Source: a virus (lineage: Duplodnaviria; Caudoviricetes). From it: a stretch of DNA of 53,861 bases. The first letter of the stretch is position 1. Each line of letters starts with the position of its first letter. Made by a program: the position numbers and the translations under genes. Shown here piece after piece: positions 1 through 53,861 of this stretch. The stretch is from the IMG/VR virus record IMGVR_UViG_3300008261_000101, positions 1 through 53,861 of that record. One strand, 5' to 3'. The notes under the pieces are model-generated. The model ran no database searches, was not told the DNA's origin, and saw nothing but the letters and a program-made list of their open reading frames with translations.

Positions 1-1124
1 GTACTGTTTGGTATGAGTTTTTGTAGCTCTTCACCTGCTGATATTCTATCTACAAGTATTAGAGTATTGCCTGATTGTTTTACTGTGTTTAGTAGTTTGC
101 CTATATATTCTAATCGTTCTTTGTTTGTGACTAGATACTTTAATTCATCTTGATAACCTCTGTGTGCTACAGTGTCAATAAGTTGTACAACATTAACATG
201 ACATTCTGCTAGCACACCTTTGTCTTGTAATTCCTTAGCTGTAATCTGTCCAATAACTGGACCAAGACTTGCATGAATACTTTCAAACTCGAACTTTTCT
301 TTAGGAACTGTACCGGTTAGTCCCCAGCGAATAGGAGCGTTACGAAGATTGCGTGTGAGTAGATTTTTAAGAACTTCTGCCTTTGCTTGGTGTACTTCGT
401 CAACAATAATGGTGTTTACACCCTCTAAAAACTCAGCAAGACTTAGTACTGCCGCGCCGTCCTTATGACGCTTGTCAAGAATGTTTAAACTTTGCCAAGT
501 GCAAATAGTGTGTGTTTTTCCTAGTTGTTTTCTGTCACCGAAATAAACACCTACGTCAAGTCCGCAGTTAATATAATCCTCTTCGGTTTGTTCGACCAAG
601 CTCTTGTTAGGTACAATGACAAGACTGCGACCATATGGTTCGCTAATATGGCTTAGTGTTGCTGTGGTAATAGTTTTACCTGCACCAGTAGCAATCTGTT
701 GTAGGCTTTGTGGATTGGCAATAAAGTTGTTGATTGCTTCGACCTGATAGTCGCGAAGCATAATAAGTTCGCCTTCGGCTGGATGACCTTTTGGCCAACG
801 CACGCCTTGGTCAGCCCAATAAGTTTCTGTAACTGGCGTAAGGTTTATTTGTACCGGTACACGACGGTCTTCAATGTCTGTGATATGAACGTTGTTCTTT
901 TGTAAAATGTCAGAAATAACATCTAGATGATTAATGTATCCTGTGCCGCCGATTCCAAAAAATGCAACTTTGCCATCCCATCTACCCAGTTGATACTGAG
1001 GCATGTGCTTTGCGTAAGGTATCTCAAATTTAAGTGCGTTCGACAGTTTACGTCTTACGTCGACATCTAGCCCTTCGAATTTGATGTTTACTTCGTCTTC
1101 GATTATCAGCTTACAAGTTGCCAT
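1..1124 (-). CDS. uvsW: UvsW-like SF2 DNA helicase (3' end runs off the window; absent from the ORF track)
   Basis: Manual translation from the ATG at 1124 gives MATCKLIIEDEVNIKFEGLD...GRWDGKV...LRDYQVEAI...ATGAGKT (Walker A)...IIVDEVHQ (DExH)...GLTGT (motif III). The frame is open to position 1. Confidence 0.9.
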   Translation of the reverse strand, partial: MATCKLIIEDEVNIKFEGLDVDVRRKLSNALKFEIPYAKHMPQYQLGRWDGKVAFFGIGGTGYINHLDVISDILQKNNVHITDIEDRRVPVQINLTPVTETYWADQGVRWPKGHPAEGELIMLRDYQVEAINNFIANPQSLQQIATGAGKTITTATLSHISEPYGRSLVIVPNKSLVEQTEEDYINCGLDVGVYFGDRKQLGKTHTICTWQSLNILDKRHKDGAAVLSLAEFLEGVNTIIVDEVHQAKAEVLKNLLTRNLRNAPIRWGLTGTVPKEKFEFESIHASLGPVIGQITAKELQDKGVLAECHVNVVQLIDTVAHRGYQDELKYLVTNKERLEYIGKLLNTVKQSGNTLILVDRISAGEELQKLIPNS

Positions 1125-2310
1125 AGTACGATGCGTCCTTCATCAAACTTAATTCTTTGTCATGATACATAATTAGATCACAATAATCTTTAATATATAT
1201 GTTTACTGTAGTATTAGAACGATAGCTGGTTAGTCCTAACGCAGTTATAGGACGCCATGCAGTTTTCAACAACAGCTTAGGTAATTTTGCTTTTTTAATA
1301 TACACTATCTGTGTATTGTCGTCGAGCCAATTGTTTAACTTTTTTTCTCTAACAAACTCATTGAATTCGTTCTGAGAAGAATTACCTTCAACTCTAAACA
1401 ATACAGTTTGATTTTCACTAGGCACAATTTCTTTTACAGCATTGTGAAAAACTGTCAATTGATCAAGACAGTTGACTTCATCTAGCAATACAAGTAATGG
1501 AAATCTGTCTAGATCTGACAAACATAGAACAACATCATTTATGCTATACTGATTAGGCGGTATTGCTATTTCCGCCGAAGGTCTGTGTACCACGTTGTGC
1601 AAAAGTCTATAATTTGACACATCAGGAATTTCTATGTTGTCAAGTACTAACCCAAATCGTTTTCTTCTGTCAAACAGTTTTAAATCAGTTACACAATTGT
1701 TTAAGTTATCAACAATGCTTGTAATTGCATGATCCGAAATATTAATAAAATTATGATTTTTGTAAGTCGGAATGTAATCGTACTTGTTAGTTGAACAAAT
1801 CATAATTTCGTTATAATATTCTAGCAGCTCGTTATCGATAACAAACTGTTTATTAATAAAAGATTCCACAACTTCTTTAACTACTGGCTCGGTTAGTTTA
1901 AACTGGTGAACATGTGTGCCTTTAGCATGAGAGTAAATAGATCTAAACTTGTTAGCAATTTTTTCAATTGTAACAATATTCTTTTTACTAAATGGAAATC
2001 TTACTTCTATAAATTTTTTATCTAGTGAGATTTTAACATACTGCTCACGATTTATTTCTCTTATCGAAGAACGTAGATGTTCTACTACTTGATCAACACT
2101 TACGTTGATTTGTTCGAACTCTTCGGCATAGTTTTTTAACTTTTCTTTACATAGTGCATATTGTCTATCAGTTAACGCTATACCTCTATACACTTGTCTA
2201 GAAATACTAGACAGTATATCTTTATCTTCTGTGTTAACAGTAAAGTGAGGTAGTGCTGCACTTTTGTCCACGTGCATTACGTACTCTAGCAAATCTTCGA
2301 TTGTTTTCAT
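1111..2310 (-). CDS. hypothetical protein (399 aa), overlaps the uvsW start by 14 nt
   Basis: Long ORF with an upstream sigma70-like promoter; no motif recognised. Confidence 0.8.
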   Translation of the reverse strand: MKTIEDLLEYVMHVDKSAALPHFTVNTEDKDILSSISRQVYRGIALTDRQYALCKEKLKNYAEEFEQINVSVDQVVEHLRSSIREINREQYVKISLDKKFIEVRFPFSKKNIVTIEKIANKFRSIYSHAKGTHVHQFKLTEPVVKEVVESFINKQFVIDNELLEYYNEIMICSTNKYDYIPTYKNHNFINISDHAITSIVDNLNNCVTDLKLFDRRKRFGLVLDNIEIPDVSNYRLLHNVVHRPSAEIAIPPNQYSINDVVLCLSDLDRFPLLVLLDEVNCLDQLTVFHNAVKEIVPSENQTVLFRVEGNSSQNEFNEFVREKKLNNWLDDNTQIVYIKKAKLPKLLLKTAWRPITALGLTSYRSNTTVNIYIKDYCDLIMYHDKELSLMKDASYYGNL

Positions 2311-2317
2311 AGTTATA

Positions 2318-2346
2318 TTAATAACATATTACAATTTTAAAGTCAA
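2318..2346 (-). promoter_or_regulatory. sigma70-like early/middle promoter, probably giving a leaderless transcript
   Basis: TTGACT-17 nt-TATTAA with an extended -10 TG; the ATG lies 7 nt after the -10 box. Confidence 0.55.
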
Positions 2347-3174
2347 GTATTTCAACGGGATACCTTGAGAAATTTCCGCAATTGTCCATTCTGTATATGC
2401 GTAATCATTTAACCATTGTTGCCTATCTGGCAAATGAGGATTGTCTACCATTAACAAATGCGGACATGCTACATCAAACGCTAAACTATATGGACTAACA
2501 AACGCAGGTACACCATTGATAATACTGTGTATTCCTGGATTACTACTCCAGCTTACAGTGTATTTTACATTAGCAAAGTTCATATCGAAGTCGTCGTATG
2601 TTCCCGATATCTGCTTTGGTTCTTGCCTATAAACATTCTTGTATTGACGTTCAATGTCTGAAAGTCTGCATCTCGGATGCGGTCGAAATATAATAGGATA
2701 GTTGTAATGCATTTGCAACTGTTCAATTGTATCCATTACCCACTTGCTCATAGGTGGCATGCCTTGCCACTGTAAACTTTTATCATGCTGTCCACAAATT
2801 AAAATATACTCACCATCTTGCTGCCAGGGTTTTAATTCTAATCCTAATTTGCGACTGCGTAGATCATCCATGCCACTAGGCCCAAAATAAGCATTCCTAT
2901 TAATTCCATTTAACCCTATCTTCCATGTTGTTCCGCGCTTAATGCCACCAACTTCCAGCACAACAGTTGGCTTTCCGGTTATTTTGTTTTTTTCCCAAAT
3001 GCCTCTGTTCGGAGCCATTCTGCCATGAAACAATACGCTCCATATAACATCTACATCGCTATCAGTAGTATTATCTGTGCATGTAAATCCTAACGAGTGT
3101 GCACCTTTTCTAAATGCATCAAATACAGGAGACGAGTTAAGTGCTCCATATTGTGTCCATAAACTAAACTTCAT
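2329..3174 (-). CDS. capsule-polysaccharide-biosynthesis (KpsC/KpsS-like, GT-B) protein
   Basis: Motifs ILICGQHDKS, IIFRPHP, VSWSSNPGIHSIINGVP and W..LAY.EWT..EI..G; paralogous to 4027..4956 and 4943..5755. Confidence 0.65.
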   Translation of the reverse strand: MKFSLWTQYGALNSSPVFDAFRKGAHSLGFTCTDNTTDSDVDVIWSVLFHGRMAPNRGIWEKNKITGKPTVVLEVGGIKRGTTWKIGLNGINRNAYFGPSGMDDLRSRKLGLELKPWQQDGEYILICGQHDKSLQWQGMPPMSKWVMDTIEQLQMHYNYPIIFRPHPRCRLSDIERQYKNVYRQEPKQISGTYDDFDMNFANVKYTVSWSSNPGIHSIINGVPAFVSPYSLAFDVACPHLLMVDNPHLPDRQQWLNDYAYTEWTIAEISQGIPLKYLTLKL

Positions 3175-3175
3175 T

Positions 3176-3202
3176 GTTAAATATTCCTATAATATATTTA
3201 AC
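3176..3202. promoter_or_regulatory. pair of opposed late promoters (GTTAAATA on each strand) for the divergent GT genes
   Basis: GTTAAATA at 3176-3183 (+) and its reverse complement at 3195-3202 (-). Confidence 0.6.
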
Positions 3203-3214
3203 GAGGACTTGCAC

Positions 3215-4039
3215 GTGGTAAAAATTTCTGTAGTATCGACATTTCATAAACCTGTTCTAGAATTGTATGGACAACGTTTTTTGGATAGCTTTAGTAAAAA
3301 TATAGATACAAAAATCGAACTGTTCTTGTATGCAGAAGATTGCACCCCTGTAGTCAACGACACTCGTGTATTTGTGCTAGACCAGAAAAAAGAACTTCCT
3401 AAACTAGTTGCATTTAAAGAACGATGGAAAAATGTTCCTAAAGCCAACGGAATGTGTCCACCGGAAATTAAAGTGCGTAGACCTAAAGATTGGAATAAAG
3501 AATTTAAATGGGACGCAGTACGATTTGCAAATAAAACTTATGCAGTGTTTGATGCTGCACGTCGTTGTAACAGTGACTGGCTGATTTGGTTAGATGCAGA
3601 TACATATGTACATTCACACGTAACTAACGAAAATCTAGAACAGTTTACTCCTAACAACAGTTGGTTAAGTTATTTGGGTAGAGGCAAAAAATGGCCTGAA
3701 TGTGGATTTTACGGAATCAATTTAAAGAGTGCAGAAGGTCAAGAATTTTTAAAAGAGTTTGAACGGGTATACGAAGATGCCGAAAACGGTATATTTAAAA
3801 TGGAAGAGTGGCATGACAGTTTTGTGTTTTTTGAAGTTTTAAAGAAAATGCAAAAACAATTTCCAAGCTCGTCAGTTTATAATATAAGCGGCAATTTAGT
3901 TAACGGCGAAGGACATCCTATGATTAATAGCGACTTAGGAAAATACTTTGATCACTTAAAAGGTGACAGAAAAACTACCGGAAAAAGTAATAAACCTAAA
4001 GATTTAATTGTAAAAAGAACTGAAAATTATTGGCAATAA
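3215..4039 (+). CDS. GT-A fold glycosyltransferase (nucleotide-diphospho-sugar transferase)
   Basis: DxD motif in LIWLDADT, plus ECGF, EWHDSFVF and YFDHLKG. The start is reassigned to the GTG at 3215 after a GAGGA SD, because the track's 3077 start overlaps the divergent gene. Confidence 0.75.
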   Translation: MVKISVVSTFHKPVLELYGQRFLDSFSKNIDTKIELFLYAEDCTPVVNDTRVFVLDQKKELPKLVAFKERWKNVPKANGMCPPEIKVRRPKDWNKEFKWDAVRFANKTYAVFDAARRCNSDWLIWLDADTYVHSHVTNENLEQFTPNNSWLSYLGRGKKWPECGFYGINLKSAEGQEFLKEFERVYEDAENGIFKMEEWHDSFVFFEVLKKMQKQFPSSSVYNISGNLVNGEGHPMINSDLGKYFDHLKGDRKTTGKSNKPKDLIVKRTENYWQ

Positions 4040-4956
4040 TTTCTCATATGGCGCCAGCAGCTACCGTCTTCTAATTCACTAAACTTCCAGTGAAACATAC
4101 TAATTCGTTCAAGCCAACGTTGCCTGTCAAATGTAACAGGTGATTCTATATATTTAAAATCATCATTAGAAACTTCTTTGCACTGACTTTTTTGTGGATC
4201 AGTTAAAAAACAATTATAACCTTTTATTATCGGACCAACTACTGCACTGCTGTTGTGATTAACAACACACCACGCATTATCTAGATCTTGTTCTAATGGT
4301 TTGTCAAATGCACTTATTGTTACGTTTTTAAAATTTTTAATTTTGGTAAATTTAGGATGCAAATACTTTGATGCGTTTTTGTCTCCTGGATGAGCTCTTA
4401 TTACAATAGGTCTGTCACTGTTATATCTTATTTTTTTAATTGTATCTAACGCCCATTGTTGTACGTCTGTACCTGTCATGCTCCATCCGCCGTTGCGCTG
4501 AAGCATTAGTAAGATATGAGATCCGTGTGTCTTGTTATCTTCTAATACAATTCTTGTATCTTTACTAATCTGCTGCCATCGAGTTGGGTCAATGTCTTGA
4601 TCACAATAGATACCAGTGTTTGGAAAGATTCCATTAAAACTATATCTTAAATAACCATGGGGATTTATTTTATCGTTATATAAAAATAAATTTGCATCTG
4701 CACACACAACATGTTTTCCGCTTGAAACTTGTGTGTGTATTATATTGTTTCTTAATTTTAGATGTGCAGAACTTATATCGTTATGCACCCAGCCTTGTAT
4801 CACTGCAACTTCAGAATCTTCTAGTTGATCCGTATTATTAATTTTTCCAACATCGCCGACTTTATCTACACCTTTGATAAATTTAAAAAGCAAATCGGTT
4901 TTTTGTTTGTTGTTATTTTTTGCCGGAACAGTTTTTAAATAACTAACTACCTTCAT
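4027..4956 (-). CDS. capsule-polysaccharide-biosynthesis (KpsC/KpsS-like) protein
   Basis: Motifs ILLMLQR, IVIRAHP, VVNHNSSAVVGPIIKG and HWKFSELEDG. Confidence 0.65.
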   Translation of the reverse strand: MKVVSYLKTVPAKNNNKQKTDLLFKFIKGVDKVGDVGKINNTDQLEDSEVAVIQGWVHNDISSAHLKLRNNIIHTQVSSGKHVVCADANLFLYNDKINPHGYLRYSFNGIFPNTGIYCDQDIDPTRWQQISKDTRIVLEDNKTHGSHILLMLQRNGGWSMTGTDVQQWALDTIKKIRYNSDRPIVIRAHPGDKNASKYLHPKFTKIKNFKNVTISAFDKPLEQDLDNAWCVVNHNSSAVVGPIIKGYNCFLTDPQKSQCKEVSNDDFKYIESPVTFDRQRWLERISMFHWKFSELEDGSCWRHMRNYCQ

Positions 4957-5755
4957 TTAATATGCTCCATGCAAATCCGTTTAGCATTTCATTAGAAGTA
5001 AACTGGCAATAAGACAAGTGTGCTGCAAATCTGACAGTTTCTTGTTTGGTAGGCAAATATAAATTGTTAATGTCTTTAAGAGCAGTGTTGCACAAAACAG
5101 AAGCAGCATTTGGTGCTAATGCGATAGCCGGTACACTGTAGAGCAACGCTTCTGTAGCTGCAATGCTGTTAAATGTAACCAAACAGTATGCATCATCTAA
5201 CGCATCCCAAATTGTATTAGTTGTAACCCGTTCGGAACGATTTGGTTTGAGTCTTACTTCAATTGGTCGATTGGTATGTGTCTTGATCTCGTCAACTGTT
5301 TCAGCTAACCAAGTATCTAAATCTTTTTCATAAAACTTCATTACTTTGTCAGATGGCGGACATATTAAAATTTTATTGCCTGTTTGACCGTTTCTGTTTT
5401 TGTATTGCCAATTTAATTTTTTTAATCTATCAAGGCCTCTGTCTTTTATTGGTCCTAAATTTTGCAGTGCATTTTTAGTAATACGATGATAGTCCTTTTT
5501 TGTACCGGGCTGAATATATCCAGAGTCGATAGCATAAAAATCTATTTTATTTCTTAAACAATATTTTATGGCTTTTTGACCGCCGCCGCCCAGCCCCCGA
5601 ATTACCAGTGTGTCAGTAGTGCCGTTTTTTAACACAAAGTCACTTATGCTTCCACCAGAACCCATTATAAATGATTGCAAGTAAGGATCGTATTTTAATC
5701 CTTTAGCTTCGTAGTTAAATCCGTCGGATGCAATTGCTGCAATTTTTATTCCCAT
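4943..5755 (-). CDS. capsule-polysaccharide-biosynthesis (KpsC/KpsS-like) protein; may be the C-terminal half of a frameshift fusion with 5893..6639
   Basis: Motifs ILICPPS, IEVRLKP, LVTFNSIAATEALLYSVP and LSYCQFT..EM..G. The frame stays open upstream to 5929. Confidence 0.65.
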   Translation of the reverse strand: MGIKIAAIASDGFNYEAKGLKYDPYLQSFIMGSGGSISDFVLKNGTTDTLVIRGLGGGGQKAIKYCLRNKIDFYAIDSGYIQPGTKKDYHRITKNALQNLGPIKDRGLDRLKKLNWQYKNRNGQTGNKILICPPSDKVMKFYEKDLDTWLAETVDEIKTHTNRPIEVRLKPNRSERVTTNTIWDALDDAYCLVTFNSIAATEALLYSVPAIALAPNAASVLCNTALKDINNLYLPTKQETVRFAAHLSYCQFTSNEMLNGFAWSILNEGS

Positions 5756-5892
5756 GAATGCACTAACTTCTTTCTTTAATTCTGTGTCGTCATAAATCTT
5801 ATGTTCAGGGTCGACTAATGTATTTAAGTATAGCTTTAATATAGATTTTACATTCTTTGTAAACGGTAAATCATCAATTGTTTTGGGTCGTT

Positions 5893-6639
5893 CTAATTCT
5901 CTTGTGAGGTTTTTTTTTGAACTTCTAAATTATTTTGTAAGTATGTTCTTTCAACTTGATACCAATCACTTGAGTATTCGCAACTTTTGTAATCATCAAA
6001 CCAAGGTCCGCCTTCGGTGTAATGAATAAGTTTCGGCTTACCATCTTTGGGTTCGGTGTACCATCCTACTAGCCAATTCCATTCGTGACTGATCTTACCT
6101 ATATGTTTGTCGTGAACCCAACTAAATCTGTGAAAATACGCACCCGTCTTTGCCTCGTTATTAATAAGTGTAGGTGTTAATAGTTTGTTACTAGGATGTT
6201 CGCAGTTGATTAACATCATACTTGACCAGTTTTTTCTTGGATACAACGTTTGTCGCTGCCCGTCCATTTTGGTAACTTCTGTTGGTATATAATTATGTTG
6301 GGCACACATAATAGCATACTTGTCGTCAATCTGATCAAACAACTCTTTTATATCAGCAACTGCTAAAAAGTCGCAATCTATAAACAGCGCCCAACCGGTG
6401 TAGTTATTAAGATATGGAATAAGAAATCTTGTGAACGTAAACTCTGTGCTTGCAAGTTTATCAACTGGACGAGTGTAAATGCCTTGTTTTCTAAGTTTGT
6501 TTTGTTCTATTGGAACGATCTCGACTGGTACAGAAGCGTGTTGTTCGATACTTAACTTTGCAATTTGATATGCAATGTCTTCTCTACTATCCCATCCGAT
6601 ATAGATCTTTAATGGTTTAATCTCGTCGCTCAATGTCAT
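5893..6639 (-). CDS. GT8-like glycosyltransferase
   Basis: Motifs IYIGWDSRE, STEFTFTRF, LFIDCDFL (DxD), YPRKNWSS, WNWLVG and IHYTEGGPW. Confidence 0.8.
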   Translation of the reverse strand: MTLSDEIKPLKIYIGWDSREDIAYQIAKLSIEQHASVPVEIVPIEQNKLRKQGIYTRPVDKLASTEFTFTRFLIPYLNNYTGWALFIDCDFLAVADIKELFDQIDDKYAIMCAQHNYIPTEVTKMDGQRQTLYPRKNWSSMMLINCEHPSNKLLTPTLINNEAKTGAYFHRFSWVHDKHIGKISHEWNWLVGWYTEPKDGKPKLIHYTEGGPWFDDYKSCEYSSDWYQVERTYLQNNLEVQKKTSQEN

Positions 6640-7387
6640 TCTCCGTTAATTCTTTGCCCAGCCACACTTCAATTACTTTGGCAGTTTCGTTTCCGATATT
6701 TATAGCCTTGTGCCAGTATGCAGTCGGTATGTCTATACTGTCTCCTGGTATTAGTGTCTGTTGAGTCTTTCTACCCTGTCTGTCTTCAAGTACCATTACA
6801 ATTACTCCGCTAACAACATGCCAGTGTTCGGATCTTTTAAAATGTCGTTGATCGCTTAATGCTTTTCCTTTTTGAAAACTCAGCTCTTTTACTTGCCATT
6901 CGCCGTTGCTATCAAGTACTTTGTAAGATCCCCAAGATCTTTCAGTCTCTGGTTTTTCCCAGTTTTTTAAAATCCAACTGCTTGAATTCTTCTTATCATT
7001 GCCGCCGACTTCCCAGGCAAATTTAACTCTTGGGTGAGTTCCGTATTTGATAAATTCTGGTATATTTCCAGCATTGCGATCACCGCCGTTGGCAACAATA
7101 ATTTTTGCGTTAGGATTAGAATCTAAGATATACTCGATGCATTTATTACTACTACCTAGTTCGTCATCATCAAAAGATAAAACCAAGTCTACTACCTTTA
7201 GATTACTCACGATGTTTGCTCGTTCTTCAAATGGCATAAACGGTCTGCCTTTTTTGTTAACAAGCCAGCTGTCACTGTTTACACCTACCCATAGTTCATC
7301 GCCGAGCTTTTTAGCTTCGTTAAAATAAGCAATATGTCCGCTGTGGATAGGATCAAATCCTCCGGTTACTAATACTATTGTTTTCAT
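6617..7387 (-). CDS. cytidylyltransferase (HIGH family) fused to a C-terminal cupin (mannose-6-P isomerase type II-like)
   Basis: GGFDPIHSGH, GVNSD, ANGGDR and KKNSSS; C-terminal RSWGSY, LSDQRHFKRSEHW and IEVWLG...ENDIERRD. Confidence 0.85.
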   Translation of the reverse strand: MKTIVLVTGGFDPIHSGHIAYFNEAKKLGDELWVGVNSDSWLVNKKGRPFMPFEERANIVSNLKVVDLVLSFDDDELGSSNKCIEYILDSNPNAKIIVANGGDRNAGNIPEFIKYGTHPRVKFAWEVGGNDKKNSSSWILKNWEKPETERSWGSYKVLDSNGEWQVKELSFQKGKALSDQRHFKRSEHWHVVSGVIVMVLEDRQGRKTQQTLIPGDSIDIPTAYWHKAINIGNETAKVIEVWLGKELTENDIERRD

Positions 7388-7402
7388 AAAGTTATTTAAT
7401 AA

Positions 7403-8023
7403 TTACCAGCCAAAAATATAGTCTTTTCTGATATTGGTAATTTCTTTTGCACCTTGAGTTTTTAAATAAGTACCTGCGCAGTATTCTGTATCAGGATGTT
7501 GTTCAACAATAATTATAGGCTTGTATTTTAAAATAGTTTCGATGCCACCTTTTAATACTTCTAATTCGTATCGTTCACAATCAATTTTAAGAAGTCCAAA
7601 CTTGGGTAAATTCAAGTCATCTAAACGTTTTATGTCGATAGATCCGTAGCCTGTTTCGCTAACATAACTACTACCAGTGTTTTCGGCATCATAAATCATT
7701 TCTACTTTATTGGTTATGTTGCCCAGCGCATGTTTATGTATTTCAATGTTTAACCCTTCAACATTACGCTCTAAACAACTATATACTTGCTCCAATGGCT
7801 CAAATGCAATAACGTGATTAAACACTTTTGTTAAAGGTTTTGACCATAATCCAACATTGGCGCCCACATCAACTACTATATTAAAATCAGTTACATACTT
7901 ATATGCTTCGTCTCTAACATCATCTTGGTATTCAGGAGGTCCACCGTTTTTAACACGCTTGGCAATCAGTCTTTCAAAATGGCTGTCAGTGTCTGGCATC
8001 CAATAGTCGTAAACTTTTTTCAT
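7403..8023 (-). CDS. FkbM-family SAM-dependent methyltransferase
   Basis: VVDVGANVG, AFEP and LLKIDCERYE. The start is reassigned to MKKVYDYW at 8023, an ATGA overlap with the uvsY stop. Confidence 0.85.
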   Translation of the reverse strand: MKKVYDYWMPDTDSHFERLIAKRVKNGGPPEYQDDVRDEAYKYVTDFNIVVDVGANVGLWSKPLTKVFNHVIAFEPLEQVYSCLERNVEGLNIEIHKHALGNITNKVEMIYDAENTGSSYVSETGYGSIDIKRLDDLNLPKFGLLKIDCERYELEVLKGGIETILKYKPIIIVEQHPDTEYCAGTYLKTQGAKEITNIRKDYIFGW

Positions 8024-8475
8024 ATCGAAGCGTCCTCCATACCGGCAACTCGTAACTTTACGATGTTGGTTAATTGCCATTGTTTTTGATCTAATGCTTT
8101 AAGAACGCCTAGCCATTTATTGCGCACTAATGCAAATTCATTAATAATTTTTTCATAGTCGACTACATCTGCTTCGCCGTCTACATATTTTTCAACATCG
8201 CGACTGCTTAATGCACGTTGATAATTTTCAAGATATTTCTTAAAAAAGCTGCTGCGCAATCTACGTAATTCAATGTTCAAATACTCGAGAATAGCTTCTA
8301 ACTCTTGCAGTTGATTAAATCGGTGTTCTACGATACCAGGCATATTAGCGGCAGCTTTTTCAATACTGCCGCTAATTTGTACTTCGTTACGAGCTGACAC
8401 AAGTTCGTCTTGAAAGTATTGTATTGCTTCCGGAATTTGAGAGATATCTCTTGATACTCTACTATACCATCCCAT
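8020..8475 (-). CDS. uvsY: UvsY recombination mediator
   Basis: 151-aa helical protein near uvsX, with ALSSRDVEKYVDGEAD and KALDQKQWQLTNIVKLRVAG. Confidence 0.8.
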   Translation of the reverse strand: MGWYSRVSRDISQIPEAIQYFQDELVSARNEVQISGSIEKAAANMPGIVEHRFNQLQELEAILEYLNIELRRLRSSFFKKYLENYQRALSSRDVEKYVDGEADVVDYEKIINEFALVRNKWLGVLKALDQKQWQLTNIVKLRVAGMEDASI

Positions 8476-8696
8476 TAGTCGTCCTCTTCGTCGTTATACT
8501 CAGAATCTAAATCTAAATAATAATTGATAGCATTATCGAGATATTTGTCTGTACCCGATACTTCTTTAAATGTAATATCGTCTACACCATAATCTGCTAG
8601 CAAGTCGACAAACTTTTCTGCTGCTAGCTCGACATGTTTTTTGTCCAAGTACTCTTTAAAAAGATTCCAAATGTCTGCAATTTGGCTTTCATCCAT
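8475..8696 (-). CDS. small acidic hypothetical protein
   Basis: GAGGAG SD upstream; tightly packed between uvsX and uvsY. Confidence 0.7.
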   Translation of the reverse strand: MDESQIADIWNLFKEYLDKKHVELAAEKFVDLLADYGVDDITFKEVSGTDKYLDNAINYYLDLDSEYNDEEDD

Positions 8697-8701
8697 TACA
8701 A

Positions 8702-9775
8702 CTACTCCTCGATGGTATCCACAACTTCTTCGTTTGTGTTCTCGATATTTACCTCGACTTGCTTTTTATTGGGTAAATCCGACATTACCATTTCGAGTAG
8801 TTCTCCTGTCCAGTTTTTACGATACTCCAAAGTTTCAATACCTTCGCTGTCAGTGTATTTGTAACGGTTTCCTTGTTTCTCAAGAACACCCCATTTTTCA
8901 AACATGTCAAACAATCCACTGTAAGGATCCATGCCAGTCTCATATGGAATTTTTACTTGTACACCTTCAAACGGTTTTGCATAACGTGTTTTCATCACTT
9001 TACATGCAGCACGAATACCGTTTACTTCACTTGTCTTGTTGCCATCTTCGTCTTCTTTAAGCTTCAACTTCTTCATTGCTACTACCATCGACGATGCGTA
9101 CACAAACCCCGAACCTCCTGAAATTTTATCATCAGGATCAAACATATCTTGCGATGCATAAGTGTGGTTAGTAACAACCATACCCACATTGTATGAACCA
9201 AACATGTTAACACAGTTAGTCACAAGTGCTTTAAGTGCTTTAGCCTTACGACCCATGTCACCTTTCATGTCACCTGCTTCGAACTGGTTGACTTCAGTAG
9301 GAGTCATAAGCATACCAAGACTGTCAATGACAAACAGCACCTTGGGACGATCTGCTTCATTCATGCTGCGATAATCGTCCATGAATGTTGAGATAGTTTT
9401 AGCAACATCATCGATCATTGCCATGTTGAGTTTGAGGATTTTTTCTTCGTTAGTATCAACGCCTAGTGCTTGCAGCCAACTTTCGTCAAGTGCGTTTTCC
9501 GAGTCAATAAGAACAACAAAAATACCCTGTTCTTGTGCGTGTTTTACAATATTGCCAGACACAATGTAAGACTTACCTGCACCCGACTCACCGGCAAACA
9601 CACTTACTTTGCCTAGCGGAATACCTTTTTTAAAGTCACCACTAAGCAAGTAATTAAGAGCATAGTTACCAGTGCTGATCCAATCAGTTGGGTCGTTAAA
9701 CCCTGCACTCATTCCTTTGATACTCTTTGTTAGCGAGTTTCGGAATTTGCTTGGATCAAATGCCTTTGTTGCCAT
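8702..9775 (-). CDS. uvsX: UvsX/RecA recombinase
   Basis: GESGAGKS (Walker A), LIDSENA, VIDSLGML, DMGRKAK, VTNHTY and ISGGSG. Confidence 0.95.
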   Translation of the reverse strand: MATKAFDPSKFRNSLTKSIKGMSAGFNDPTDWISTGNYALNYLLSGDFKKGIPLGKVSVFAGESGAGKSYIVSGNIVKHAQEQGIFVVLIDSENALDESWLQALGVDTNEEKILKLNMAMIDDVAKTISTFMDDYRSMNEADRPKVLFVIDSLGMLMTPTEVNQFEAGDMKGDMGRKAKALKALVTNCVNMFGSYNVGMVVTNHTYASQDMFDPDDKISGGSGFVYASSMVVAMKKLKLKEDEDGNKTSEVNGIRAACKVMKTRYAKPFEGVQVKIPYETGMDPYSGLFDMFEKWGVLEKQGNRYKYTDSEGIETLEYRKNWTGELLEMVMSDLPNKKQVEVNIENTNEEVVDTIEE

Positions 9776-9777
9776 GC

Positions 9778-9966
9778 TTATTCGAGCTCCATTCCGTTGT
9801 ATTCTTTAATGAGTGCAAACAGTTCGTCTTCTGACGCACACATCACTTTTACTGATTTCCAGTCATCTTTTTTATCACGACCGTTGATTTCTACCATCCA
9901 TCCGTTATCGTAACGGTTAACAGAGATGTTATCATTTACTTTAACTAGCTTGTTAATTTTTGCCAT
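9778..9966 (-). CDS. hypothetical protein (62 aa)
   Basis: An AGGAG SD precedes the ATG at 9966 (MAKINK...), so the start is moved from the track's 9993. Confidence 0.7.
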   Translation of the reverse strand: MAKINKLVKVNDNISVNRYDNGWMVEINGRDKKDDWKSVKVMCASEDELFALIKEYNGMELE

Positions 9967-9999
9967 TTGTTTATCTCCTAATATAAAAAGCAATAACGG

Positions 10000-10028
10000 T
10001 TATAGGCGTGCTTTGAACACGCCTATAA
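10000..10028 (-). terminator. intrinsic terminator hairpin after gp32
   Basis: TTATAGGCGTG-cttt gaa-CACGCCTATAA, an 11-bp stem. Confidence 0.75.
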
Positions 10029-10036
10029 TATTGTTT

Positions 10037-11020
10037 TTACCCGTTCTGACGAGCACGAATTTTTGCAAGAATATCTTGTGCGCCAGTAGATGCTGTATTA
10101 GTTACAGGTGCAGGCTTAGACACAGGTGCTGCGGCTCTAGCTGCTTCTTCATTTGATTTAAAACCAATGTCATCATCTTCGTCATTTACAATGGTTTTAG
10201 ACGATGCAACAGGATCTCCAGTACGAGCTGCCATGCCGCTAGGACGGAAATATTGGCTCCAACGATCTGCATCGTATGCTTCACCGTCAACTGAAGCTTC
10301 AAACATTTCTTTAATGACTTTAAGCTCAACATCTGTGGGCTTCTTAGGAAGGAAGTCACTGAGGTTATACAGTCCAAACTCGTTAATTGCTTTCATTTCC
10401 GAATCCGACAACGGACGGTCACGACGAGCCCAGTTGCTTGCACCATAGTCTGCATAGCCACCTTTAGACCCTTTGTTAAGACGGAAGTCAACACCAGCAG
10501 TGTAATCTGTTGGTAGTTCTTCCATGTCAGGATCCATAAGTGCTGCTTTAATAAGCTGGAAGATTTGAGGACCGATGATAAAACGTCGAATCGGATTATC
10601 CGGCGTAGTATCTTCTTTGATCGGATTGTCAGATACAAATCCTTGGAAGAGGTAACTACGCTTTTTCCAATACTTGCGTCCTAGATCTTCAAGAGTAGGA
10701 TCTTTAAACCACGGACGAACTTCGGTAAGAATTGGGCAAGATTCGCCATACATTTCCATGCACGGAACTTGTACTTGAACAGGACGTGACTCGGTTTCTC
10801 CTTTTACTCCTGCAAAAGGAAGTTTAATCATTGCACGTTCTACCCAAAAGAAGTCGTTTGAAGTATTGCCATCTGGAAGAAAACGAATGGTTGCAGTTTG
10901 GCCTTCTGCCATGTTCCAGAATGGATAAATTGCGTTGTCGCCGCCGGTGTTTTGATTATTACCGCTAGAACGTGTTTCCTGTTCTTTAAGTTTCGCGCGG
11001 ATTTCTGCTAATGATGCCAT
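10037..11020 (-). CDS. gp32: gp32-like single-stranded DNA-binding protein
   Basis: IRFLP, CMEMYGESCPI, KYWKKRSY and GYADY, plus an acidic/low-complexity C-terminus; AGGAGG SD. Confidence 0.92.
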   Translation of the reverse strand: MASLAEIRAKLKEQETRSSGNNQNTGGDNAIYPFWNMAEGQTATIRFLPDGNTSNDFFWVERAMIKLPFAGVKGETESRPVQVQVPCMEMYGESCPILTEVRPWFKDPTLEDLGRKYWKKRSYLFQGFVSDNPIKEDTTPDNPIRRFIIGPQIFQLIKAALMDPDMEELPTDYTAGVDFRLNKGSKGGYADYGASNWARRDRPLSDSEMKAINEFGLYNLSDFLPKKPTDVELKVIKEMFEASVDGEAYDADRWSQYFRPSGMAARTGDPVASSKTIVNDEDDDIGFKSNEEAARAAAPVSKPAPVTNTASTGAQDILAKIRARQNG

Positions 11021-11079
11021 AGTATTGCCTCCTTGTTATTGCCTATGCATTTGTGCCTTTAATGTGTAGCACAGTTACT

Positions 11080-11108
11080 AAACTACACAATATTATTTAT
11101 CTTGTCAA
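11080..11108 (-). promoter_or_regulatory. sigma70-like promoter with a late promoter (GATAAATA) embedded in its spacer
   Basis: TTGACA-17 nt-TAGTTT (extended TG); GATAAATA at 11094-11101. Confidence 0.7.
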
Positions 11109-11142
11109 GTATTTTTTTTAATATTATTAAGGTGTTAGCGAA

Positions 11143-13404
11143 TCATAGACCCGCTAACTGTTTTATAATTTCTGTTTGTGGATAACGAGAATTTAATGTT
11201 TCTTGTGCGTTACGTTTAGCAACAGTTGCCTCAACTTTTTGAATAAATTTAGCAGCCGGCTTTACATATTGTGTACCGTAATCTTTTTCTACCATAGTAA
11301 GAACTGCTGTTGGGCCTTTTGGAAATGTTCCGTTTTCTCTGTCAAAGTAAGACAGAATGAACTCTCCAAGTGGTGTCTTTGGCTTTTCTTGAGACATGCT
11401 CATTGGTGCTGTCATGGTGCTAGATGGGGTATCTGCGTTATCTTTCATTGACTCTGGCTCATCTATATATTGGAAGTTTAGTTGTTTTAATGTTCCCGAA
11501 TCGCCTGCGTCAATGTATGCGCCTAATCTTTTTAAGTGATATGCTGCGTCTTCGTCGCCTTGTTGTGCTGCTTGTTGTAGAGCTTGTCCTAATGGTGTAT
11601 TTGTCGGATCTGTCATCTTCATTGCGCCTAATCCGGTTAGTCCTAACAATGCAAGCATTGCTAATTTGCTTTTGAAACCTTCACCAACATCTGCTTCGCG
11701 GCCTGCTTGTGCATTCATTTCAATCCACTGCATTAGCGGATATAATGTGTTTACAATCTCGTTACCAAACGCTGCGTTTTTGCCACTGCCTGGTTCACGC
11801 TCCATACTTTTAGCTTTCTTACGCAATTCTATTACAGGTCTGATAACTTGTTGGAATTTAGGATTACTAGTGTCGGCATTGGCGTCTAGCCATGAAATAA
11901 CGTCGTAAACATCATTGGCATATTCGCCTGCAAGATTACCATCGTATGTACCTTGACCTCTTTCAATACTTTTGCCTATCATGCGTAGATTGCCTAGTAC
12001 TGCTATAGCGTCTTTGCTTGTGTTAATATATGCTTCTTCTAACTCTGCTTCGCTAACTTTTACACAGTTATCTACACGCTTGCCACCTTTCATTTTGGTG
12101 CCCATACGCTTGTAGCCTTTCCAGCATACTTTGCCGTCAACACCTTTTTGCTTTTCTTCGCTGAGTGTACGCCAACTTGGATTGCCACAATCTTCACACA
12201 CATGATCACTAAACTGACCCATTGTGTCTTCAAACGCTTGTTCTAGTTCAAACTCTTCTTTGGTTTTCTTTTCTGCTTTGCTGTACTTGTCTTTTAGACG
12301 GCCTAGTTCTTCTTGACTTGCACCTTCACGACCTGCTTGAGCAGCTTTCTTCATGTATTCTTTGCCGTGCTTTTTGACACCTGTATAATACTGTAAACCG
12401 GATTCATCTATTAGATCGTCTGGTCCAAGTTCTTTGGCTTTTGTTGCTTCGCCTACTAGTTTATAAATGTATGGAAATACGTCTTTGAGTTCTTCGTTGA
12501 ATTGTTTGATAGTAAGCTGGTCTATCCAATTTTCAGAAACGTCATCTGGAACATCTTCTACAACCGGTACTGTGTAACTCGATACTGCTTCCGAATAATA
12601 TGATGGTTTTTGTAGATTTTGAATTTCTTTTTTAATAGTTACAACACGCTCTTTTACAATGCCTACATAATCTGCCAATCCTTCGGCTACTACGCTACTG
12701 CGATTTATGTATTGGCTAAACTTGCGTAGTTTTGAAATTTCTTCTGAAAGTCCAGAAATGTATTTTCCGAAATCGTCGTATGCATTGCCGCCTTCACTAA
12801 CATGCATTGCCATTGCTCTTGCACCGCTTAGGTGTTTATATGGATATTTAAAACGCTCACCAGTTGGCGACTCGATATAAATTGCATTTATTTTTTGTGT
12901 TCTTCCTGTAGCACTTTCTACATTTATAGGTGCAATATGTTTAATAGCTAGTCTAGCATTTCCAATACGCTGATAACTTGTTTTATTTGTGCCATACATT
13001 TTAGATTCGGCCATGGTTTCATCTCCGGAAGTTTTGTTTGCTAAGAACGAGTAGTCTCGTTTTGTTAAGTTATTTTTGTTGATATCTCTAACATCAAAGT
13101 TCATCATATTTTTTTTGGCAAATAGTCTTAATTCTTTTAAAAAGCTATACCAGTTATTTTGTATATCTTCAGTTTGTCCTGATGCAAAGTCTTGCGACAT
13201 GATTACTGTTAACCCGGTATCTTCGCTGATATTAACACTGACTTTGCCTAAGTCCACTCCGTCTATCATGTAGCTAAAATCAAAATATCTTGCTTCTTCG
13301 GGTATGTTGGTTACAGTACCGTCTTCGTCGCCGATAGTAACGTCTGAAAACCGTCCTCTGATTTTATTAAAAAGATTATTTGCTACATAACTTAAATTTT
13401 TCAT
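11143..13404 (-). CDS. probable virion/internal head protein with a modular central region (753 aa)
   Basis: Late promoter immediately upstream; next to the terminase; many hydrophobic-x-E sites; CWKGY motif module. Confidence 0.6.
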   Translation of the reverse strand: MKNLSYVANNLFNKIRGRFSDVTIGDEDGTVTNIPEEARYFDFSYMIDGVDLGKVSVNISEDTGLTVIMSQDFASGQTEDIQNNWYSFLKELRLFAKKNMMNFDVRDINKNNLTKRDYSFLANKTSGDETMAESKMYGTNKTSYQRIGNARLAIKHIAPINVESATGRTQKINAIYIESPTGERFKYPYKHLSGARAMAMHVSEGGNAYDDFGKYISGLSEEISKLRKFSQYINRSSVVAEGLADYVGIVKERVVTIKKEIQNLQKPSYYSEAVSSYTVPVVEDVPDDVSENWIDQLTIKQFNEELKDVFPYIYKLVGEATKAKELGPDDLIDESGLQYYTGVKKHGKEYMKKAAQAGREGASQEELGRLKDKYSKAEKKTKEEFELEQAFEDTMGQFSDHVCEDCGNPSWRTLSEEKQKGVDGKVCWKGYKRMGTKMKGGKRVDNCVKVSEAELEEAYINTSKDAIAVLGNLRMIGKSIERGQGTYDGNLAGEYANDVYDVISWLDANADTSNPKFQQVIRPVIELRKKAKSMEREPGSGKNAAFGNEIVNTLYPLMQWIEMNAQAGREADVGEGFKSKLAMLALLGLTGLGAMKMTDPTNTPLGQALQQAAQQGDEDAAYHLKRLGAYIDAGDSGTLKQLNFQYIDEPESMKDNADTPSSTMTAPMSMSQEKPKTPLGEFILSYFDRENGTFPKGPTAVLTMVEKDYGTQYVKPAAKFIQKVEATVAKRNAQETLNSRYPQTEIIKQLAGL

Positions 13405-13414
13405 AAAGTATTTA

Positions 13415-14998
13415 TCAATAATTTGAACTTACAAAGATTGGCATGGGCAGTTCATATTCTTCATCCGATTGCATTTGACTAAAGGTGTTGTAAACATTTG
13501 GATCCCAGTCCTTCATAACGCTTAGTATTCTTAATGCAAGTAACATAGAACTTATTAAGTCGTCACTTTGACCAGATTTTGCTTGAAAACTGCTGCCCGT
13601 TGCAATAAAAGTTTTTAATTCGCTTATAAACGGTTTACTTTTTATAATAAGCTGATCGTTTTCAATCATTGTTTTTAATCTCGAACATGCAGTAATTTTA
13701 CTACTGTGTGTTGTATTAAATCCTTTTCTGAATTTTCTTACATGCCCTTTTCGCATGGGTTCACTGGTAAACAGTCCTGGAATGTTTTCTTCGCCGAAGT
13801 CATTTATAACAAGTAATGCAGCTTCGCCTAAGCCGTTGTTCTCTACGCTCCAGTATATATTGCTGCCGCCGCTTTTGCACTCATCAGATATGTATTTGCA
13901 AACATCTTTTAATACTCTAATTTGTCCAGGTATACTAGTTGTATTGTGTTGCCATTCGCCGACTTGTTCGTATGTGGGAATTTCTACAATTTGTATTGCA
14001 GCGTTGTCGCCTCCGGTGCCCATGCTAGGATCAAGTGCAACAACATAACTGTACTTTGCATTTGGCTTTTTATACCATCGAGTTTGCCCCATATTTAATA
14101 CAGGAGAGTTTCCTTCCATTACAGCTAACTTAATGGAATTTATTAACGTTTCGTCGTAAACTAAGAATTCGCATCCATATTCACGACGGAACTTTTCTTC
14201 GCCGATACGACCAATCTCTTCAGATTTCCATTCTTCGTCTCTGTCAGGATGTTCCCACCAATCGGCACGAAATGCATGAAAGCCATTAATACCTACATCT
14301 TGTTCGTTTCCGTATTCATCAAACTTGTTTTCTGCTTGTTTCCAAATAGTAGCAAATGTATCTTCGTCTGAGTTTGGTGTGCTAGTAATAACAGCACGAC
14401 CACCGGTTGCTAGAGTAGGAGAGATTGAAGTCCAAAATTCTTCTGCAATGTTAGGCTGCACGAAGGCAAACTCGTCGCAGTATAATAATGAAATACTCAT
14501 ACCACGTCCTGTGTTTCCGGTAGTTGTTTGACTTACAATACGAGATCCGTTTTCAAATTCAATAGATCCTTTATTGTAGCTTGTAACACCTGCTCTAATG
14601 TAATCTGGGCAAGTTTCGTATACATATCGAACTCGTGCCATAATTTCTTGTGCACCGGTATATTTGTGTGCAGCAATAAGAATTGTTTGGTCTGGATGAA
14701 ACATTGCATACCAGCAAAGATAAATTGCTGCACAGGTTGTTTTGCCTGTTTGTCGAGGCATCATGTTGATATTAAAACGGTAGTTGTGATAACTGTGCAA
14801 TAACCTTAATTGATATTCATATGGATCAAATAACAATTTTCCTTTTACAGGATGCTGTATGTGTGCAAAATGTTTTGCAAAGTACAGATATCCATCATTA
14901 GGATCCATACACTGTAACAAATCTTGAATCTGCTCTTCTGAGTATGTTTCTTTTTGATTTGCTTTTTTAGTTATAACGCCGTCTAAACTTTTTCCCAT
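13415..14998 (-). CDS. gp17: terminase large subunit
   Basis: PRQTGKT (Walker A), LLYCDEFAF (Walker B), ITSTPN, ALDPSMG (RuvC-like nuclease) and SDDLI. Confidence 0.95.
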   Translation of the reverse strand: MGKSLDGVITKKANQKETYSEEQIQDLLQCMDPNDGYLYFAKHFAHIQHPVKGKLLFDPYEYQLRLLHSYHNYRFNINMMPRQTGKTTCAAIYLCWYAMFHPDQTILIAAHKYTGAQEIMARVRYVYETCPDYIRAGVTSYNKGSIEFENGSRIVSQTTTGNTGRGMSISLLYCDEFAFVQPNIAEEFWTSISPTLATGGRAVITSTPNSDEDTFATIWKQAENKFDEYGNEQDVGINGFHAFRADWWEHPDRDEEWKSEEIGRIGEEKFRREYGCEFLVYDETLINSIKLAVMEGNSPVLNMGQTRWYKKPNAKYSYVVALDPSMGTGGDNAAIQIVEIPTYEQVGEWQHNTTSIPGQIRVLKDVCKYISDECKSGGSNIYWSVENNGLGEAALLVINDFGEENIPGLFTSEPMRKGHVRKFRKGFNTTHSSKITACSRLKTMIENDQLIIKSKPFISELKTFIATGSSFQAKSGQSDDLISSMLLALRILSVMKDWDPNVYNTFSQMQSDEEYELPMPIFVSSNY

Positions 14999-15016
14999 GA
15001 CAATATTTAGTCAAGA

Positions 15017-15040
15017 AAATAGCGCCCGAAGGCGCTATTT
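15017..15040 (-). terminator. T4-type C(UUCG)G terminator
   Basis: AAATAGCGCC-TTCG-GGCGCTATTT followed by TTC on the minus strand. Confidence 0.85.
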
Positions 15041-15053
15041 GATATTTAAAATT

Positions 15054-15662
15054 TTACTTTTTAAAAGGCGTTTTTTTCTTATCAGCAACTGCTTTTTTCA
15101 TTGGCTCTTTTTTGTTGCCATCCTTGTCCATATCAAGGAAGTCTGGTTTTGCAGCTTCTTTGACTTTCTTATCAGCAACTGCTTTTTTCATTGGCTCTTT
15201 TTTGTTGCCATCTTTGTCCATGTCTAGGAAGTCTGGTTTTGCTTTCTTTTCGTTCAATGCACGATAAAGACGATCTTTGATACTTTCGATTGCCATTGGG
15301 TTATCGCCTGCTGCTGCCGGTTTATACATTTTCTTTTCGCGATTTAGTCCGCCTGATATGGTTTTAGTCATATATTCGTGATCTTGGTATTCTTCGTCTG
15401 GTTCGTTTGCCCAGTCTTCAAATGCTTCTTCTTCGGCTTCCATGTTGTCCATAGACATTGCCATAGTAGGCGATCCTGATTCAATGTTTGCTAAAGCTCT
15501 CATAATATCTGCCATGCTGTTTCCAGTAACACTAATGTTTACATTAGATGCTGATTCTTGCGGCATCATTCCACATTCGTTTACTGCTGATTCTGTTATG
15601 ACTGATTTCTTTTCAACGGTATCAAAGCCTTTTAAAATTTTTAGCATATCTAAGTCTGACAT
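15054..15662 (-). CDS. probable head-associated protein with two DxDxDG repeats
   Basis: AKPDFLDMDKDGNKKEPMKKAVADKK occurs twice; Glu-rich putative cleavage sites. Confidence 0.7.
   Translation of the reverse strand: MSDLDMLKILKGFDTVEKKSVITESAVNECGMMPQESASNVNISVTGNSMADIMRALANIESGSPTMAMSMDNMEAEEEAFEDWANEPDEEYQDHEYMTKTISGGLNREKKMYKPAAAGDNPMAIESIKDRLYRALNEKKAKPDFLDMDKDGNKKEPMKKAVADKKVKEAAKPDFLDMDKDGNKKEPMKKAVADKKKTPFKK
15075..15242. repeat. intragenic direct repeat, 78 nt x2, 90-nt period
   Basis: 15075-15152 and 15165-15242 differ at only 3 synonymous positions. Confidence 0.9.
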
Positions 15663-15664
15663 TG

Positions 15665-16210
15665 TTAACTCCCAATTGTACTTTTGTTGTTGTTTGGTTC
15701 CGTTTTAGCTGCTTCGACTTTGAAACCATCATTACCTGCACGTTCTTTTTTTGCAGTTTCTAATTCTTTGAGTAAGTCCATTACTCTATTATTTCCTACT
15801 GACTTTTGAGCACTCTCGCCGCCCATATCTTCTTTTGTTAGTAGTGATTCGTATTCAGTTGATTCGTTTTCTTTAGTATCTAATTCAAGTGGACTGTTAG
15901 GATTTCTTACAACGATGTGTGATGCAGGAACTCTGCAAACAGTACCTAAATATTCTTTCAACACAAAGTCAGTTGTTGGATAAGATAGCTCAACTTCAAA
16001 GTAAGTTACTGTTGAGTTTGAAATGTTCGGAAACTCCAGCGGACTTTCTTGTATAGGTGTTGTTTTTGTTTTTTTGAAATTGTTAACTTGGAACTTTTCT
16101 AAAGATGTTTTTAGAATATCCTCAAACCCTTCGGGAAGATCTCCTGCAACTCCGATTTTCCAGCTATACGTTTTTTTGCTTTCAGCAATGTATTTTTTTA
16201 AATCTTTCAT
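15665..16210 (-). CDS. hypothetical protein with an N-terminus resembling the T4 capsid-targeting sequence
   Basis: MKDLKKYIAE resembles MKTYQEFIAE of T4 internal proteins; GATAAATA late promoter at 16232-16239. Confidence 0.65.
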   Translation of the reverse strand: MKDLKKYIAESKKTYSWKIGVAGDLPEGFEDILKTSLEKFQVNNFKKTKTTPIQESPLEFPNISNSTVTYFEVELSYPTTDFVLKEYLGTVCRVPASHIVVRNPNSPLELDTKENESTEYESLLTKEDMGGESAQKSVGNNRVMDLLKELETAKKERAGNDGFKVEAAKTEPNNNKSTIGS

Positions 16211-16237
16211 GGTGATACCTTAACTTTATATTATTTA

Positions 16238-17035
16238 TCATTTAAGTTTTTTAAAGTATGTTTCAAAGGGTTCAACAGGGTTAACAAATTTCTCAAAACT
16301 CATGTCAAAATTGTCGTGCTTGATCCAATACTTTATGTTATACGACAATATTTCATTGTTTTCTCTAGACAAATAACAATTTCTTTTATCTATGTACTTT
16401 CTAACACTGTCATCATTTATACCGTAGTGTGCATTTTCTTTTTGTGTTATTTTTTCTAGATTTTTTGTTTCTAAGAACAATGTGTCGGGTCTAATTCGTT
16501 TAACTTCGTTTATCATTAATTCGCGTATAAATGCTTCTTGTTCGTTGTTGTGAATATAGGTAAAATAGTTTTGTGCTGCTTGTAAAACTCTTATACCCTT
16601 TAACCCAGGGTCATAATATCTAGGTGCTTTAATTTCAATGTCAACTGTACTTTGAGATAAGTGTTTGCCGTATGTTATTGGATATTCTTCACGTGTGGTT
16701 AGCACACTTTCGTTTGGCAAAAATAATATTTTTGTGGACGGAATAATAAAAATAATTTTTTCAAACTTGTGTTGATTTTTTATAAAATTTTGTACAGCAA
16801 AAAATAAGTTACTTTCTGGTTCACAGTAATTTAGTATACCATATCTGCTTTCTAGAAGTTGTACCCACGACGGTGTTGTATTATCTTTATGCAAATATTG
16901 ACCATACCCGTTGCCAAATATCCCAATTTCTGCTTTTAATATTTTAGGAGATTCTGCCGGCATCGGTGTATCGTTAGATATACGAGTGCCAACCACTTGT
17001 CTTGAAGATGTTATATTACCTTTAATGTATCGCAT
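16238..17035 (-). CDS. hypothetical protein, degenerate SGNH-like
   Basis: IGIFGNGY...SW..LL...NYC..ES layout with DKRNCYLSRENN near the C-terminus. Confidence 0.5.
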   Translation of the reverse strand: MRYIKGNITSSRQVVGTRISNDTPMPAESPKILKAEIGIFGNGYGQYLHKDNTTPSWVQLLESRYGILNYCEPESNLFFAVQNFIKNQHKFEKIIFIIPSTKILFLPNESVLTTREEYPITYGKHLSQSTVDIEIKAPRYYDPGLKGIRVLQAAQNYFTYIHNNEQEAFIRELMINEVKRIRPDTLFLETKNLEKITQKENAHYGINDDSVRKYIDKRNCYLSRENNEILSYNIKYWIKHDNFDMSFEKFVNPVEPFETYFKKLK

Positions 17036-17038
17036 AGT

Positions 17039-17521
17039 TTATTTTAGACCTTTTAATCGTTCGATTAAGCTATTGCGATCTGTTACAACAAATCCTTCGC
17101 CTTGTGTAAATTGATCAGTGGAAGTTTCTTCTTTATCTAGCTTATCTTTTTTGAGCTGCAATTCTATCATTTTAAGTTTTTTATCTAATTTAGCAACTTT
17201 TGCATTAAGTCCTGTTTGCAGCATAGAGTTTGCAACTTCAAAAACTCTACCCGAATATCTTGCTTCGACGTTCATTCCTAAGTTCATTAAATCATCATAT
17301 GCAGTTAATGCTTTATTTGCAATATCATTTAATTCATCATCTGCCATTTGCCCTAGGCCATTTACAGCAGGCAATGCCGCTGCAATTTTATCATACTCGG
17401 CAAGTTCTCTAAATGATTTTTCAGATTCGACTATTGTATTACTTTTTTCTTTTTTATTTTCTTTTTTGTGCAATTCTTTTGAATCTGGTAAATTTAATAA
17501 ATCTTCTAATTTCTTAGTCAT
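17039..17521 (-). CDS. probable terminase small subunit (gp16-like)
   Basis: 160-aa helical/coiled-coil protein with RVFEVA and a C-terminal VVTDRNSLIERLK; late promoter; located near gp17 and gp4. Confidence 0.5.
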   Translation of the reverse strand: MTKKLEDLLNLPDSKELHKKENKKEKSNTIVESEKSFRELAEYDKIAAALPAVNGLGQMADDELNDIANKALTAYDDLMNLGMNVEARYSGRVFEVANSMLQTGLNAKVAKLDKKLKMIELQLKKDKLDKEETSTDQFTQGEGFVVTDRNSLIERLKGLK

Positions 17522-17550
17522 AATAGTATCCTATAATATGCTACTATTAT

Positions 17551-17988
17551 TTATCTTTTTTTGCCTTGGTGGAAAATGTCTTCTTCACTTACAATTCTAA
17601 ATGTAATGTTTTGCTGTTTGCACCATGCTCTAGCAGCTTCCCATTTGGCTTGATTTAATACATAGTGCGCCTGGTTGCTTTTACTGCGTCCTAGTTTTTC
17701 TTTAATGGTATGGTTTAATGGTTTTACTTCAATTACTTCTGCGTGTGATTTTCCATTTGCATCAACATACGAAATAAAAAAATCAGGAACATAAATTGTA
17801 TATTTTCCTGTGAATGGATTTCTATAAGGAATCTTTATTGCTTCACTTGCCCATTTGTTTACATTTGGATGACTATCACAGAAACGCATAAATGCAAATT
17901 CCCAGCTACTTCTATATGTTGGTGTTCGGTTTCCTACATATTTGTCTGGGTTTTGTAGATTATACTTTCCTTGTGCAAATCTAGGCAT
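17551..17988 (-). CDS. gp4: gp4-like head completion nuclease (PD-(D/E)xK)
   Basis: NPDKYVG, YRSSWE, WASE, YVPDF, IEVKP, NQAKWEAA and FRIVSE. Confidence 0.9.
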   Translation of the reverse strand: MPRFAQGKYNLQNPDKYVGNRTPTYRSSWEFAFMRFCDSHPNVNKWASEAIKIPYRNPFTGKYTIYVPDFFISYVDANGKSHAEVIEVKPLNHTIKEKLGRSKSNQAHYVLNQAKWEAARAWCKQQNITFRIVSEEDIFHQGKKR

Positions 17989-18356
17989 TAGTATAAGATA
18001 TTTCTTTTTTCAACGTAAGCAGTATTATCTTGCTCTTTGTAGCCTAGCTTGCTCAATCGAGAACGATTGGCATTTAAAATTGCAGCAACTAATCCATTTA
18101 ACTGTAGCTTGTTGTATTTTTTTAATCCGTCGAGTAACTCAAATACGTTTACTTGGTCAACTTTGGCTTGTTGTAGTAATATAGTCGAAACACTTAACGC
18201 TGCTACCTCGTCAAATCCTTTGTTTTTGAAAAATCCTACAACAGCGTCAACTTGATTGCTAGGGTACGAAATAGGTTCGTTAAAATATCTGCTAAAAAAC
18301 TCTTTAGTAGGGGTTGCACTATCTGTGATTTTGTTTAACGTTTGAATGCTTGACAT
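17988..18356 (-). CDS. hypothetical protein (122 aa)
   Basis: AAGGA SD; overlaps the gp4 start. Confidence 0.7.
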   Translation of the reverse strand: MSSIQTLNKITDSATPTKEFFSRYFNEPISYPSNQVDAVVGFFKNKGFDEVAALSVSTILLQQAKVDQVNVFELLDGLKKYNKLQLNGLVAAILNANRSRLSKLGYKEQDNTAYVEKRNILY

Positions 18357-18366
18357 GTTGATTCCT

Positions 18367-19446
18367 TTAGAACGATTTAGGTGCAGCTACACTTCTAGGA
18401 CTATTACTTGCCAAAGACGGAAACACAGTGTTGTTTAATGCTTGCCCTGTTACGCCTCCTACAATAGATCCTAATTCTGATTGTATCTGTGTTGGTGTAA
18501 TTTGCGATGCATTTGTAAGCAAGTTGCTTGTTTTTACAATTGATGATAAGATATTTCCGTTTTTAAAGTCGGAAATTATATTATCTACACCAGCAAGTAT
18601 ACCTTGTCTTCCAAATAAAGTAACAGCGTTTCTGTTTGATAACGGACTAGGAATCTTGTCATAGTGTGTTTCTGCAAATCCAGTCGGTGAACTACCTGGA
18701 ACTGTGTATCCTCTTGCATATGTTACTGCTTCGTATTCGATGGTCATCGAGGTTTCGGTTAATTCGCCTGCACCTTGATCTACTCTGTCATGTTGCAATC
18801 CAGTTATGTAAGGATTTATTAAAGTAAATGCAGTGTACGACGATTTTCCGTTTTGTGGTGAAAACTGAAATATTTGTATATCTTTAAAAAAGTTTTGTTT
18901 TTTACCAAATCTGTCCAACCCAAACTTATTTGCTACAACAGTCGAGTTACCATATGCATTGTTTAATCCGCCAGGTGCTTTTGCAAACGGAGCATGAACT
19001 CCTCCCGGATTACCTGCTGCATCTTTTTCAACATAGTTCGGATCAGTAAAGTAATATCTAAAGTAAGTTTCCCAAAACAATGTTGTTAATCCGGCATTGT
19101 CATCGTGAAACGCTATGTTTATTGGCTGGTAATTTACTTTTGTTTGTACAATCTTTTTTCTGTTGTATTGATTAACTGTTTGAGTATCTATATTAAATTT
19201 TGGAAGATCTGCACTTTTTGCTAGAATGTTAATTTCTTTTTTATCTACTCCACCAAACAGTGGAGACATTAGCTGTTGTACCTCTGACTCTATATTAAAC
19301 ACAATATGGTAAAGGTGTTTGAATTTAGGTGCAAGTCGCATGTTGTTGTCAACATATAATCTTGCCGCGTGTTGGTAATCGCCTAAGTTACCCTTAGGTC
19401 CGCCAAAATTTATAAAGTTATCAAAGTATCCGTCGAATATTCCCAT
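18367..19446 (-). CDS. tail-tube-like baseplate/tube initiator protein (gp54/gp48-like)
   Basis: KSADLPKFNIDT...NQYNRK...YQPINIAFHDD and MTIEYE are tube-fold motifs. The start is reassigned to MGIFDG at 19446, just after a late promoter; the track's start lies within the terminator region. Confidence 0.65.
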   Translation of the reverse strand: MGIFDGYFDNFINFGGPKGNLGDYQHAARLYVDNNMRLAPKFKHLYHIVFNIESEVQQLMSPLFGGVDKKEINILAKSADLPKFNIDTQTVNQYNRKKIVQTKVNYQPINIAFHDDNAGLTTLFWETYFRYYFTDPNYVEKDAAGNPGGVHAPFAKAPGGLNNAYGNSTVVANKFGLDRFGKKQNFFKDIQIFQFSPQNGKSSYTAFTLINPYITGLQHDRVDQGAGELTETSMTIEYEAVTYARGYTVPGSSPTGFAETHYDKIPSPLSNRNAVTLFGRQGILAGVDNIISDFKNGNILSSIVKTSNLLTNASQITPTQIQSELGSIVGGVTGQALNNTVFPSLASNSPRSVAAPKSF

Positions 19447-19487
19447 AATAATATTTATCTTACTAATTATATACGTACATAAAGATA

Positions 19488-19507
19488 AAGGGGGCCTAAG
19501 CCCCCTT
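19488..19507 (-). terminator. terminator after the tail tube gene
   Basis: AAGGGGGC-TTAG-GCCCCCTT hairpin followed by T-rich sequence. Confidence 0.8.
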
Positions 19508-19532
19508 AATGGCAATCTAACTAGTTTTATTG

Positions 19533-20156
19533 TTAACCGGCACCGGTTACAAAGGTTCCTAGTGTTCTTCCTACTGATGTTCCTACACCTGTTCCGTTTG
19601 GTGTTTGTACAGCGTTGTCATACTGAATAGTTAATGTAACTGTAACTGGTTCATTGTTAGCGTATGCTAATGTGTTATAGTTTGCTTCGCTAACGTAGCA
19701 ACCGTATATTTCCCATGTATCAAGTACATTTGGAGTTAAAGCACCGTTGCCGCCATCTAGAATTTCAATTCTTGTTAAGAACTTGTAATCTTGACCGCTT
19801 GCAGCCGCAGCTTGTTCCATAAAGTCAAATTGCTTTTGTAGTTGTTCGCCTACTAGTTTTTGTACGTTGTTGTTTACATCTTCGCGTAGGTTTAGTGTAA
19901 TTGGGTTCCATGTGTGCTTGCCAGCTAGATTAACTTTTGAATTGTACACTGGTATTTCCATGTTTTCAAAAGTTATCTGAGGTCTAGTAACATCCACAAC
20001 CTGTTTTGTAAGTTCAGTAGTTGGAGTTGATACACCAAAATTCTCTAATGATACTCTAAAACGATATTGTAGTTTAGGCATTAAAAGGCCTTGAGAACTA
20101 GCACTATCGTTGGTTGCTAATGGAACCGAAATTTTGCTTAATGATGAGATTGCCAT
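19533..20156 (-). CDS. gp19: tail tube protein
   Basis: PKLQYRFRV, VTRP, LAGKHTWNPITL, WEIYGC and LTIQYDNA; follows the sheath gene; AGGAG SD and its own late promoter. Confidence 0.85.
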   Translation of the reverse strand: MAISSLSKISVPLATNDSASSQGLLMPKLQYRFRVSLENFGVSTPTTELTKQVVDVTRPQITFENMEIPVYNSKVNLAGKHTWNPITLNLREDVNNNVQKLVGEQLQKQFDFMEQAAAASGQDYKFLTRIEILDGGNGALTPNVLDTWEIYGCYVSEANYNTLAYANNEPVTVTLTIQYDNAVQTPNGTGVGTSVGRTLGTFVTGAG

Positions 20157-20187
20157 ATAATAAACTCCTTATCACAAGTATTTATCA

Positions 20188-20219
20188 TTTATAGGGGGAG
20201 TTTAGTCTCCCCCTATAAA
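20188..20219 (-). terminator. terminator after the tail sheath gene
   Basis: TTTATAGGGGGAG-N6-CTCCCCCTATAAA, a 13-bp stem. Confidence 0.8.
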
Positions 20220-20224
20220 ACGAC

Positions 20225-23200
20225 TTATAATCCTGCGATTTCTCCTGTGTTCTTCAAGCGTAGCGGAATGTAAATAAATTCAATTGCCTTTACTGGCTCG
20301 ATTGCAATATCTACGTACAACTCGTTTCTATCTATTCTGTTTGGTGTGTTGTTTGATTCGTCACACACTACTAGATAGTCATAAATTGCTCTTAGTCCGA
20401 TTAGCTCGACTAGTAAACTTTCAACTTGCTGTTTGATTTCGTCACGTGTGATTTTATCATTTGGTTCGAAAATGTATGGTTTCGCAAGTGTTTTAAGTTG
20501 ACTGCGTAAGTAAATTACTAGTCTTGCAACGTTAATTCTGTCAAGCGCACTTGCATTTCTTGCACGAGTCTTTTGACCAAATACTACTAGTCCTGCACCA
20601 TTTAAGAATGTAATTGGGTTTACATTGTTTTGGTATAGTGTATCTCTTTGACCTTCGTTTAGTGCAATACTTACAAATTCACCTTCAGCACTAATATAAC
20701 CTGTTGCAGATGCGTTGGTTACTCCGCCACGTCTTGTACCAGCTGGTGCAAACCATGGATAAGCAACTTGGTCGTTAAGTGCTATAGTGCGTAGTACCAT
20801 GTGCGATGCCGGAACAACAATGTTATTTCCTGCATTGTCCGATGTAAATCCGCTTGGGTAGTATACACCTAGGTATTCGTCGCGACTTACAAGACCGATG
20901 TCATTGTCTTCGACTGCTAAGTTAACGTTAGACGCCCAGTTACTAATTGCAGTTGTTGATGGTTGTAGTCTCATTGGACTATCGCCAACTACGAATGCTG
21001 TTAATCCACGATCGTAATTTAGACTAATCATTTCACCAATTAATTCTGGATATCCAGGAGTTGCAATTAAGTTAAACAGTCTTGTTTCGTCATCACGAGC
21101 TTCGTCGTTGTTGTTAACCGCTGCTTGTAGTTTTTGTACAACTACTTTACGTTGCGCTACACGACCGAACGCACCTGATCCGTCTTCGTTGTTAGCAGAT
21201 TCAGTTACCCAGCGATTCGGATAGTAACTAGCCATTGACTGATCACTAAATCTGATATTTTCAGCGTTGACGTCGATATAATCACGCTCAAAGCGTTTTA
21301 CGTTGAAACCACTTCTGCGTAGATTCCACAGTAGCATACCTTTTGGATACAGTGCAGGATCTGGTGCATCTGGGTCTAAGTAGTTGCTTGTTAGAAGATC
21401 AGCAATATCGCCTGCTTCGTCGCTGTTGGCACCTGCTGTATTATAACGAGCATCAGCAAATAGCACACCGGATTCAGTAGTTTGATCTGACTTGTCTAGT
21501 TGTACCCACTTGCTTGTTAATCCGTTATAGCGATAGATTCCAGGATAGTTTTCAGTGTCAGCAGTGGATATCCACAAATCGCCGTCAACTAAACTACTAC
21601 CATCTGACTGCTCAGTCGGCTGAGTTGCAGCAACGATTGGTCCTAGCGGATCGCAGTCTGCGTAAGATGCGTTGAAGTTTTGATAACCGACCCATGTAGT
21701 ACCGTTGTGAATCATTATATCCACTTCATCAACTACACTGCTATACCACAGTGCGCCATCTGCTGGTGTAGTAGTTGGTTCTGTTTCGCTTGCAGTATAT
21801 GTTAGTGTTTTCCAAAGAGTAGCAACGTAACTTCCTGCTGTACCATCCGGAGCATCATAGAAGTTTGTTGTTGATGATGGATCAGTTGCATCATAAACTG
21901 CAAACATGTTTCCTAGTGGATCGCTTGTTCCGTCTACAAGTCTCATTTCACCGCCGGTTGCATGGCTTATAGTAATTCTGTTTTGTGAATCTACACTTGC
22001 AGTTACGTTAGTTAGTGCGGCTGCATTAATTGCGTTTGCAATAAGGTCTGCATCAGATACTGCGCCAGTTGACGTGAACGAAATAGTCGATGCGCTTGAC
22101 ATAGTTGCCGAATTCACTGTGCTTTCGCTTATTGTGAATGTCCACGAACCTGCAGGGAATGTGCTTGCAGTTACTCTAGAACTTCTAATGCTTGTAGCAC
22201 CAGATGCGTTTCTTCTGAACAACTTAAATGTTGCTAGTTTAGCACTAGCACTATCTTCTGCTATGTTGCTTTGAATGTAGATGTCGCCTTCGACTAGATT
22301 TGCGCCGCCGCCTGCGTTATCTAAACTATAGATAGCAGCATGGTTTGTGTCATAAATCGGTGCAGGTATAGTGCTCCAAACTTCAGTGTCGGAACTGTAA
22401 CGCTTTACACTCCACTTAGCACCAAGGTTTGGACTTGTGGTCTTAACCCATACTGATCCAGATGGACGTGGTTGTACATCGTTTGTTTTAAATTCTGGAA
22501 CAGAAGTATGCGGAGCAATATTTAAACGTGGCGAATAATAATCGCTTTGTGCAATTCCTAGTAGTGTAAAGGTTGCGTCATCGCCGTAAATAGATAACAG
22601 ATCGCTAGTTGATCCGTTATTATAAATTACTAGTCTGCTGTTTACAACGGCTGCACTTACACCAGTACCGGTCATTGCTGAGTTAATACTAGTTACCAAT
22701 GACGACAATGTTGTTCCTGCTAATGTTACTGGTACTACACCCGAGCTGTCACTTGCTAAGTCAAAGTTTATAGTTCTACCAGTAACCAGTGTTGGGTTAC
22801 TGTTTGTACCAGTAACAACTGGCCAGCTTGCTTTCCATGCAGCAGACCCTACTTCGACCCATACACCGCCCGAGTTTTTAAACCACATACGGTTTACATT
22901 TGTAACAGCAACAACAGCGTAATCGCCAACTGCACCTACGCTACCTTTTGGTGTGTAGTCTTCACCGTCAAAGTCAACAACCTTTGTTGTATCGGTGATT
23001 ACAGTTGGAACTTTATTTGAAAAACTTTGTCCGCCTGTGGTTGTTCCTGCGGCACCGTTCCATTCAAAAATACCGTAGAACGAATTGTCAATATCGAACC
23101 AGTACGATCCGTTGGTTGGATCACCTGCTGTAGCAGTTGCACTTGCAGTAATAGCAGCTAAGTCAACGTCGGCTCTTACAATGTATGCTCTGTTTGATAC

Positions 23201-23506
23201 ACCTAAATATGAATAGGCAGCCTGCAAACCGTATTCGTTTTGCTCGCCGCCATGAATTGGATTGTTGTTTGCATCGGTATAAAATAACGGATCGCCAAAT
23301 GTTTCAGATAATTCTCTTTGTGACGAAACCAAGTATACTTTATTTGCATTTGCTGCTAATGTACCGGGTGCTATGCCTGTATTACCCGGATTAGCTTTAT
23401 TTTCTTTTGTAGCTACAAAAATTAAAGGTGTAGTACCTGGTTCAGCAGGAGTATAGAAACTCTCATCAATTACTGATACCTGTACACCCGGTGATACTAA
23501 TGCCAT
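20225..23506 (-). CDS. gp18: tail sheath protein (1093 aa, with large insertions)
   Basis: N-terminal MALVSPGV; C-terminal PWFAPAGTRRG, RDTLYQNNVNPI, GQKT, ALDRINVARL and CDESNNTP...IEFI. Confidence 0.95.
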   Translation of the reverse strand: MALVSPGVQVSVIDESFYTPAEPGTTPLIFVATKENKANPGNTGIAPGTLAANANKVYLVSSQRELSETFGDPLFYTDANNNPIHGGEQNEYGLQAAYSYLGVSNRAYIVRADVDLAAITASATATAGDPTNGSYWFDIDNSFYGIFEWNGAAGTTTGGQSFSNKVPTVITDTTKVVDFDGEDYTPKGSVGAVGDYAVVAVTNVNRMWFKNSGGVWVEVGSAAWKASWPVVTGTNSNPTLVTGRTINFDLASDSSGVVPVTLAGTTLSSLVTSINSAMTGTGVSAAVVNSRLVIYNNGSTSDLLSIYGDDATFTLLGIAQSDYYSPRLNIAPHTSVPEFKTNDVQPRPSGSVWVKTTSPNLGAKWSVKRYSSDTEVWSTIPAPIYDTNHAAIYSLDNAGGGANLVEGDIYIQSNIAEDSASAKLATFKLFRRNASGATSIRSSRVTASTFPAGSWTFTISESTVNSATMSSASTISFTSTGAVSDADLIANAINAAALTNVTASVDSQNRITISHATGGEMRLVDGTSDPLGNMFAVYDATDPSSTTNFYDAPDGTAGSYVATLWKTLTYTASETEPTTTPADGALWYSSVVDEVDIMIHNGTTWVGYQNFNASYADCDPLGPIVAATQPTEQSDGSSLVDGDLWISTADTENYPGIYRYNGLTSKWVQLDKSDQTTESGVLFADARYNTAGANSDEAGDIADLLTSNYLDPDAPDPALYPKGMLLWNLRRSGFNVKRFERDYIDVNAENIRFSDQSMASYYPNRWVTESANNEDGSGAFGRVAQRKVVVQKLQAAVNNNDEARDDETRLFNLIATPGYPELIGEMISLNYDRGLTAFVVGDSPMRLQPSTTAISNWASNVNLAVEDNDIGLVSRDEYLGVYYPSGFTSDNAGNNIVVPASHMVLRTIALNDQVAYPWFAPAGTRRGGVTNASATGYISAEGEFVSIALNEGQRDTLYQNNVNPITFLNGAGLVVFGQKTRARNASALDRINVARLVIYLRSQLKTLAKPYIFEPNDKITRDEIKQQVESLLVELIGLRAIYDYLVVCDESNNTPNRIDRNELYVDIAIEPVKAIEFIYIPLRLKNTGEIAGL

Positions 23507-23595
23507 TGTTTATTTCTCCTTGTGGATAGTTGTTGCTATTATTATTTAGCTTATATCCGGAGAATTTTGTGGTTTACAGGTAGAAAAATGCGTAG

Positions 23596-24096
23596 TTAAA
23601 GAATAAAAGACAACAGTTGTGTTGTATTAAATTCTAGATCTTGTAAACTACCATTGTTGTCTATTGTATAATCTGCCATCCATTGTTCCAAACTCATGCT
23701 GTCAGTTGATTCCAAAGGAAGGTGCATACTTCTGTCAACCCAAATTGCATAGTCAAATACTCCTGTATTTTTCATAGCAAAGAATTCACGTTTATTACGT
23801 AAACCGCAATAAATGTCGTGAGCTTTAAAAATTTCTTGACCTAACTTAGCTGCATCAGGAACATTATAATTGCAGATAGCATCATACCATTCTGCTCTGT
23901 GACTATGTCTGTCAGCATAACACTCTTCTTCATTATAATATCCATATTTGTCCTTTAACATGTCAAAGATAAAAAGTTTACTGCAAAACTGACTACTGCT
24001 TTCAAAGCTAAACCCGTATTTGTCTCGAAGTATTTCGCAGACTGTGTCTTTGCCATGTCGACCATGCCCAATTACAAGTAACTTTGGTAAACTCAT
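23596..24096 (-). CDS. deoxynucleoside monophosphate kinase-like P-loop protein
   Basis: GHGRHGKDT P-loop and C-terminal ADYTIDNNGSLQDL. Confidence 0.7.
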   Translation of the reverse strand: MSLPKLLVIGHGRHGKDTVCEILRDKYGFSFESSSQFCSKLFIFDMLKDKYGYYNEEECYADRHSHRAEWYDAICNYNVPDAAKLGQEIFKAHDIYCGLRNKREFFAMKNTGVFDYAIWVDRSMHLPLESTDSMSLEQWMADYTIDNNGSLQDLEFNTTQLLSFIL

Positions 24097-24124
24097 TTAT
24101 TCCTCGTGTTTTATCAATTTTCTT

Positions 24125-24153
24125 ATAGTAACAAAATATAAGACTTTTGTCAA
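24125..24153 (-). promoter_or_regulatory. sigma70-like promoter for the kinase gene
   Basis: TTGACA-17 nt-TACTAT with extended TG. Confidence 0.75.
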
Positions 24154-24156
24154 GAG

Positions 24157-24561
24157 TTATACACCGTACTTATTTGGTTTCTTTTTTGCCACAGGGCTTA
24201 CTGTATTTGTACTAGCTGTTTCTAAACTTTTTGAGGCAGCAATCCTCTTTGGTGTAACTCCCATTAACTTACTTGCTAATGCAACAGTTTCGTCATCTTC
24301 AGGAACAAAGCTAACTTGTGTTAAATTTTCAGCCCACTCAGATTCTTGTTCAAAATCGGTTCCTTGTATGTCACCGTTTTGTAAAGCCCTTGCCGAAGCA
24401 ACTGCAAGTCCGTATCTGTATTGCATATAAGGATCTGTGTTACGCAATTGTTTTTGTATAAACACACTTGGCAACGGATTAGTAACTCTTGCTGGCAGAT
24501 TTTTTGTAGATCCGGTTAGCTTAGGTTCTTTTTGTTCCTGTATGATATCTCTTATTTTCAT
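24157..24561 (-). CDS. hypothetical protein, possibly an internal head protein
   Basis: N-terminus MKIRDIIQE; C-terminus KKKPNKYGV. Confidence 0.65.
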   Translation of the reverse strand: MKIRDIIQEQKEPKLTGSTKNLPARVTNPLPSVFIQKQLRNTDPYMQYRYGLAVASARALQNGDIQGTDFEQESEWAENLTQVSFVPEDDETVALASKLMGVTPKRIAASKSLETASTNTVSPVAKKKPNKYGV

Positions 24562-24564
24562 CTG

Positions 24565-25329
24565 TTATCCTATTAAGAAAGTATATCCAGTACCACCGGG
24601 TACTGCTGTAAATACTTCATTCTCTAATTTTTCTAACTCAGCTTGTGCTTCGGCTTTTAGCGATGTTCCATTAAGACTAGTTCCGCCTTGTGGACCTGCA
24701 ATAGTGGCAAACTTTTCTCTTGCTTCTCCTAACATGTATTTGCAGGCAGCAAGAGTATAATCTTTAATCCATTGTTTAGCTAGATAGTCCTGTAGAAGTT
24801 GGCCGTCGGGTCTATAATTATATGAATATATCAACACTTCTTCGCCTGCTCTAGGGCGCTGTAACAGTGTTAGTCTTTTAGTAACAGAATTCCACGTAAA
24901 TTCTATAAAACTACCAAACATGCGACCTACTAACTCTTGTTGTCCTGCAAATAGCTCGTATGTTGCAAGTCCGCCCATTCCACTACCTGCTAACAAATAT
25001 GTGTTTGTATATGCTAGATTAAATGGTTCAAACAAACTGCTACCGTCACCTGAACCACTGCGTGATCCTACACTGCGTCTAAATATCTGTCTAACTTCGA
25101 TAACTTCCGGAGGTAAAATATAAGCATTTTGGTCCTCAACGAGTTTTAATGATATGTAACTTTCTTCAACAGCGTGTTCACTGCGCTGGCGAAACCTGCT
25201 CAAGGCTTTGGTTAGAGCTGCTTCGTAGTGTACTGGATCTAGTTCCACATCAATCATGCCGCCGCCTAACATAGTGTGTACATAATCAAACACTTCTTGT
25301 TTTTGTGTGACTAAATTATTATCTACCAT
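24565..25329 (-). CDS. gp13: neck protein gp13-like
   Basis: LGGGMIDVELD, WIKDYTLA.CK..LGEAREKF, GPQGGTSLNG and a C-terminal FLIG. Confidence 0.85.
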   Translation of the reverse strand: MVDNNLVTQKQEVFDYVHTMLGGGMIDVELDPVHYEAALTKALSRFRQRSEHAVEESYISLKLVEDQNAYILPPEVIEVRQIFRRSVGSRSGSGDGSSLFEPFNLAYTNTYLLAGSGMGGLATYELFAGQQELVGRMFGSFIEFTWNSVTKRLTLLQRPRAGEEVLIYSYNYRPDGQLLQDYLAKQWIKDYTLAACKYMLGEAREKFATIAGPQGGTSLNGTSLKAEAQAELEKLENEVFTAVPGGTGYTFLIG

Positions 25330-25348
25330 TTTGTGTTGTCTCCAATAG

Positions 25349-25369
25349 TATTTATCGTAACGATAAATA
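25349..25369. promoter_or_regulatory. back-to-back divergent late promoters forming a perfect palindrome
   Basis: TATTTATCG-TAA-CGATAAATA. Confidence 0.8.
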
Positions 25370-25374
25370 TGTAT

Positions 25375-26532
25375 ATGCCTAGATTAAGTCTTTACCGCCC
25401 GAACAAAACAGCCGATTACGAATTCCTTGATAGAATTATCAACGAACAATTCAGCATCGGCGGAACCGACTTGTTTATACACAAGTATCTTGGAACCAAA
25501 AATCCATCCAATGAAAATGCAACCGCAGATCAACCTCAGTACGCTACAATAAAAGAAACTAACATTCAAGATATGTTATTTTTAGAAAATAGAGACAGAA
25601 AATACGATGCTGACATATATCGGATCCGCGGGGTATACAATGTTCAGGATAACGATTTTAATTTAAGTCAGTTTGGATTATTTTTAAGTAATGACACACT
25701 GTTTTTAACAGTGCATATAAACAGCAGTGTTAAGACATTAGGTAGAAAAGTCATGCCAGGTGATGTAATTGAGCTACCACATTTAGTCGACGAGTATGCG
25801 CTTAACGATTATTCAGTTGCGTTAAAACGTTTTTATGTAGTAGAAGATGTAAACAGAGCATCCGAGGGATTTAGCCAAACATGGTATCCGCATTTATACA
25901 GATTAAAATTAAAACAAATAATTGATAGTCAAGAGTATAAAGATATACTCGATTTACCTGCAGGAGATGAAGCAGGAAATACATTAAGAGATGTACTTAG
26001 TACGTTTGAAATTGATATGCAAATCAACAACGCAGTTATTGCACAAGCAGAAGCAGATGCAGCAAGTAGTGGATATGATACTAGTCATTTTTATACATTA
26101 CAAGTTGATGAACGAGGTCATACGGAATTAATAACAACAGATTTAACTACGCTAGATGCATCGACACAAAATGAGTTAGCAGATAGAGTAAATCAGACAC
26201 CCGAACGTAGTGGGTATTCGGGATATCTACTTGGCGACGGTTTAGCACCAAACGGTGAAGCATTTGGTAGCGGTATTACGTTTCCGTTAAATTCAACAAA
26301 AGGCGATTATTTTTTAAGATTAGATTTTATGCCAAATAGATTATTTAGATTTGACGGAACTCGCTGGGTTAAAATGGAAGACAACGTAAGAACAACACTA
26401 AGTAATACAACAACTAGAAACACACAAAAAGGTACGTTTATTAATAATATTAACACAACTACTGTGTGTGATGATACAGTCGATGAAAGACAGAGTTTGT
26501 CAAAGGCTCTTAGACCAAAGGCAGATAATTAA
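25375..26532 (+). CDS. gp14: neck/head-closure protein gp14-like
   Basis: Start reassigned to MPRLSLYRP at 25375. LSQFGLFL, PGDVIELPHL and FYVVEDV match a gp14-like pattern; position between gp13 and gp15. Confidence 0.6.
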   Translation: MPRLSLYRPNKTADYEFLDRIINEQFSIGGTDLFIHKYLGTKNPSNENATADQPQYATIKETNIQDMLFLENRDRKYDADIYRIRGVYNVQDNDFNLSQFGLFLSNDTLFLTVHINSSVKTLGRKVMPGDVIELPHLVDEYALNDYSVALKRFYVVEDVNRASEGFSQTWYPHLYRLKLKQIIDSQEYKDILDLPAGDEAGNTLRDVLSTFEIDMQINNAVIAQAEADAASSGYDTSHFYTLQVDERGHTELITTDLTTLDASTQNELADRVNQTPERSGYSGYLLGDGLAPNGEAFGSGITFPLNSTKGDYFLRLDFMPNRLFRFDGTRWVKMEDNVRTTLSNTTTRNTQKGTFINNINTTTVCDDTVDERQSLSKALRPKADN

Positions 26533-26564
26533 TGTGTAAAAAGAGCTTGGATGGATAAAAAATA

Positions 26565-28082
26565 ATGAGTTTGCATTTTTATGACGGACAAATAAGAAGA
26601 TATTTAACTCAAATTATTAGAATGATGAGTAACTTTTCGTACAAAGATGGAGACGGTGACTTGAGACAAGTTCCGGTAACATACGGCGACCTGACTAGAC
26701 AAGTTGCTAGTATTATGAGAGATAATTCTGAAAACAAAATACCCAGTGCTCCTCGCATGGCAGTTTACGTTACTGGTTTAGAAATGGACAGAAGTAGAAC
26801 CAGTGATTCGTCATATGTTAGTAAAGTTCACATTAGAGAACGTGCATATGACACTAGCGGAAACGAGTACTTAAATACCCAAGGCAAAAATTACACAGTT
26901 GAACGTTTAATGCCTACTCCTTACAATTTAGCAGTAAGTGTTGATATATGGACAACTAATACAGATCAGAAACTACAAATACTAGAACAAATATTAATGT
27001 TGTTTAATCCTAGTTTAGAAATACAAACAACAGATAACTTTGTTGACTGGACTAGTTTAAGCGTAATAAATTTAGAAAGTATTACATTTAGCAGCAGAAG
27101 TATTCCTGTAGGTGTTGACTCAGAGATAGACATAGCTACATTAGGATTTAGTACTCCTATCTTTATATCACCACCAGCAAAAGTAAAACGTCTAGGAGTT
27201 ATTACAAGTATTATTACAAGTATATTCAACGAAGCAACTGGATCTATTGACTTAGGAATAAGTTCAGGTCAAGGTATACTTGAAAACAATAACTGGACTA
27301 TTCGTGAAGAAAGAACAACTGTCGGTGCAGACGGAACAGTTGAAACAACAGTCGATAAGGGAGAGTTTCCAAATACCGGAACAGGAGAAATGGACTTTAA
27401 CGTTAAACGAACATTTGTTCCTGCTGCATTAGGAAGTGCAAATGGTAGTATTGGTATACTAGGATTAGGACTTTATATCAAGGGCGGAAAAGCATACGTT
27501 ATTGACAAGGGCGAAGTCGGTACTGTAAATTGGAATGGAATATTTGAACAAGTACCGGGATGTTATACTGCCGGTGTAAGTCAGATACGAATTTCAAACG
27601 GTGATGGTACATATATTATTGGCTACATAACTGTTAATCCATTAGATCCAACAGAGTTAATTGTCGATTGGGACGAAGATACATTTCCTGCAAATACTGT
27701 GTTGACTAGTAGTGCAAGAAATCCTAATAGTTATACTAGCATGGATTACATTATTGATCCTCTACGTTGGAACCCAACTACTAGATTGGTTGTAGGGTTA
27801 CGTTTACTAATATTAAGCAAAGTGGGCAACGACAACAACGACGACGGAGCAGACGGATGGAAGAGTACAAACAGTCCGTTTGGCGAGTTAGTGGCGGGCG
27901 AGAATGATATAATTGAGTGGGATGGCGATCAGTGGAATGTTATTTTTGATGCAAGTGAAAATGCAAATCCTATTTTTATAACTAATCTAGCAACAGGAAG
28001 TCAGTATAAATGGACTGGCGAATATTGGACTAAAAGTTTCGAAGGCGAATATTCACAAGGATCTTGGGCGCTGTTTCCATAA
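26565..28082 (+). CDS. gp15: tail sheath stabilizer/terminator gp15-like, with a C-terminal extension
   Basis: HFYDGQIRRY, VPVTYG, PRMAV, PTPYNL and QILEQILMLFNPSL. Confidence 0.85.
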   Translation: MSLHFYDGQIRRYLTQIIRMMSNFSYKDGDGDLRQVPVTYGDLTRQVASIMRDNSENKIPSAPRMAVYVTGLEMDRSRTSDSSYVSKVHIRERAYDTSGNEYLNTQGKNYTVERLMPTPYNLAVSVDIWTTNTDQKLQILEQILMLFNPSLEIQTTDNFVDWTSLSVINLESITFSSRSIPVGVDSEIDIATLGFSTPIFISPPAKVKRLGVITSIITSIFNEATGSIDLGISSGQGILENNNWTIREERTTVGADGTVETTVDKGEFPNTGTGEMDFNVKRTFVPAALGSANGSIGILGLGLYIKGGKAYVIDKGEVGTVNWNGIFEQVPGCYTAGVSQIRISNGDGTYIIGYITVNPLDPTELIVDWDEDTFPANTVLTSSARNPNSYTSMDYIIDPLRWNPTTRLVVGLRLLILSKVGNDNNDDGADGWKSTNSPFGELVAGENDIIEWDGDQWNVIFDASENANPIFITNLATGSQYKWTGEYWTKSFEGEYSQGSWALFP

Positions 28083-28096
28083 CGCTAATTATTAGT

Positions 28097-28531
28097 ATGA
28101 AAAGTATTGTTTGTTCCGGTGCACTGTTTTATACATTATCCACTAGTAGATTTTTATTACTTCATAGAACGCAATCTAAACAAAACAATGTTTGGGGTTT
28201 AGTTGGCGGTACAAATGAAGAACGTGAAACTCCGTGGGAAGGGTTAAAACGAGAAATAACTGAAGAAATAGGGACTATGCCTGATATTAAAAAAGTTATT
28301 CCGTTGGAAACATTTATAAGTAACGATGAACATTTTAAATTTCACACATACTTGTGTGTAATTGACCATGAATTTGTTCCTACTTTAAACAATGAGCATG
28401 ACGGATATGCCTGGGTTAAGTTTGGAAGTTGGCCAAAACCCTTGCATACTGGGTTGGCCAACACTCTTAGACGTAAAGCAAATCAGCAAAAATTAGACAC
28501 AGTTTTTAAGATTGTTGATTTAATTTCGTAA
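28097..28531 (+). CDS. NUDIX hydrolase
   Basis: Nudix box GGTNEERETPWEGLKREITEEIG, plus LNNEHDGYAW and PLHTG; start reassigned to the ATG at 28097. Confidence 0.9.
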   Translation: MKSIVCSGALFYTLSTSRFLLLHRTQSKQNNVWGLVGGTNEERETPWEGLKREITEEIGTMPDIKKVIPLETFISNDEHFKFHTYLCVIDHEFVPTLNNEHDGYAWVKFGSWPKPLHTGLANTLRRKANQQKLDTVFKIVDLIS

Positions 28532-31500
28532 ACTGTTCTTTTAGCCAATCAAAGTCGTTGATTTTTCTTAACGCTTCGATGTTGCCTATATTATCTATAC
28601 CGTACTGCTTACCTGCATTTGCACCAGCAATACAATAATCGCCAAATTCTTTATCCTTGCCACGAGTACACCAGACGTTTAATCTAAAATCAGTTTCCTC
28701 GTCTCGCTGGCCGTCAATGGTTTTTGATGACAATTTTACACATTCTCTAAACGCACTTCTCCAAGTACTAAACGGATCGGTATTAAATTTAGTAATATTG
28801 GAAACACGGTTTATAGACTTAAACAATGTAGATATACTTGTAGTCATGTCAGGCTTGGTTGTGTCCATGGTTAGTGTTAACTCTTTAGGTAACAACTTTA
28901 CTGCACCATATCCGTATACTAAGTTATTAATAGGGTTCAGTGATTTCCAAACGTGAACTGTTTTTTTACTATCAGGGTCGTATGTTGGAATATAGTAATC
29001 AAAATTAAAATTATCAATAATCTCGGCATCAGCATCAACAACCCAGATCATTTCAGACGAACAAAGTCGTGCTGCTTCAATATGTGCTTGGTGTATGCCT
29101 TGTACTCCGTGTACACGCTTTGCGTTAGGAAATCTTTCTTTTAATTTACTATAATTTGTATCTGCATGTTCTTCGTCTTTGCTTATAAACACAATGTCAT
29201 AAGTTTTTGGATTGCTTGCTACAATGTCGTATTCTTTCTTTTCTAAATAAAATCTATGTGTTACTTCGTGTTCAATTGCTGGAAGTTTTTTACTCATTAA
29301 AGCTACGCCATCGTATGCACTGCCGTTTTTAAAGATGTGATGTATACTTCTTTCAAACCATTGATTGTGTGGAAAATACAAATCAAATTTAAAATTATTT
29401 GCAATGTCAACATCATCAGGAATTGACCAAAACATTTCTGTTTTTGAGTTTTGCACTGCATTTAAATAGTCGGCGTAATTCTTTATAATAAACTTATCAT
29501 AAACAACTGGACCACTTGCAACTATATCCCATTCTTTTCGTTTTGCAATTAATCTGTGTTCTACTTCTTTTTCAGTTAACACTATTTTTTTAGTACACAA
29601 AAATAATCCATCAAACGAAATTTCGTCACCGCATTTATGTTTAAACACGTGATTTATGTTTCTATCAAATGTCTCGTGATGACTAAAGTACATGTTTAAA
29701 TTAAACGTATCAGAGATTTTTATATTATGTGTGCCCATCCAAAACATGTCGGTAGCTGATTTTTCAAGAGCATCTAAATATTGATCATACGTGTCGATAA
29801 AAAAGAAATCATACGGCTTAGGATAAACGCCCCAGAACAATTCTGTTTTTGATTTTTCTAATGCATTTAAATAATCGTTGTAGTTGTTAACAGTAAACTT
29901 TTCATATTGACCGTTTGTGGATACAACAGTATCCCACTCTTTTGCGTTAACAATAAATCTGTGTTCTATTTCTTTTTCGGTAATAGGTTTATGTTTACTT
30001 AATAAGAACACGCCGTTAAATTTTATTTCGTTGTTGTCTTTGTGCGCAAATGCATGATTTTGTTTTCTATCATATTCATTGTCATGAGTAAAATAGATTT
30101 TTTCAAGTTCGTTTTCGTTTACTTTAATGTTGTGTGATAACGCCCAAAACATTTCTGTTTTGGTATTATCTAATGCATTGATATAATCGTCAAATGTTTC
30201 TATATAAAACTTATCATATATAACTGGACTGCTTGCAACTATGTCCCACTCTTTTGCGTTAACAATAAATCTGTGTTCTATTTCTTTTTCGGTAACAGTC
30301 TTGTGTTTCGAAATTAAAAATAAACCATTTCGATAAGTTTTACCTTCAACTTGATGAATGAAGCTATGGTGTGTTTTCCTGTCGTATTCATTTTCATGTA
30401 AAAAATACAAATCAGGAATTGTAGGAGATATGTTGCTACTACTCATCCAGAACATTTCAGGTCCATTAGAATTTAGTGCAGTTAAGTAATCGTTGTAACT
30501 GTCAATGTTGTATACAGGATACTTGACTGGACCAGAAACAATAACATTCCATTCTTTTCGTTCAACAGGATGTCTGTATTCAACTTCTTTTTCGTTTAGT
30601 GCTTTACATGTACTGCATAGTATTAAACCATTTTTATATAACTCATTGTTTACTTTATGTAAAAATACGTGTGTTTGTTCGCGATCAACTCGATTGTGCC
30701 AATCTATGTAAAAATTGTTTATATAATCATGATCTACAGAAATATTATTTGTAGATACCCAAAATAGTTCTGTTGTAGTTTTGTCTAGTGCATTTAAATA
30801 ATCATTATAATTTTCTACGTTGAATATATCATAGGGTTTCGGATGTGATGCAACTACATCCCATTCTTTTTTTTCTATATAAAACCGATGTTCAAATTCT
30901 TTTCTAGTTACTGGACTTCTTTTAGAAAAAAGTACTATTCCATCATACGAGTCTTTGTTTTTAAAAACGTGTGTAATATCTCTATCAAACATGTTATAAA
31001 AATCAAAATTAATTGAAAAGTCAAAATCTTTTTCAACTATTACGTCTTTTGGAACATGCCAAAACAATTCTGTTTTTGAAGTTTTTAATGCTACTTCATA
31101 GTCTTCATACGTGTCAAAAGAAAATATTTCGTAATTTCTAGGTTTACTTGCTACTTGTTTTATTTGTTTCTTTTGTGCTAAGAATCGATATTCCAATTCT
31201 TTATCTGTTGGAATATAGCTTTTAGGCATTAACACAATACCATCAAACTTATCATTTTTTCCATTACCGAATAAATGGGGATATTTAAAACTCCACTCGT
31301 CTGGTTCGTAATCAAACTCAAATGTTTTATCTACAATTAAATCGTCGTACACAATCCAAAACATATCTGTTACTGCTACTCTCATAGCATCTTGATAGGT
31401 TTTAACTGCAATAGCTTCGGGAAATCTTTTTCTTAAATCTTCCCATGTACCGGTTTCTTTGTCACCTAGGAAGAAAATATCAAAGTTATGTTTTCCTCTA

Positions 31501-31889
31501 TACACATCGTAGTCACCGCAAATGTTAGTTTCGGTTACAAGATGTGTTTCATCATTTACGATAGTTGGTACAAGTCTAACTTTTTCCCAACTACTTACAC
31601 GCTTGCTTTCTTTAAAAACATATGGAAAACAAATAGTACATCCATAGTCATCACGTTTGGGTTTGTAGTGCCACGGAAACGATCTATATACTTCGATATC
31701 TTTATCAACAACCCATACATAATCTGACTTATCTTTGAACTTTTCGAGTTGTTTTAAATCGTAGTTCTTTGCGTCTTCTACATATAGGATTGGAAATCTT
31801 TGCAAGATATGATTTTTTAAAACATCTTGTGCATTGTAAGTCTTTTTACTAAATTTTTTAAAACGTTCAACTGTATTCATTTGTCTCAT
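28506..31889 (-). CDS. giant tandem-repeat glycosyltransferase-like protein (about 10 GT-A-derived units, only the last with a DAD motif)
   Basis: Repeats of about 100 aa (Y..F....Y.DY..AL..S.TEMFW...FD...H.F.....DG..L...E..HRF....KEWD..AS.P); C-terminal WVVDADAEI, YGYGAVKLLP and WRSAFRECVKL. The start may be 31880. Confidence 0.7.
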   Translation of the reverse strand: MRQMNTVERFKKFSKKTYNAQDVLKNHILQRFPILYVEDAKNYDLKQLEKFKDKSDYVWVVDKDIEVYRSFPWHYKPKRDDYGCTICFPYVFKESKRVSSWEKVRLVPTIVNDETHLVTETNICGDYDVYRGKHNFDIFFLGDKETGTWEDLRKRFPEAIAVKTYQDAMRVAVTDMFWIVYDDLIVDKTFEFDYEPDEWSFKYPHLFGNGKNDKFDGIVLMPKSYIPTDKELEYRFLAQKKQIKQVASKPRNYEIFSFDTYEDYEVALKTSKTELFWHVPKDVIVEKDFDFSINFDFYNMFDRDITHVFKNKDSYDGIVLFSKRSPVTRKEFEHRFYIEKKEWDVVASHPKPYDIFNVENYNDYLNALDKTTTELFWVSTNNISVDHDYINNFYIDWHNRVDREQTHVFLHKVNNELYKNGLILCSTCKALNEKEVEYRHPVERKEWNVIVSGPVKYPVYNIDSYNDYLTALNSNGPEMFWMSSSNISPTIPDLYFLHENEYDRKTHHSFIHQVEGKTYRNGLFLISKHKTVTEKEIEHRFIVNAKEWDIVASSPVIYDKFYIETFDDYINALDNTKTEMFWALSHNIKVNENELEKIYFTHDNEYDRKQNHAFAHKDNNEIKFNGVFLLSKHKPITEKEIEHRFIVNAKEWDTVVSTNGQYEKFTVNNYNDYLNALEKSKTELFWGVYPKPYDFFFIDTYDQYLDALEKSATDMFWMGTHNIKISDTFNLNMYFSHHETFDRNINHVFKHKCGDEISFDGLFLCTKKIVLTEKEVEHRLIAKRKEWDIVASGPVVYDKFIIKNYADYLNAVQNSKTEMFWSIPDDVDIANNFKFDLYFPHNQWFERSIHHIFKNGSAYDGVALMSKKLPAIEHEVTHRFYLEKKEYDIVASNPKTYDIVFISKDEEHADTNYSKLKERFPNAKRVHGVQGIHQAHIEAARLCSSEMIWVVDADAEIIDNFNFDYYIPTYDPDSKKTVHVWKSLNPINNLVYGYGAVKLLPKELTLTMDTTKPDMTTSISTLFKSINRVSNITKFNTDPFSTWRSAFRECVKLSSKTIDGQRDEETDFRLNVWCTRGKDKEFGDYCIAGANAGKQYGIDNIGNIEALRKINDFDWLKEQFTKLNQQS

Positions 31890-32478
31890 CTAAAATAAAT
31901 GCTTTTATTCCGTAGTGTGCTACTTGTTTACTCAAGTCAACATCAATAAAAGTTTTGAATCCATACTCGTTTGCTTGTCTGCAAAAATAAATATCTTCAC
32001 CTACAAAGTTGTCTTCTGCTTCGTTATAAATGTGAGTAAACCACGGCTTAGGTAACGTTTCAAAAACTTTTCGACTTACTAACATGCACCCCATTCCAAC
32101 TGCCCAAACTTTATGCAAGCCTGTTTTGGCATCTAGCCTAGCATCTAGATCGTGCTGATTGATAAATGCAACACTTCTTAATGGTTTAACTCTTGTGCTA
32201 TAAGTTGCAGCAACAATATCTTTATTGTGTGCGAGCAACTGATCAACTGTGTCTTTTGGAAAGTGCATGTCACTGTCGAGCCAAAGTAAATAGTCCGATC
32301 CACTTTGTAATGCACGATTTGCTAGTATTTGTCGTAGGTCTGGAATAACAGTTCCTAATGCAGAAAATATTTCAAAATCTACACCGGACTTTGCCAAGTG
32401 CGAAGTTAAATTAGCAAGAGACTTGGCAAATCCTAGGTGTACATAGTTGTGTGAAGGAATGCATATTGCAATTTTCAT
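31867..32478 (-). CDS. GT2-like glycosyltransferase
   Basis: IAICIPS, LLWLDSDMHFP (DxD), GMGCMLV and GEDIYFC. Confidence 0.8.
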   Translation of the reverse strand: MKIAICIPSHNYVHLGFAKSLANLTSHLAKSGVDFEIFSALGTVIPDLRQILANRALQSGSDYLLWLDSDMHFPKDTVDQLLAHNKDIVAATYSTRVKPLRSVAFINQHDLDARLDAKTGLHKVWAVGMGCMLVSRKVFETLPKPWFTHIYNEAEDNFVGEDIYFCRQANEYGFKTFIDVDLSKQVAHYGIKAFILDETNEYS

Positions 32479-32879
32479 TAAACTAGCTCTTGACTAATCA
32501 AATCTAGATTCAATTCCTTTTCAGTTGCTAGTGTGAGTTTGTTTAGTTTGTTTGCTGTACTTGTTGCTTTTTTTACAACCTCTGCAAATTCTTTTTCAGG
32601 AAGCAGTGCCATTGCTAACATTGTTTCCGGTTGTACTTTACCTAAAGTTAGAAGATCTGCCGCTGCACGATTACCAAAATGTTCAATCCAATGGTGTTTG
32701 TCATCGGCTTCTGCTCTACCCAAAACTTCTTCTTCGGTTTCACTGCCTAAGATTTTAGTTTTAATAGATTGTTCTAGTTCCTTGTCTTCTAAATTAATAG
32801 ATTTTAATTTTTTAAGTTTTCTTGCCTTACTAAATTCAGTAGCAAGAATAACATTCTCGAGTTCATATGCTGTTATCAT
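32478..32879 (-). CDS. hypothetical protein (133 aa)
   Basis: GAGGAG SD; translationally coupled to the GT2 gene. Confidence 0.75.
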   Translation of the reverse strand: MITAYELENVILATEFSKARKLKKLKSINLEDKELEQSIKTKILGSETEEEVLGRAEADDKHHWIEHFGNRAAADLLTLGKVQPETMLAMALLPEKEFAEVVKKATSTANKLNKLTLATEKELNLDLISQELV

Positions 32880-32897
32880 AAAAGTATTCTCCTCAAA

Positions 32898-33071
32898 TTA
32901 ACTACCTTGACCACCGAATGTGGCACTAAGACAAATAAATGTACCTGAAGAAATACCTAAGTATGTTCCTAGTACACCCATGAATATAGGAGTTCCGGAA
33001 AGCCCGAAGTAAGTGTTTACATCGCTCATACAAATGAGACTACCTGTTGGTGGTAACGATCCTGTTGCCAT
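32898..33071 (-). CDS. 57-aa Gly/Ser/Thr-rich small protein (below the ORF-track cutoff)
   Basis: MATGSLPPTGSLICMSDVNTYFGLSGTPIFMGVLGTYLGISSGTFICLSATFGGQGS*; AGGA SD; promoter upstream; fills the gap exactly. Confidence 0.8.
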   Translation of the reverse strand: MATGSLPPTGSLICMSDVNTYFGLSGTPIFMGVLGTYLGISSGTFICLSATFGGQGS

Positions 33072-33091
33072 ATATATTCCTAGTTTTTACT

Positions 33092-33120
33092 ACAATAGCA
33101 GAGTATTTAATTTAAGTCAA
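33092..33120 (-). promoter_or_regulatory. sigma70-like promoter with an embedded TAAATA late promoter
   Basis: TTGACT-17 nt-TATTGT (extended TG); TAAATA at 33104-33109. Confidence 0.65.
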
Positions 33121-33122
33121 GT

Positions 33123-33149
33123 AGGATAGCCAAGGTTTTTGGCTATCCT
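33123..33149 (-). terminator. terminator after the giant fibre gene
   Basis: AGGATAGCCAA-N5-TTGGCTATCCT, an 11-bp stem. Confidence 0.8.
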
Positions 33150-33154
33150 TACTT

Positions 33155-36100
33155 TTATTTATCGAGTACTTTCTGAAGCATTGATCTCAACTCGTCAATT
33201 TGTCTTTGCTGTTCTTTAAACGCTTCGATAAATGCACCAGCAAAAGCACCGTAGTTAACTGACTTAATACCGTCCTCGCCTTCATGCACAACTTCTGGAA
33301 AATATTTCTCAACTTCTTGTGCAATAACACCCATATGTCTACGTTCGGTGTCTTCTTTATCGGTTCTTGTAAATGTCACACCACGTATGCTTAATATCTT
33401 GGTTAGCGGATCTGCAATAACTTCAATGTTATCTTTAACTCTAACGTCAGAGAAAGCACAAACATCACCAGTTGCAGTAAAAGTTCCATCGCCAGTTAAT
33501 ACTGCGGCTTGTGTAGTTCCGCCGTACCATCTGAAGTATGTAGTAGCACTAGCAGTTGGAACACTGTGCCACAATGTACTGCTTCCGATACCTATTGCAT
33601 AATCCACTGCCGCAGCACCTATAGCTGGATATAATAATAGTTTAGTACCGGCGCTTCTTGTGGTAAATGCAGGTAAGTCAACACCGTTGACGTTCCAGTC
33701 AATTCTGTTACCGCTTGCACCATTTAGATAAAGTTGACTGCTGCCTGCTGTAGCATTATTTGCACCAGATAGTATCAATGTTTGTGTACTTGGATTTATA
33801 CTGAAGTTAGTGTTAACAAGACCGGTTTGTGCACCTGTGGTGTTTGCAACAAACGTAATGTATCTAGTTGCGTTTGTCGAGTCAGTTGCAATGCTTTGTA
33901 GTGTATCAGTGTTTGTGTCAGTGTCACTCCACGGAACGTTTACTACCAAGTTGTCACTGCCGTCAACTTGAACTGCGTATGTTCTACTTGCTGTTGCACT
34001 AACTGCGTTTGATGCAACTGTTTGTGTAGTAGCATTTACGTTTGCATTAAATGTTGTGCCACTTAACGTTAATCCTGTTCCTGCTGTATAAGTTGTATTT
34101 GTGTCAACTACAGTTTCAGTTGCAGTTGTTAATCCAGTTACGTGACCGTATGTATCAAGTGTAACAGATTGGATATATGTTCTGCCAGTATTAGATAACG
34201 AATTTTGACCACTTGTATTTGAGTGACTGATTGTTATTCGATCTGCAACTGTATCAGCTACTAGATCGATACCGTTTGTGCTATCTACTGCTCCTGCTCT
34301 AATATATAGCGTATCATTGTTACTGTCTGCAACAACTGTATCAATTGCGGTACCATCAGATTGTTCAAGTGTGATGTTTTTAAATATATTCTGCGAGCTG
34401 CCGAGATCAGTGTTTGTAATACGAATAGCGTCACTTGTTGCAGCCACGTCGATATTAATACCAGATCCGCTTACTAGCGTTAGTGTGTCTCCAGTAGTAT
34501 CTGCAACAGCACTGCCTGTTTCTGCCCAGGTATATCCGCTGTCGGTATCAGTTACTGTAACAGTACCAAAGTCTGAACTTTGGCTAGTTAAGTAAGTTGC
34601 AGTTGTAACCGCAGTTACGTGACCAAAACCATCAAGAGTGATTGCAGCAATACCTGCACTACCTTGAGCGCCAGTTAATGTGCTGGTGTCTGCGTGTGCA
34701 ATTGTAGCTGCTGTACCTTCACCTGCTGTTGCACTGATAGTAAGCCCGCTTGATGTTGTTTCTGCACCAGGTGTGCCAGCAGCTACAGTTGCAACATAGT
34801 TACCAGTGGTGTCAGTCCCGAGCGCAACACTGTCGGCTGCAATTGTTGCTGTCAGTGTAACGGCTGCACTTCCGTCAATGCTTACGCTACCACTTAAATC
34901 GCCACCTAGTGTTATAGTTCTAGCTGTTGCCCACTTGGTTGCTGTTGCTGCGTTACCAGAAACGCTAATTGCATAAGTGCCTGTTAGTCTGTCGCTAGGC
35001 ACTGTACCACTGGTTAGCTGGCTAGCATTAAGAGTTGTTAATCCGCTACCATTACCGTTAAATATACCATTGGAGTATACGTTTCCGGCAACACCTAAAC
35101 CTCCGCCGATGATAACAGCACCGGTTGTATGGCTAGATGAAGCAGTTGTGTCGCTAAATGTCTTAGCTCCTGCCATAGTCTGAGTACCGCCTAGTCTTGC
35201 TCCGTCTACAGTACCACTTGATAGGTTTGAAGCATTTAAGGTTGTTAATCCGCTACCGTTGCCAGTGATTGTACCGCCAAGGTGAATGTTTCCAGCAACA
35301 CCTAGTCCTCCGCCGATGATAACAGCACCGGTTATAGTACTAGATGAAGCAGTAGTATCACTAAATGTCTTAACTCCTGCCATAGTTTGGTTTCCGCCTA
35401 AGCGAGCACCTGCTACTGTACCACTGGTTAATTCAGTCGCATTAAGAGCAGTTAAGTTTGTACCCACTCCGGAGAAGCCACTGGTTCCACCAAATGTTAA
35501 TGTTGTTGTACTAGCTGTTAAAGTAACGCCCGGAATTCGGAAGTTGGTTATACTACCGTTACCTAGTGTAATTTCGTTGCTGGTTGTACTTGTGCTTGCG
35601 TCTGCATTATAACCAATAACAATGTTATTACTGCCTAATGCAATGCTATCGCCAGCATTACTACCGATAGCAACGTTTTGTTTACCAGTGGTAATTGCAA
35701 GTGCCTGATATCCAACTGCAACGTTGTTTGTAGCTGTATCGCTTACAGTGCCGGTTGTGTTTTGCATCGATTGAGCACCAACAGCAACGTTGTATCCAGC
35801 ATTTGCTGCGGCTTGTGCTAGTGCATCATTTCCTATTGCAGTATTATGTGTTGAGCTAGTAACAAGAGCCAATGCTGTATTACCAAGTGCAACGTTATCT
35901 GTGCCTGTAACAACAGCACCCATTGCACCGACACCGACTACTAGATTGTCAGTACCGGTACTTATAGCTTGTCCACCTGCTATTGCAAGATTGGTTGCAC
36001 TATTTCCACCGCCACGACCGACTTTGTGGCTGTTTACAGTTATATCACTGGTAAATGTTTTTCCTGCTTGCGATGTAGGCAAATAGGAATCACTTATAGT

Positions 36101-39100
36101 ACCAGAACTTATATTTGAAGCATTTAGAGTTGTTAGTCCGCTACCATTACCAGTGAATGTACCACCAGAGTGAACATTTCCAGCAATACCGACACCGCCG
36201 TCAACAACTAATGCACCTGTTGTAGTGCTGCTCGAAGCAGTTGTTGCATCTATGTTTACATCTGGTTTAAGAGCAATAGCATTGCTACCAGTTGTACTTG
36301 TGAAAACAATAAAGTCATTTGATCCGTCTGTGATACTTAACCCGTCTACTAGGTTTGTAGGGAATACAATTTCGTTTTCGGTAGTTGCACCCTTAAAGTT
36401 TACGCTTTCACTTAGATACAAGTCTTTCCATGCAAGTGAACTTGTACCCAAGTCTCGAGCATCATTTGTACTTGGTTCTAAGTTGCTGTCCATACGTCCT
36501 ACAAATGTTATAGTGTCGGAAGTGGCATTACCTAGATTGATATCTCCATTTAAATCTGTTTGTCCTGTTACAGTTAGTGTACCTGCAACAGAAGTATTAC
36601 CACTTGCTACTACTACACGAAACTTTTCAGATCCGCTGGCGCCGATATCAAAGTTGGTACCATCAAAGCGGAAGTTTGCATCGTCTTCTACTATGCCACC
36701 AGTTCCTGCAATAACAATACGGTTATTGGTCAAGTCACTTATAGTTGCACTGGCTAGGGTTGATTCACCGGTAACACCCAATGTTCCTGCAACGGAAGTA
36801 TTGCCACTTGACGCAGTTACAGTAAATTTATTTGTATTAACTGAAAAATCGCCGCCGATGTCTCCTAGTCCGGAAACATCTAACGTACCAATGGTTGCTG
36901 TTCCGTTGACATTTATGCTTGTAGCTGTTAGATTCCCTTCAAACGCATCTGCAACAACAGTGCCGAGACTAAACGATGCATCGGCGACATTGATGTTGCC
37001 GGTTATTGCAGGATCGTATTCATCAAAGAACTTAAACTTTTGATCTGTAACATCAAAGAAGAATCCTAGATGAGTGTATCCTACACCCGATGTCCCTGTG
37101 TTTCTGTTTCCTGTAACACCAACATCAACGTTTACCGGCGAAGCACTACCTGACCAGATATCGTTTAGTGTGTGTCCTGTTGTCGATACCCACACAACAC
37201 TGATACCGTCTGCTAGTGCTACAGGGTCTGTATCTACATCAATGTCAGTTGCTTCTGTTGTAGAAAAGTTATCCAATGACCATTCAAACGTGTCAACTCC
37301 TCCAGTACCGCCGCCGACACTGTCTATTCTTACATAGAATGTTTGTGTTGTTGTACCCTGGTAGTGTCCTACTAGTGTAGCATCATCTAACCCTGTACCG
37401 GTGAATGTTGTTCCATCGTTTCCTATTGTGTCTCCAGAATTTAAATATATAAAACTAGAGTCAACTTCTAAGTTGTTCAATTTAACACTAGATTGACTAC
37501 CTAGTACTATTAAGTCTCCTGCAACTGTAACATCAGCATCGAAGTATGCACCTTCGGTGACTCTAAATTTTTCTACTGTGTGACTTCTTAGTTCGATGTA
37601 AATTGATCCTGTGCTTGCATTACTGGTTAAACAGATACCGATATCAACTGGGAAGTTAGGATAATCGGGTGCAGTTTGCACTAGTGTTCCTGGAGCATCA
37701 AACCCTAAGTGAATCTTTTGTCCAGATGTTAAGTTACTGGTATCGATACCGTCGATATATCCACTAACAATAACATAACCTTCTGCTCCGTTTGCAATAT
37801 TATGTCCTGCTAATCCTATAACTTCTATTTTGTTAAGATCGCTAGCATCGGCTAATGCAACTGTTGGATAGCGTCCAAAAACAGCATCTCCTGCAATATA
37901 AACACCTGTTACATAAACAGGTTGACCTTTATTGATAGTTGCGCCTGAACTGTTGCGGCAACGAATAAATTCACGTTCACCTAATGTAATGTCAAAGTTA
38001 CTATTATTGCTAAACAATACCAATGACTCAAAATCGCTGTCATAGTATAGTCTGCCTTCTTGGTATGACGGACGACTTGAATATGCAGTCGGTGAAAAGT
38101 CTATTCGGCCCAGGTTAGCTTCAGTTACGTTAACTGTACCATTGACGTATAAGTTTTCTGCAATACCAACTCCGCCGTCGACAACTAATGCACCTGATGT
38201 ATAACCAGTAGATCCTGTGGTTGAATTAAATGTGACATTACCATCAACTGTAAGAGCATCATCTACTTTTACATCTCCTGTAAACGTTGCCAGACCACTG
38301 GTGTCTATTGTTAGACGTGTAGTTGATGTTTGCTCAATAGCACTGGACGATCCAACTTCACCTGTTTTTACAACAAAGTTGCCGCCGGTGGCATTACCTG
38401 TTCCTAGTCCGGCTTGTATAGTAAATGCGCCGCCGGCTATGTTTGTTCCTATACCGCTTTCACCTTTGAGTGTTGCATTTGCAGTACTGCTACTTGCTTC
38501 TGCACTACCGAAAATAACATTTCTGTTTCTTATTAACATTGTGTTATCTTTAGTAAGTGTTCCTGCAATAGGCGATGACGAACTTACAGTAACGTTTGCA
38601 TTGGTTTTTATAGTAAAGCTAGTAGCGTTAAATGTTGCGCCTAGTACTGGCCATTGTCCATCTAAGTTAGAAACAGTGCTACTAGCTATGTTAATGGTGT
38701 CGCCTGCTCTGATGCCTAATGTAAACGGAGTATAGGTAAATGTTAATGTTGTACTTGACGATATTGTTCCAGTTGTTTCTGCACTCAAATAAACATAATC
38801 AGTTGTAACACCGGAAACTGTTGTATTTGCAGGAATACTAGCAGAACCAGTTACTAACATGCCTGCTAGTATTCCACTAGTACTTGCCATTGGAACTTCT
38901 TTGTCACCATTTCCAGTAATACCGTCTGTTGCTGCGGTAAAAGATTCTAAGTTTACTGTTACTGTTGTTGAGGAGGTTGCATCGTAGTTGTCAATGAAAC
39001 TTGTTATATTTCTTGTAGCAGTACTCTTACCTATTTTTACAGTTTCGGCAGCAGATCCTAATTCTAGTGTAGTAACATTATCATTGTATACCAAACCAAT

Positions 39101-42100
39101 TCCTGTGCTTGTTGAAGAAAGTCTTGCTGATCCTACGTCTAGCCCTTCTGCTAGATCTAGTGCAGTACTCCATTCAGGTGTTGTACCATTAGATTTCAAG
39201 AAGTTGTTTGCTCTACCAATGTTTAATGTGTTTAGTGTACTTGTAGATTGTGCATATATGATATCACCTTGTGAATATGCTGATAGGTTAGTTCCGCCCT
39301 TGTTTACAGGAACATTAGAAGTTAAGTTAGAAGGATCCAAGAAATAAGAACTGTCAAGACTGTCTAGTGTTCCTGCATCTACTACTCCGTCCTTGATAAA
39401 CACTTGTCCTGACGCACCGGTGTCTACATCAAATTGACTTTGTAAGAATCTAGCAGTACCAAGTGTTGAATATAGTTCGCCCGGATCGTAATCAACGTTA
39501 GCAATACCAATACTTACGTCTCCGTAGTATTCTCCCGATATGTTAGAACCTGTAAGTGTTATAGGGTTATCGGTTGTATTTGCTTCTATCAAATTCTGCA
39601 CTACAACTCGATAACTGCTATCTCCGTACAATACAGTATCAGAGTTTGCTGTTCCCGAACCTGCTAATCTAGTAGGAGATACAATACCTGAAATAATGTT
39701 ACTTGCATCTATGTTTGTAACTGCTAAACTATTCCAGTTTGCTTTTAATCTACTGCTTGTATTAACAACGCCGTTTACTTGTACGTTTTGTAGTATTACA
39801 ATTGCATGGCCAACACCTGTTGATGTAATATTCTTTGCACCTACAACTAACCCGTTAATACTAGCAAGTGCGTCACTTCTTAGTTCGTGTAGTGTAAAGC
39901 TGTTGGTTGTTACAGATCCAATAAAGAATCTACTGCCGTCGACTATTTCAGTAGAAGCTATATCAGGCAATGCAGAAACTGAACTTCCATCATTTTCGAT
40001 GCTGATTTTTATAGCGTCTCCTGTTGCAAATCCGTGATTAACTACAGTAATACTATTGTCAGCAATGTTAACTACATATCTAGTTAAGTTGTGATTGTTG
40101 TTTGCTGGAGTACTTAAAAATTCTATTTTATTAACTAAACTAAAATCTTCATACAGCTCAATTGTATTAGCAGTAATACTTTTTGCATAATAAACTTCGC
40201 CATTTATCATGCCTCCTATAGCAACGTTTCCTAGAGTATTATATGATACTGGATCGCCGTTTGAATATCCATGGTTTGTTATAGTAATTCTATAATTTAC
40301 ATAATCAACGTTACCGCCAGCGCCTACATCTCCGGCTAAGAAATTTTGACTAATTGAATCTTCTAAATCGATGATTTGCTTTGTAAGAGGAGCATCGTTG
40401 TCTTCGACAAAATCTACAGATGACGTACTTGCAACAAAAAGCTCTCCACCTATGATGTTAACATAAGCACGCTTTTCTATTGCAGTGATTTCAATTTCAA
40501 AATCGTGTCCAAGACCTACGCCGTCAAAGTTCGGATTGACTGAAAGCAGATCACCAACAGCATATCCTGTGCCACCTCTTCGAATGTCAACATCTACGAT
40601 ACAGGCATCAGTAACTGTTAAGTCAGCAAGTGCACCGGTTCCTACTCCGGTTACAGAAGTCAACGGAATCATTTCCCAAACATATGTACCTGTTGCAGGA
40701 GCATAGTCGAATCCTGGTGTAAAGTTTGTATTGTCGACGTTTGTACACACACCGTATCTTGTTTCTGTAACAGCACCTTGTGCATTTCCGTCGGCACTGG
40801 TTACAAGAGTATAAGCATATCCTGTGACTGCTTTAATTGATTCATTTGCTCCAGTGTTTGCAATGGTAAATGTAGTGTTTGTAGGTATTGACAGCACTAT
40901 ACCGTTTTCATCGTATAGGTGGTCGCTAGCATCTACTCTAACACTATTGCCAACTCTTAGATTATGATTTGTCAAAGTTGTGATTGTTGCAACGTTGCTG
41001 GATCTTGAAACAAAGGTAATCGCTGCACTAGTAAAATTATAATCGTCGTCATTTGACAATATCAAATACTGGCTACTATTAGAACTTTTTAAGAAGAAGT
41101 TATCTATAATTGCACTGCTAGTACCTTTGCTTGACGGTTTTATACCAGAATCAACGTTGTTAACATACAAGTTAGGAGCCGATACTCCTGTATCCCACGG
41201 GTCGCCGGTGCTGTCGTCAGTTGAATCCCATTCGCCCTCGACAGAAGCAACAAGTAAGTTTAGTGATGCACCGTAATTGCCCTTTGCATATCCTACGGCA
41301 CCAGCAATACCGGGTTGACTGATTTCGTCGCCGTCGTTTACTGTTATACCAGATGGCAATGTAAGTTCTACCTGTTCGTATTCTTCAGTTGCAATGTCCC
41401 CAGCTTTTAAGTCTACTGCTGGAATTTCGTCAACTTGTAATAGTCTAGATAGATATCCTTGTGTTGTTGTACTAGTAAACTGTCTTGTTGCTGGAATCAA
41501 TTCAGGATTTAATTGACCGTTAGTATTAAGTTGTACAATTGCACCAGGAACAGCAGCCGTTGATACTGCCTTGTCAATAAATCCACCTAGTCTGTTTGAT
41601 AAGAAACTTCTAATAGCCAACTGTGTCGACAAGCGTGAATTGCTAGAACCGCCTAGTTCGTCGTCACCTAAGTTAACATTTGTTGAAATTTCTTCAATTG
41701 CAATATCTGATAATGTTAGTCGTAGTGCATCGAGCTCGTCAACTTGTACTTTATTTCTAAATGTGATATTACCGGTTCTGTTGTATGCTGTAATAAAAGT
41801 GCCAACTTTAAAGTCGCCAAGTTCGTTTGTACCTGATGTATAAACACGACCAGGTAGTTCTTCATATTGTTCGTATTCTTCTCTAGTTCTTCCGCCGTTT
41901 TGTGGTAAAGCGTTATAGTCTACACCAGATCCTGAATATTCCCATGTGTGTGACGAACTGTTAACAATACTAGGTCTGTGGAACCAACACTGCTTTTCTG
42001 GTAAGTTTGCTAGATTTGTTAAGGATGTCCCAACAACAGTACTTTGTATTGTAAATGTTGCAGTACCGAGACCTGCATAGTTTGAGACTTCGTTGATTCC

Positions 42101-44536
42101 GATGTTAGTATTTGGAATATCTGCATGATCAGTTGTAATTATACTGCTTACTGTAAATGTGTTTCTTAAGGTGCTTGAACCGACAGCTACCAATTCAACG
42201 CTAACAATAAGCTCTCGTTCAACTGGTTTCCAACTATACACATATGCACTATTATTGCCTGCTCCTGTTGTAGCAGCAATAGCTCTACCCGGTACAAATT
42301 CATAACTCTCTGCACCAGATTCTAGTATAAGTTTTTGATATGTCTGGTGACTCGAAGTAATGTCGTTAACAAAAAATTCTCTTGTGTTTGCCAAGAATTC
42401 GTGCGAACCTGTACTAGTTGATGTAATGTCAACGTTGAAATCTCCACTTTCATCAAATGTTAATGAAAATTCGTTTTCATTTATGACTTTAACATAATAT
42501 GTTTGTTCAGCATCTAATCCGCCTACTGGTGTATTTCCTACTGGATCGTAAATTACAGACTGTCCGTTAGTTAATCCGTGAGCTGTAGCACTAAAAATAT
42601 TTGTAGTAACATTTACGTCAGTGGATGCATCAAATGCAATTTCTACAGTAGCAACAGACTTATAATCATTGGTTATGTCCCCTTCGGAAGTAACGTCAAC
42701 TGCATCAGGTATAGAATTTGGATCGGATATAGCATCCTTAATTAAATCAAATTTCTCGTCAACAAATGCTCTTACAGTTGAATCTAAACTTGCTAAAACT
42801 GTTGCTGTGTAAACGCTTGCTTGTTCTAATGCTGCAATTGTTTGATCTTCTTGACCGCTTATAGTAGAGTTAGAACTATCTGCTAATCTTCCTGTATAAT
42901 AAGACAGTGCTGCCTGGCGAGTCAGTGTGTTTCCAGTACTCCATGTATCCCTTGCAACCGCATCTAATATAATTAATAATTCTGCATAAAAGGTTGCAGC
43001 ATTGTAAATGTATCCATCCCAAATACTTCCAGGAGTTGCACCGGCAATTTGAGCATCTATCCAGTCAATGGTATCTTGTGCAATGTACCCAGCATTTGAT
43101 TCTATCAAGTCATACGCAATTTTGTATTCTGGATTTCTAAATCTAATAACGAATTCGTTTACTGGTTCAGTTCTCCCGATACCAACAACTGTTAATGTTT
43201 GTGCACCAGATGACACACCAGTGGCTACAACAATCGATCTGTCAAATTCAAATGTCTTAGGTGAGAACCCTGATGATCTAAGGGCATAAAGACCAAAGTT
43301 AGTAGCAGAGTTAGTAATAGATACGTATCCGCCAGACTGCGCATAAATTCCGTTTAATAAGAAAATTTGGAAACACGAAACTATCTGTGCATAAGCATCG
43401 TTGGTTAAGCGCCAACCTGTGCCGCCGAAACTAATATGAGTAAATGCGTTTGCAACCATTGACTTACCTTGTTCCGGGGTCGGTCCTGCTACAGGATTTT
43501 CTGCTTCAATTTGTCTTGGTGGAGCGTTTGGAGTAGAAACTTTACTACCATCAATTTTAGCACCATTACCTCCTAAGAACGAAATAATAGAACAGTTTTG
43601 TATGTATGGCGACGATGTAATACTTGGACGTGTGGTCGGTAAGTTTGTGTACCCCACACGACTTGTTGTAGCATCGTCTGGATCGTCAAACGAAACTGCA
43701 TAGTCCCAAGTAAACTGAGGAACAAAGTTTACATCCACTTTATCTCTAAAAGTAAATTCACCAAAATAACATGCATTACGAACTCTTAACATATCAAGAT
43801 TTGCATTGGCAGGACGAATAAGACACCCTCTTAACCCGTCGCCCTTGATGACAACATTGTCAGGAACAATAATTGGATTCTGTTCGGTGTAATCCCCAAC
43901 AGCAACTTTGATGTTTATTCTGCGACCATTAACTGTACCATTTGAATTGTATACCAATCCTGATGCAATTTGACATGCTTTTTTAACAGTTCTAACAGGT
44001 AAGTTTAATCCGTCATTGGTGTCGTCACCCTTTTCTGCGCTTACATAAATCACGTTTCCGCCAAATGTATCGGCACTAGCAAAAAATAATTCTCCTACTC
44101 CGTTAACTCTTAGTAAATTTCCGTCAATTCCGTCATTAGGAGGTAAAACTAATGTATATCCAGCATCTAATGTGTTAGGTGCTTTAATCGAAACACCATT
44201 GTTTCCTGATGCGATTAACTCGTTAAACGTTAAGGTTGATGCATCTTCGATCTGTGTATTTTCTTGTAGTGAAATATAGGAAGCATTTACAGTTATCTTC
44301 TGAGAGCCATCAATCGTAATTGTCACTTCACCTGCAGAATCGCCTGGATCGCTAACTAAAATTTGACTGTTGTTTTCAAAAATTCGTTGTGTAAGATCTT
44401 GGATTGTGTTATCATCTCTTAATAAAAACACTTTACCGTCGGCTGTGTTAATAGCTAATTCGCCTGATTCTAGTTGTGAAATTGTAGGTTTCTTGCCAGC
44501 GACCGCACTACGCTTGTGGCGTATCTTTGTAGACAT
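33155..44536 (-). CDS. giant tail fibre/spike protein (3793 aa) with a C-terminal intramolecular chaperone (peptidase S74)
   Basis: N-terminal IRHKRS...GELAINTADGKVF (Mtd_N-like); pectate-lyase-like beta-helix; HG...G..V.Y repeats; NVAVG..AL head repeats; C-terminal FSDVRVKDNI...GVIAQEVEKYFPEVV...SVNY...coiled coil. Confidence 0.88.
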   Translation of the reverse strand: MSTKIRHKRSAVAGKKPTISQLESGELAINTADGKVFLLRDDNTIQDLTQRIFENNSQILVSDPGDSAGEVTITIDGSQKITVNASYISLQENTQIEDASTLTFNELIASGNNGVSIKAPNTLDAGYTLVLPPNDGIDGNLLRVNGVGELFFASADTFGGNVIYVSAEKGDDTNDGLNLPVRTVKKACQIASGLVYNSNGTVNGRRINIKVAVGDYTEQNPIIVPDNVVIKGDGLRGCLIRPANANLDMLRVRNACYFGEFTFRDKVDVNFVPQFTWDYAVSFDDPDDATTSRVGYTNLPTTRPSITSSPYIQNCSIISFLGGNGAKIDGSKVSTPNAPPRQIEAENPVAGPTPEQGKSMVANAFTHISFGGTGWRLTNDAYAQIVSCFQIFLLNGIYAQSGGYVSITNSATNFGLYALRSSGFSPKTFEFDRSIVVATGVSSGAQTLTVVGIGRTEPVNEFVIRFRNPEYKIAYDLIESNAGYIAQDTIDWIDAQIAGATPGSIWDGYIYNAATFYAELLIILDAVARDTWSTGNTLTRQAALSYYTGRLADSSNSTISGQEDQTIAALEQASVYTATVLASLDSTVRAFVDEKFDLIKDAISDPNSIPDAVDVTSEGDITNDYKSVATVEIAFDASTDVNVTTNIFSATAHGLTNGQSVIYDPVGNTPVGGLDAEQTYYVKVINENEFSLTFDESGDFNVDITSTSTGSHEFLANTREFFVNDITSSHQTYQKLILESGAESYEFVPGRAIAATTGAGNNSAYVYSWKPVERELIVSVELVAVGSSTLRNTFTVSSIITTDHADIPNTNIGINEVSNYAGLGTATFTIQSTVVGTSLTNLANLPEKQCWFHRPSIVNSSSHTWEYSGSGVDYNALPQNGGRTREEYEQYEELPGRVYTSGTNELGDFKVGTFITAYNRTGNITFRNKVQVDELDALRLTLSDIAIEEISTNVNLGDDELGGSSNSRLSTQLAIRSFLSNRLGGFIDKAVSTAAVPGAIVQLNTNGQLNPELIPATRQFTSTTTQGYLSRLLQVDEIPAVDLKAGDIATEEYEQVELTLPSGITVNDGDEISQPGIAGAVGYAKGNYGASLNLLVASVEGEWDSTDDSTGDPWDTGVSAPNLYVNNVDSGIKPSSKGTSSAIIDNFFLKSSNSSQYLILSNDDDYNFTSAAITFVSRSSNVATITTLTNHNLRVGNSVRVDASDHLYDENGIVLSIPTNTTFTIANTGANESIKAVTGYAYTLVTSADGNAQGAVTETRYGVCTNVDNTNFTPGFDYAPATGTYVWEMIPLTSVTGVGTGALADLTVTDACIVDVDIRRGGTGYAVGDLLSVNPNFDGVGLGHDFEIEITAIEKRAYVNIIGGELFVASTSSVDFVEDNDAPLTKQIIDLEDSISQNFLAGDVGAGGNVDYVNYRITITNHGYSNGDPVSYNTLGNVAIGGMINGEVYYAKSITANTIELYEDFSLVNKIEFLSTPANNNHNLTRYVVNIADNSITVVNHGFATGDAIKISIENDGSSVSALPDIASTEIVDGSRFFIGSVTTNSFTLHELRSDALASINGLVVGAKNITSTGVGHAIVILQNVQVNGVVNTSSRLKANWNSLAVTNIDASNIISGIVSPTRLAGSGTANSDTVLYGDSSYRVVVQNLIEANTTDNPITLTGSNISGEYYGDVSIGIANVDYDPGELYSTLGTARFLQSQFDVDTGASGQVFIKDGVVDAGTLDSLDSSYFLDPSNLTSNVPVNKGGTNLSAYSQGDIIYAQSTSTLNTLNIGRANNFLKSNGTTPEWSTALDLAEGLDVGSARLSSTSTGIGLVYNDNVTTLELGSAAETVKIGKSTATRNITSFIDNYDATSSTTVTVNLESFTAATDGITGNGDKEVPMASTSGILAGMLVTGSASIPANTTVSGVTTDYVYLSAETTGTISSSTTLTFTYTPFTLGIRAGDTINIASSTVSNLDGQWPVLGATFNATSFTIKTNANVTVSSSSPIAGTLTKDNTMLIRNRNVIFGSAEASSSTANATLKGESGIGTNIAGGAFTIQAGLGTGNATGGNFVVKTGEVGSSSAIEQTSTTRLTIDTSGLATFTGDVKVDDALTVDGNVTFNSTTGSTGYTSGALVVDGGVGIAENLYVNGTVNVTEANLGRIDFSPTAYSSRPSYQEGRLYYDSDFESLVLFSNNSNFDITLGEREFIRCRNSSGATINKGQPVYVTGVYIAGDAVFGRYPTVALADASDLNKIEVIGLAGHNIANGAEGYVIVSGYIDGIDTSNLTSGQKIHLGFDAPGTLVQTAPDYPNFPVDIGICLTSNASTGSIYIELRSHTVEKFRVTEGAYFDADVTVAGDLIVLGSQSSVKLNNLEVDSSFIYLNSGDTIGNDGTTFTGTGLDDATLVGHYQGTTTQTFYVRIDSVGGGTGGVDTFEWSLDNFSTTEATDIDVDTDPVALADGISVVWVSTTGHTLNDIWSGSASPVNVDVGVTGNRNTGTSGVGYTHLGFFFDVTDQKFKFFDEYDPAITGNINVADASFSLGTVVADAFEGNLTATSINVNGTATIGTLDVSGLGDIGGDFSVNTNKFTVTASSGNTSVAGTLGVTGESTLASATISDLTNNRIVIAGTGGIVEDDANFRFDGTNFDIGASGSEKFRVVVASGNTSVAGTLTVTGQTDLNGDINLGNATSDTITFVGRMDSNLEPSTNDARDLGTSSLAWKDLYLSESVNFKGATTENEIVFPTNLVDGLSITDGSNDFIVFTSTTGSNAIALKPDVNIDATTASSSTTTGALVVDGGVGIAGNVHSGGTFTGNGSGLTTLNASNISSGTISDSYLPTSQAGKTFTSDITVNSHKVGRGGGNSATNLAIAGGQAISTGTDNLVVGVGAMGAVVTGTDNVALGNTALALVTSSTHNTAIGNDALAQAAANAGYNVAVGAQSMQNTTGTVSDTATNNVAVGYQALAITTGKQNVAIGSNAGDSIALGSNNIVIGYNADASTSTTSNEITLGNGSITNFRIPGVTLTASTTTLTFGGTSGFSGVGTNLTALNATELTSGTVAGARLGGNQTMAGVKTFSDTTASSSTITGAVIIGGGLGVAGNIHLGGTITGNGSGLTTLNASNLSSGTVDGARLGGTQTMAGAKTFSDTTASSSHTTGAVIIGGGLGVAGNVYSNGIFNGNGSGLTTLNASQLTSGTVPSDRLTGTYAISVSGNAATATKWATARTITLGGDLSGSVSIDGSAAVTLTATIAADSVALGTDTTGNYVATVAAGTPGAETTSSGLTISATAGEGTAATIAHADTSTLTGAQGSAGIAAITLDGFGHVTAVTTATYLTSQSSDFGTVTVTDTDSGYTWAETGSAVADTTGDTLTLVSGSGINIDVAATSDAIRITNTDLGSSQNIFKNITLEQSDGTAIDTVVADSNNDTLYIRAGAVDSTNGIDLVADTVADRITISHSNTSGQNSLSNTGRTYIQSVTLDTYGHVTGLTTATETVVDTNTTYTAGTGLTLSGTTFNANVNATTQTVASNAVSATASRTYAVQVDGSDNLVVNVPWSDTDTNTDTLQSIATDSTNATRYITFVANTTGAQTGLVNTNFSINPSTQTLILSGANNATAGSSQLYLNGASGNRIDWNVNGVDLPAFTTRSAGTKLLLYPAIGAAAVDYAIGIGSSTLWHSVPTASATTYFRWYGGTTQAAVLTGDGTFTATGDVCAFSDVRVKDNIEVIADPLTKILSIRGVTFTRTDKEDTERRHMGVIAQEVEKYFPEVVHEGEDGIKSVNYGAFAGAFIEAFKEQQRQIDELRSMLQKVLDK
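35000..35450 (-). repeat. 69-aa (207-nt period) internal repeats in the tail fibre
   Basis: Unit TTASSS..TGAVIIGGGLGVAGN....G...GNGSGLTTLNAS.L.SGTV.GARLGG.QTMAG.KTFSD; an identical 26-mer occurs at 35101 and 35308. Confidence 0.85.
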
Positions 44537-44617
44537 ATGTAACTCCTATATAGGTGTGGGTCAAAGCATTAAGCCGCCCGGATTTGAACGATATAAATCG
44601 CTACAAATATATTTATC
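44537..44617 (-). promoter_or_regulatory. late promoter plus structured 5' leader of the fibre gene
   Basis: GATAAATA at 44610-44617; hairpins at 44589-44600 and 44558-44579; palindrome CCTATATAGG at 44545-44554 overlapping the SD. Confidence 0.55.
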
Positions 44618-44639
44618 TTGGAGTTTAATAGTGGTACTT

Positions 44640-47600
44640 TTAGAATGTACCACCGTCTATTGTATCAGTCCAGACCGGAGTAGAATCAATGTTACTTGTG
44701 ACAGTTAGTATTTGATATGAAGTAGTAATGTCGCTTGCACCAGCAGCGGCAGTTACTTGTATCGGATTAGCAGTATCGCCATATAGTATTCCGTTTTCAG
44801 TAAATGTACTAGCACCTGTACCGCCGTATTGTACTGCTAAGTCATTATTAGTTAGTATTAATGATCCGTTAACAGTTAAATCTTCGTCAACTGTTAAGTC
44901 TTCGTTAACTGTTACACTTTGATCAAATGTAGTTAGTCCGCCGGTTTTACCTATATTAATTACAGTTGCATTTCCAAATGCATTAATTGTAGTTGGCGTT
45001 ACATTTAGTAAATTAAATGTACCAGCACTAGTTGTAATATCGCCGCCGTTTACAGCTAAGTCGCCAGTTATAGTTGCAACAGTTGAGCCTAGTTTAAACT
45101 TTTCTGTTAACGTTCCGTTTGTCATTGTTTTAAATGACATCTCAAAATATTCAGCCAAGTTAGTTACATTTGTTACAACTACATCTAAAATGCCGCCTAT
45201 TGTGAATATACTGGTGTCAGTTTCTAATTCAAACTTTAGTCCAGTACCGCTGTTTACAGTAGGCGTGCCAGACACACTATGATGTGCAAGTATAATTGGA
45301 TATACAATTGCATCGGCACTACTGTCTGGAGCATTTGATATGAATTTAATTTCCTCAGGAGATTCAATTGTGCTAGCTTTGATGATAATCTTGTCACTTG
45401 CATAATTGGTTAGCTGTAGTACTCCACTAGTGTTACCGCCAATGTATTGATTAACGTGTAGTTCTTTACCGATGCCAACTCCGCCAGTAACAGTTAGTGC
45501 ACCAGTATTATAAGCCGAACTTGCTGTAGTATTTTCTATTCTTACATCAACAGTATCGTCAATTCTTAAACGTGCTGTACTTAAATTCATACGCTCTATA
45601 CCATCGGTATAGAACATCAATTCGTTTTCGTTTGCAGCCGGAGAACTTTCAGCAATTATGTATGTATTGCCGTCGACATCTCGCACGCCGCCGAGACTAT
45701 TCCACGCAATACCGTCGTATCCTTCAAATTGTCCTACGTTGGTATTGAAACGAACTTGACCAGTAACAGAAGTCGGTCTTTCGGCTGTTGTACCAACTGG
45801 TAGTTGAATGCTAGCTACACTATCAAATATTGTTAGTTCGTTATTAACTGTTAACGTACCAGTTGCTGCGCCTATGTTTAAAGTAGTTGCTGCACCAAAT
45901 GCATTGACAGTAGTAGCAGTTGTATTTAATATGTTAAATGTACCAGCAGTTGTAGTAATGTCGCCACCGTTTACAGATAAGTCTCCGGTTACAGTTGCAT
46001 CTTGTACCACTGACAAGTTTGCCCCTACATTTAAATTCTTTTCAATACCTACTCCGCCCTGAACAATTACTGCACCGGTGTCTTTATCAGAACTATCAGT
46101 TTCGTTAAGTACTATTATATTAGGTACAGTGCCAAACTTGATCGATTCACTACTGTTAGTTGTATCAATTGCTACATAAGAATTAGTTGATTCTTTAATT
46201 TCAAATGCAACTGCAATGTTATCAGGAATGTTAAATTCTGCATCACCGGTAACAACCAGTGAGTCTACTGCGGCATTACCTAGGTCTATACTACCGTTAA
46301 TTGTTAAGTCGCCGTTAACACTTAAATTACCGCCAATTCCGACACCACCGGTAACAACCAATGCACCAGTTGAGTAAGTTGAAGAATTTGTTGTATTAAG
46401 TATATTGACAATAGGAGTTTCACCGAACGTAACATTTTCGGTACCGTTAACTGTGTCAATTGTAAAATAGTTAAATGATCCTTGATAGATACTAAACACG
46501 TCGGATGTATTGTCAGGAACACTGACATTTGCAATTCCTGTAATAGTTACGTCATCTTGAAATAAAGAAGTTCCTATTACTTCAAGGGTGTTATTAACAG
46601 TTGTTGTACCTATTAATGCACCGATATTAATGTCAGTAGCACCGCCGAACGCATTAACAGTTTGTGCGTTGTCGTTAATCAGGTTAAACGTTACTGCGGT
46701 ACTAGAAAGGTCTCCACCGTTAACTTGGATGTCAGTTTCAAATATTACATCATCTTCGACTGTGCCGCCTGTAATTTTATTCAAGTATCTATTTTCAACA
46801 TAGGAAATTACAGCAGTTTGTGTAGGAACAGTATAACTATCGGGTATACCCAAGCTCGATGTTAAGTCACCGTTTTCGCTTACTTCTCTTAATTCAACGC
46901 CAACTGGTATACCATCTCTTCTAAATGGTCCAATTGACGTAATACCACTTAAACTAATTTCGTTTGCATTAAGCGTAATTGCACCTGTTAGTGCGTTAAC
47001 TCTAAAGAAGTTACCAACTTTAAAGTTACCAATTTGATCGACTACACCTCCGGCAAACACTTTACCGTTGTTAGTTTCAACAAATTCATTTGCTGCTATA
47101 GGTACGCCACCGAAGAACGGTAACGCATTATATGTAATGCCTGCACCTACATATTCAAACGCATGTCCGGAAGTAGATATAGTACTCACGTTTTGTAAAC
47201 TTGATAGTGTGTTATCTAGTACAAATGTAACACCAGGGAACAATGATATAGTTGCAGTACCACCATATTCTTGATTTAACATTATAATTGTTTCATCAAC
47301 AATATCATCTGTGTTGGTTAAGATCAATTCTCGTTTTGCATTAATAGTAACATCAGCTAGTGTGCTGTAGCTGTGATTTACTTCTGTAGGTAATGACGTA
47401 TTTCCATTTTTAATAACTTCTGCTATTTTTTCTACTAGAATCCATATGTAGTTTGCTGAAATTGAACTCCCTGCAGAACTACCGATTACTTGAGTTTCTG
47501 TAACATCTTCGCTTGGAGTAATTGTATTGTTTAATGCTATTTCTTTTAATACAGTTGCAAGATGTTTATAAGAAAATTCCGAAACACCTGACTGATCGGC

Positions 47601-50600
47601 GGTGCCAACTATTGCATTTCCTAATACTGCACCATTGTAGTACGCTTCGGCAGCTCGTCGAGTTTGTTTATTGCCGCCGTAGGTCATGTCGTAAACCGCA
47701 GCATCGATTATATAGCTTACATCACGTTGACATTTTTGTACATTATAACTAAAGCCAATCAAGTTGTTAGTGATAAAATCAATTGTACCTTGCTGTATTA
47801 CTGAACTTTGAGCTAAAAGGTTAGTAGCTGCATTATCAACACTACTTGTATTCCAAGAGTAATCAGGATCAACTTCTTGAGGTGTCGAAACTAGCCCGTC
47901 ATTTATTGCATCTATAACAACATCAAACAACGTATTTGATGTATCGCTATGTGTTGATAACCCAAACCCTGGAGTTAATACTTGAGATTCAGTATTTCCT
48001 GGAGTTGGCGTTACAGCAATTCCTTCGATTACATCGGCTGCTACACCTTTTAAATGCTCATATGCAGCAGAAATTTCTTCTTCTTGTGTGGGTATCTGAA
48101 TAGTACCGTAGTTATAATATGCTCTAGCAGCAACTAAAATAGCTCTGTTACCGCTATATAATAAATCATGTGTCACTGCATCTATTAGTAATCCGGTGTC
48201 TCGTTCGAGAATAAGTTCGTCGTATGTAAGACCGTCTAGAGTGGAATTAATGTAAGAAATAACACCCGACTGAAGTGTTGATTTTTGTGTTTGTAACGAT
48301 ATTCTTGCATTTGCATATTCAGAAGATACCCAGCTAAAGTCTGGTAAAACTTGAGCAGGTAGTGTATCGATATCTTCGATTACATTTGCAAAATCTTCAG
48401 TTAGTTCAACTACTCTGTCTACCTCTGTACTACTTGCTGCTATGCTGCCTAAATCTTGTAGTTCACTATTTCCTGCTTGTGGAGTTACAGGTATACCTTG
48501 AATAATATCTCCTAGTATGTTTGTTAAATAATTAAACGCTGCAACCGTTTCTGCTTGTTCAGCAGAAACAACACTTGTTGTTCCATTCCAATACGACTGT
48601 GCTGCAATCCTTGTTGCATAATTGCCTCCATACATTATGTCGTGGCTTAACGCATCTACAAATAATTTTACGTTCATATTAAAATTAGTAGTGTTGAAAG
48701 TCAACAACGGATATGTGTTTTGTACATATTCTACTAGATCTGCACCTATAAAATCTCTGTTATTTTGCAGTTGTTCTTTTGCATTGATTTGATCTGTTGG
48801 TACGCCGGATTCGTCCCATATTAAATGATCTGCTGCTAATGTTGTGCCTTCGGTTCCATTAACAATAATATCTATTATTTCGTCAAATCCTGCATTTGAT
48901 CTTAATAATGCATTAGCTGAACTTGCAAGTAAAGTTCCTACTAACGATTTTAAATGTGTAATAGCTGAAACTGTCTCAACAACATCACCATCAATCTTTG
49001 GCTGTGCAGTCGATATTTGATATGACAACCCAGCAGCAACTGAGTTATAGTTTGTTCCTAGTGCAACATCAAGACTTACTGCATCTATTATAAGACCAAA
49101 GTTAAGTGAATATTGTTCACTATCGTATATAAAATAGTTGTCATTGATCCATGCTATAGTTTCTGCAATCAAGAAATCTCGGTTATCTTGTAATTGTCTT
49201 GACGCATCTCTTAGTTCTGTACTAGCACTAGGAGGATAGTTAAATGTTTTTCCTTCGCTTGGAAGATCTTCGTACTCGATAACACTTAACAAATCGTCAA
49301 ATCTATCTCCGACTGCGGTCGATACAACAGAACTTGATATTGTTGCAGCCTGAGCTAAACGCTTGGTTTCTCTTAATGCTAAAATAGTAGCAGGCAATTG
49401 ATTAGCGTCTACTACTGAAGCGGTTGCTCGTTTATAAGCTAGTCCGGCAGTTATGCTATTATAATTTGTATTTAATCTTACGTCTCGAGCAACTGCATCT
49501 AGAATTAATGCTACATCTCGTTTGCACTTTGTTCTGTCGTATGTAAAATCTGGATAATTGTCAATTATAAAGTCAGAAATTTCAGTTACTGCGGTAGACT
49601 TATTTGCAAAAATTTGTCTTGATGCATTTTGTATTTGTGAAGTTGCCCAAGTTATTTCTGGATAACTTGCTGTAGGTAATCCGCTTATAGTAGAGTTATC
49701 AATAACATCGATAAAGATTTGTACCAAATTAAATATTTCGTCAACTTCTGATCCTGTAGCACTATCGTTACTAGTATCTTGAGTCAGTGGGTTTGCTGGA
49801 GTTTTTTCAATTAAGTTGCCTAAAATGATTTGTCCTACAACATACTGTAAATGTTGGTATGCTTCAACTGTTGGTTCAATTTCATTTGCGTTTACTGGTT
49901 GAATACCGGTTTCTATAAAGTATGCATTAGATGCGTTTCTTGTCGCAGTGTTGCCTTTGTAAAGTATGTCATAAGACAATGCATCAATAATATAACCTAC
50001 ATCTCTATAAAATTTATCGCTGTCGTATGATAATGTTGGATGATTGGCTGTAGTCCATTCTAAAATTTCTTCTTGTATAAATTCTCTATTTGCTCGTAGA
50101 TGATTTTTAGCATTTATTCTACTAGTTAATCCACTGGTAGGATTTGGATATTGTATATCATTTGCACTTGAGCTATCGCCGGCACCAATTAATTCGATTA
50201 TTTCGTTAAAAGCAGTATTGCTTCTAGTATTTGCAGTAGGGCTTGCAACAACTGCACTATATCCGGCAACAATTGATTTTAATTCGGTAAATGCAGCTAA
50301 TGTTTGAGTAATTTGTCTTGCTTTAATTTCTGAAGAGTAACTTCTTTGATATGTTAATCCAGTTGTTACAGCATTATAGTTTGTTCCTAACGCTACATCA
50401 TATGCAACACTTTCCATTGCTAGTCTTACATCTCGATCAAAGTTATCTTGATTGTAAGATAGGTATGTAAATTGTTCTGCAATATATTTTGTTATTTCGT
50501 CAATAATAAACTCTCTGTTGGCAAGAATATTGTCTTTAGATGATATTGTGCCACTTGACAATGTCGGTAAATCGTTGTATACTACATCTGGTGCAGCACT

Positions 50601-52238
50601 GCTATCACCTCTGTCTAACATATTAGTTACAATTGCAAAGCGTTCTATTATATCGTATCTAGCATCTAAGTTGCCAGCATCGCTGTCTGGTAGTAAATCA
50701 AGAATTAGGTCTCTTGCAGATTCAAGGCCGTATACAGTTGCTTCAAGTTGTTGTCTAATAACTTTTTGTGCTGCTACTCGTAAGTATGATCTACCGGCTG
50801 CTAATGATTGGTATGTTGTACCTAGTGCAACATCTCCCATAATAGCATCAACTATTCTAGCAACATCGCGTCTACAGATATTTTCATCGTAAATTAACGG
50901 TTGTTCAGTTATGTCGGTGCTTGTTATATAGTACTTTGTTACATCACCATCAAATGTAATGACCGATCCAACTTGGGGAATATCTCTTAAGCTATCAATT
51001 TCTACACTTATATTTCGCGTAAGATTTACATCTGCTTCAGCTTCGATTGTAAACGATCCTCCCACAAAAGTTATTTGTGGTACAAATGTATATCTTGATC
51101 CTGGATTGGTAACAATAATACCTGTTAGTTTTCCTGTTGTAACATCAATAATTGCTGTACCGGTTGCAGTTACTCCTCCCGGAGCAGTAGGTGGATCAAA
51201 CACTACAGCAGGAGCACTAATATAACCAGAACCCTGATTGGTAATTGTTACACTTCCTACTGTTGAATAATAATCTTGTGTGGGTCTTGCTGTTGTATAA
51301 GGAGTTTCGTAGACTCCGTCTGCAATAATAGCGTATGTACCAAAGTCAGAAACTGAGTTAGAGATTGATAGATAACCACCATTGGTTGTTAAAAATCCAG
51401 TACGGCAAAAAACAGTAAAACAGCTAACAATTTGTGTATAACCAAAATTAGTAATATGGAAACCGATGCCGCCTTGTGCAATCTGAGTAAATGCGTCGGC
51501 GACCATTGAACGAACCAACGACCTAGGATCGTATTCGTCCCCGTCAACTAATATACCGTTTCCGCCGCCGGTTTCGTTTACACGCTTTGCTAATGGTACC
51601 CTAACATCGTTTATAATAGGCCTTGCACCCGGAGTAACGCCTTCGATTTGTACAGTTTCAAAAGGTACAAATTCTGTGCCATCGTTTAACCATGGTCCGT
51701 TAATGTTTGAACAATTTTGCACGTAAGGCGATGTAGTAACTAATGCTCCAGATTTAATTTTTACACAAAACCCCGGATCAGCTAATCCCCTAAAAGTTAT
51801 TTGATATATGTAACAGGCGTTGTCTACATAAAATATGTCATCCTGATTATTGTTTGGCCAAACGTTTGTTGTACGTAAGCTATCTCCTCTAACAGTTTGA
51901 CGTACTTTTAATGTAATAGGATTATCTTCGTAGTAATCTCCTGGCGCAACTTGAATTATTGCTCCAACAGGGGCTGCTTCAACTGCGGCTTTTATTGTTT
52001 TTTTAGCCCTGTCAGAAGTTGGTCCTAATCCACTGTTATTATCATCTCCTTCGAGTGATACATAATAAACTAATGCATTTTCTTCAGCACCGGGAATATT
52101 TCCTGTAACAATTAAGTTTCCATTTATTGTTACATTACCACTTTTAGGTGTGAGGTTAATCTGTCCGTCACCGGTTATTACTAACTGACGATCTCCGACT
52201 TTCCTTTCATGCAGTATCTGTTGCTTTACATATTTCAT
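44640..52238 (-). CDS. giant baseplate/fibre-associated structural protein (2532 aa), paralogue of the fibre N-terminal beta-helix, with 8 helical repeats
   Basis: YYVSLEGDDNNSG...APGDYYEDNP...GDSLR, SPYVQNCS, GHAFEYVGAG and LPVGTTAERP...VRFNT...FEGYDG..W.SLGGV.DVDG; C-terminal IDGGTF. Confidence 0.8.
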   Translation of the reverse strand: MKYVKQQILHERKVGDRQLVITGDGQINLTPKSGNVTINGNLIVTGNIPGAEENALVYYVSLEGDDNNSGLGPTSDRAKKTIKAAVEAAPVGAIIQVAPGDYYEDNPITLKVRQTVRGDSLRTTNVWPNNNQDDIFYVDNACYIYQITFRGLADPGFCVKIKSGALVTTSPYVQNCSNINGPWLNDGTEFVPFETVQIEGVTPGARPIINDVRVPLAKRVNETGGGNGILVDGDEYDPRSLVRSMVADAFTQIAQGGIGFHITNFGYTQIVSCFTVFCRTGFLTTNGGYLSISNSVSDFGTYAIIADGVYETPYTTARPTQDYYSTVGSVTITNQGSGYISAPAVVFDPPTAPGGVTATGTAIIDVTTGKLTGIIVTNPGSRYTFVPQITFVGGSFTIEAEADVNLTRNISVEIDSLRDIPQVGSVITFDGDVTKYYITSTDITEQPLIYDENICRRDVARIVDAIMGDVALGTTYQSLAAGRSYLRVAAQKVIRQQLEATVYGLESARDLILDLLPDSDAGNLDARYDIIERFAIVTNMLDRGDSSAAPDVVYNDLPTLSSGTISSKDNILANREFIIDEITKYIAEQFTYLSYNQDNFDRDVRLAMESVAYDVALGTNYNAVTTGLTYQRSYSSEIKARQITQTLAAFTELKSIVAGYSAVVASPTANTRSNTAFNEIIELIGAGDSSSANDIQYPNPTSGLTSRINAKNHLRANREFIQEEILEWTTANHPTLSYDSDKFYRDVGYIIDALSYDILYKGNTATRNASNAYFIETGIQPVNANEIEPTVEAYQHLQYVVGQIILGNLIEKTPANPLTQDTSNDSATGSEVDEIFNLVQIFIDVIDNSTISGLPTASYPEITWATSQIQNASRQIFANKSTAVTEISDFIIDNYPDFTYDRTKCKRDVALILDAVARDVRLNTNYNSITAGLAYKRATASVVDANQLPATILALRETKRLAQAATISSSVVSTAVGDRFDDLLSVIEYEDLPSEGKTFNYPPSASTELRDASRQLQDNRDFLIAETIAWINDNYFIYDSEQYSLNFGLIIDAVSLDVALGTNYNSVAAGLSYQISTAQPKIDGDVVETVSAITHLKSLVGTLLASSANALLRSNAGFDEIIDIIVNGTEGTTLAADHLIWDESGVPTDQINAKEQLQNNRDFIGADLVEYVQNTYPLLTFNTTNFNMNVKLFVDALSHDIMYGGNYATRIAAQSYWNGTTSVVSAEQAETVAAFNYLTNILGDIIQGIPVTPQAGNSELQDLGSIAASSTEVDRVVELTEDFANVIEDIDTLPAQVLPDFSWVSSEYANARISLQTQKSTLQSGVISYINSTLDGLTYDELILERDTGLLIDAVTHDLLYSGNRAILVAARAYYNYGTIQIPTQEEEISAAYEHLKGVAADVIEGIAVTPTPGNTESQVLTPGFGLSTHSDTSNTLFDVVIDAINDGLVSTPQEVDPDYSWNTSSVDNAATNLLAQSSVIQQGTIDFITNNLIGFSYNVQKCQRDVSYIIDAAVYDMTYGGNKQTRRAAEAYYNGAVLGNAIVGTADQSGVSEFSYKHLATVLKEIALNNTITPSEDVTETQVIGSSAGSSISANYIWILVEKIAEVIKNGNTSLPTEVNHSYSTLADVTINAKRELILTNTDDIVDETIIMLNQEYGGTATISLFPGVTFVLDNTLSSLQNVSTISTSGHAFEYVGAGITYNALPFFGGVPIAANEFVETNNGKVFAGGVVDQIGNFKVGNFFRVNALTGAITLNANEISLSGITSIGPFRRDGIPVGVELREVSENGDLTSSLGIPDSYTVPTQTAVISYVENRYLNKITGGTVEDDVIFETDIQVNGGDLSSTAVTFNLINDNAQTVNAFGGATDINIGALIGTTTVNNTLEVIGTSLFQDDVTITGIANVSVPDNTSDVFSIYQGSFNYFTIDTVNGTENVTFGETPIVNILNTTNSSTYSTGALVVTGGVGIGGNLSVNGDLTINGSIDLGNAAVDSLVVTGDAEFNIPDNIAVAFEIKESTNSYVAIDTTNSSESIKFGTVPNIIVLNETDSSDKDTGAVIVQGGVGIEKNLNVGANLSVVQDATVTGDLSVNGGDITTTAGTFNILNTTATTVNAFGAATTLNIGAATGTLTVNNELTIFDSVASIQLPVGTTAERPTSVTGQVRFNTNVGQFEGYDGIAWNSLGGVRDVDGNTYIIAESSPAANENELMFYTDGIERMNLSTARLRIDDTVDVRIENTTASSAYNTGALTVTGGVGIGKELHVNQYIGGNTSGVLQLTNYASDKIIIKASTIESPEEIKFISNAPDSSADAIVYPIILAHHSVSGTPTVNSGTGLKFELETDTSIFTIGGILDVVVTNVTNLAEYFEMSFKTMTNGTLTEKFKLGSTVATITGDLAVNGGDITTSAGTFNLLNVTPTTINAFGNATVINIGKTGGLTTFDQSVTVNEDLTVDEDLTVNGSLILTNNDLAVQYGGTGASTFTENGILYGDTANPIQVTAAAGASDITTSYQILTVTSNIDSTPVWTDTIDGGTF

Positions 52239-52241
52239 ATT

Positions 52242-52574
52242 TTATACTTCTAAATAACTTACCGTTGCTGATATCTTGTCTGGGTCTGTGCTTATTAAAA
52301 TTACTCTGTCGCCTTCGTCGAGTAGAATCCTTTCTGCACTAAACGTGAATGTATCTTGTGCCGGTAATGAAACGTTATTTAGAATTTTGTTTACATCGCT
52401 TTTAACGCCGCCTGATCCTTTTACTAAATGCATGTCAAAGAAACTGTCGTTGGCAGTATCTGCGGTTGGTGCATAATTACATACAATTACAGTTGTAATT
52501 GCATATCTTTTTGATGATGGAACAGTTAAAAGCGTTGTGTCAGTTTCTAAAATGAGTGCGCTTGCTATTGACAT
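52242..52574 (-). CDS. small beta-rich structural protein (110 aa)
   Basis: Lies in the tail operon; AAGGA SD; C-terminal ATVSYLEV. Confidence 0.7.
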   Translation of the reverse strand: MSIASALILETDTTLLTVPSSKRYAITTVIVCNYAPTADTANDSFFDMHLVKGSGGVKSDVNKILNNVSLPAQDTFTFSAERILLDEGDRVILISTDPDKISATVSYLEV

Positions 52575-52587
52575 ATTTTGCTTTCCT

Positions 52588-53604
52588 TTAAAAAATCATT
52601 GCATATAATATTGCTTTGTTCTTACTGATCAACTCGCCATTGGTACTGTCTTCGTTTATAAAAAATATTCCAGTAGCACCATCAGATTCTGCTTTTGAAT
52701 ATATCTTTACACCATCAACTGGAGCAGAAGGATCTGATATTTTTGTTAATTCAATTGCAGTTGAAATTTCAACACTTCCTGTTCCGTTGCCTGATAGTAT
52801 AATATTTTGATTAGTAACATTAGAAGTTATTTCGTTATCAGAAATTCTAATGTTGTTTAAATCTAAATATGTTTCAAAAAATTCTGCAACAGTAACACCG
52901 TTTACTTTAAATAGTACTTTGTTTGAAGCATCTCCGTTGGTTGTATCTGTTGCTTCTACTGCTGTATTTCCAGTACTAACCGGTGCCCAAATTTTTGTAT
53001 GGAAGTTATATGTATTATATCCTTTAACATAATCTTTTAAAACTTGAACGTTAGGAATAGCATCGTTGTCGTAAGGAGTTGCTAGTTTATCAGGGTTTGA
53101 ACCGTTAAAGGTTATGTTACTGCCTGTATACGGAAATAATTGTTTTTCGTAATCAACAGTACCAGTAACACTTACTATACCAGTTCCTTCGCTGATAAGA
53201 TATAAGTCAAAATCATTTAAAGTTTTAATACTGTTAGTGTAAATTCCTAGCAAATGTCCGGAGGCATTTTCAAATGTATATGCTCCATTTGTTATGCCTC
53301 CGGTTCTGCTGTCTAAGAAACTCTTATCTTCGTCAAAGAACAAATGAGCATTGCTCAATGATCCTCGATCAATGATAAGACCTGCTGTATTTAAAGTTAC
53401 ACCTGCACCTGTTTCACCGTTGTTTAGTGTAATGGTGTTATCAGTAATAACCAAGTCTTCACTACCAACTGATGTTGATGTACCTTCGACTGTTAAGTTA
53501 CCTTGAATAATAACGTCACCAGAATCTAAGTCTATAGTTCCGCCTGGATTAATTTTTATTCTGTATAGATCAACACTATGGTTATGTACTTTAGATGATG
53601 CCAT
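52588..53604 (-). CDS. baseplate/tail structural protein (338 aa)
   Basis: GNLTVEGT...LVITDNTITLNNGE....AGLIIDRG fibre-type motif; C-terminal ELISKNKAILYAMIF. Confidence 0.7.
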   Translation of the reverse strand: MASSKVHNHSVDLYRIKINPGGTIDLDSGDVIIQGNLTVEGTSTSVGSEDLVITDNTITLNNGETGAGVTLNTAGLIIDRGSLSNAHLFFDEDKSFLDSRTGGITNGAYTFENASGHLLGIYTNSIKTLNDFDLYLISEGTGIVSVTGTVDYEKQLFPYTGSNITFNGSNPDKLATPYDNDAIPNVQVLKDYVKGYNTYNFHTKIWAPVSTGNTAVEATDTTNGDASNKVLFKVNGVTVAEFFETYLDLNNIRISDNEITSNVTNQNIILSGNGTGSVEISTAIELTKISDPSAPVDGVKIYSKAESDGATGIFFINEDSTNGELISKNKAILYAMIF

Positions 53605-53624
53605 GTTTTTATCCTAGCTCGGTA

Positions 53625-53861
53625 TTATGCTTGTCCTGGTAAGTTTACGCTTAGTACTGCGTTAGGAACACTTGCTGATTCTCTAGCATCTGGTGTATTA
53701 CCGATAGCCCAAATAGCATTATCAGCAACGTCACCTTCAGGAGGGCTTCCGTTCTTTTCAATTTGAACTGTTCTGTTTCTTAATTGAGTTACATTATAAG
53801 TTGTTGAATCAGATCCTACACAGTCAATTCTAAAAGTTCCGGCAACCATTGCACCGTTTGC
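53625..53861 (-). CDS. 3' part of a hypothetical (probably structural) gene
   Basis: The frame stays open to the window end (ANGA-MVAG...), so the true start lies outside the window. Confidence 0.6.
   Translation of the reverse strand, partial: ANGAMVAGTFRIDCVGSDSTTYNVTQLRNRTVQIEKNGSPPEGDVADNAIWAIGNTPDARESASVPNAVLSVNLPGQA

Follow-up and report, generated by a model that had tools for sequence, protein, structure and literature searches.

The window analysed here, the whole stretch of 53.9 kb, is DNA of a freshwater T4-like phage, and the locus of interest lies on its minus strand. The upstream ORF (5893..6639, minus strand) encodes, in the zero frame, a GT8 (GT-A) glycosyltransferase of 248 aa that would be the product of unslipped expression. 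This ORF matches the Pfam family Glyco_transf_8 (PF01501) with 32 bits at a cut-off of 24.3, as well as PHROG 28018 (4e-50), and the D-C-D motif (FIDCDF), which is the DxD motif of GT8, is invariant among the fused homologues. The ORF covers the whole GT8 domain and runs on into the first helix of an interdomain linker, where it ends. Its 3' end reads GTT CAA AAA AAA ACC TCA CAA GAG AAT TAG, with the stop five codons past a run of nine A's (5910..5918, minus strand); in the zero frame this candidate slip site is read as CAA AAA AAA A, and it contains A_AAA_AAA. The frame downstream is related to that of GT8 by -1, which is equivalent to the addition of one A in the mRNA, and is open from stop to stop between 5929 and 4943, that is, for 328 codons beginning FRSSKKNLTRELERPK..., the first ATG, GTG or TTG in it being the ATG at 5755. 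Any shift must happen within the frame-overlap window (5896..5929, minus strand) that is bounded by the -1-frame stop TAA (5930-5932) upstream and the zero-frame stop TAG (5893-5895) downstream. From the run onwards, the -1 frame consists of a 52-codon linker (5756..5911, minus strand; NLTRELERPK...EVSAF), helical in the fold model, and a C-terminal domain that was identified as GT-B-like by fold search (4943..5755, minus strand; 270 codons from a conserved Met-Gly-Ile). With one A added, the sequence reads ...QKKNLTRELERP..., for which the predicted junction is ...EVQKK-NLTRELERPK... and the predicted length of the fusion is 243 + 322 = 565 residues. The whole putative recoded gene (4943..6639, minus strand) would accordingly be a GT8-linker-GT-B fusion that matches the 550-573-aa single ORF of in-frame relatives, and the 137 nt at 5756-5892, formerly read as an intergenic gap, would belong to it. 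A previous sequence-only reading of this DNA had already described the A9 position, the end of the GT8 ORF, the open -1 frame, the 137-nt gap, the 52-codon linker and the total of 565 aa, and all of these are indeed present. The A9 is the sole homopolymer of at least nine nucleotides in the 53.9 kb, at a first-order Markov expectation of 4.0 +/- 2.1. A lone A9 is unremarkable by itself; it is the conservation of this run that is far beyond chance.

At the sequence level, the C-terminal domain belongs to no PHROG family and in Pfam has just a sub-threshold match to DUF6716, and searching its profile against solved structures yielded chance-level matches only (E of at least 0.04). The AlphaFold model of the domain (pLDDT 81.8) has KpsC (8fux_B) as its top Foldseek match (E 3.2e-5, probability 1.00), and VIA-align superimposes model residues 63-320 on KpsC with a Z of 11.7 and an rmsd of 5.0 over 228 aligned residues, compared to Z 9.9 for WbbB and at most 9.0 for generic GT-B rows. 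Thus, the best structural match of the domain is the modified GT-B fold of the retaining beta-Kdo transferases, KpsC/KpsS (GT107), WbbB (GT99) and KrkA (GT140). These enzymes are defined by two motifs, QXXXD, which carries the nucleophilic Asp, and the CMP-binding (K/R)XHP (PMC12887879). Unlike them, the C-terminal domain has no conserved Q-x-x-x-D, as judged by sequence position only in an alignment of 24 sequences, in which the strand expected to bear this motif reads ILICPPS(D/E/A/L)KVM; (K/R)XHP is absent there as well, its place being taken by an invariant R-L-K-P in which Lys replaces His. The chemistry of the domain, or else its donor, probably differs from that of the known Kdo transferases. 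The designation 'KpsS-like' in the sequence-only reading is hence apt for the fold and inapt for the motifs. The paralogues in the same cluster carry RAHP (4027-4956) and RPHP (2329-3174) at the (K/R)XHP place; the protein encoded at 1111-2310 was considered as a further paralogue and turned out to be unrelated. A KdsB-like CMP-sugar synthetase is found in 3 of 5 related records.

Is the stretch between the two enzymes coding, and if so, could a ribosome get there without recoding? Among the five haplotypes of the window clade, the variable columns of the linker are distributed over the three codon positions of the -1 frame as 9/45, 4/46 and 28/46, so that third positions make up 28 of the 41 variable columns, and stops abound in both other frames. 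Across shifted relatives, the dN/dS of the linker is 0.04-0.22 (10 pairs; 2 further pairs are saturated), and the range for 7 in-frame pairs is 0.06-0.61. Even over the first 20 codons past the zero-frame stop, the -1 frame has a pN/pS of 0.29 and no stops. In the other frames, pN/pS is 0.81 and 1.03, and the stop-containing codons number 13 and 14. In the model of a fused homologue, the helices of the linker have a pLDDT of 85-93. The substitution patterns show that the linker is coding and that purifying selection acts on it as read in this frame; the linker is conserved, contrary to the condition under which the fusion was to be abandoned according to the sequence-only reading. Nevertheless, the part of the -1 frame that precedes the run is devoid of ATG, GTG and TTG in all 18 shifted haplotypes. 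The starts internal to the linker are not conserved and lie at least 20 codons past the run, 7 of the 18 haplotypes have none, and inspection of the alignment revealed no conserved non-canonical start among the first linker codons.

These findings make it doubtful that we are dealing with two independent genes, free of recoding, of which the second uses the ATG at 5755 or a non-canonical codon in the linker as its start, the linker itself being a remnant of a fusion or conserved for some other reason. A remnant would not retain such low dN/dS values, free of stops, over distances of dS 0.4 to over 2; selection acts on the first 20 linker codons even though no canonical start precedes them in any of the 18 haplotypes, and the linker offers no conserved non-canonical one. 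This scenario does account well for the second half of the locus: the ATG of Met-Gly-Ile is invariant, the KpsC-modelled domain starts about at that Met, public gene callers predict proteins of 270 aa, and the two enzymes are separate genes in Pelagibacter phage Mosig, whose homologue begins near the position of this ATG, and in Caulobacter phages, where their order is reversed. Furthermore, many relatives, in-frame and shifted alike, have purine-rich, SD-like stretches ahead of the ATG. The window clade, however, has no GGAG-like motif at -17..-5 before the ATG, in line with the earlier remark that a clear SD is missing here, and independent genes give no reason why a run of A's should be retained at the nucleotide level, when in-frame relatives are free to vary at this very site. 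Given the conserved ATG and the SD-like stretches in many relatives, some of the C-terminal domain may be made alone, from the ATG at 5755, in addition to the fusion; and given that Mosig and the Caulobacter phages encode two separate enzymes, fusion is not obligatory for function. A scan of 4800-7600 detected neither a sigma-70-like promoter on the coding strand nor a terminator-like site between the two parts. The TAAATA at 5821-5826, which had been suggested as a potential driver of independent expression, reads CTTAAATA, which differs from the T4 late promoter consensus, TATAAATA, and lies inside the conserved codons Y-L-N-T; it may act as a weak late promoter, and as such is unnecessary for explaining the locus.

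The most informative evidence comes from the relatives. Classification of the best 80 of 538 related IMG/VR loci gave 45 in-frame fusions, 35 loci with the -1 layout and none with +1, and proteins of 550-573 aa account for 47 of the best 120 database proteins. Every one of the 16 distinct shifted junction haplotypes, which reach relatives of about 60% protein identity, has a long A-run in the frame overlap, A9 in 14 and A10 in 2, and the zero-frame stop is located 1-5 codons past it; in three lineages (L045, L040 and L052), the overlap window extends beyond the run by just 0-2 codons at either end. The shifted state is kept across clades separated by dS of 0.4 to over 2. By contrast, most in-frame relatives lack a long A-run at the junction, and the site varies freely in them, with the exception of several in-frame lineages (L081, L089-L091) that have A10 at the same site. 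On the tree, 5 changes of state (at least 4-5) are required, with gains and losses not told apart. The lack of +1 loci is weak evidence on directionality because the shifted state may have arisen once. Thus, the homologues display what the sequence-only reading had proposed to look for, namely conservation of the A-run and of the -1 split in shifted relatives alongside common natural fusions. A nucleotide search of named phages gave as its sole match 124 nt of Pelagibacter phage Mosig, and a search of 185,579 species genomes for cellular homologues gave just 3 loci, each of them on a MAG contig, which makes this an essentially viral family.

Homopolymers are classic sites of indel errors and of replication slippage, and the possibility has to be considered that the true run is an A10 that was miscalled or that the population is a mixture of A9 and A10, the locus being an ON/OFF contingency locus. 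The existence of relatives (L081, L089-L091) in which an A10 occupies this site in frame and the requirement for at least 4-5 state switches on the tree are both compatible with such a DNA-level explanation. We consider it very improbable all the same, given that the same layout is found in 35 IMG/VR contigs and in 2 JGI metagenome contigs, the latter being the only loci that a JGI metagenome scan for close relatives recovered, both with the A10 haplotype of the L017 clade. In that clade, a C-to-A substitution, and no indel, extended the run to A10, and elsewhere in the same data set A10 runs were called in frame. At the contig level, frame state and run length are uniform within every group of identical or near-identical contigs, including groups of identical contigs that stem from different metagenomes. 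All sampled words of 5500-6300 are present in 17 DNA runs from 16 studies, where words may miss the run itself and some of the runs may be the source; a DNA contig that extends across the run has A9 and no indel, possibly again from the source sample. The contigs of two RNA-library runs cover 5612-5828 and 6111-6260, outside the run, and one raw-read run contained 0 reads of this phage. The stability of the shifted state and its constancy among near-identical contigs disfavour both assembly error and ON/OFF variation: no contig has a run length that would restore the frame, and the phase variation that had been offered as one option finds no counterpart in run lengths or frames.

Taken together, the selection on the linker, its inaccessibility from any canonical start, the natural fusions and the conserved A-run and layout bear out the original proposal of an A9-mediated -1 fusion of two glycosyltransferases; that a slip on the A-run fuses GT8 to the downstream glycosyltransferase in a predicted protein of 565 aa is strongly supported by this comparative evidence. 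At which step, then, would the slip occur? Our preferred reading, to which we assign a probability of roughly one half, is that transcriptional slippage on the conserved A9 yields, from one gene, both GT8 alone and the bifunctional fusion of 565 aa. Runs of more than seven A's (An, n>7) count among the transcriptional realignment sites (PMC3711429), and bacterial RNA polymerase would be made to slip by a run of nine, as is established (PMC3711429, PMC4256274); a transcriptional component is therefore hard to avoid.

The same protein would result from a -1 shift of the ribosome because the heptamer A_AAA_AAA is perfect and in phase. Tandem Lys-tRNAs would slip on it and then read AAC CTC, and programmed frameshifting of this kind as the main route to the same fusion is possible, if somewhat unlikely. 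All 18 shifted haplotypes offer an in-phase X_XXY_YYZ heptamer, even L045, where the phase is different; in 17 of the 18, the phase is C-AA|AAA|AAA|A, with a perfect A_AAA_AAA. A_AAA_AAA, A_AAA_AAG and A_AAA_AAC are known frameshift heptamers (PMC3711429). The zero-frame stop 1-5 codons past the run is as expected for such a shift, and the selection on the linker and the missing starts fit a ribosomal mechanism and transcriptional slippage equally well. The elements that usually stimulate ribosomal shifting are another matter. Minimum free energies computed for 60 nt downstream and 50 nt upstream of the run have z-scores of -1.2 to +1.8 against shuffled sequences, and the 18 shifted haplotypes have neither a stable or common local secondary structure within these stretches nor a clear SD-like stimulator upstream. 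In addition, no lineage has a run of 7 or 8, or an A_AAA_AAG with a run of 6, although ribosomal shifting would tolerate these, and an A9 would cause slippage of the RNA polymerase in any case. The absence of a detectable stimulatory structure, together with the fact that every run is at least nine long, leads us to favour transcriptional slippage over the ribosomal mechanism. The latter argument is weaker than it looks because coding constrains two of the nine A's in part: one is the second position of Gln, the other belongs to the Lys/Asn codon that comes next in the -1 frame.

Transcriptional slippage would work in the following manner. Most expression would end five codons past the run and give the stand-alone GT8 enzyme of 248 aa. 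T4-like phages use the RNA polymerase of their host, and in some transcripts this enzyme would slip on the nine A's and add one A; normal translation of these A10 mRNAs would pass through the helical linker of 52 residues into the KpsC-like GT-B domain. The outcome would be a pool of free GT8 and GT8-fusion at a ratio set by the run, which is the option of 'two products in a set ratio' from the sequence-only reading, and the one favoured here. Both products probably act in a phage-encoded pathway for an acidic glycan. We infer the placement of slippage in transcription rather than in the ribosome, the product ratio and the roles of the enzymes from the features of the locus and its relatives.

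A more speculative extension, which we regard as rather unlikely and mention for its implications, is that the A-run is an evolvable dial of stoichiometry, repeated flips between states, at least 4-5 on the tree, serving to retune the ratio of the two glycosyl-transfer activities and, through it, the length or composition of the acidic glycan as hosts or defences change. Under this hypothesis, an out-of-frame A9 would give mostly free GT8 and a minority of the fusion, an in-frame A10 mostly the fusion and a minority of free GT8, and a run-less gene the fusion only; if so, a virus would possess, through recoding, its own counterpart to phase variation. The finding suggests that the ratio of free GT8 to the GT8-KpsC-like fusion matters for the glycan that these phages build. 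To our knowledge, the recoded genes described in tailed phages are for the most part those of tail-assembly chaperones, along with a small number of structural genes; the slip site predicted here is conserved and lies in an auxiliary gene for glycan synthesis, carried by uncultured T4-like phages that are abundant in freshwater and in the sea. Slippage on poly-A is a known kind of recoding, and our literature searches retrieved general papers on slippage and no description of a slip site in this gene family, so that its occurrence there appears to be unpublished. For annotation, the result would correct a systematic error, the 'gap' and two 'genes' becoming one recoded gene in 35 of the best 80 loci. 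Furthermore, the in-frame, out-of-frame and run-less versions of the enzyme constitute a natural comparison set that could be used to measure the handling of A9 and A10 by bacterial RNA polymerase or by ribosomes in vivo.

How does this locus compare with known systems? The in-frame GT8-linker-GT-B proteins of related aquatic phages share with the 565-aa fusion the domains and their order, a homologous helical linker and the length; one of these (P0003) is an in-frame fusion of 564 aa that is 69% identical over the C-terminal part. Unlike the window, they are encoded by a single ORF, in most cases without a long A-run at the junction. Among recoded genes, E. coli dnaX, with its A_AAA_AAG, and IS elements such as IS1 are -1 ribosomal frameshift cassettes. 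Such A-rich cassettes combine an in-phase heptamer, an overlapping -1 ORF that lacks a start and a fusion made at a set ratio, and the present locus has, or is predicted to have, the same attributes; phages commonly use recoding of this type, as in the lambda G/GT tail chaperone (PMC5009743, PMC3711429). The cassettes usually carry an SD-like element, a downstream structure or both, and tolerate runs of 6-7, whereas neither element is detected here and the run is at least nine; the class of gene, a glycosyltransferase, is different too.

In dnaX of Thermus thermophilus and in other dnaX genes with A9-A10, about 9-10 A's give rise to a mixed pool of mRNAs and to two products with a common N-terminus, and the run is conserved among homologues, as it is here (PMC5009743, PMC3711429). 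In Thermus dnaX, the zero frame encodes the long product and slippage leads to the short one, whereas in the window slippage would be needed for the long product, a polarity that recurs in two-ORF dnaX genes (PMC3711429). In tssM1 of Citrobacter rodentium and tssM3 of Yersinia pseudotuberculosis, as in the window, a stop just past a poly-A tract splits a multidomain gene; the tssM case involves an A11 in a bacterial secretion gene and is experimentally proven, whereas ours involves A9 or A10 in a phage glycosyltransferase, in many diverged lineages, and is predicted from sequence comparison. The C. rodentium gene, interrupted at A11, is rescued by transcriptional slippage to about 20-25%, so that it yields a full-length form next to a truncated one, and a tssM homologue with an in-frame poly-A tract yields a truncated form by the same slippage (PMC4256274). 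The same two states recur in the phage family described here, as lineages with an out-of-frame A9 and lineages with an in-frame A10.

The sequence-only reading had described a GT8 gene joined to a second glycosyltransferase gene by a slip at a run of adenines, and every feature that it listed is present in the sequence. The upstream ORF (5893-6639, minus strand; 248 codons), which passes the Pfam cut-off for GT8, ends GTT CAA AAA AAA ACC TCA CAA GAG AAT TAG, with the A9 run at 5910-5918 near its 3' end. In the -1 frame, a stop-to-stop reading of 328 codons extends from 5929 to 4943 on the same strand, beginning FRSSKKNLTRELERPK, and its earliest ATG, GTG or TTG is the ATG at 5755, which leaves an apparent gap of 137 nt (5756-5892) between the GT8 ORF and the ATG-started downstream ORF. 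One added A in the run, or a -1 slip, would give ...EVQKK NLTRELERP..., that is, a fusion of 243 + 322 = 565 residues in which a linker of 52 codons, from N to F, connects the two domains. By itself, the A9 run proves nothing: it is the only homopolymer of at least 9 nt in the 53.9-kb record, no more than composition allows (expectation 4.0 +/- 2.1). Nevertheless, selection on the linker, the absence of starts, the existence of fused relatives and the conservation of the run all support the view that a slip at the A-run makes the fusion, to which we assign a probability of about 0.8.

The comparison with homologues, proposed as a check of whether they are split or natural fusions, is informative in this respect. 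The 328-residue frame has 806 relatives, and 47 of the best 120 are proteins of 550-573 residues that consist of an N-terminal GT8, a homologous linker and a C-terminal copy of this domain; the remainder include 270-residue calls resembling that of the window and some calls of ~340 residues that start in the -1 frame upstream of S-K-K-K, which represent the shifted layout as a gene caller reads it. Among the best 80 of 538 IMG/VR relatives, GT8 comes first in every locus, as in the window; in 45 the two domains are in frame, and in 35, plus the window, the second domain is at -1 and the run is present. The second domain was found in +1 in none of these 80 or the window, which is weak evidence because the shifted state may have a single origin. 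Judging from these sequences, the fusion is the normal form of the family, which is essentially viral, with three loci in the species-genome collection, each on MAG contigs.

The gap itself behaves as coding sequence. Ten IMG/VR contigs (86-98% identity) align with the window over the junction with zero gaps; the five distinct haplotypes that they represent vary at 9/45, 4/46 and 28/46 of the gap columns at -1-frame codon positions 1, 2 and 3, the remaining two frames being full of stops. For the linker, the conservation of which had been in question, 10 shifted-lineage pairs with dS 0.44-2.2 show Nei-Gojobori dN/dS of 0.04-0.22 (two further deep shifted pairs were saturated), and 7 pairs of single-ORF lineages show 0.06-0.61. 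Over the first 20 codons past the zero-frame stop, five independent pairs yield pN/pS of 0.29 and no stops in the -1 frame; the other two frames give 0.81 and 1.03 and contain stops at 13 and 14 codons. All this indicates that 5756-5892 is translated in the -1 frame. Between the opening of that frame and the run, no ATG, GTG or TTG occurs in any of the 18 shifted haplotypes; starts within the linker are scattered, lie at least 20 codons past the run and are missing altogether from 7 of the 18, the window included; and no conserved non-canonical start is seen in the junction alignment of the relatives. Given this distribution of starts, the linker can be reached only by a change of frame.

The run is the constant element of the junction. 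The 36 shifted sequences, with domains ~60-70% identical to those of the window, collapse into 16 distinct junction haplotypes, all of which keep a run within the frame overlap (A9 in 14, A10 in two), as the sequence-only reading would predict, and the zero frame terminates 1-5 codons past it. The opening of the -1 frame coincides with the run in one locus (L045) and lies one codon ahead of it in two others (L040, L052), so that the shift is possible in the run alone. In the L017 clade, A10 arose via a C-to-A substitution, with no indel, and two more metagenome contigs carry this haplotype again. The majority of the 27 in-frame haplotypes have no long run at the junction site. Four loci (L081, L089-L091) have an in-frame A10 there, ~165 nt before the Met-Gly-Ile codon and encoding S-K-K-K; by analogy, slippage should yield a minority truncated GT8-only product in these, a mirror image of the window. 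On the maximum-likelihood tree of the two domains, the frame state changes at least five times, four of the changes being forced by well-supported branches, and shifted clades are deep; no group of identical contigs drawn from several samples combines both frame states. At the level of assembled contigs, such constancy speaks against miscalled homopolymers and against a rapid form of the proposed ON/OFF variation of the glycan.

So by which route could the frame be changed? The two known routes, transcriptional and ribosomal, lead to an identical protein. Slippage of bacterial RNA polymerase on runs of this length is documented (PMC3711429, PMC5009743, PMC4256274), and the run is shorter than nine in no shifted lineage, although a heptamer would suffice for the ribosome; as a caveat, coding partly constrains two of the nine positions. 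No stable or shared RNA structure was detected in the 60 nt that follow the run or the 50 nt that precede it (z -1.2 to +1.8). Taken together, these points favour transcriptional slippage, to which we would give an even chance; -1 ribosomal frameshifting, with which the perfect A_AAA_AAA phase of the run agrees, seems rather unlikely. A 217-nt metatranscriptome contig (run X18) matches window 5612-5828 with no mismatches, from the linker end through the ATG at 5755 into the C-domain, and is compatible with co-transcription, although DNA carry-over may also account for it. A 151-nt contig from another RNA library (X20) is identical to the window save for one additional T on the plus strand at 6230-6235, an extra A in mRNA sense, in an A6 stretch of the GT8 gene (depth 2 of 5). 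Error, strain variation and slippage could each account for it, and the coverage is too slight for an interpretation. Both contigs end short of the A9 run, and the one raw-read data set examined contained no reads from this phage.

Initiation at the conserved Met-Gly-Ile ATG is possible as an additional route to the C-domain. As originally remarked of the ATG at 5755, a clear Shine-Dalgarno sequence is lacking: SD-like purine stretches are absent ahead of it in the window clade, and the shifted lineages show them no more often than the in-frame ones do. The TAAATA suggested as a driver of independent expression (CTTAAATA) is located within conserved codons, and neither a sigma-70-like promoter on the coding strand nor a terminator-like site was found between the two parts. 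The exact TATAAATA, which we take to be the T4 late-promoter consensus, occurs once in the 53.9-kb record (shuffles expect 7.3 +/- 2.5), at 6697-6704 on the minus strand, 58 nt upstream of the GT8 start, in the last part of the ORF before it; this site is a candidate late promoter for the recoded gene.

The AlphaFold model of the 328-residue frame (pLDDT 81.8) best matches retaining beta-Kdo transferases, with KpsC found by Foldseek (E 3.2e-5) and by VIA-align (Z 11.7, rmsd 5.0 over 228 residues, model residues 63-320), followed by WbbB (9.9) and generic GT-B folds (<=9.0); the downstream domain is thus predicted to begin at the Met. The initial assignment as KpsS-like holds for the fold but not for the motifs that define the beta-Kdo transferase family, QXXXD and (K/R)XHP, as described in PMC12887879: the C-domain family has no conserved QXXXD, the strand being ILICPPSxKVM, and an invariant RLKP takes the place of (K/R)XHP. 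In the model of an in-frame fused homologue (P0003; pLDDT 84), the linker is folded with confidence into three helices, and the slip site falls within the first long helix, which starts in the GT8 tail.

The record represents part of a large T4-like myophage (CheckV completeness 15), and the DNA runs that contain this stretch come from lake, river and other freshwater metagenomes. Encoded in it are UvsX, UvsY, a gp32-like SSB, sheath and tube proteins and the large terminase, along with two adjoining giant ORFs that resemble tail fibres (3793 and 2532 residues; 33155-44536 and 44640-52238, minus strand). Two paralogues of the C-domain lie on the minus strand, at 4027-4956 (hhalign 95.6%; RAHP at the (K/R)XHP place), overlapping the 3' end of the recoded gene by 14 nt, and at 2329-3174 (91.8%; RPHP); the ORF at 1111-2310, considered as a further paralogue, is unrelated. 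Directly upstream of GT8, the ORF at 6617-7387 (minus strand) combines a cytidylyltransferase-like domain (heptose 1-phosphate adenylyltransferase-like by PHROG) with a cupin/mannose-6-phosphate-isomerase C-terminal domain and may supply sugar nucleotides to the cluster; an FkbM-type methyltransferase (7403-8080) adjoins it. A KdsB-like CMP-sugar synthetase (PF02348, 73-90 bits), not found in the window fragment, is present in three of five related records (G001, G002 and G004, with loci L021, L088 and L058), ~10 kb from the glycosyltransferase locus in that of L021. The sizes of related fragments (93-156 kb at CheckV 26-44% completeness) suggest genomes of ~350 kb.

The nearest named relative for both genes is Pelagibacter phage Mosig, in which, unlike the window with its -1 relation, the genes are separate and share 20 nt in a +1 relation (L001 4141-4160); the second has an ordinary ATG, the overlap lacks a homopolymer, and the two enzymes are here genuinely split. 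CbK-like Caulobacter phages have the two genes side by side in reversed order. These arrangements imply that the two enzymes belong together yet can work as separate chains. A literature search on slippage in this glycosyltransferase family found nothing, and, to our knowledge, such recoding in this gene family, and conservation of this breadth in uncultured aquatic phages, are undescribed. The kind of recoding is already known from documented analogues, Thermus-type dnaX and, the closest, tssM1 of Citrobacter rodentium, in which, as reported in PMC4256274, a premature stop after A11 is rescued at ~20-25% by transcriptional slippage, both products are needed, and the Yersinia homologue has the tract in frame.

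What the first reader, a model, noticed from the sequence alone, without database searches (positions are those of the whole stretch)
28506..33149. Peptide + unknown + GT2 + GT-repeat operon behind the fibre: candidate glycosylated fibre-tip cap or phage glycopeptide system
Seen: after the fibre terminator, a dual promoter (sigma70 plus TAAATA) drives an unannotated 57-aa ORF with three quasi-repeats (ICMSDVNTYFG / IFMGVLGTYLG / ICLSATFGG), then a 133-aa unknown and two GT genes with overlapping stops and starts. The fibre has a Cys just before its S74 cleavage site (GDVCAFS-D), and the peptide has two Cys. Known: in T2-type phages a monomeric gp38 caps the trimeric, chaperone-cleaved gp37 tip. 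Inference: this is a minimal pseudo-threefold cap with no adhesin domain that is glycosylated by its operon, giving a glycan-based adhesin or shield. Alternatively it is a RiPP-like precursor with its modifying enzymes.
Basis: inference. Interest (0 to 1): 0.75.

Follow-up and report, generated by a model that had tools for sequence, protein, structure and literature searches.

The report
Small cap protein on fibre tip

Summary
Behind a 3793-aa fibre with a C-terminal S74 chaperone come a conserved hairpin, a conserved early-type plus late-type promoter, a 57-aa ORF of three quasi-repeats, a 133-aa unknown, a 203-aa GT-A glycosyltransferase and a 1127-aa protein. The last is seven degenerate GT-A-derived repeats plus an intact GT-A domain.

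The 57-aa ORF is a real gene: 103 distinct viral loci and 58 clusters in 1.84 billion proteins. A complex prediction places one copy on the cleaved fibre trimer, one repeat per chain (ipSAE 0.86, best control 0.00). The fibre Cys touches both peptide Cys, and these three Cys occur only in the window's subclade.

In 10 of 103 loci the same module is the N-terminus of large proteins. Their C-terminal parts are unrelated to each other, and some are lectin-like. That is the architecture of the gp38 adhesin, without detectable sequence kinship.

The cap is never seen without the 133-aa gene and the GT (92 of 92). It lies directly behind an S74 fibre in 74 of 86 loci. Glycosylation of the cap or tip is untested. 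The RiPP reading is disfavoured. No homologue was found in 50,697 deposited phage records. All evidence is computational.

The parts
33155..44536 (-). Giant tail fibre gene (3793 aa)
   Evidence: ORF; PHROG tail-fibre families and Pfam Peptidase_S74 in its last 999 aa
33158..33451 (-). S74 intramolecular chaperone domain of the fibre (residues 3696-3793), with Ser3696 and Lys3701 five residues apart
   Evidence: Pfam PF13884, E 2.9e-15; position; the Ser/Lys spacing matches S587/K592 of MyRF and S911/K916 of endoNF (PMC8326128 section 7)
33452..33469 (-). Last six residues of the mature fibre (GDVCAF, 3690-3695): the predicted docking strand for the cap
   Evidence: Named interface residues 145-150 of all three fibre copies; G[ED][VI]TA[YF] is conserved in all cap-bearing relatives; the cap-less PA5oct fibre has ...NAVFNT instead
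33123..33149 (-). Conserved hairpin between the fibre gene and the cap gene
   Evidence: 12-pair stem; hairpins with compensatory stem changes in relatives
33092..33120 (-). Early-type sigma-70-like promoter (TTGACT-17-TATTGT, TG before -10) with a late-type TAAATA (33104-33109) in its spacer
   Evidence: conserved in relatives; the same type precedes the SSB and dNMP-kinase-like genes
32898..33071 (-). Cap/anchor protein, 57 aa, three repeats (residues 9-24, 25-41, 42-57); AGGA about 10 nt before the ATG
   Evidence: 103 distinct loci; 58 representative clusters; pN/pS about 0.36-0.44; complex model
32478..32879 (-). 133-aa helical protein of unknown function (phrog_1409), stop overlapping the GT start
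   Evidence: present in 92 of 92 cap loci; no Pfam or PDB relative
31867..32478 (-). 203-aa GT-A-type glycosyltransferase (phrog_1574)
   Evidence: PHROG hits; D68, D70, E161, D162 and H188 invariant in 72 sequences; weak Anp1/GT2 matches below Pfam cut-offs
31437..31889 (-). N-terminal module of the 1127-aa protein (residues 1-151), contains VVDKDIEV
   Evidence: Sequence; not folded here
29202..31436 (-). Seven ~100-aa degenerate GT-A-derived repeats plus one truncated copy (residues 152-896)
   Evidence: Anchors; hhalign against the C-terminal GT-A domain gives probability 96.4, E 1.3e-9; copy number varies among relatives
28509..29201 (-). C-terminal complete GT-A domain of the 1127-aa protein (residues 897-1127) with an invariant DxD
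   Evidence: AF2 pLDDT 91.6; Foldseek gives 97 matches at E<=0.001, and the 33 listed rows are glycosyltransferases; VIA Z 11.6; D156 and D158 invariant

Best explanation
The 57-aa protein is a virion tip protein. After the fibre trimer has folded and its S74 chaperone has cut itself off, each of the three chains ends in ...GDVCAF.

One copy of the peptide then docks on that end. Its three repeats each lay a short strand (LICMS, PIFMG, FICLS) against the last residues of one fibre chain. A monomer thereby caps a trimer by internal pseudo-threefold symmetry.

In the window's subclade the fibre Cys faces peptide Cys14 and Cys47, so two disulfides could lock the cap once the virion is outside the cell.

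In most relatives the module stands alone. In about a tenth it is the N-terminal anchor of a large protein whose C-terminal part varies and is in some cases lectin-like. The family therefore works as a docking module for tip adhesins, with the same logic as gp38.

The cap gene is transcribed with a 133-aa protein and two GT-A enzymes from a promoter that combines early-type and late-type elements. The most likely role of these enzymes is to glycosylate a virion component at or near the tip.

Shown: the genes, their conservation, the GT-A folds and catalytic motifs, the neighbourhood. Predicted: the complex. Inferred: presence in the virion, the disulfides, the acceptor of the sugars.
For: Complex model. 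Fibre residues 3546-3695 in three copies plus one cap gave ipSAE 0.85, 0.86 and 0.87 against 0.00 for the best of 3 controls. Cap pLDDT was 90-91 and the runs share at least 98% of contacts. The mark was reached by 116 of 157 solved complexes and 2 of 215 mismatched pairs; these counts hold only roughly here because my own alignments were used. Named contacts are fibre 140, 142 and 145-150 of all three copies with cap 10-16, 27-32 and 42-50. Fibre Cys148 touches cap residues 14, 30 and 47.

Fold on its own. The cap alone folds only to pLDDT 70.7, as expected if it needs a partner.

Cysteines. Cys at the fibre position and at cap positions 14 and 47 occur together only in the window's subclade. 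All the other tip/cap combinations listed have T or V in the fibre and no Cys in the cap.

Docking strand. The fibre end G[ED][VI]TA[YF] is conserved in every cap-bearing lineage while the domains before it differ. The cap-less PA5oct has ...NAVFNT before its S74 Ser.

Position. The S74 end lies within 150 nt upstream of the cap in 74 of 86 loci with enough upstream DNA.

Fusions.
- 10 of 103 loci carry a fused cap, and 20 longer clusters exist.
- The C-terminal parts of 28 fused proteins fall into 15 unrelated groups.
- 4 of 15 scanned fused proteins reach a Pfam cut-off: Laminin_G_3, BACON_2, F5/8 type C and PD40.

Structural echo of gp38. In a search of 48,161 chains only 5 reach Z>=2, and one is residues 2-44 of S16 gp38 in the gp37-gp38 complex (Z 2.5, rmsd 2.6, 43 aligned). 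That segment is part of the N-terminal three-helix attachment domain (PMC6851490 section 2.7, passages read).

GT side.
- The 133-aa gene and the GT are present in 92 of 92 cap loci.
- Catalytic motifs are invariant and the GT-A fold is confirmed.
- Homologues of the small GT sit directly behind the major capsid gene in three unrelated phage groups.

RNA. Contigs 100% identical to the window in RNA libraries of three studies cover the cap, the 133-aa gene and the GT.
Against: - There is no experiment. The complex is one model family's confidence, run with a fibre alignment of only 5 rows.
- A solved gp37-gp38 complex exists (6F45), so some recall of that arrangement cannot be excluded.
- The controls were unrelated proteins, not a non-cognate fibre tip.
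- 12 of 86 loci do not have an S74 fibre directly upstream. In 6 the S74 end lies 150-2500 nt upstream, and in at least the L286 type another gene lies between. In 6 none was found in the DNA held.
- The cap is linked more tightly to the 133-aa gene and the GT than to the fibre.
- The promoter resembles those of the early SSB and dNMP-kinase-like genes, which is unusual for a structural gene.
- The Cys coincidence is one lineage, so one evolutionary event.
- The match to gp38 (Z 2.5) is far below significance, and profile searches find no sequence kinship.
- No conserved exposed Ser or Thr marks a glycosylation site. The nearly invariant Thr9 is Val in three distant members.
- DNA carry-over in the RNA libraries is not excluded.
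Confidence: 0.62

Rival explanations
1. The peptide is not a virion part. It works inside the cell with the 133-aa protein and the GT, as an acceptor, primer, carrier or regulatory subunit of a glycosylation machine. Its place behind the fibre gene is inherited gene order.
For: The triad of cap, 133-aa gene and GT is invariant (92 of 92), while adjacency to an S74 fibre is not (74 of 86). In L249-L253 and L256 the triad lies behind membrane or LamG-type genes. The promoter is early-type. The stop of the 133-aa gene overlaps the GT start.
Against: The complex model places the peptide on the fibre end with clean controls, and the Cys positions fit. Fusions to LamG, BACON, discoidin and PD40 domains suit a displayed protein, not an enzyme subunit. 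Binding of the peptide to the 133-aa protein or to the GT was not tested.
Confidence: 0.15
2. The cap reading is right, but the two glycosyltransferases act on something other than the virion tip: host envelope polysaccharide, or phage DNA. They share the operon only for timing.
For: The early-type promoter fits enzymes needed from the start of infection. Roles of phage GTs in DNA glucosylation and host serotype change are reviewed in PMC12619734 (section 12, passages read). In cyanomyoviruses the small-GT homologue lies among 2OG-Fe(II) oxygenase genes. The window also carries a nucleotidyltransferase-like gene and a methyltransferase gene.
Against: The cap is never seen without the GT (0 of 92). 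The small-GT family lies directly behind the major capsid gene in three unrelated phage groups. Glycans on capsid and tail-tube subunits of Mycobacterium phages are reported in Freeman et al. 2023, which I know only as cited in PMC12619734; the paper itself is not held.
Confidence: 0.3
3. The peptide is a RiPP-like (glycocin-like) precursor that its neighbouring enzymes modify and that is released as a free product.
For: It is a small peptide next to GT-A enzymes. The glycocin S-glycosyltransferases ThuS and SunS are among the fold matches of the large GT (Z 10.5 and 9.8). The window's peptide has two Cys.
Against: The Cys are absent from all other family members. No leader or double-Gly site is present, and no protease, exporter or thiol-disulfide enzyme lies in the cassette. 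The module is fused to large binding domains in relatives. The fold matches are generic GT-A.
Confidence: 0.03

Closest known systems
gp38 adhesin of T2/S16-type phages (gp37-gp38 tip complex, PDB 6F45)
   Same: A single protein caps the trimeric distal fibre. Its gene lies just behind the fibre gene. A small N-terminal attachment part with three helices is arranged every 120 degrees (PMC6851490 section 2.7), and the cap model has three short helices. Fused relatives have the layout 'anchor plus variable binding domain'. There is a weak structural match to gp38 residues 2-44 (Z 2.5).
   Different: No sequence kinship is detectable. The window's form has no beta-helix, glycine-rich motifs or hypervariable loops. 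The fibre here folds with its own cleaved S74 chaperone. The predicted contact is strand pairing with the last six fibre residues, not Trp residues in side pockets. The gene is always accompanied by a GT.
PAAR-repeat spike-tip proteins (T4 gp5.4, T6SS PAAR); recalled from memory except for the abstract of PMC12407873 in the listing
   Same: A small monomer with internal threefold pseudo-symmetry caps the blunt end of a trimeric beta-structure. Family members carry added domains as cargo.
   Different: No Pfam family, PAAR included, matches the cap (0 families). PAAR sits on the cell-puncturing spike, not on a fibre. No Zn-binding or PAAR motifs are visible.
Separate tail-fibre chaperones proposed as transient caps in Alteromonas phages (PMC10579305, abstract read)
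   Same: A small protein encoded behind the fibre gene is proposed to sit on the fibre's distal end.
   Different: Those proteins resemble S74-type chaperone domains and stand in for them. Here the fibre has its own S74 domain and the cap is an unrelated three-repeat peptide.
Virion glycosylation operons of Mycobacterium phages (Freeman et al. 2023, known to me only as cited in PMC12619734; Thibault gene order)
   Same: A homologue of the 203-aa GT is the first gene behind a major virion protein gene, within a multi-GT operon inside the structural module.
   Different: There the neighbour is the capsid gene, and there is no cap peptide, no 133-aa partner and no tandem GT-A repeat protein. Whether the window's enzymes modify a virion protein is not known.

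Membership tests
gp38-type fibre-tip adhesins | One copy caps the trimeric fibre tip | tested here: met
   By prediction only: ipSAE 0.86 against 0.00 for the best of 3 controls, one repeat per fibre chain
gp38-type fibre-tip adhesins | Sequence kinship to gp38 | tested here: not met
   0 Pfam and 0 PHROG families for the 57-aa protein. A profile of 51 sequences against PDB sequences does not list 6F45 gp38 up to E 10
gp38-type fibre-tip adhesins | Three-helix N-terminal attachment domain | tested here: inconclusive
   The AF2 model has three short helices at pLDDT 70.7. VIA gives Z 2.5, rmsd 2.6, 43 aligned to 6f45_D residues 2-44, one of only 5 chains with Z>=2 among 48,161
gp38-type fibre-tip adhesins | Glycine-rich motifs and hypervariable segments forming the receptor-binding domain | tested here: not met
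   The sequence is 57 aa and ends right after the third repeat. Fused relatives carry other domains
PAAR spike-tip proteins | PAAR-motif domain recognisable by profile | tested here: not met
   No Pfam family matches at E<=0.01
S74 (intramolecular chaperone) fibres | C-terminal Peptidase_S74 domain with a Ser-Lys dyad five residues apart | tested here: met
   PF13884, E 2.9e-15, 56.8 bits against a cut-off of 22. S3696 and K3701 are in SDVRVK. The spacing is that of MyRF and endoNF
GT-A glycosyltransferases (203-aa protein) | DxD motif and further catalytic residues conserved | tested here: met
   D68, D70, E161, D162 and H188 are invariant in 72 sequences
GT-A glycosyltransferases (203-aa protein) | Profile match above a curated cut-off | tested here: inconclusive
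   Anp1 scores 26.0 bits against 28.8 and Glycos_transf_2 16.7 against 23.3. PHROG glycosyltransferase families match at E 6e-7. STIV A197 matches at E 0.13. The fold was not predicted
GT-A glycosyltransferases (C-terminal domain of the 1127-aa protein) | GT-A fold with DxD | tested here: met
   pLDDT 91.6. Foldseek gives 97 matches at E<=0.001, and the 33 listed rows are glycosyltransferases. VIA gives Z 11.6, rmsd 2.7, 137 aligned to B4GALNT1, with nucleotidyltransferases of the same fold also listed. D156 and D158 are invariant in 29 sequences
RiPP / glycocin precursors | Conserved modified residues (Cys or Ser), a leader, and a dedicated protease or exporter | tested here: not met
   The Cys are not conserved. 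The family is conserved from Met1 with no leader-like part. No such genes lie in the cassette
Sortase substrates (LPXTG) | C-terminal LPXTG followed by a hydrophobic stretch and a charged tail | tested here: not met
   [LIVF]-P-x-[TV]-G is conserved but lies at residues 6-10 of the N-terminus and no such tail follows

The most novel reading that the evidence does not exclude
The business end of this phage's giant fibre is a phage-made glycan. The three-repeat cap, locked on by disulfides in this subclade, or the fibre stub it covers, is glycosylated by the co-transcribed 133-aa/GT pair. The tandem GT-A-repeat protein then extends the glycan, and its variable number of dead GT-A modules sets the length or reach of the chain. 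Cap-only phages would then adhere or hide through sugar, while relatives swap in protein lectin domains on the same anchor.
Probability: 0.22. Interest if true: 0.87.

Novelty: new variant of a known kind. Interest (0 to 1): 0.72.

Why it matters
Many phage fibres and spikes fold with an S74 chaperone that cuts itself off. What, if anything, then covers the freshly exposed end has not been described for this class.

A 55-aa docking module that fits a conserved six-residue fibre stub, and accepts unrelated binding domains, would be a compact natural system for swapping host-recognition parts. It would be useful for reading host range in uncultured freshwater and marine jumbo phages.

The strict pairing of the cap with a glycosyltransferase, and the tandem dead-GT-A protein with variable copy number, make a concrete, testable case for glycosylation at a phage's receptor-binding tip.

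No relative was found among 50,697 deposited phage genomes, so the family is so far known only from metagenomes.

Tried and rejected
- DNA search of the operon against deposited phages: no match.
- tblastn of the cap (E<=1) and of a distant 133-aa homologue: no match.
- Foldseek of the cap model against PDB: nothing at E<=0.001.
- Profile of the 133-aa family against PDB sequences (E<=5): none. Pfam scan of its 35 members: only scattered chance-level hits.
- ESM Atlas for the 133-aa protein and the large GT's C-domain: unnamed viral clusters, and GT2 or GT92 only as weak leads at 0.86 and 0.84.
- BLASTP of the 133-aa protein against the 100-aa ORF that precedes the GT in MW202711: E 43.
- Covariation beyond the Cys between the fibre stub and the cap strands: none seen. 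The extra residue after TAY in many fibres does not track the cap's C-terminal tail.
- Thr9 as a glycosylation site: weakened, because it is Val in three distant members.
- The search for related loci with the alignment of distant caps failed for lack of a conserved stretch; a single protein was used instead.
- The scan with the LamG-fused member returned mostly LamG relatives without the cap.
- RNA contigs leave most of the 1127-aa gene uncovered. That is no evidence of anything.
- Earlier-findings look-ups returned nothing.
- Freeman et al. 2023 is not held, so its details and supplements could not be checked.
- Not done for lack of jobs: complexes of the cap with the 133-aa protein, with the GT, or with a non-cognate fibre tip; folds of the 203-aa and 133-aa proteins.

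Full report
WHAT IS THERE

The window is a fragment of a virus record, with a CheckV completeness estimate of 15%. It belongs to a T4-like jumbo myovirus.
- It encodes a tail sheath, tail tube, gp15-type sheath stabiliser, TerL, UvsX, UvsY and an SSB.
- Its gp15 is most like those of PA5oct, Atu_ph07, Phosso and SCTP-2, at 30-40% identity.
- Near-identical DNA stands in 15 runs labelled lake water, freshwater or, oddly, fungus metagenome, each holding at least 0.83 of the sampled words.

The finding's genes all lie on the minus strand:
- fibre, 33155-44536, 3793 aa;
- a 57-aa ORF, 32898-33071;
- a 133-aa ORF, 32478-32879;
- a 203-aa ORF, 31867-32478;
- a 1127-aa ORF, 28506-31889.

The stop of the 133-aa ORF overlaps the next ATG (TAATG). 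The 203-aa and 1127-aa ORFs overlap by 23 nt. The 3' end of the 1127-aa ORF overlaps the convergent NUDIX gene.

THE FIBRE END

The fibre carries Peptidase_S74 at its C-terminus (E 2.9e-15). The catalytic Ser is residue 3696, in SDVRVK, with Lys five residues on. In MyRF the cut falls between P586 and S587, and S587 and K592 correspond to S911 and K916 of endoNF (PMC8326128, section 7, passages read). The mature fibre should therefore end ...TATGDVCAF at residue 3695.

THE SIGNALS BETWEEN THE FIBRE AND THE PEPTIDE

There is a 12-pair hairpin at 33123-33149. Its T-run is on the + side only. It is followed by TTGACT-17-TATTGT with TG before the -10 hexamer.

I compared the intergenic DNA of the relatives. 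Most keep the same four elements: a hairpin whose stem sequence differs but still pairs, then TTGACA, then a 17-nt spacer that mostly holds TAAATA followed by TGTG, then a TAnnnT hexamer and an AGGA. A few lack the hairpin or the TAAATA.

In the window the pattern TTGACW-N17-TANNNT has 7 matches against 2.27 expected; 1 of 100 shuffles reaches 7. Three of the matches lie in intergenic DNA on the coding strand: before the SSB gene, before a dNMP-kinase-like gene, and before the peptide.

GATAAATA, which resembles the T4 late promoter (that resemblance is recalled), has 10 matches against 3.83 expected; 2 of 100 shuffles reach 10. Most lie just upstream of structural genes: the 753-aa virion protein, tube, adaptor and fibre genes among them. 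One overlaps the fibre's stop codon at 33156-33163.

The 'dual promoter' is therefore a fair reading. The operon has an early-type promoter plus late-type boxes, as the SSB gene does.

THE PEPTIDE IS A REAL GENE

A scan with the 203-aa protein kept 80 viral loci out of 147 confirmed. tblastn found the peptide in 72 of these 80. Seven of the misses end before the place where the peptide would lie. The eighth, L006, has a divergent fused copy that a profile found later.

Further scans with cap queries added loci. After removing duplicates by the sequence around the cap, there are 103 distinct loci from 225 locus entries.

Other points:
- pN/pS has a median of 0.44 over 1313 pairs, and 0.36 over the 111 pairs with pS below 0.5.
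- The family is conserved from Met1. M1, P7, S49, G53 and G54 are invariant in 51 sequences.
- An exhaustive profile search of 1.84 billion representative proteins finds 58 at E<=0.001 and 18 at E<=1e-10.
- tblastn against 50,697 deposited phage records finds none at E<=1.
- There is no Pfam or PHROG family for it.

THE SAME MODULE AS AN ANCHOR

In L015, L023/L025, L068 and L077/L080 the roughly 55 residues are the N-terminus of proteins of 494 to 1041 aa. The counts are 10 of 103 loci fused and 20 longer clusters in the large protein collection.

The parts behind residue 60 of 28 fused proteins fall into 15 groups with no BLAST link between them. Of 15 fused proteins scanned, 4 reach a Pfam cut-off: Laminin_G_3, viral BACON_2, F5/8 type C and PD40. 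One has only a sub-threshold hit and 10 have none. One protein, P0034, has a tail-protein domain inserted between repeat 1 and repeat 2.

A constant small N-terminal part with swapped binding domains behind it is the usual make-up of receptor-binding proteins that dock on another virion part. That general statement is established knowledge, recalled.

THE COMPLEX

I modelled three copies of the last 150 residues of the mature fibre, with an alignment of 5 rows, and one copy of the peptide, with an alignment of 51 rows.
- Scores were 0.85, 0.86 and 0.87. The best of 3 controls scored 0.00.
- Partner pLDDT was 90-91, and the runs share at least 98% of contacts.
- The mark was reached by 116 of 157 solved complexes and 2 of 215 mismatched pairs. 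The tool notes that these counts hold only roughly, because my own alignments and several chain copies were used.

The named interface is fibre residues 140, 142 and 145-150 of each copy with peptide residues 10-16, 27-32 and 42-50. That is one repeat per fibre chain. Fibre Cys148 (residue 3693 of the fibre) is paired with peptide residue 14 on copy 2, residue 30 on copy 1 and residue 47 on copy 3. Residues 14 and 47 are the two Cys.

Alone, the peptide folds only to pLDDT 70.7, with three short helices at 15-22, 31-38 and 48-52.

Two observations that the model did not use agree with it:
- Cys at the fibre position and at peptide positions 14 and 47 occur together only in the window's subclade. 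Every other combination listed has T, or twice V, in the fibre and no Cys in the cap.
- The fibre stub G[ED][VI]TA[YF] is kept in all cap-bearing lineages, including those whose gp15 is only 32% identical, while the domains before it are unrelated. PA5oct has an S74 fibre at the syntenic place but no cap or GT beside it, and its fibre ends ...NAVFNT.

Caveats:
- This is a prediction.
- The controls were unrelated proteins.
- The Cys pattern is one lineage.
- A solved gp37-gp38 complex exists, so the arrangement is not foreign to such models.

COMPARISON WITH GP38

A search of 48,161 solved chains with the lone-peptide model gives only 5 chains at Z>=2. One is chain D of 6F45, residues 2-44 (Z 2.5, rmsd 2.6, 43 aligned).

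According to the structure's authors, the N-terminal three-helix bundle of gp38 attaches to the gp37 trimer with one Trp per helix, inserted every 120 degrees (PMC6851490, section 2.7, passages read). gp38 is monomeric and modular (PMC12032242, abstract and passages read).

The Z score is not significant, and profile searches show no kinship. I therefore file the cap as working like the gp38 attachment domain, not as a member of that family.

THE ENZYMES

The 203-aa protein matches phrog_1574 (E 3e-27) and PHROG glycosyltransferase families. It stays under Pfam's cut-offs. D68, D70, E161, D162 and H188 are invariant in 72 sequences.

Its homologues occur in 144 deposited phage records. They lie directly behind the major capsid gene in a 39.7-kb phage from a spring, in Microcystis phage Mel-JY34, and in Mycobacterium phage Thibault. 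In Thibault the homologue opens a run that includes a kinase, a methyltransferase and four more transferase genes. In P-SSM2 it lies between 2OG-Fe(II) oxygenase genes, just before the baseplate genes.

The last 331 residues of the 1127-aa protein fold at pLDDT 91.6. Foldseek gives 97 matches at E<=0.001. The 33 listed rows are glycosyltransferases, among them polypeptide GalNAc transferases, RmlT, WrtF and SunS. VIA-align gives:
- Z 11.6, rmsd 2.7, 137 aligned, to B4GALNT1;
- Z 10.5 to ThuS;
- Z 9.5 to the PBCV-1 capsid-glycosylating enzyme;
- nucleotidyltransferases of the same fold, also listed.
All these align to model residues 98-240. The DxD is invariant in 29 sequences.

Residues 152-896 are seven repeats of about 100 aa plus one truncated copy. 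A profile of the repeats aligns to the C-terminal GT-A core with probability 96.4 and E 1.3e-9. The DxD is lost in four of the seven repeats.

Relatives range from 236 to 1496 aa, with 0 to 11 repeat hits. 13 of 92 loci lack the C-terminal domain. Contigs of a strain 90-95% alike show skips and returns inside the repeat region.

THE 133-AA PROTEIN

It matches phrog_1409, a family of unknown function. It has no Pfam or PDB relative, and the Atlas gives no family. It always lies directly before the small GT.

NEIGHBOURHOOD

- Of 92 distinct cap loci with at least 4500 nt downstream, 92 have the 133-aa gene, 92 the small GT and 79 the large GT-A domain.
- Of 86 with at least 600 nt upstream, 74 have the end of an S74 domain within 150 nt. 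Six have one 150-2500 nt away; in the L286 type a 453-aa non-S74 protein lies between. Six have none in the DNA held; membrane or LamG-type genes precede the cap in L249-L253 and L256.

Much of this is one broad phage clade with conserved gene order, so the counts are not independent events. The small GT itself occurs widely without the cap.

EXPRESSION

Contigs 100% identical to the window, from RNA libraries of three studies, cover parts of the operon:
- 32881-33139, which is the whole cap ORF and its promoter region;
- 32730-33027;
- parts of the 133-aa gene and of the small GT;
- the 5' end of the large gene.
The tool warns that DNA can be present in such libraries.

VERDICT

- The cap reading is the best-supported explanation, at about 0.6.
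- The link to glycosylation rests on neighbourhood and on analogy only.
- The RiPP reading is unlikely.
- In kind this is a new variant of a monomeric tip protein on a trimeric fibre, without detectable kinship to the known ones, and it is so far confined to uncultured phages.

Noticed in passing
window 33156-33163 (minus strand): A perfect GATAAATA overlaps the fibre's stop codon, 85-92 nt before the cap ATG and upstream of the hairpin. An RNA-library contig reaches up to 33139. A late transcript for the cap operon might start here and carry the hairpin in its leader.
   Followed up: partly
window 11080-11108 and 24125-24153 (minus strand): The same TTGACA-17-TAnnnT promoter type as before the cap precedes the SSB (gp32-like) gene and a dNMP-kinase-like gene. 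The SSB one also holds GATAAATA in its spacer.
   Followed up: partly
window 29820-29912 (residues 660-690 of the 1127-aa protein): A truncated repeat copy (31 residues) runs straight into a full repeat, as after unequal crossing-over. Relatives carry 0 to 11 repeats, and a related strain's contigs show skips and returns between 29825 and 30825.
   Followed up: partly
window 32898-33071, residues 6-10 of the cap: [LIVF]-P-x-[TV]-G (LPPTG here, LPATG in most) is the best conserved stretch of the family and looks like a sortase motif, but it lies at the N-terminus and mostly outside the named contacts. Its role is unexplained.
   Followed up: partly
window 6617-7387 and 7403-8080 (minus strand): A gene with a heptose-phosphate adenylyltransferase-like N-terminal part and a cupin-like part, next to a methyltransferase gene. 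These are possible sugar-nucleotide supply genes for the GTs.
   Followed up: no
window 44640-52238 (minus strand): A second giant fibre-like gene (2532 aa) lies directly upstream of the 3793-aa fibre. No S74 test was made on it.
   Followed up: no
L253:2705-5945: Three tandem LamG-type genes (280, 394 and 406 aa) precede a stand-alone cap in place of an S74 fibre. L249 has membrane-protein genes there.
   Followed up: partly
L154-L158 (distant relatives): These keep fibre(S74), cap, a longer 133-aa homologue (185-192 aa in L154-L156) and the small GT, but lack the large repeat GT. A 128-142-aa ORF on the other strand lies in its place.
   Followed up: partly
L082 (PA5oct, MK797984.1 90324-93955): The cultured relative has an S74 fibre (gp159) at the syntenic place next to NUDIX and gp15, but no cap, 133-aa gene or GT. 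A 202-aa gene without a Pfam family (gp160) abuts it.
   Followed up: partly
window 28506-28531: The 3' ends of the 1127-aa gene and the convergent NUDIX gene overlap by 26 nt.
   Followed up: no
one search run table: Eight of the 15 strong DNA holders are labelled 'fungus metagenome', although the others are lake or freshwater. This is probably a labelling matter of one campaign.
   Followed up: no
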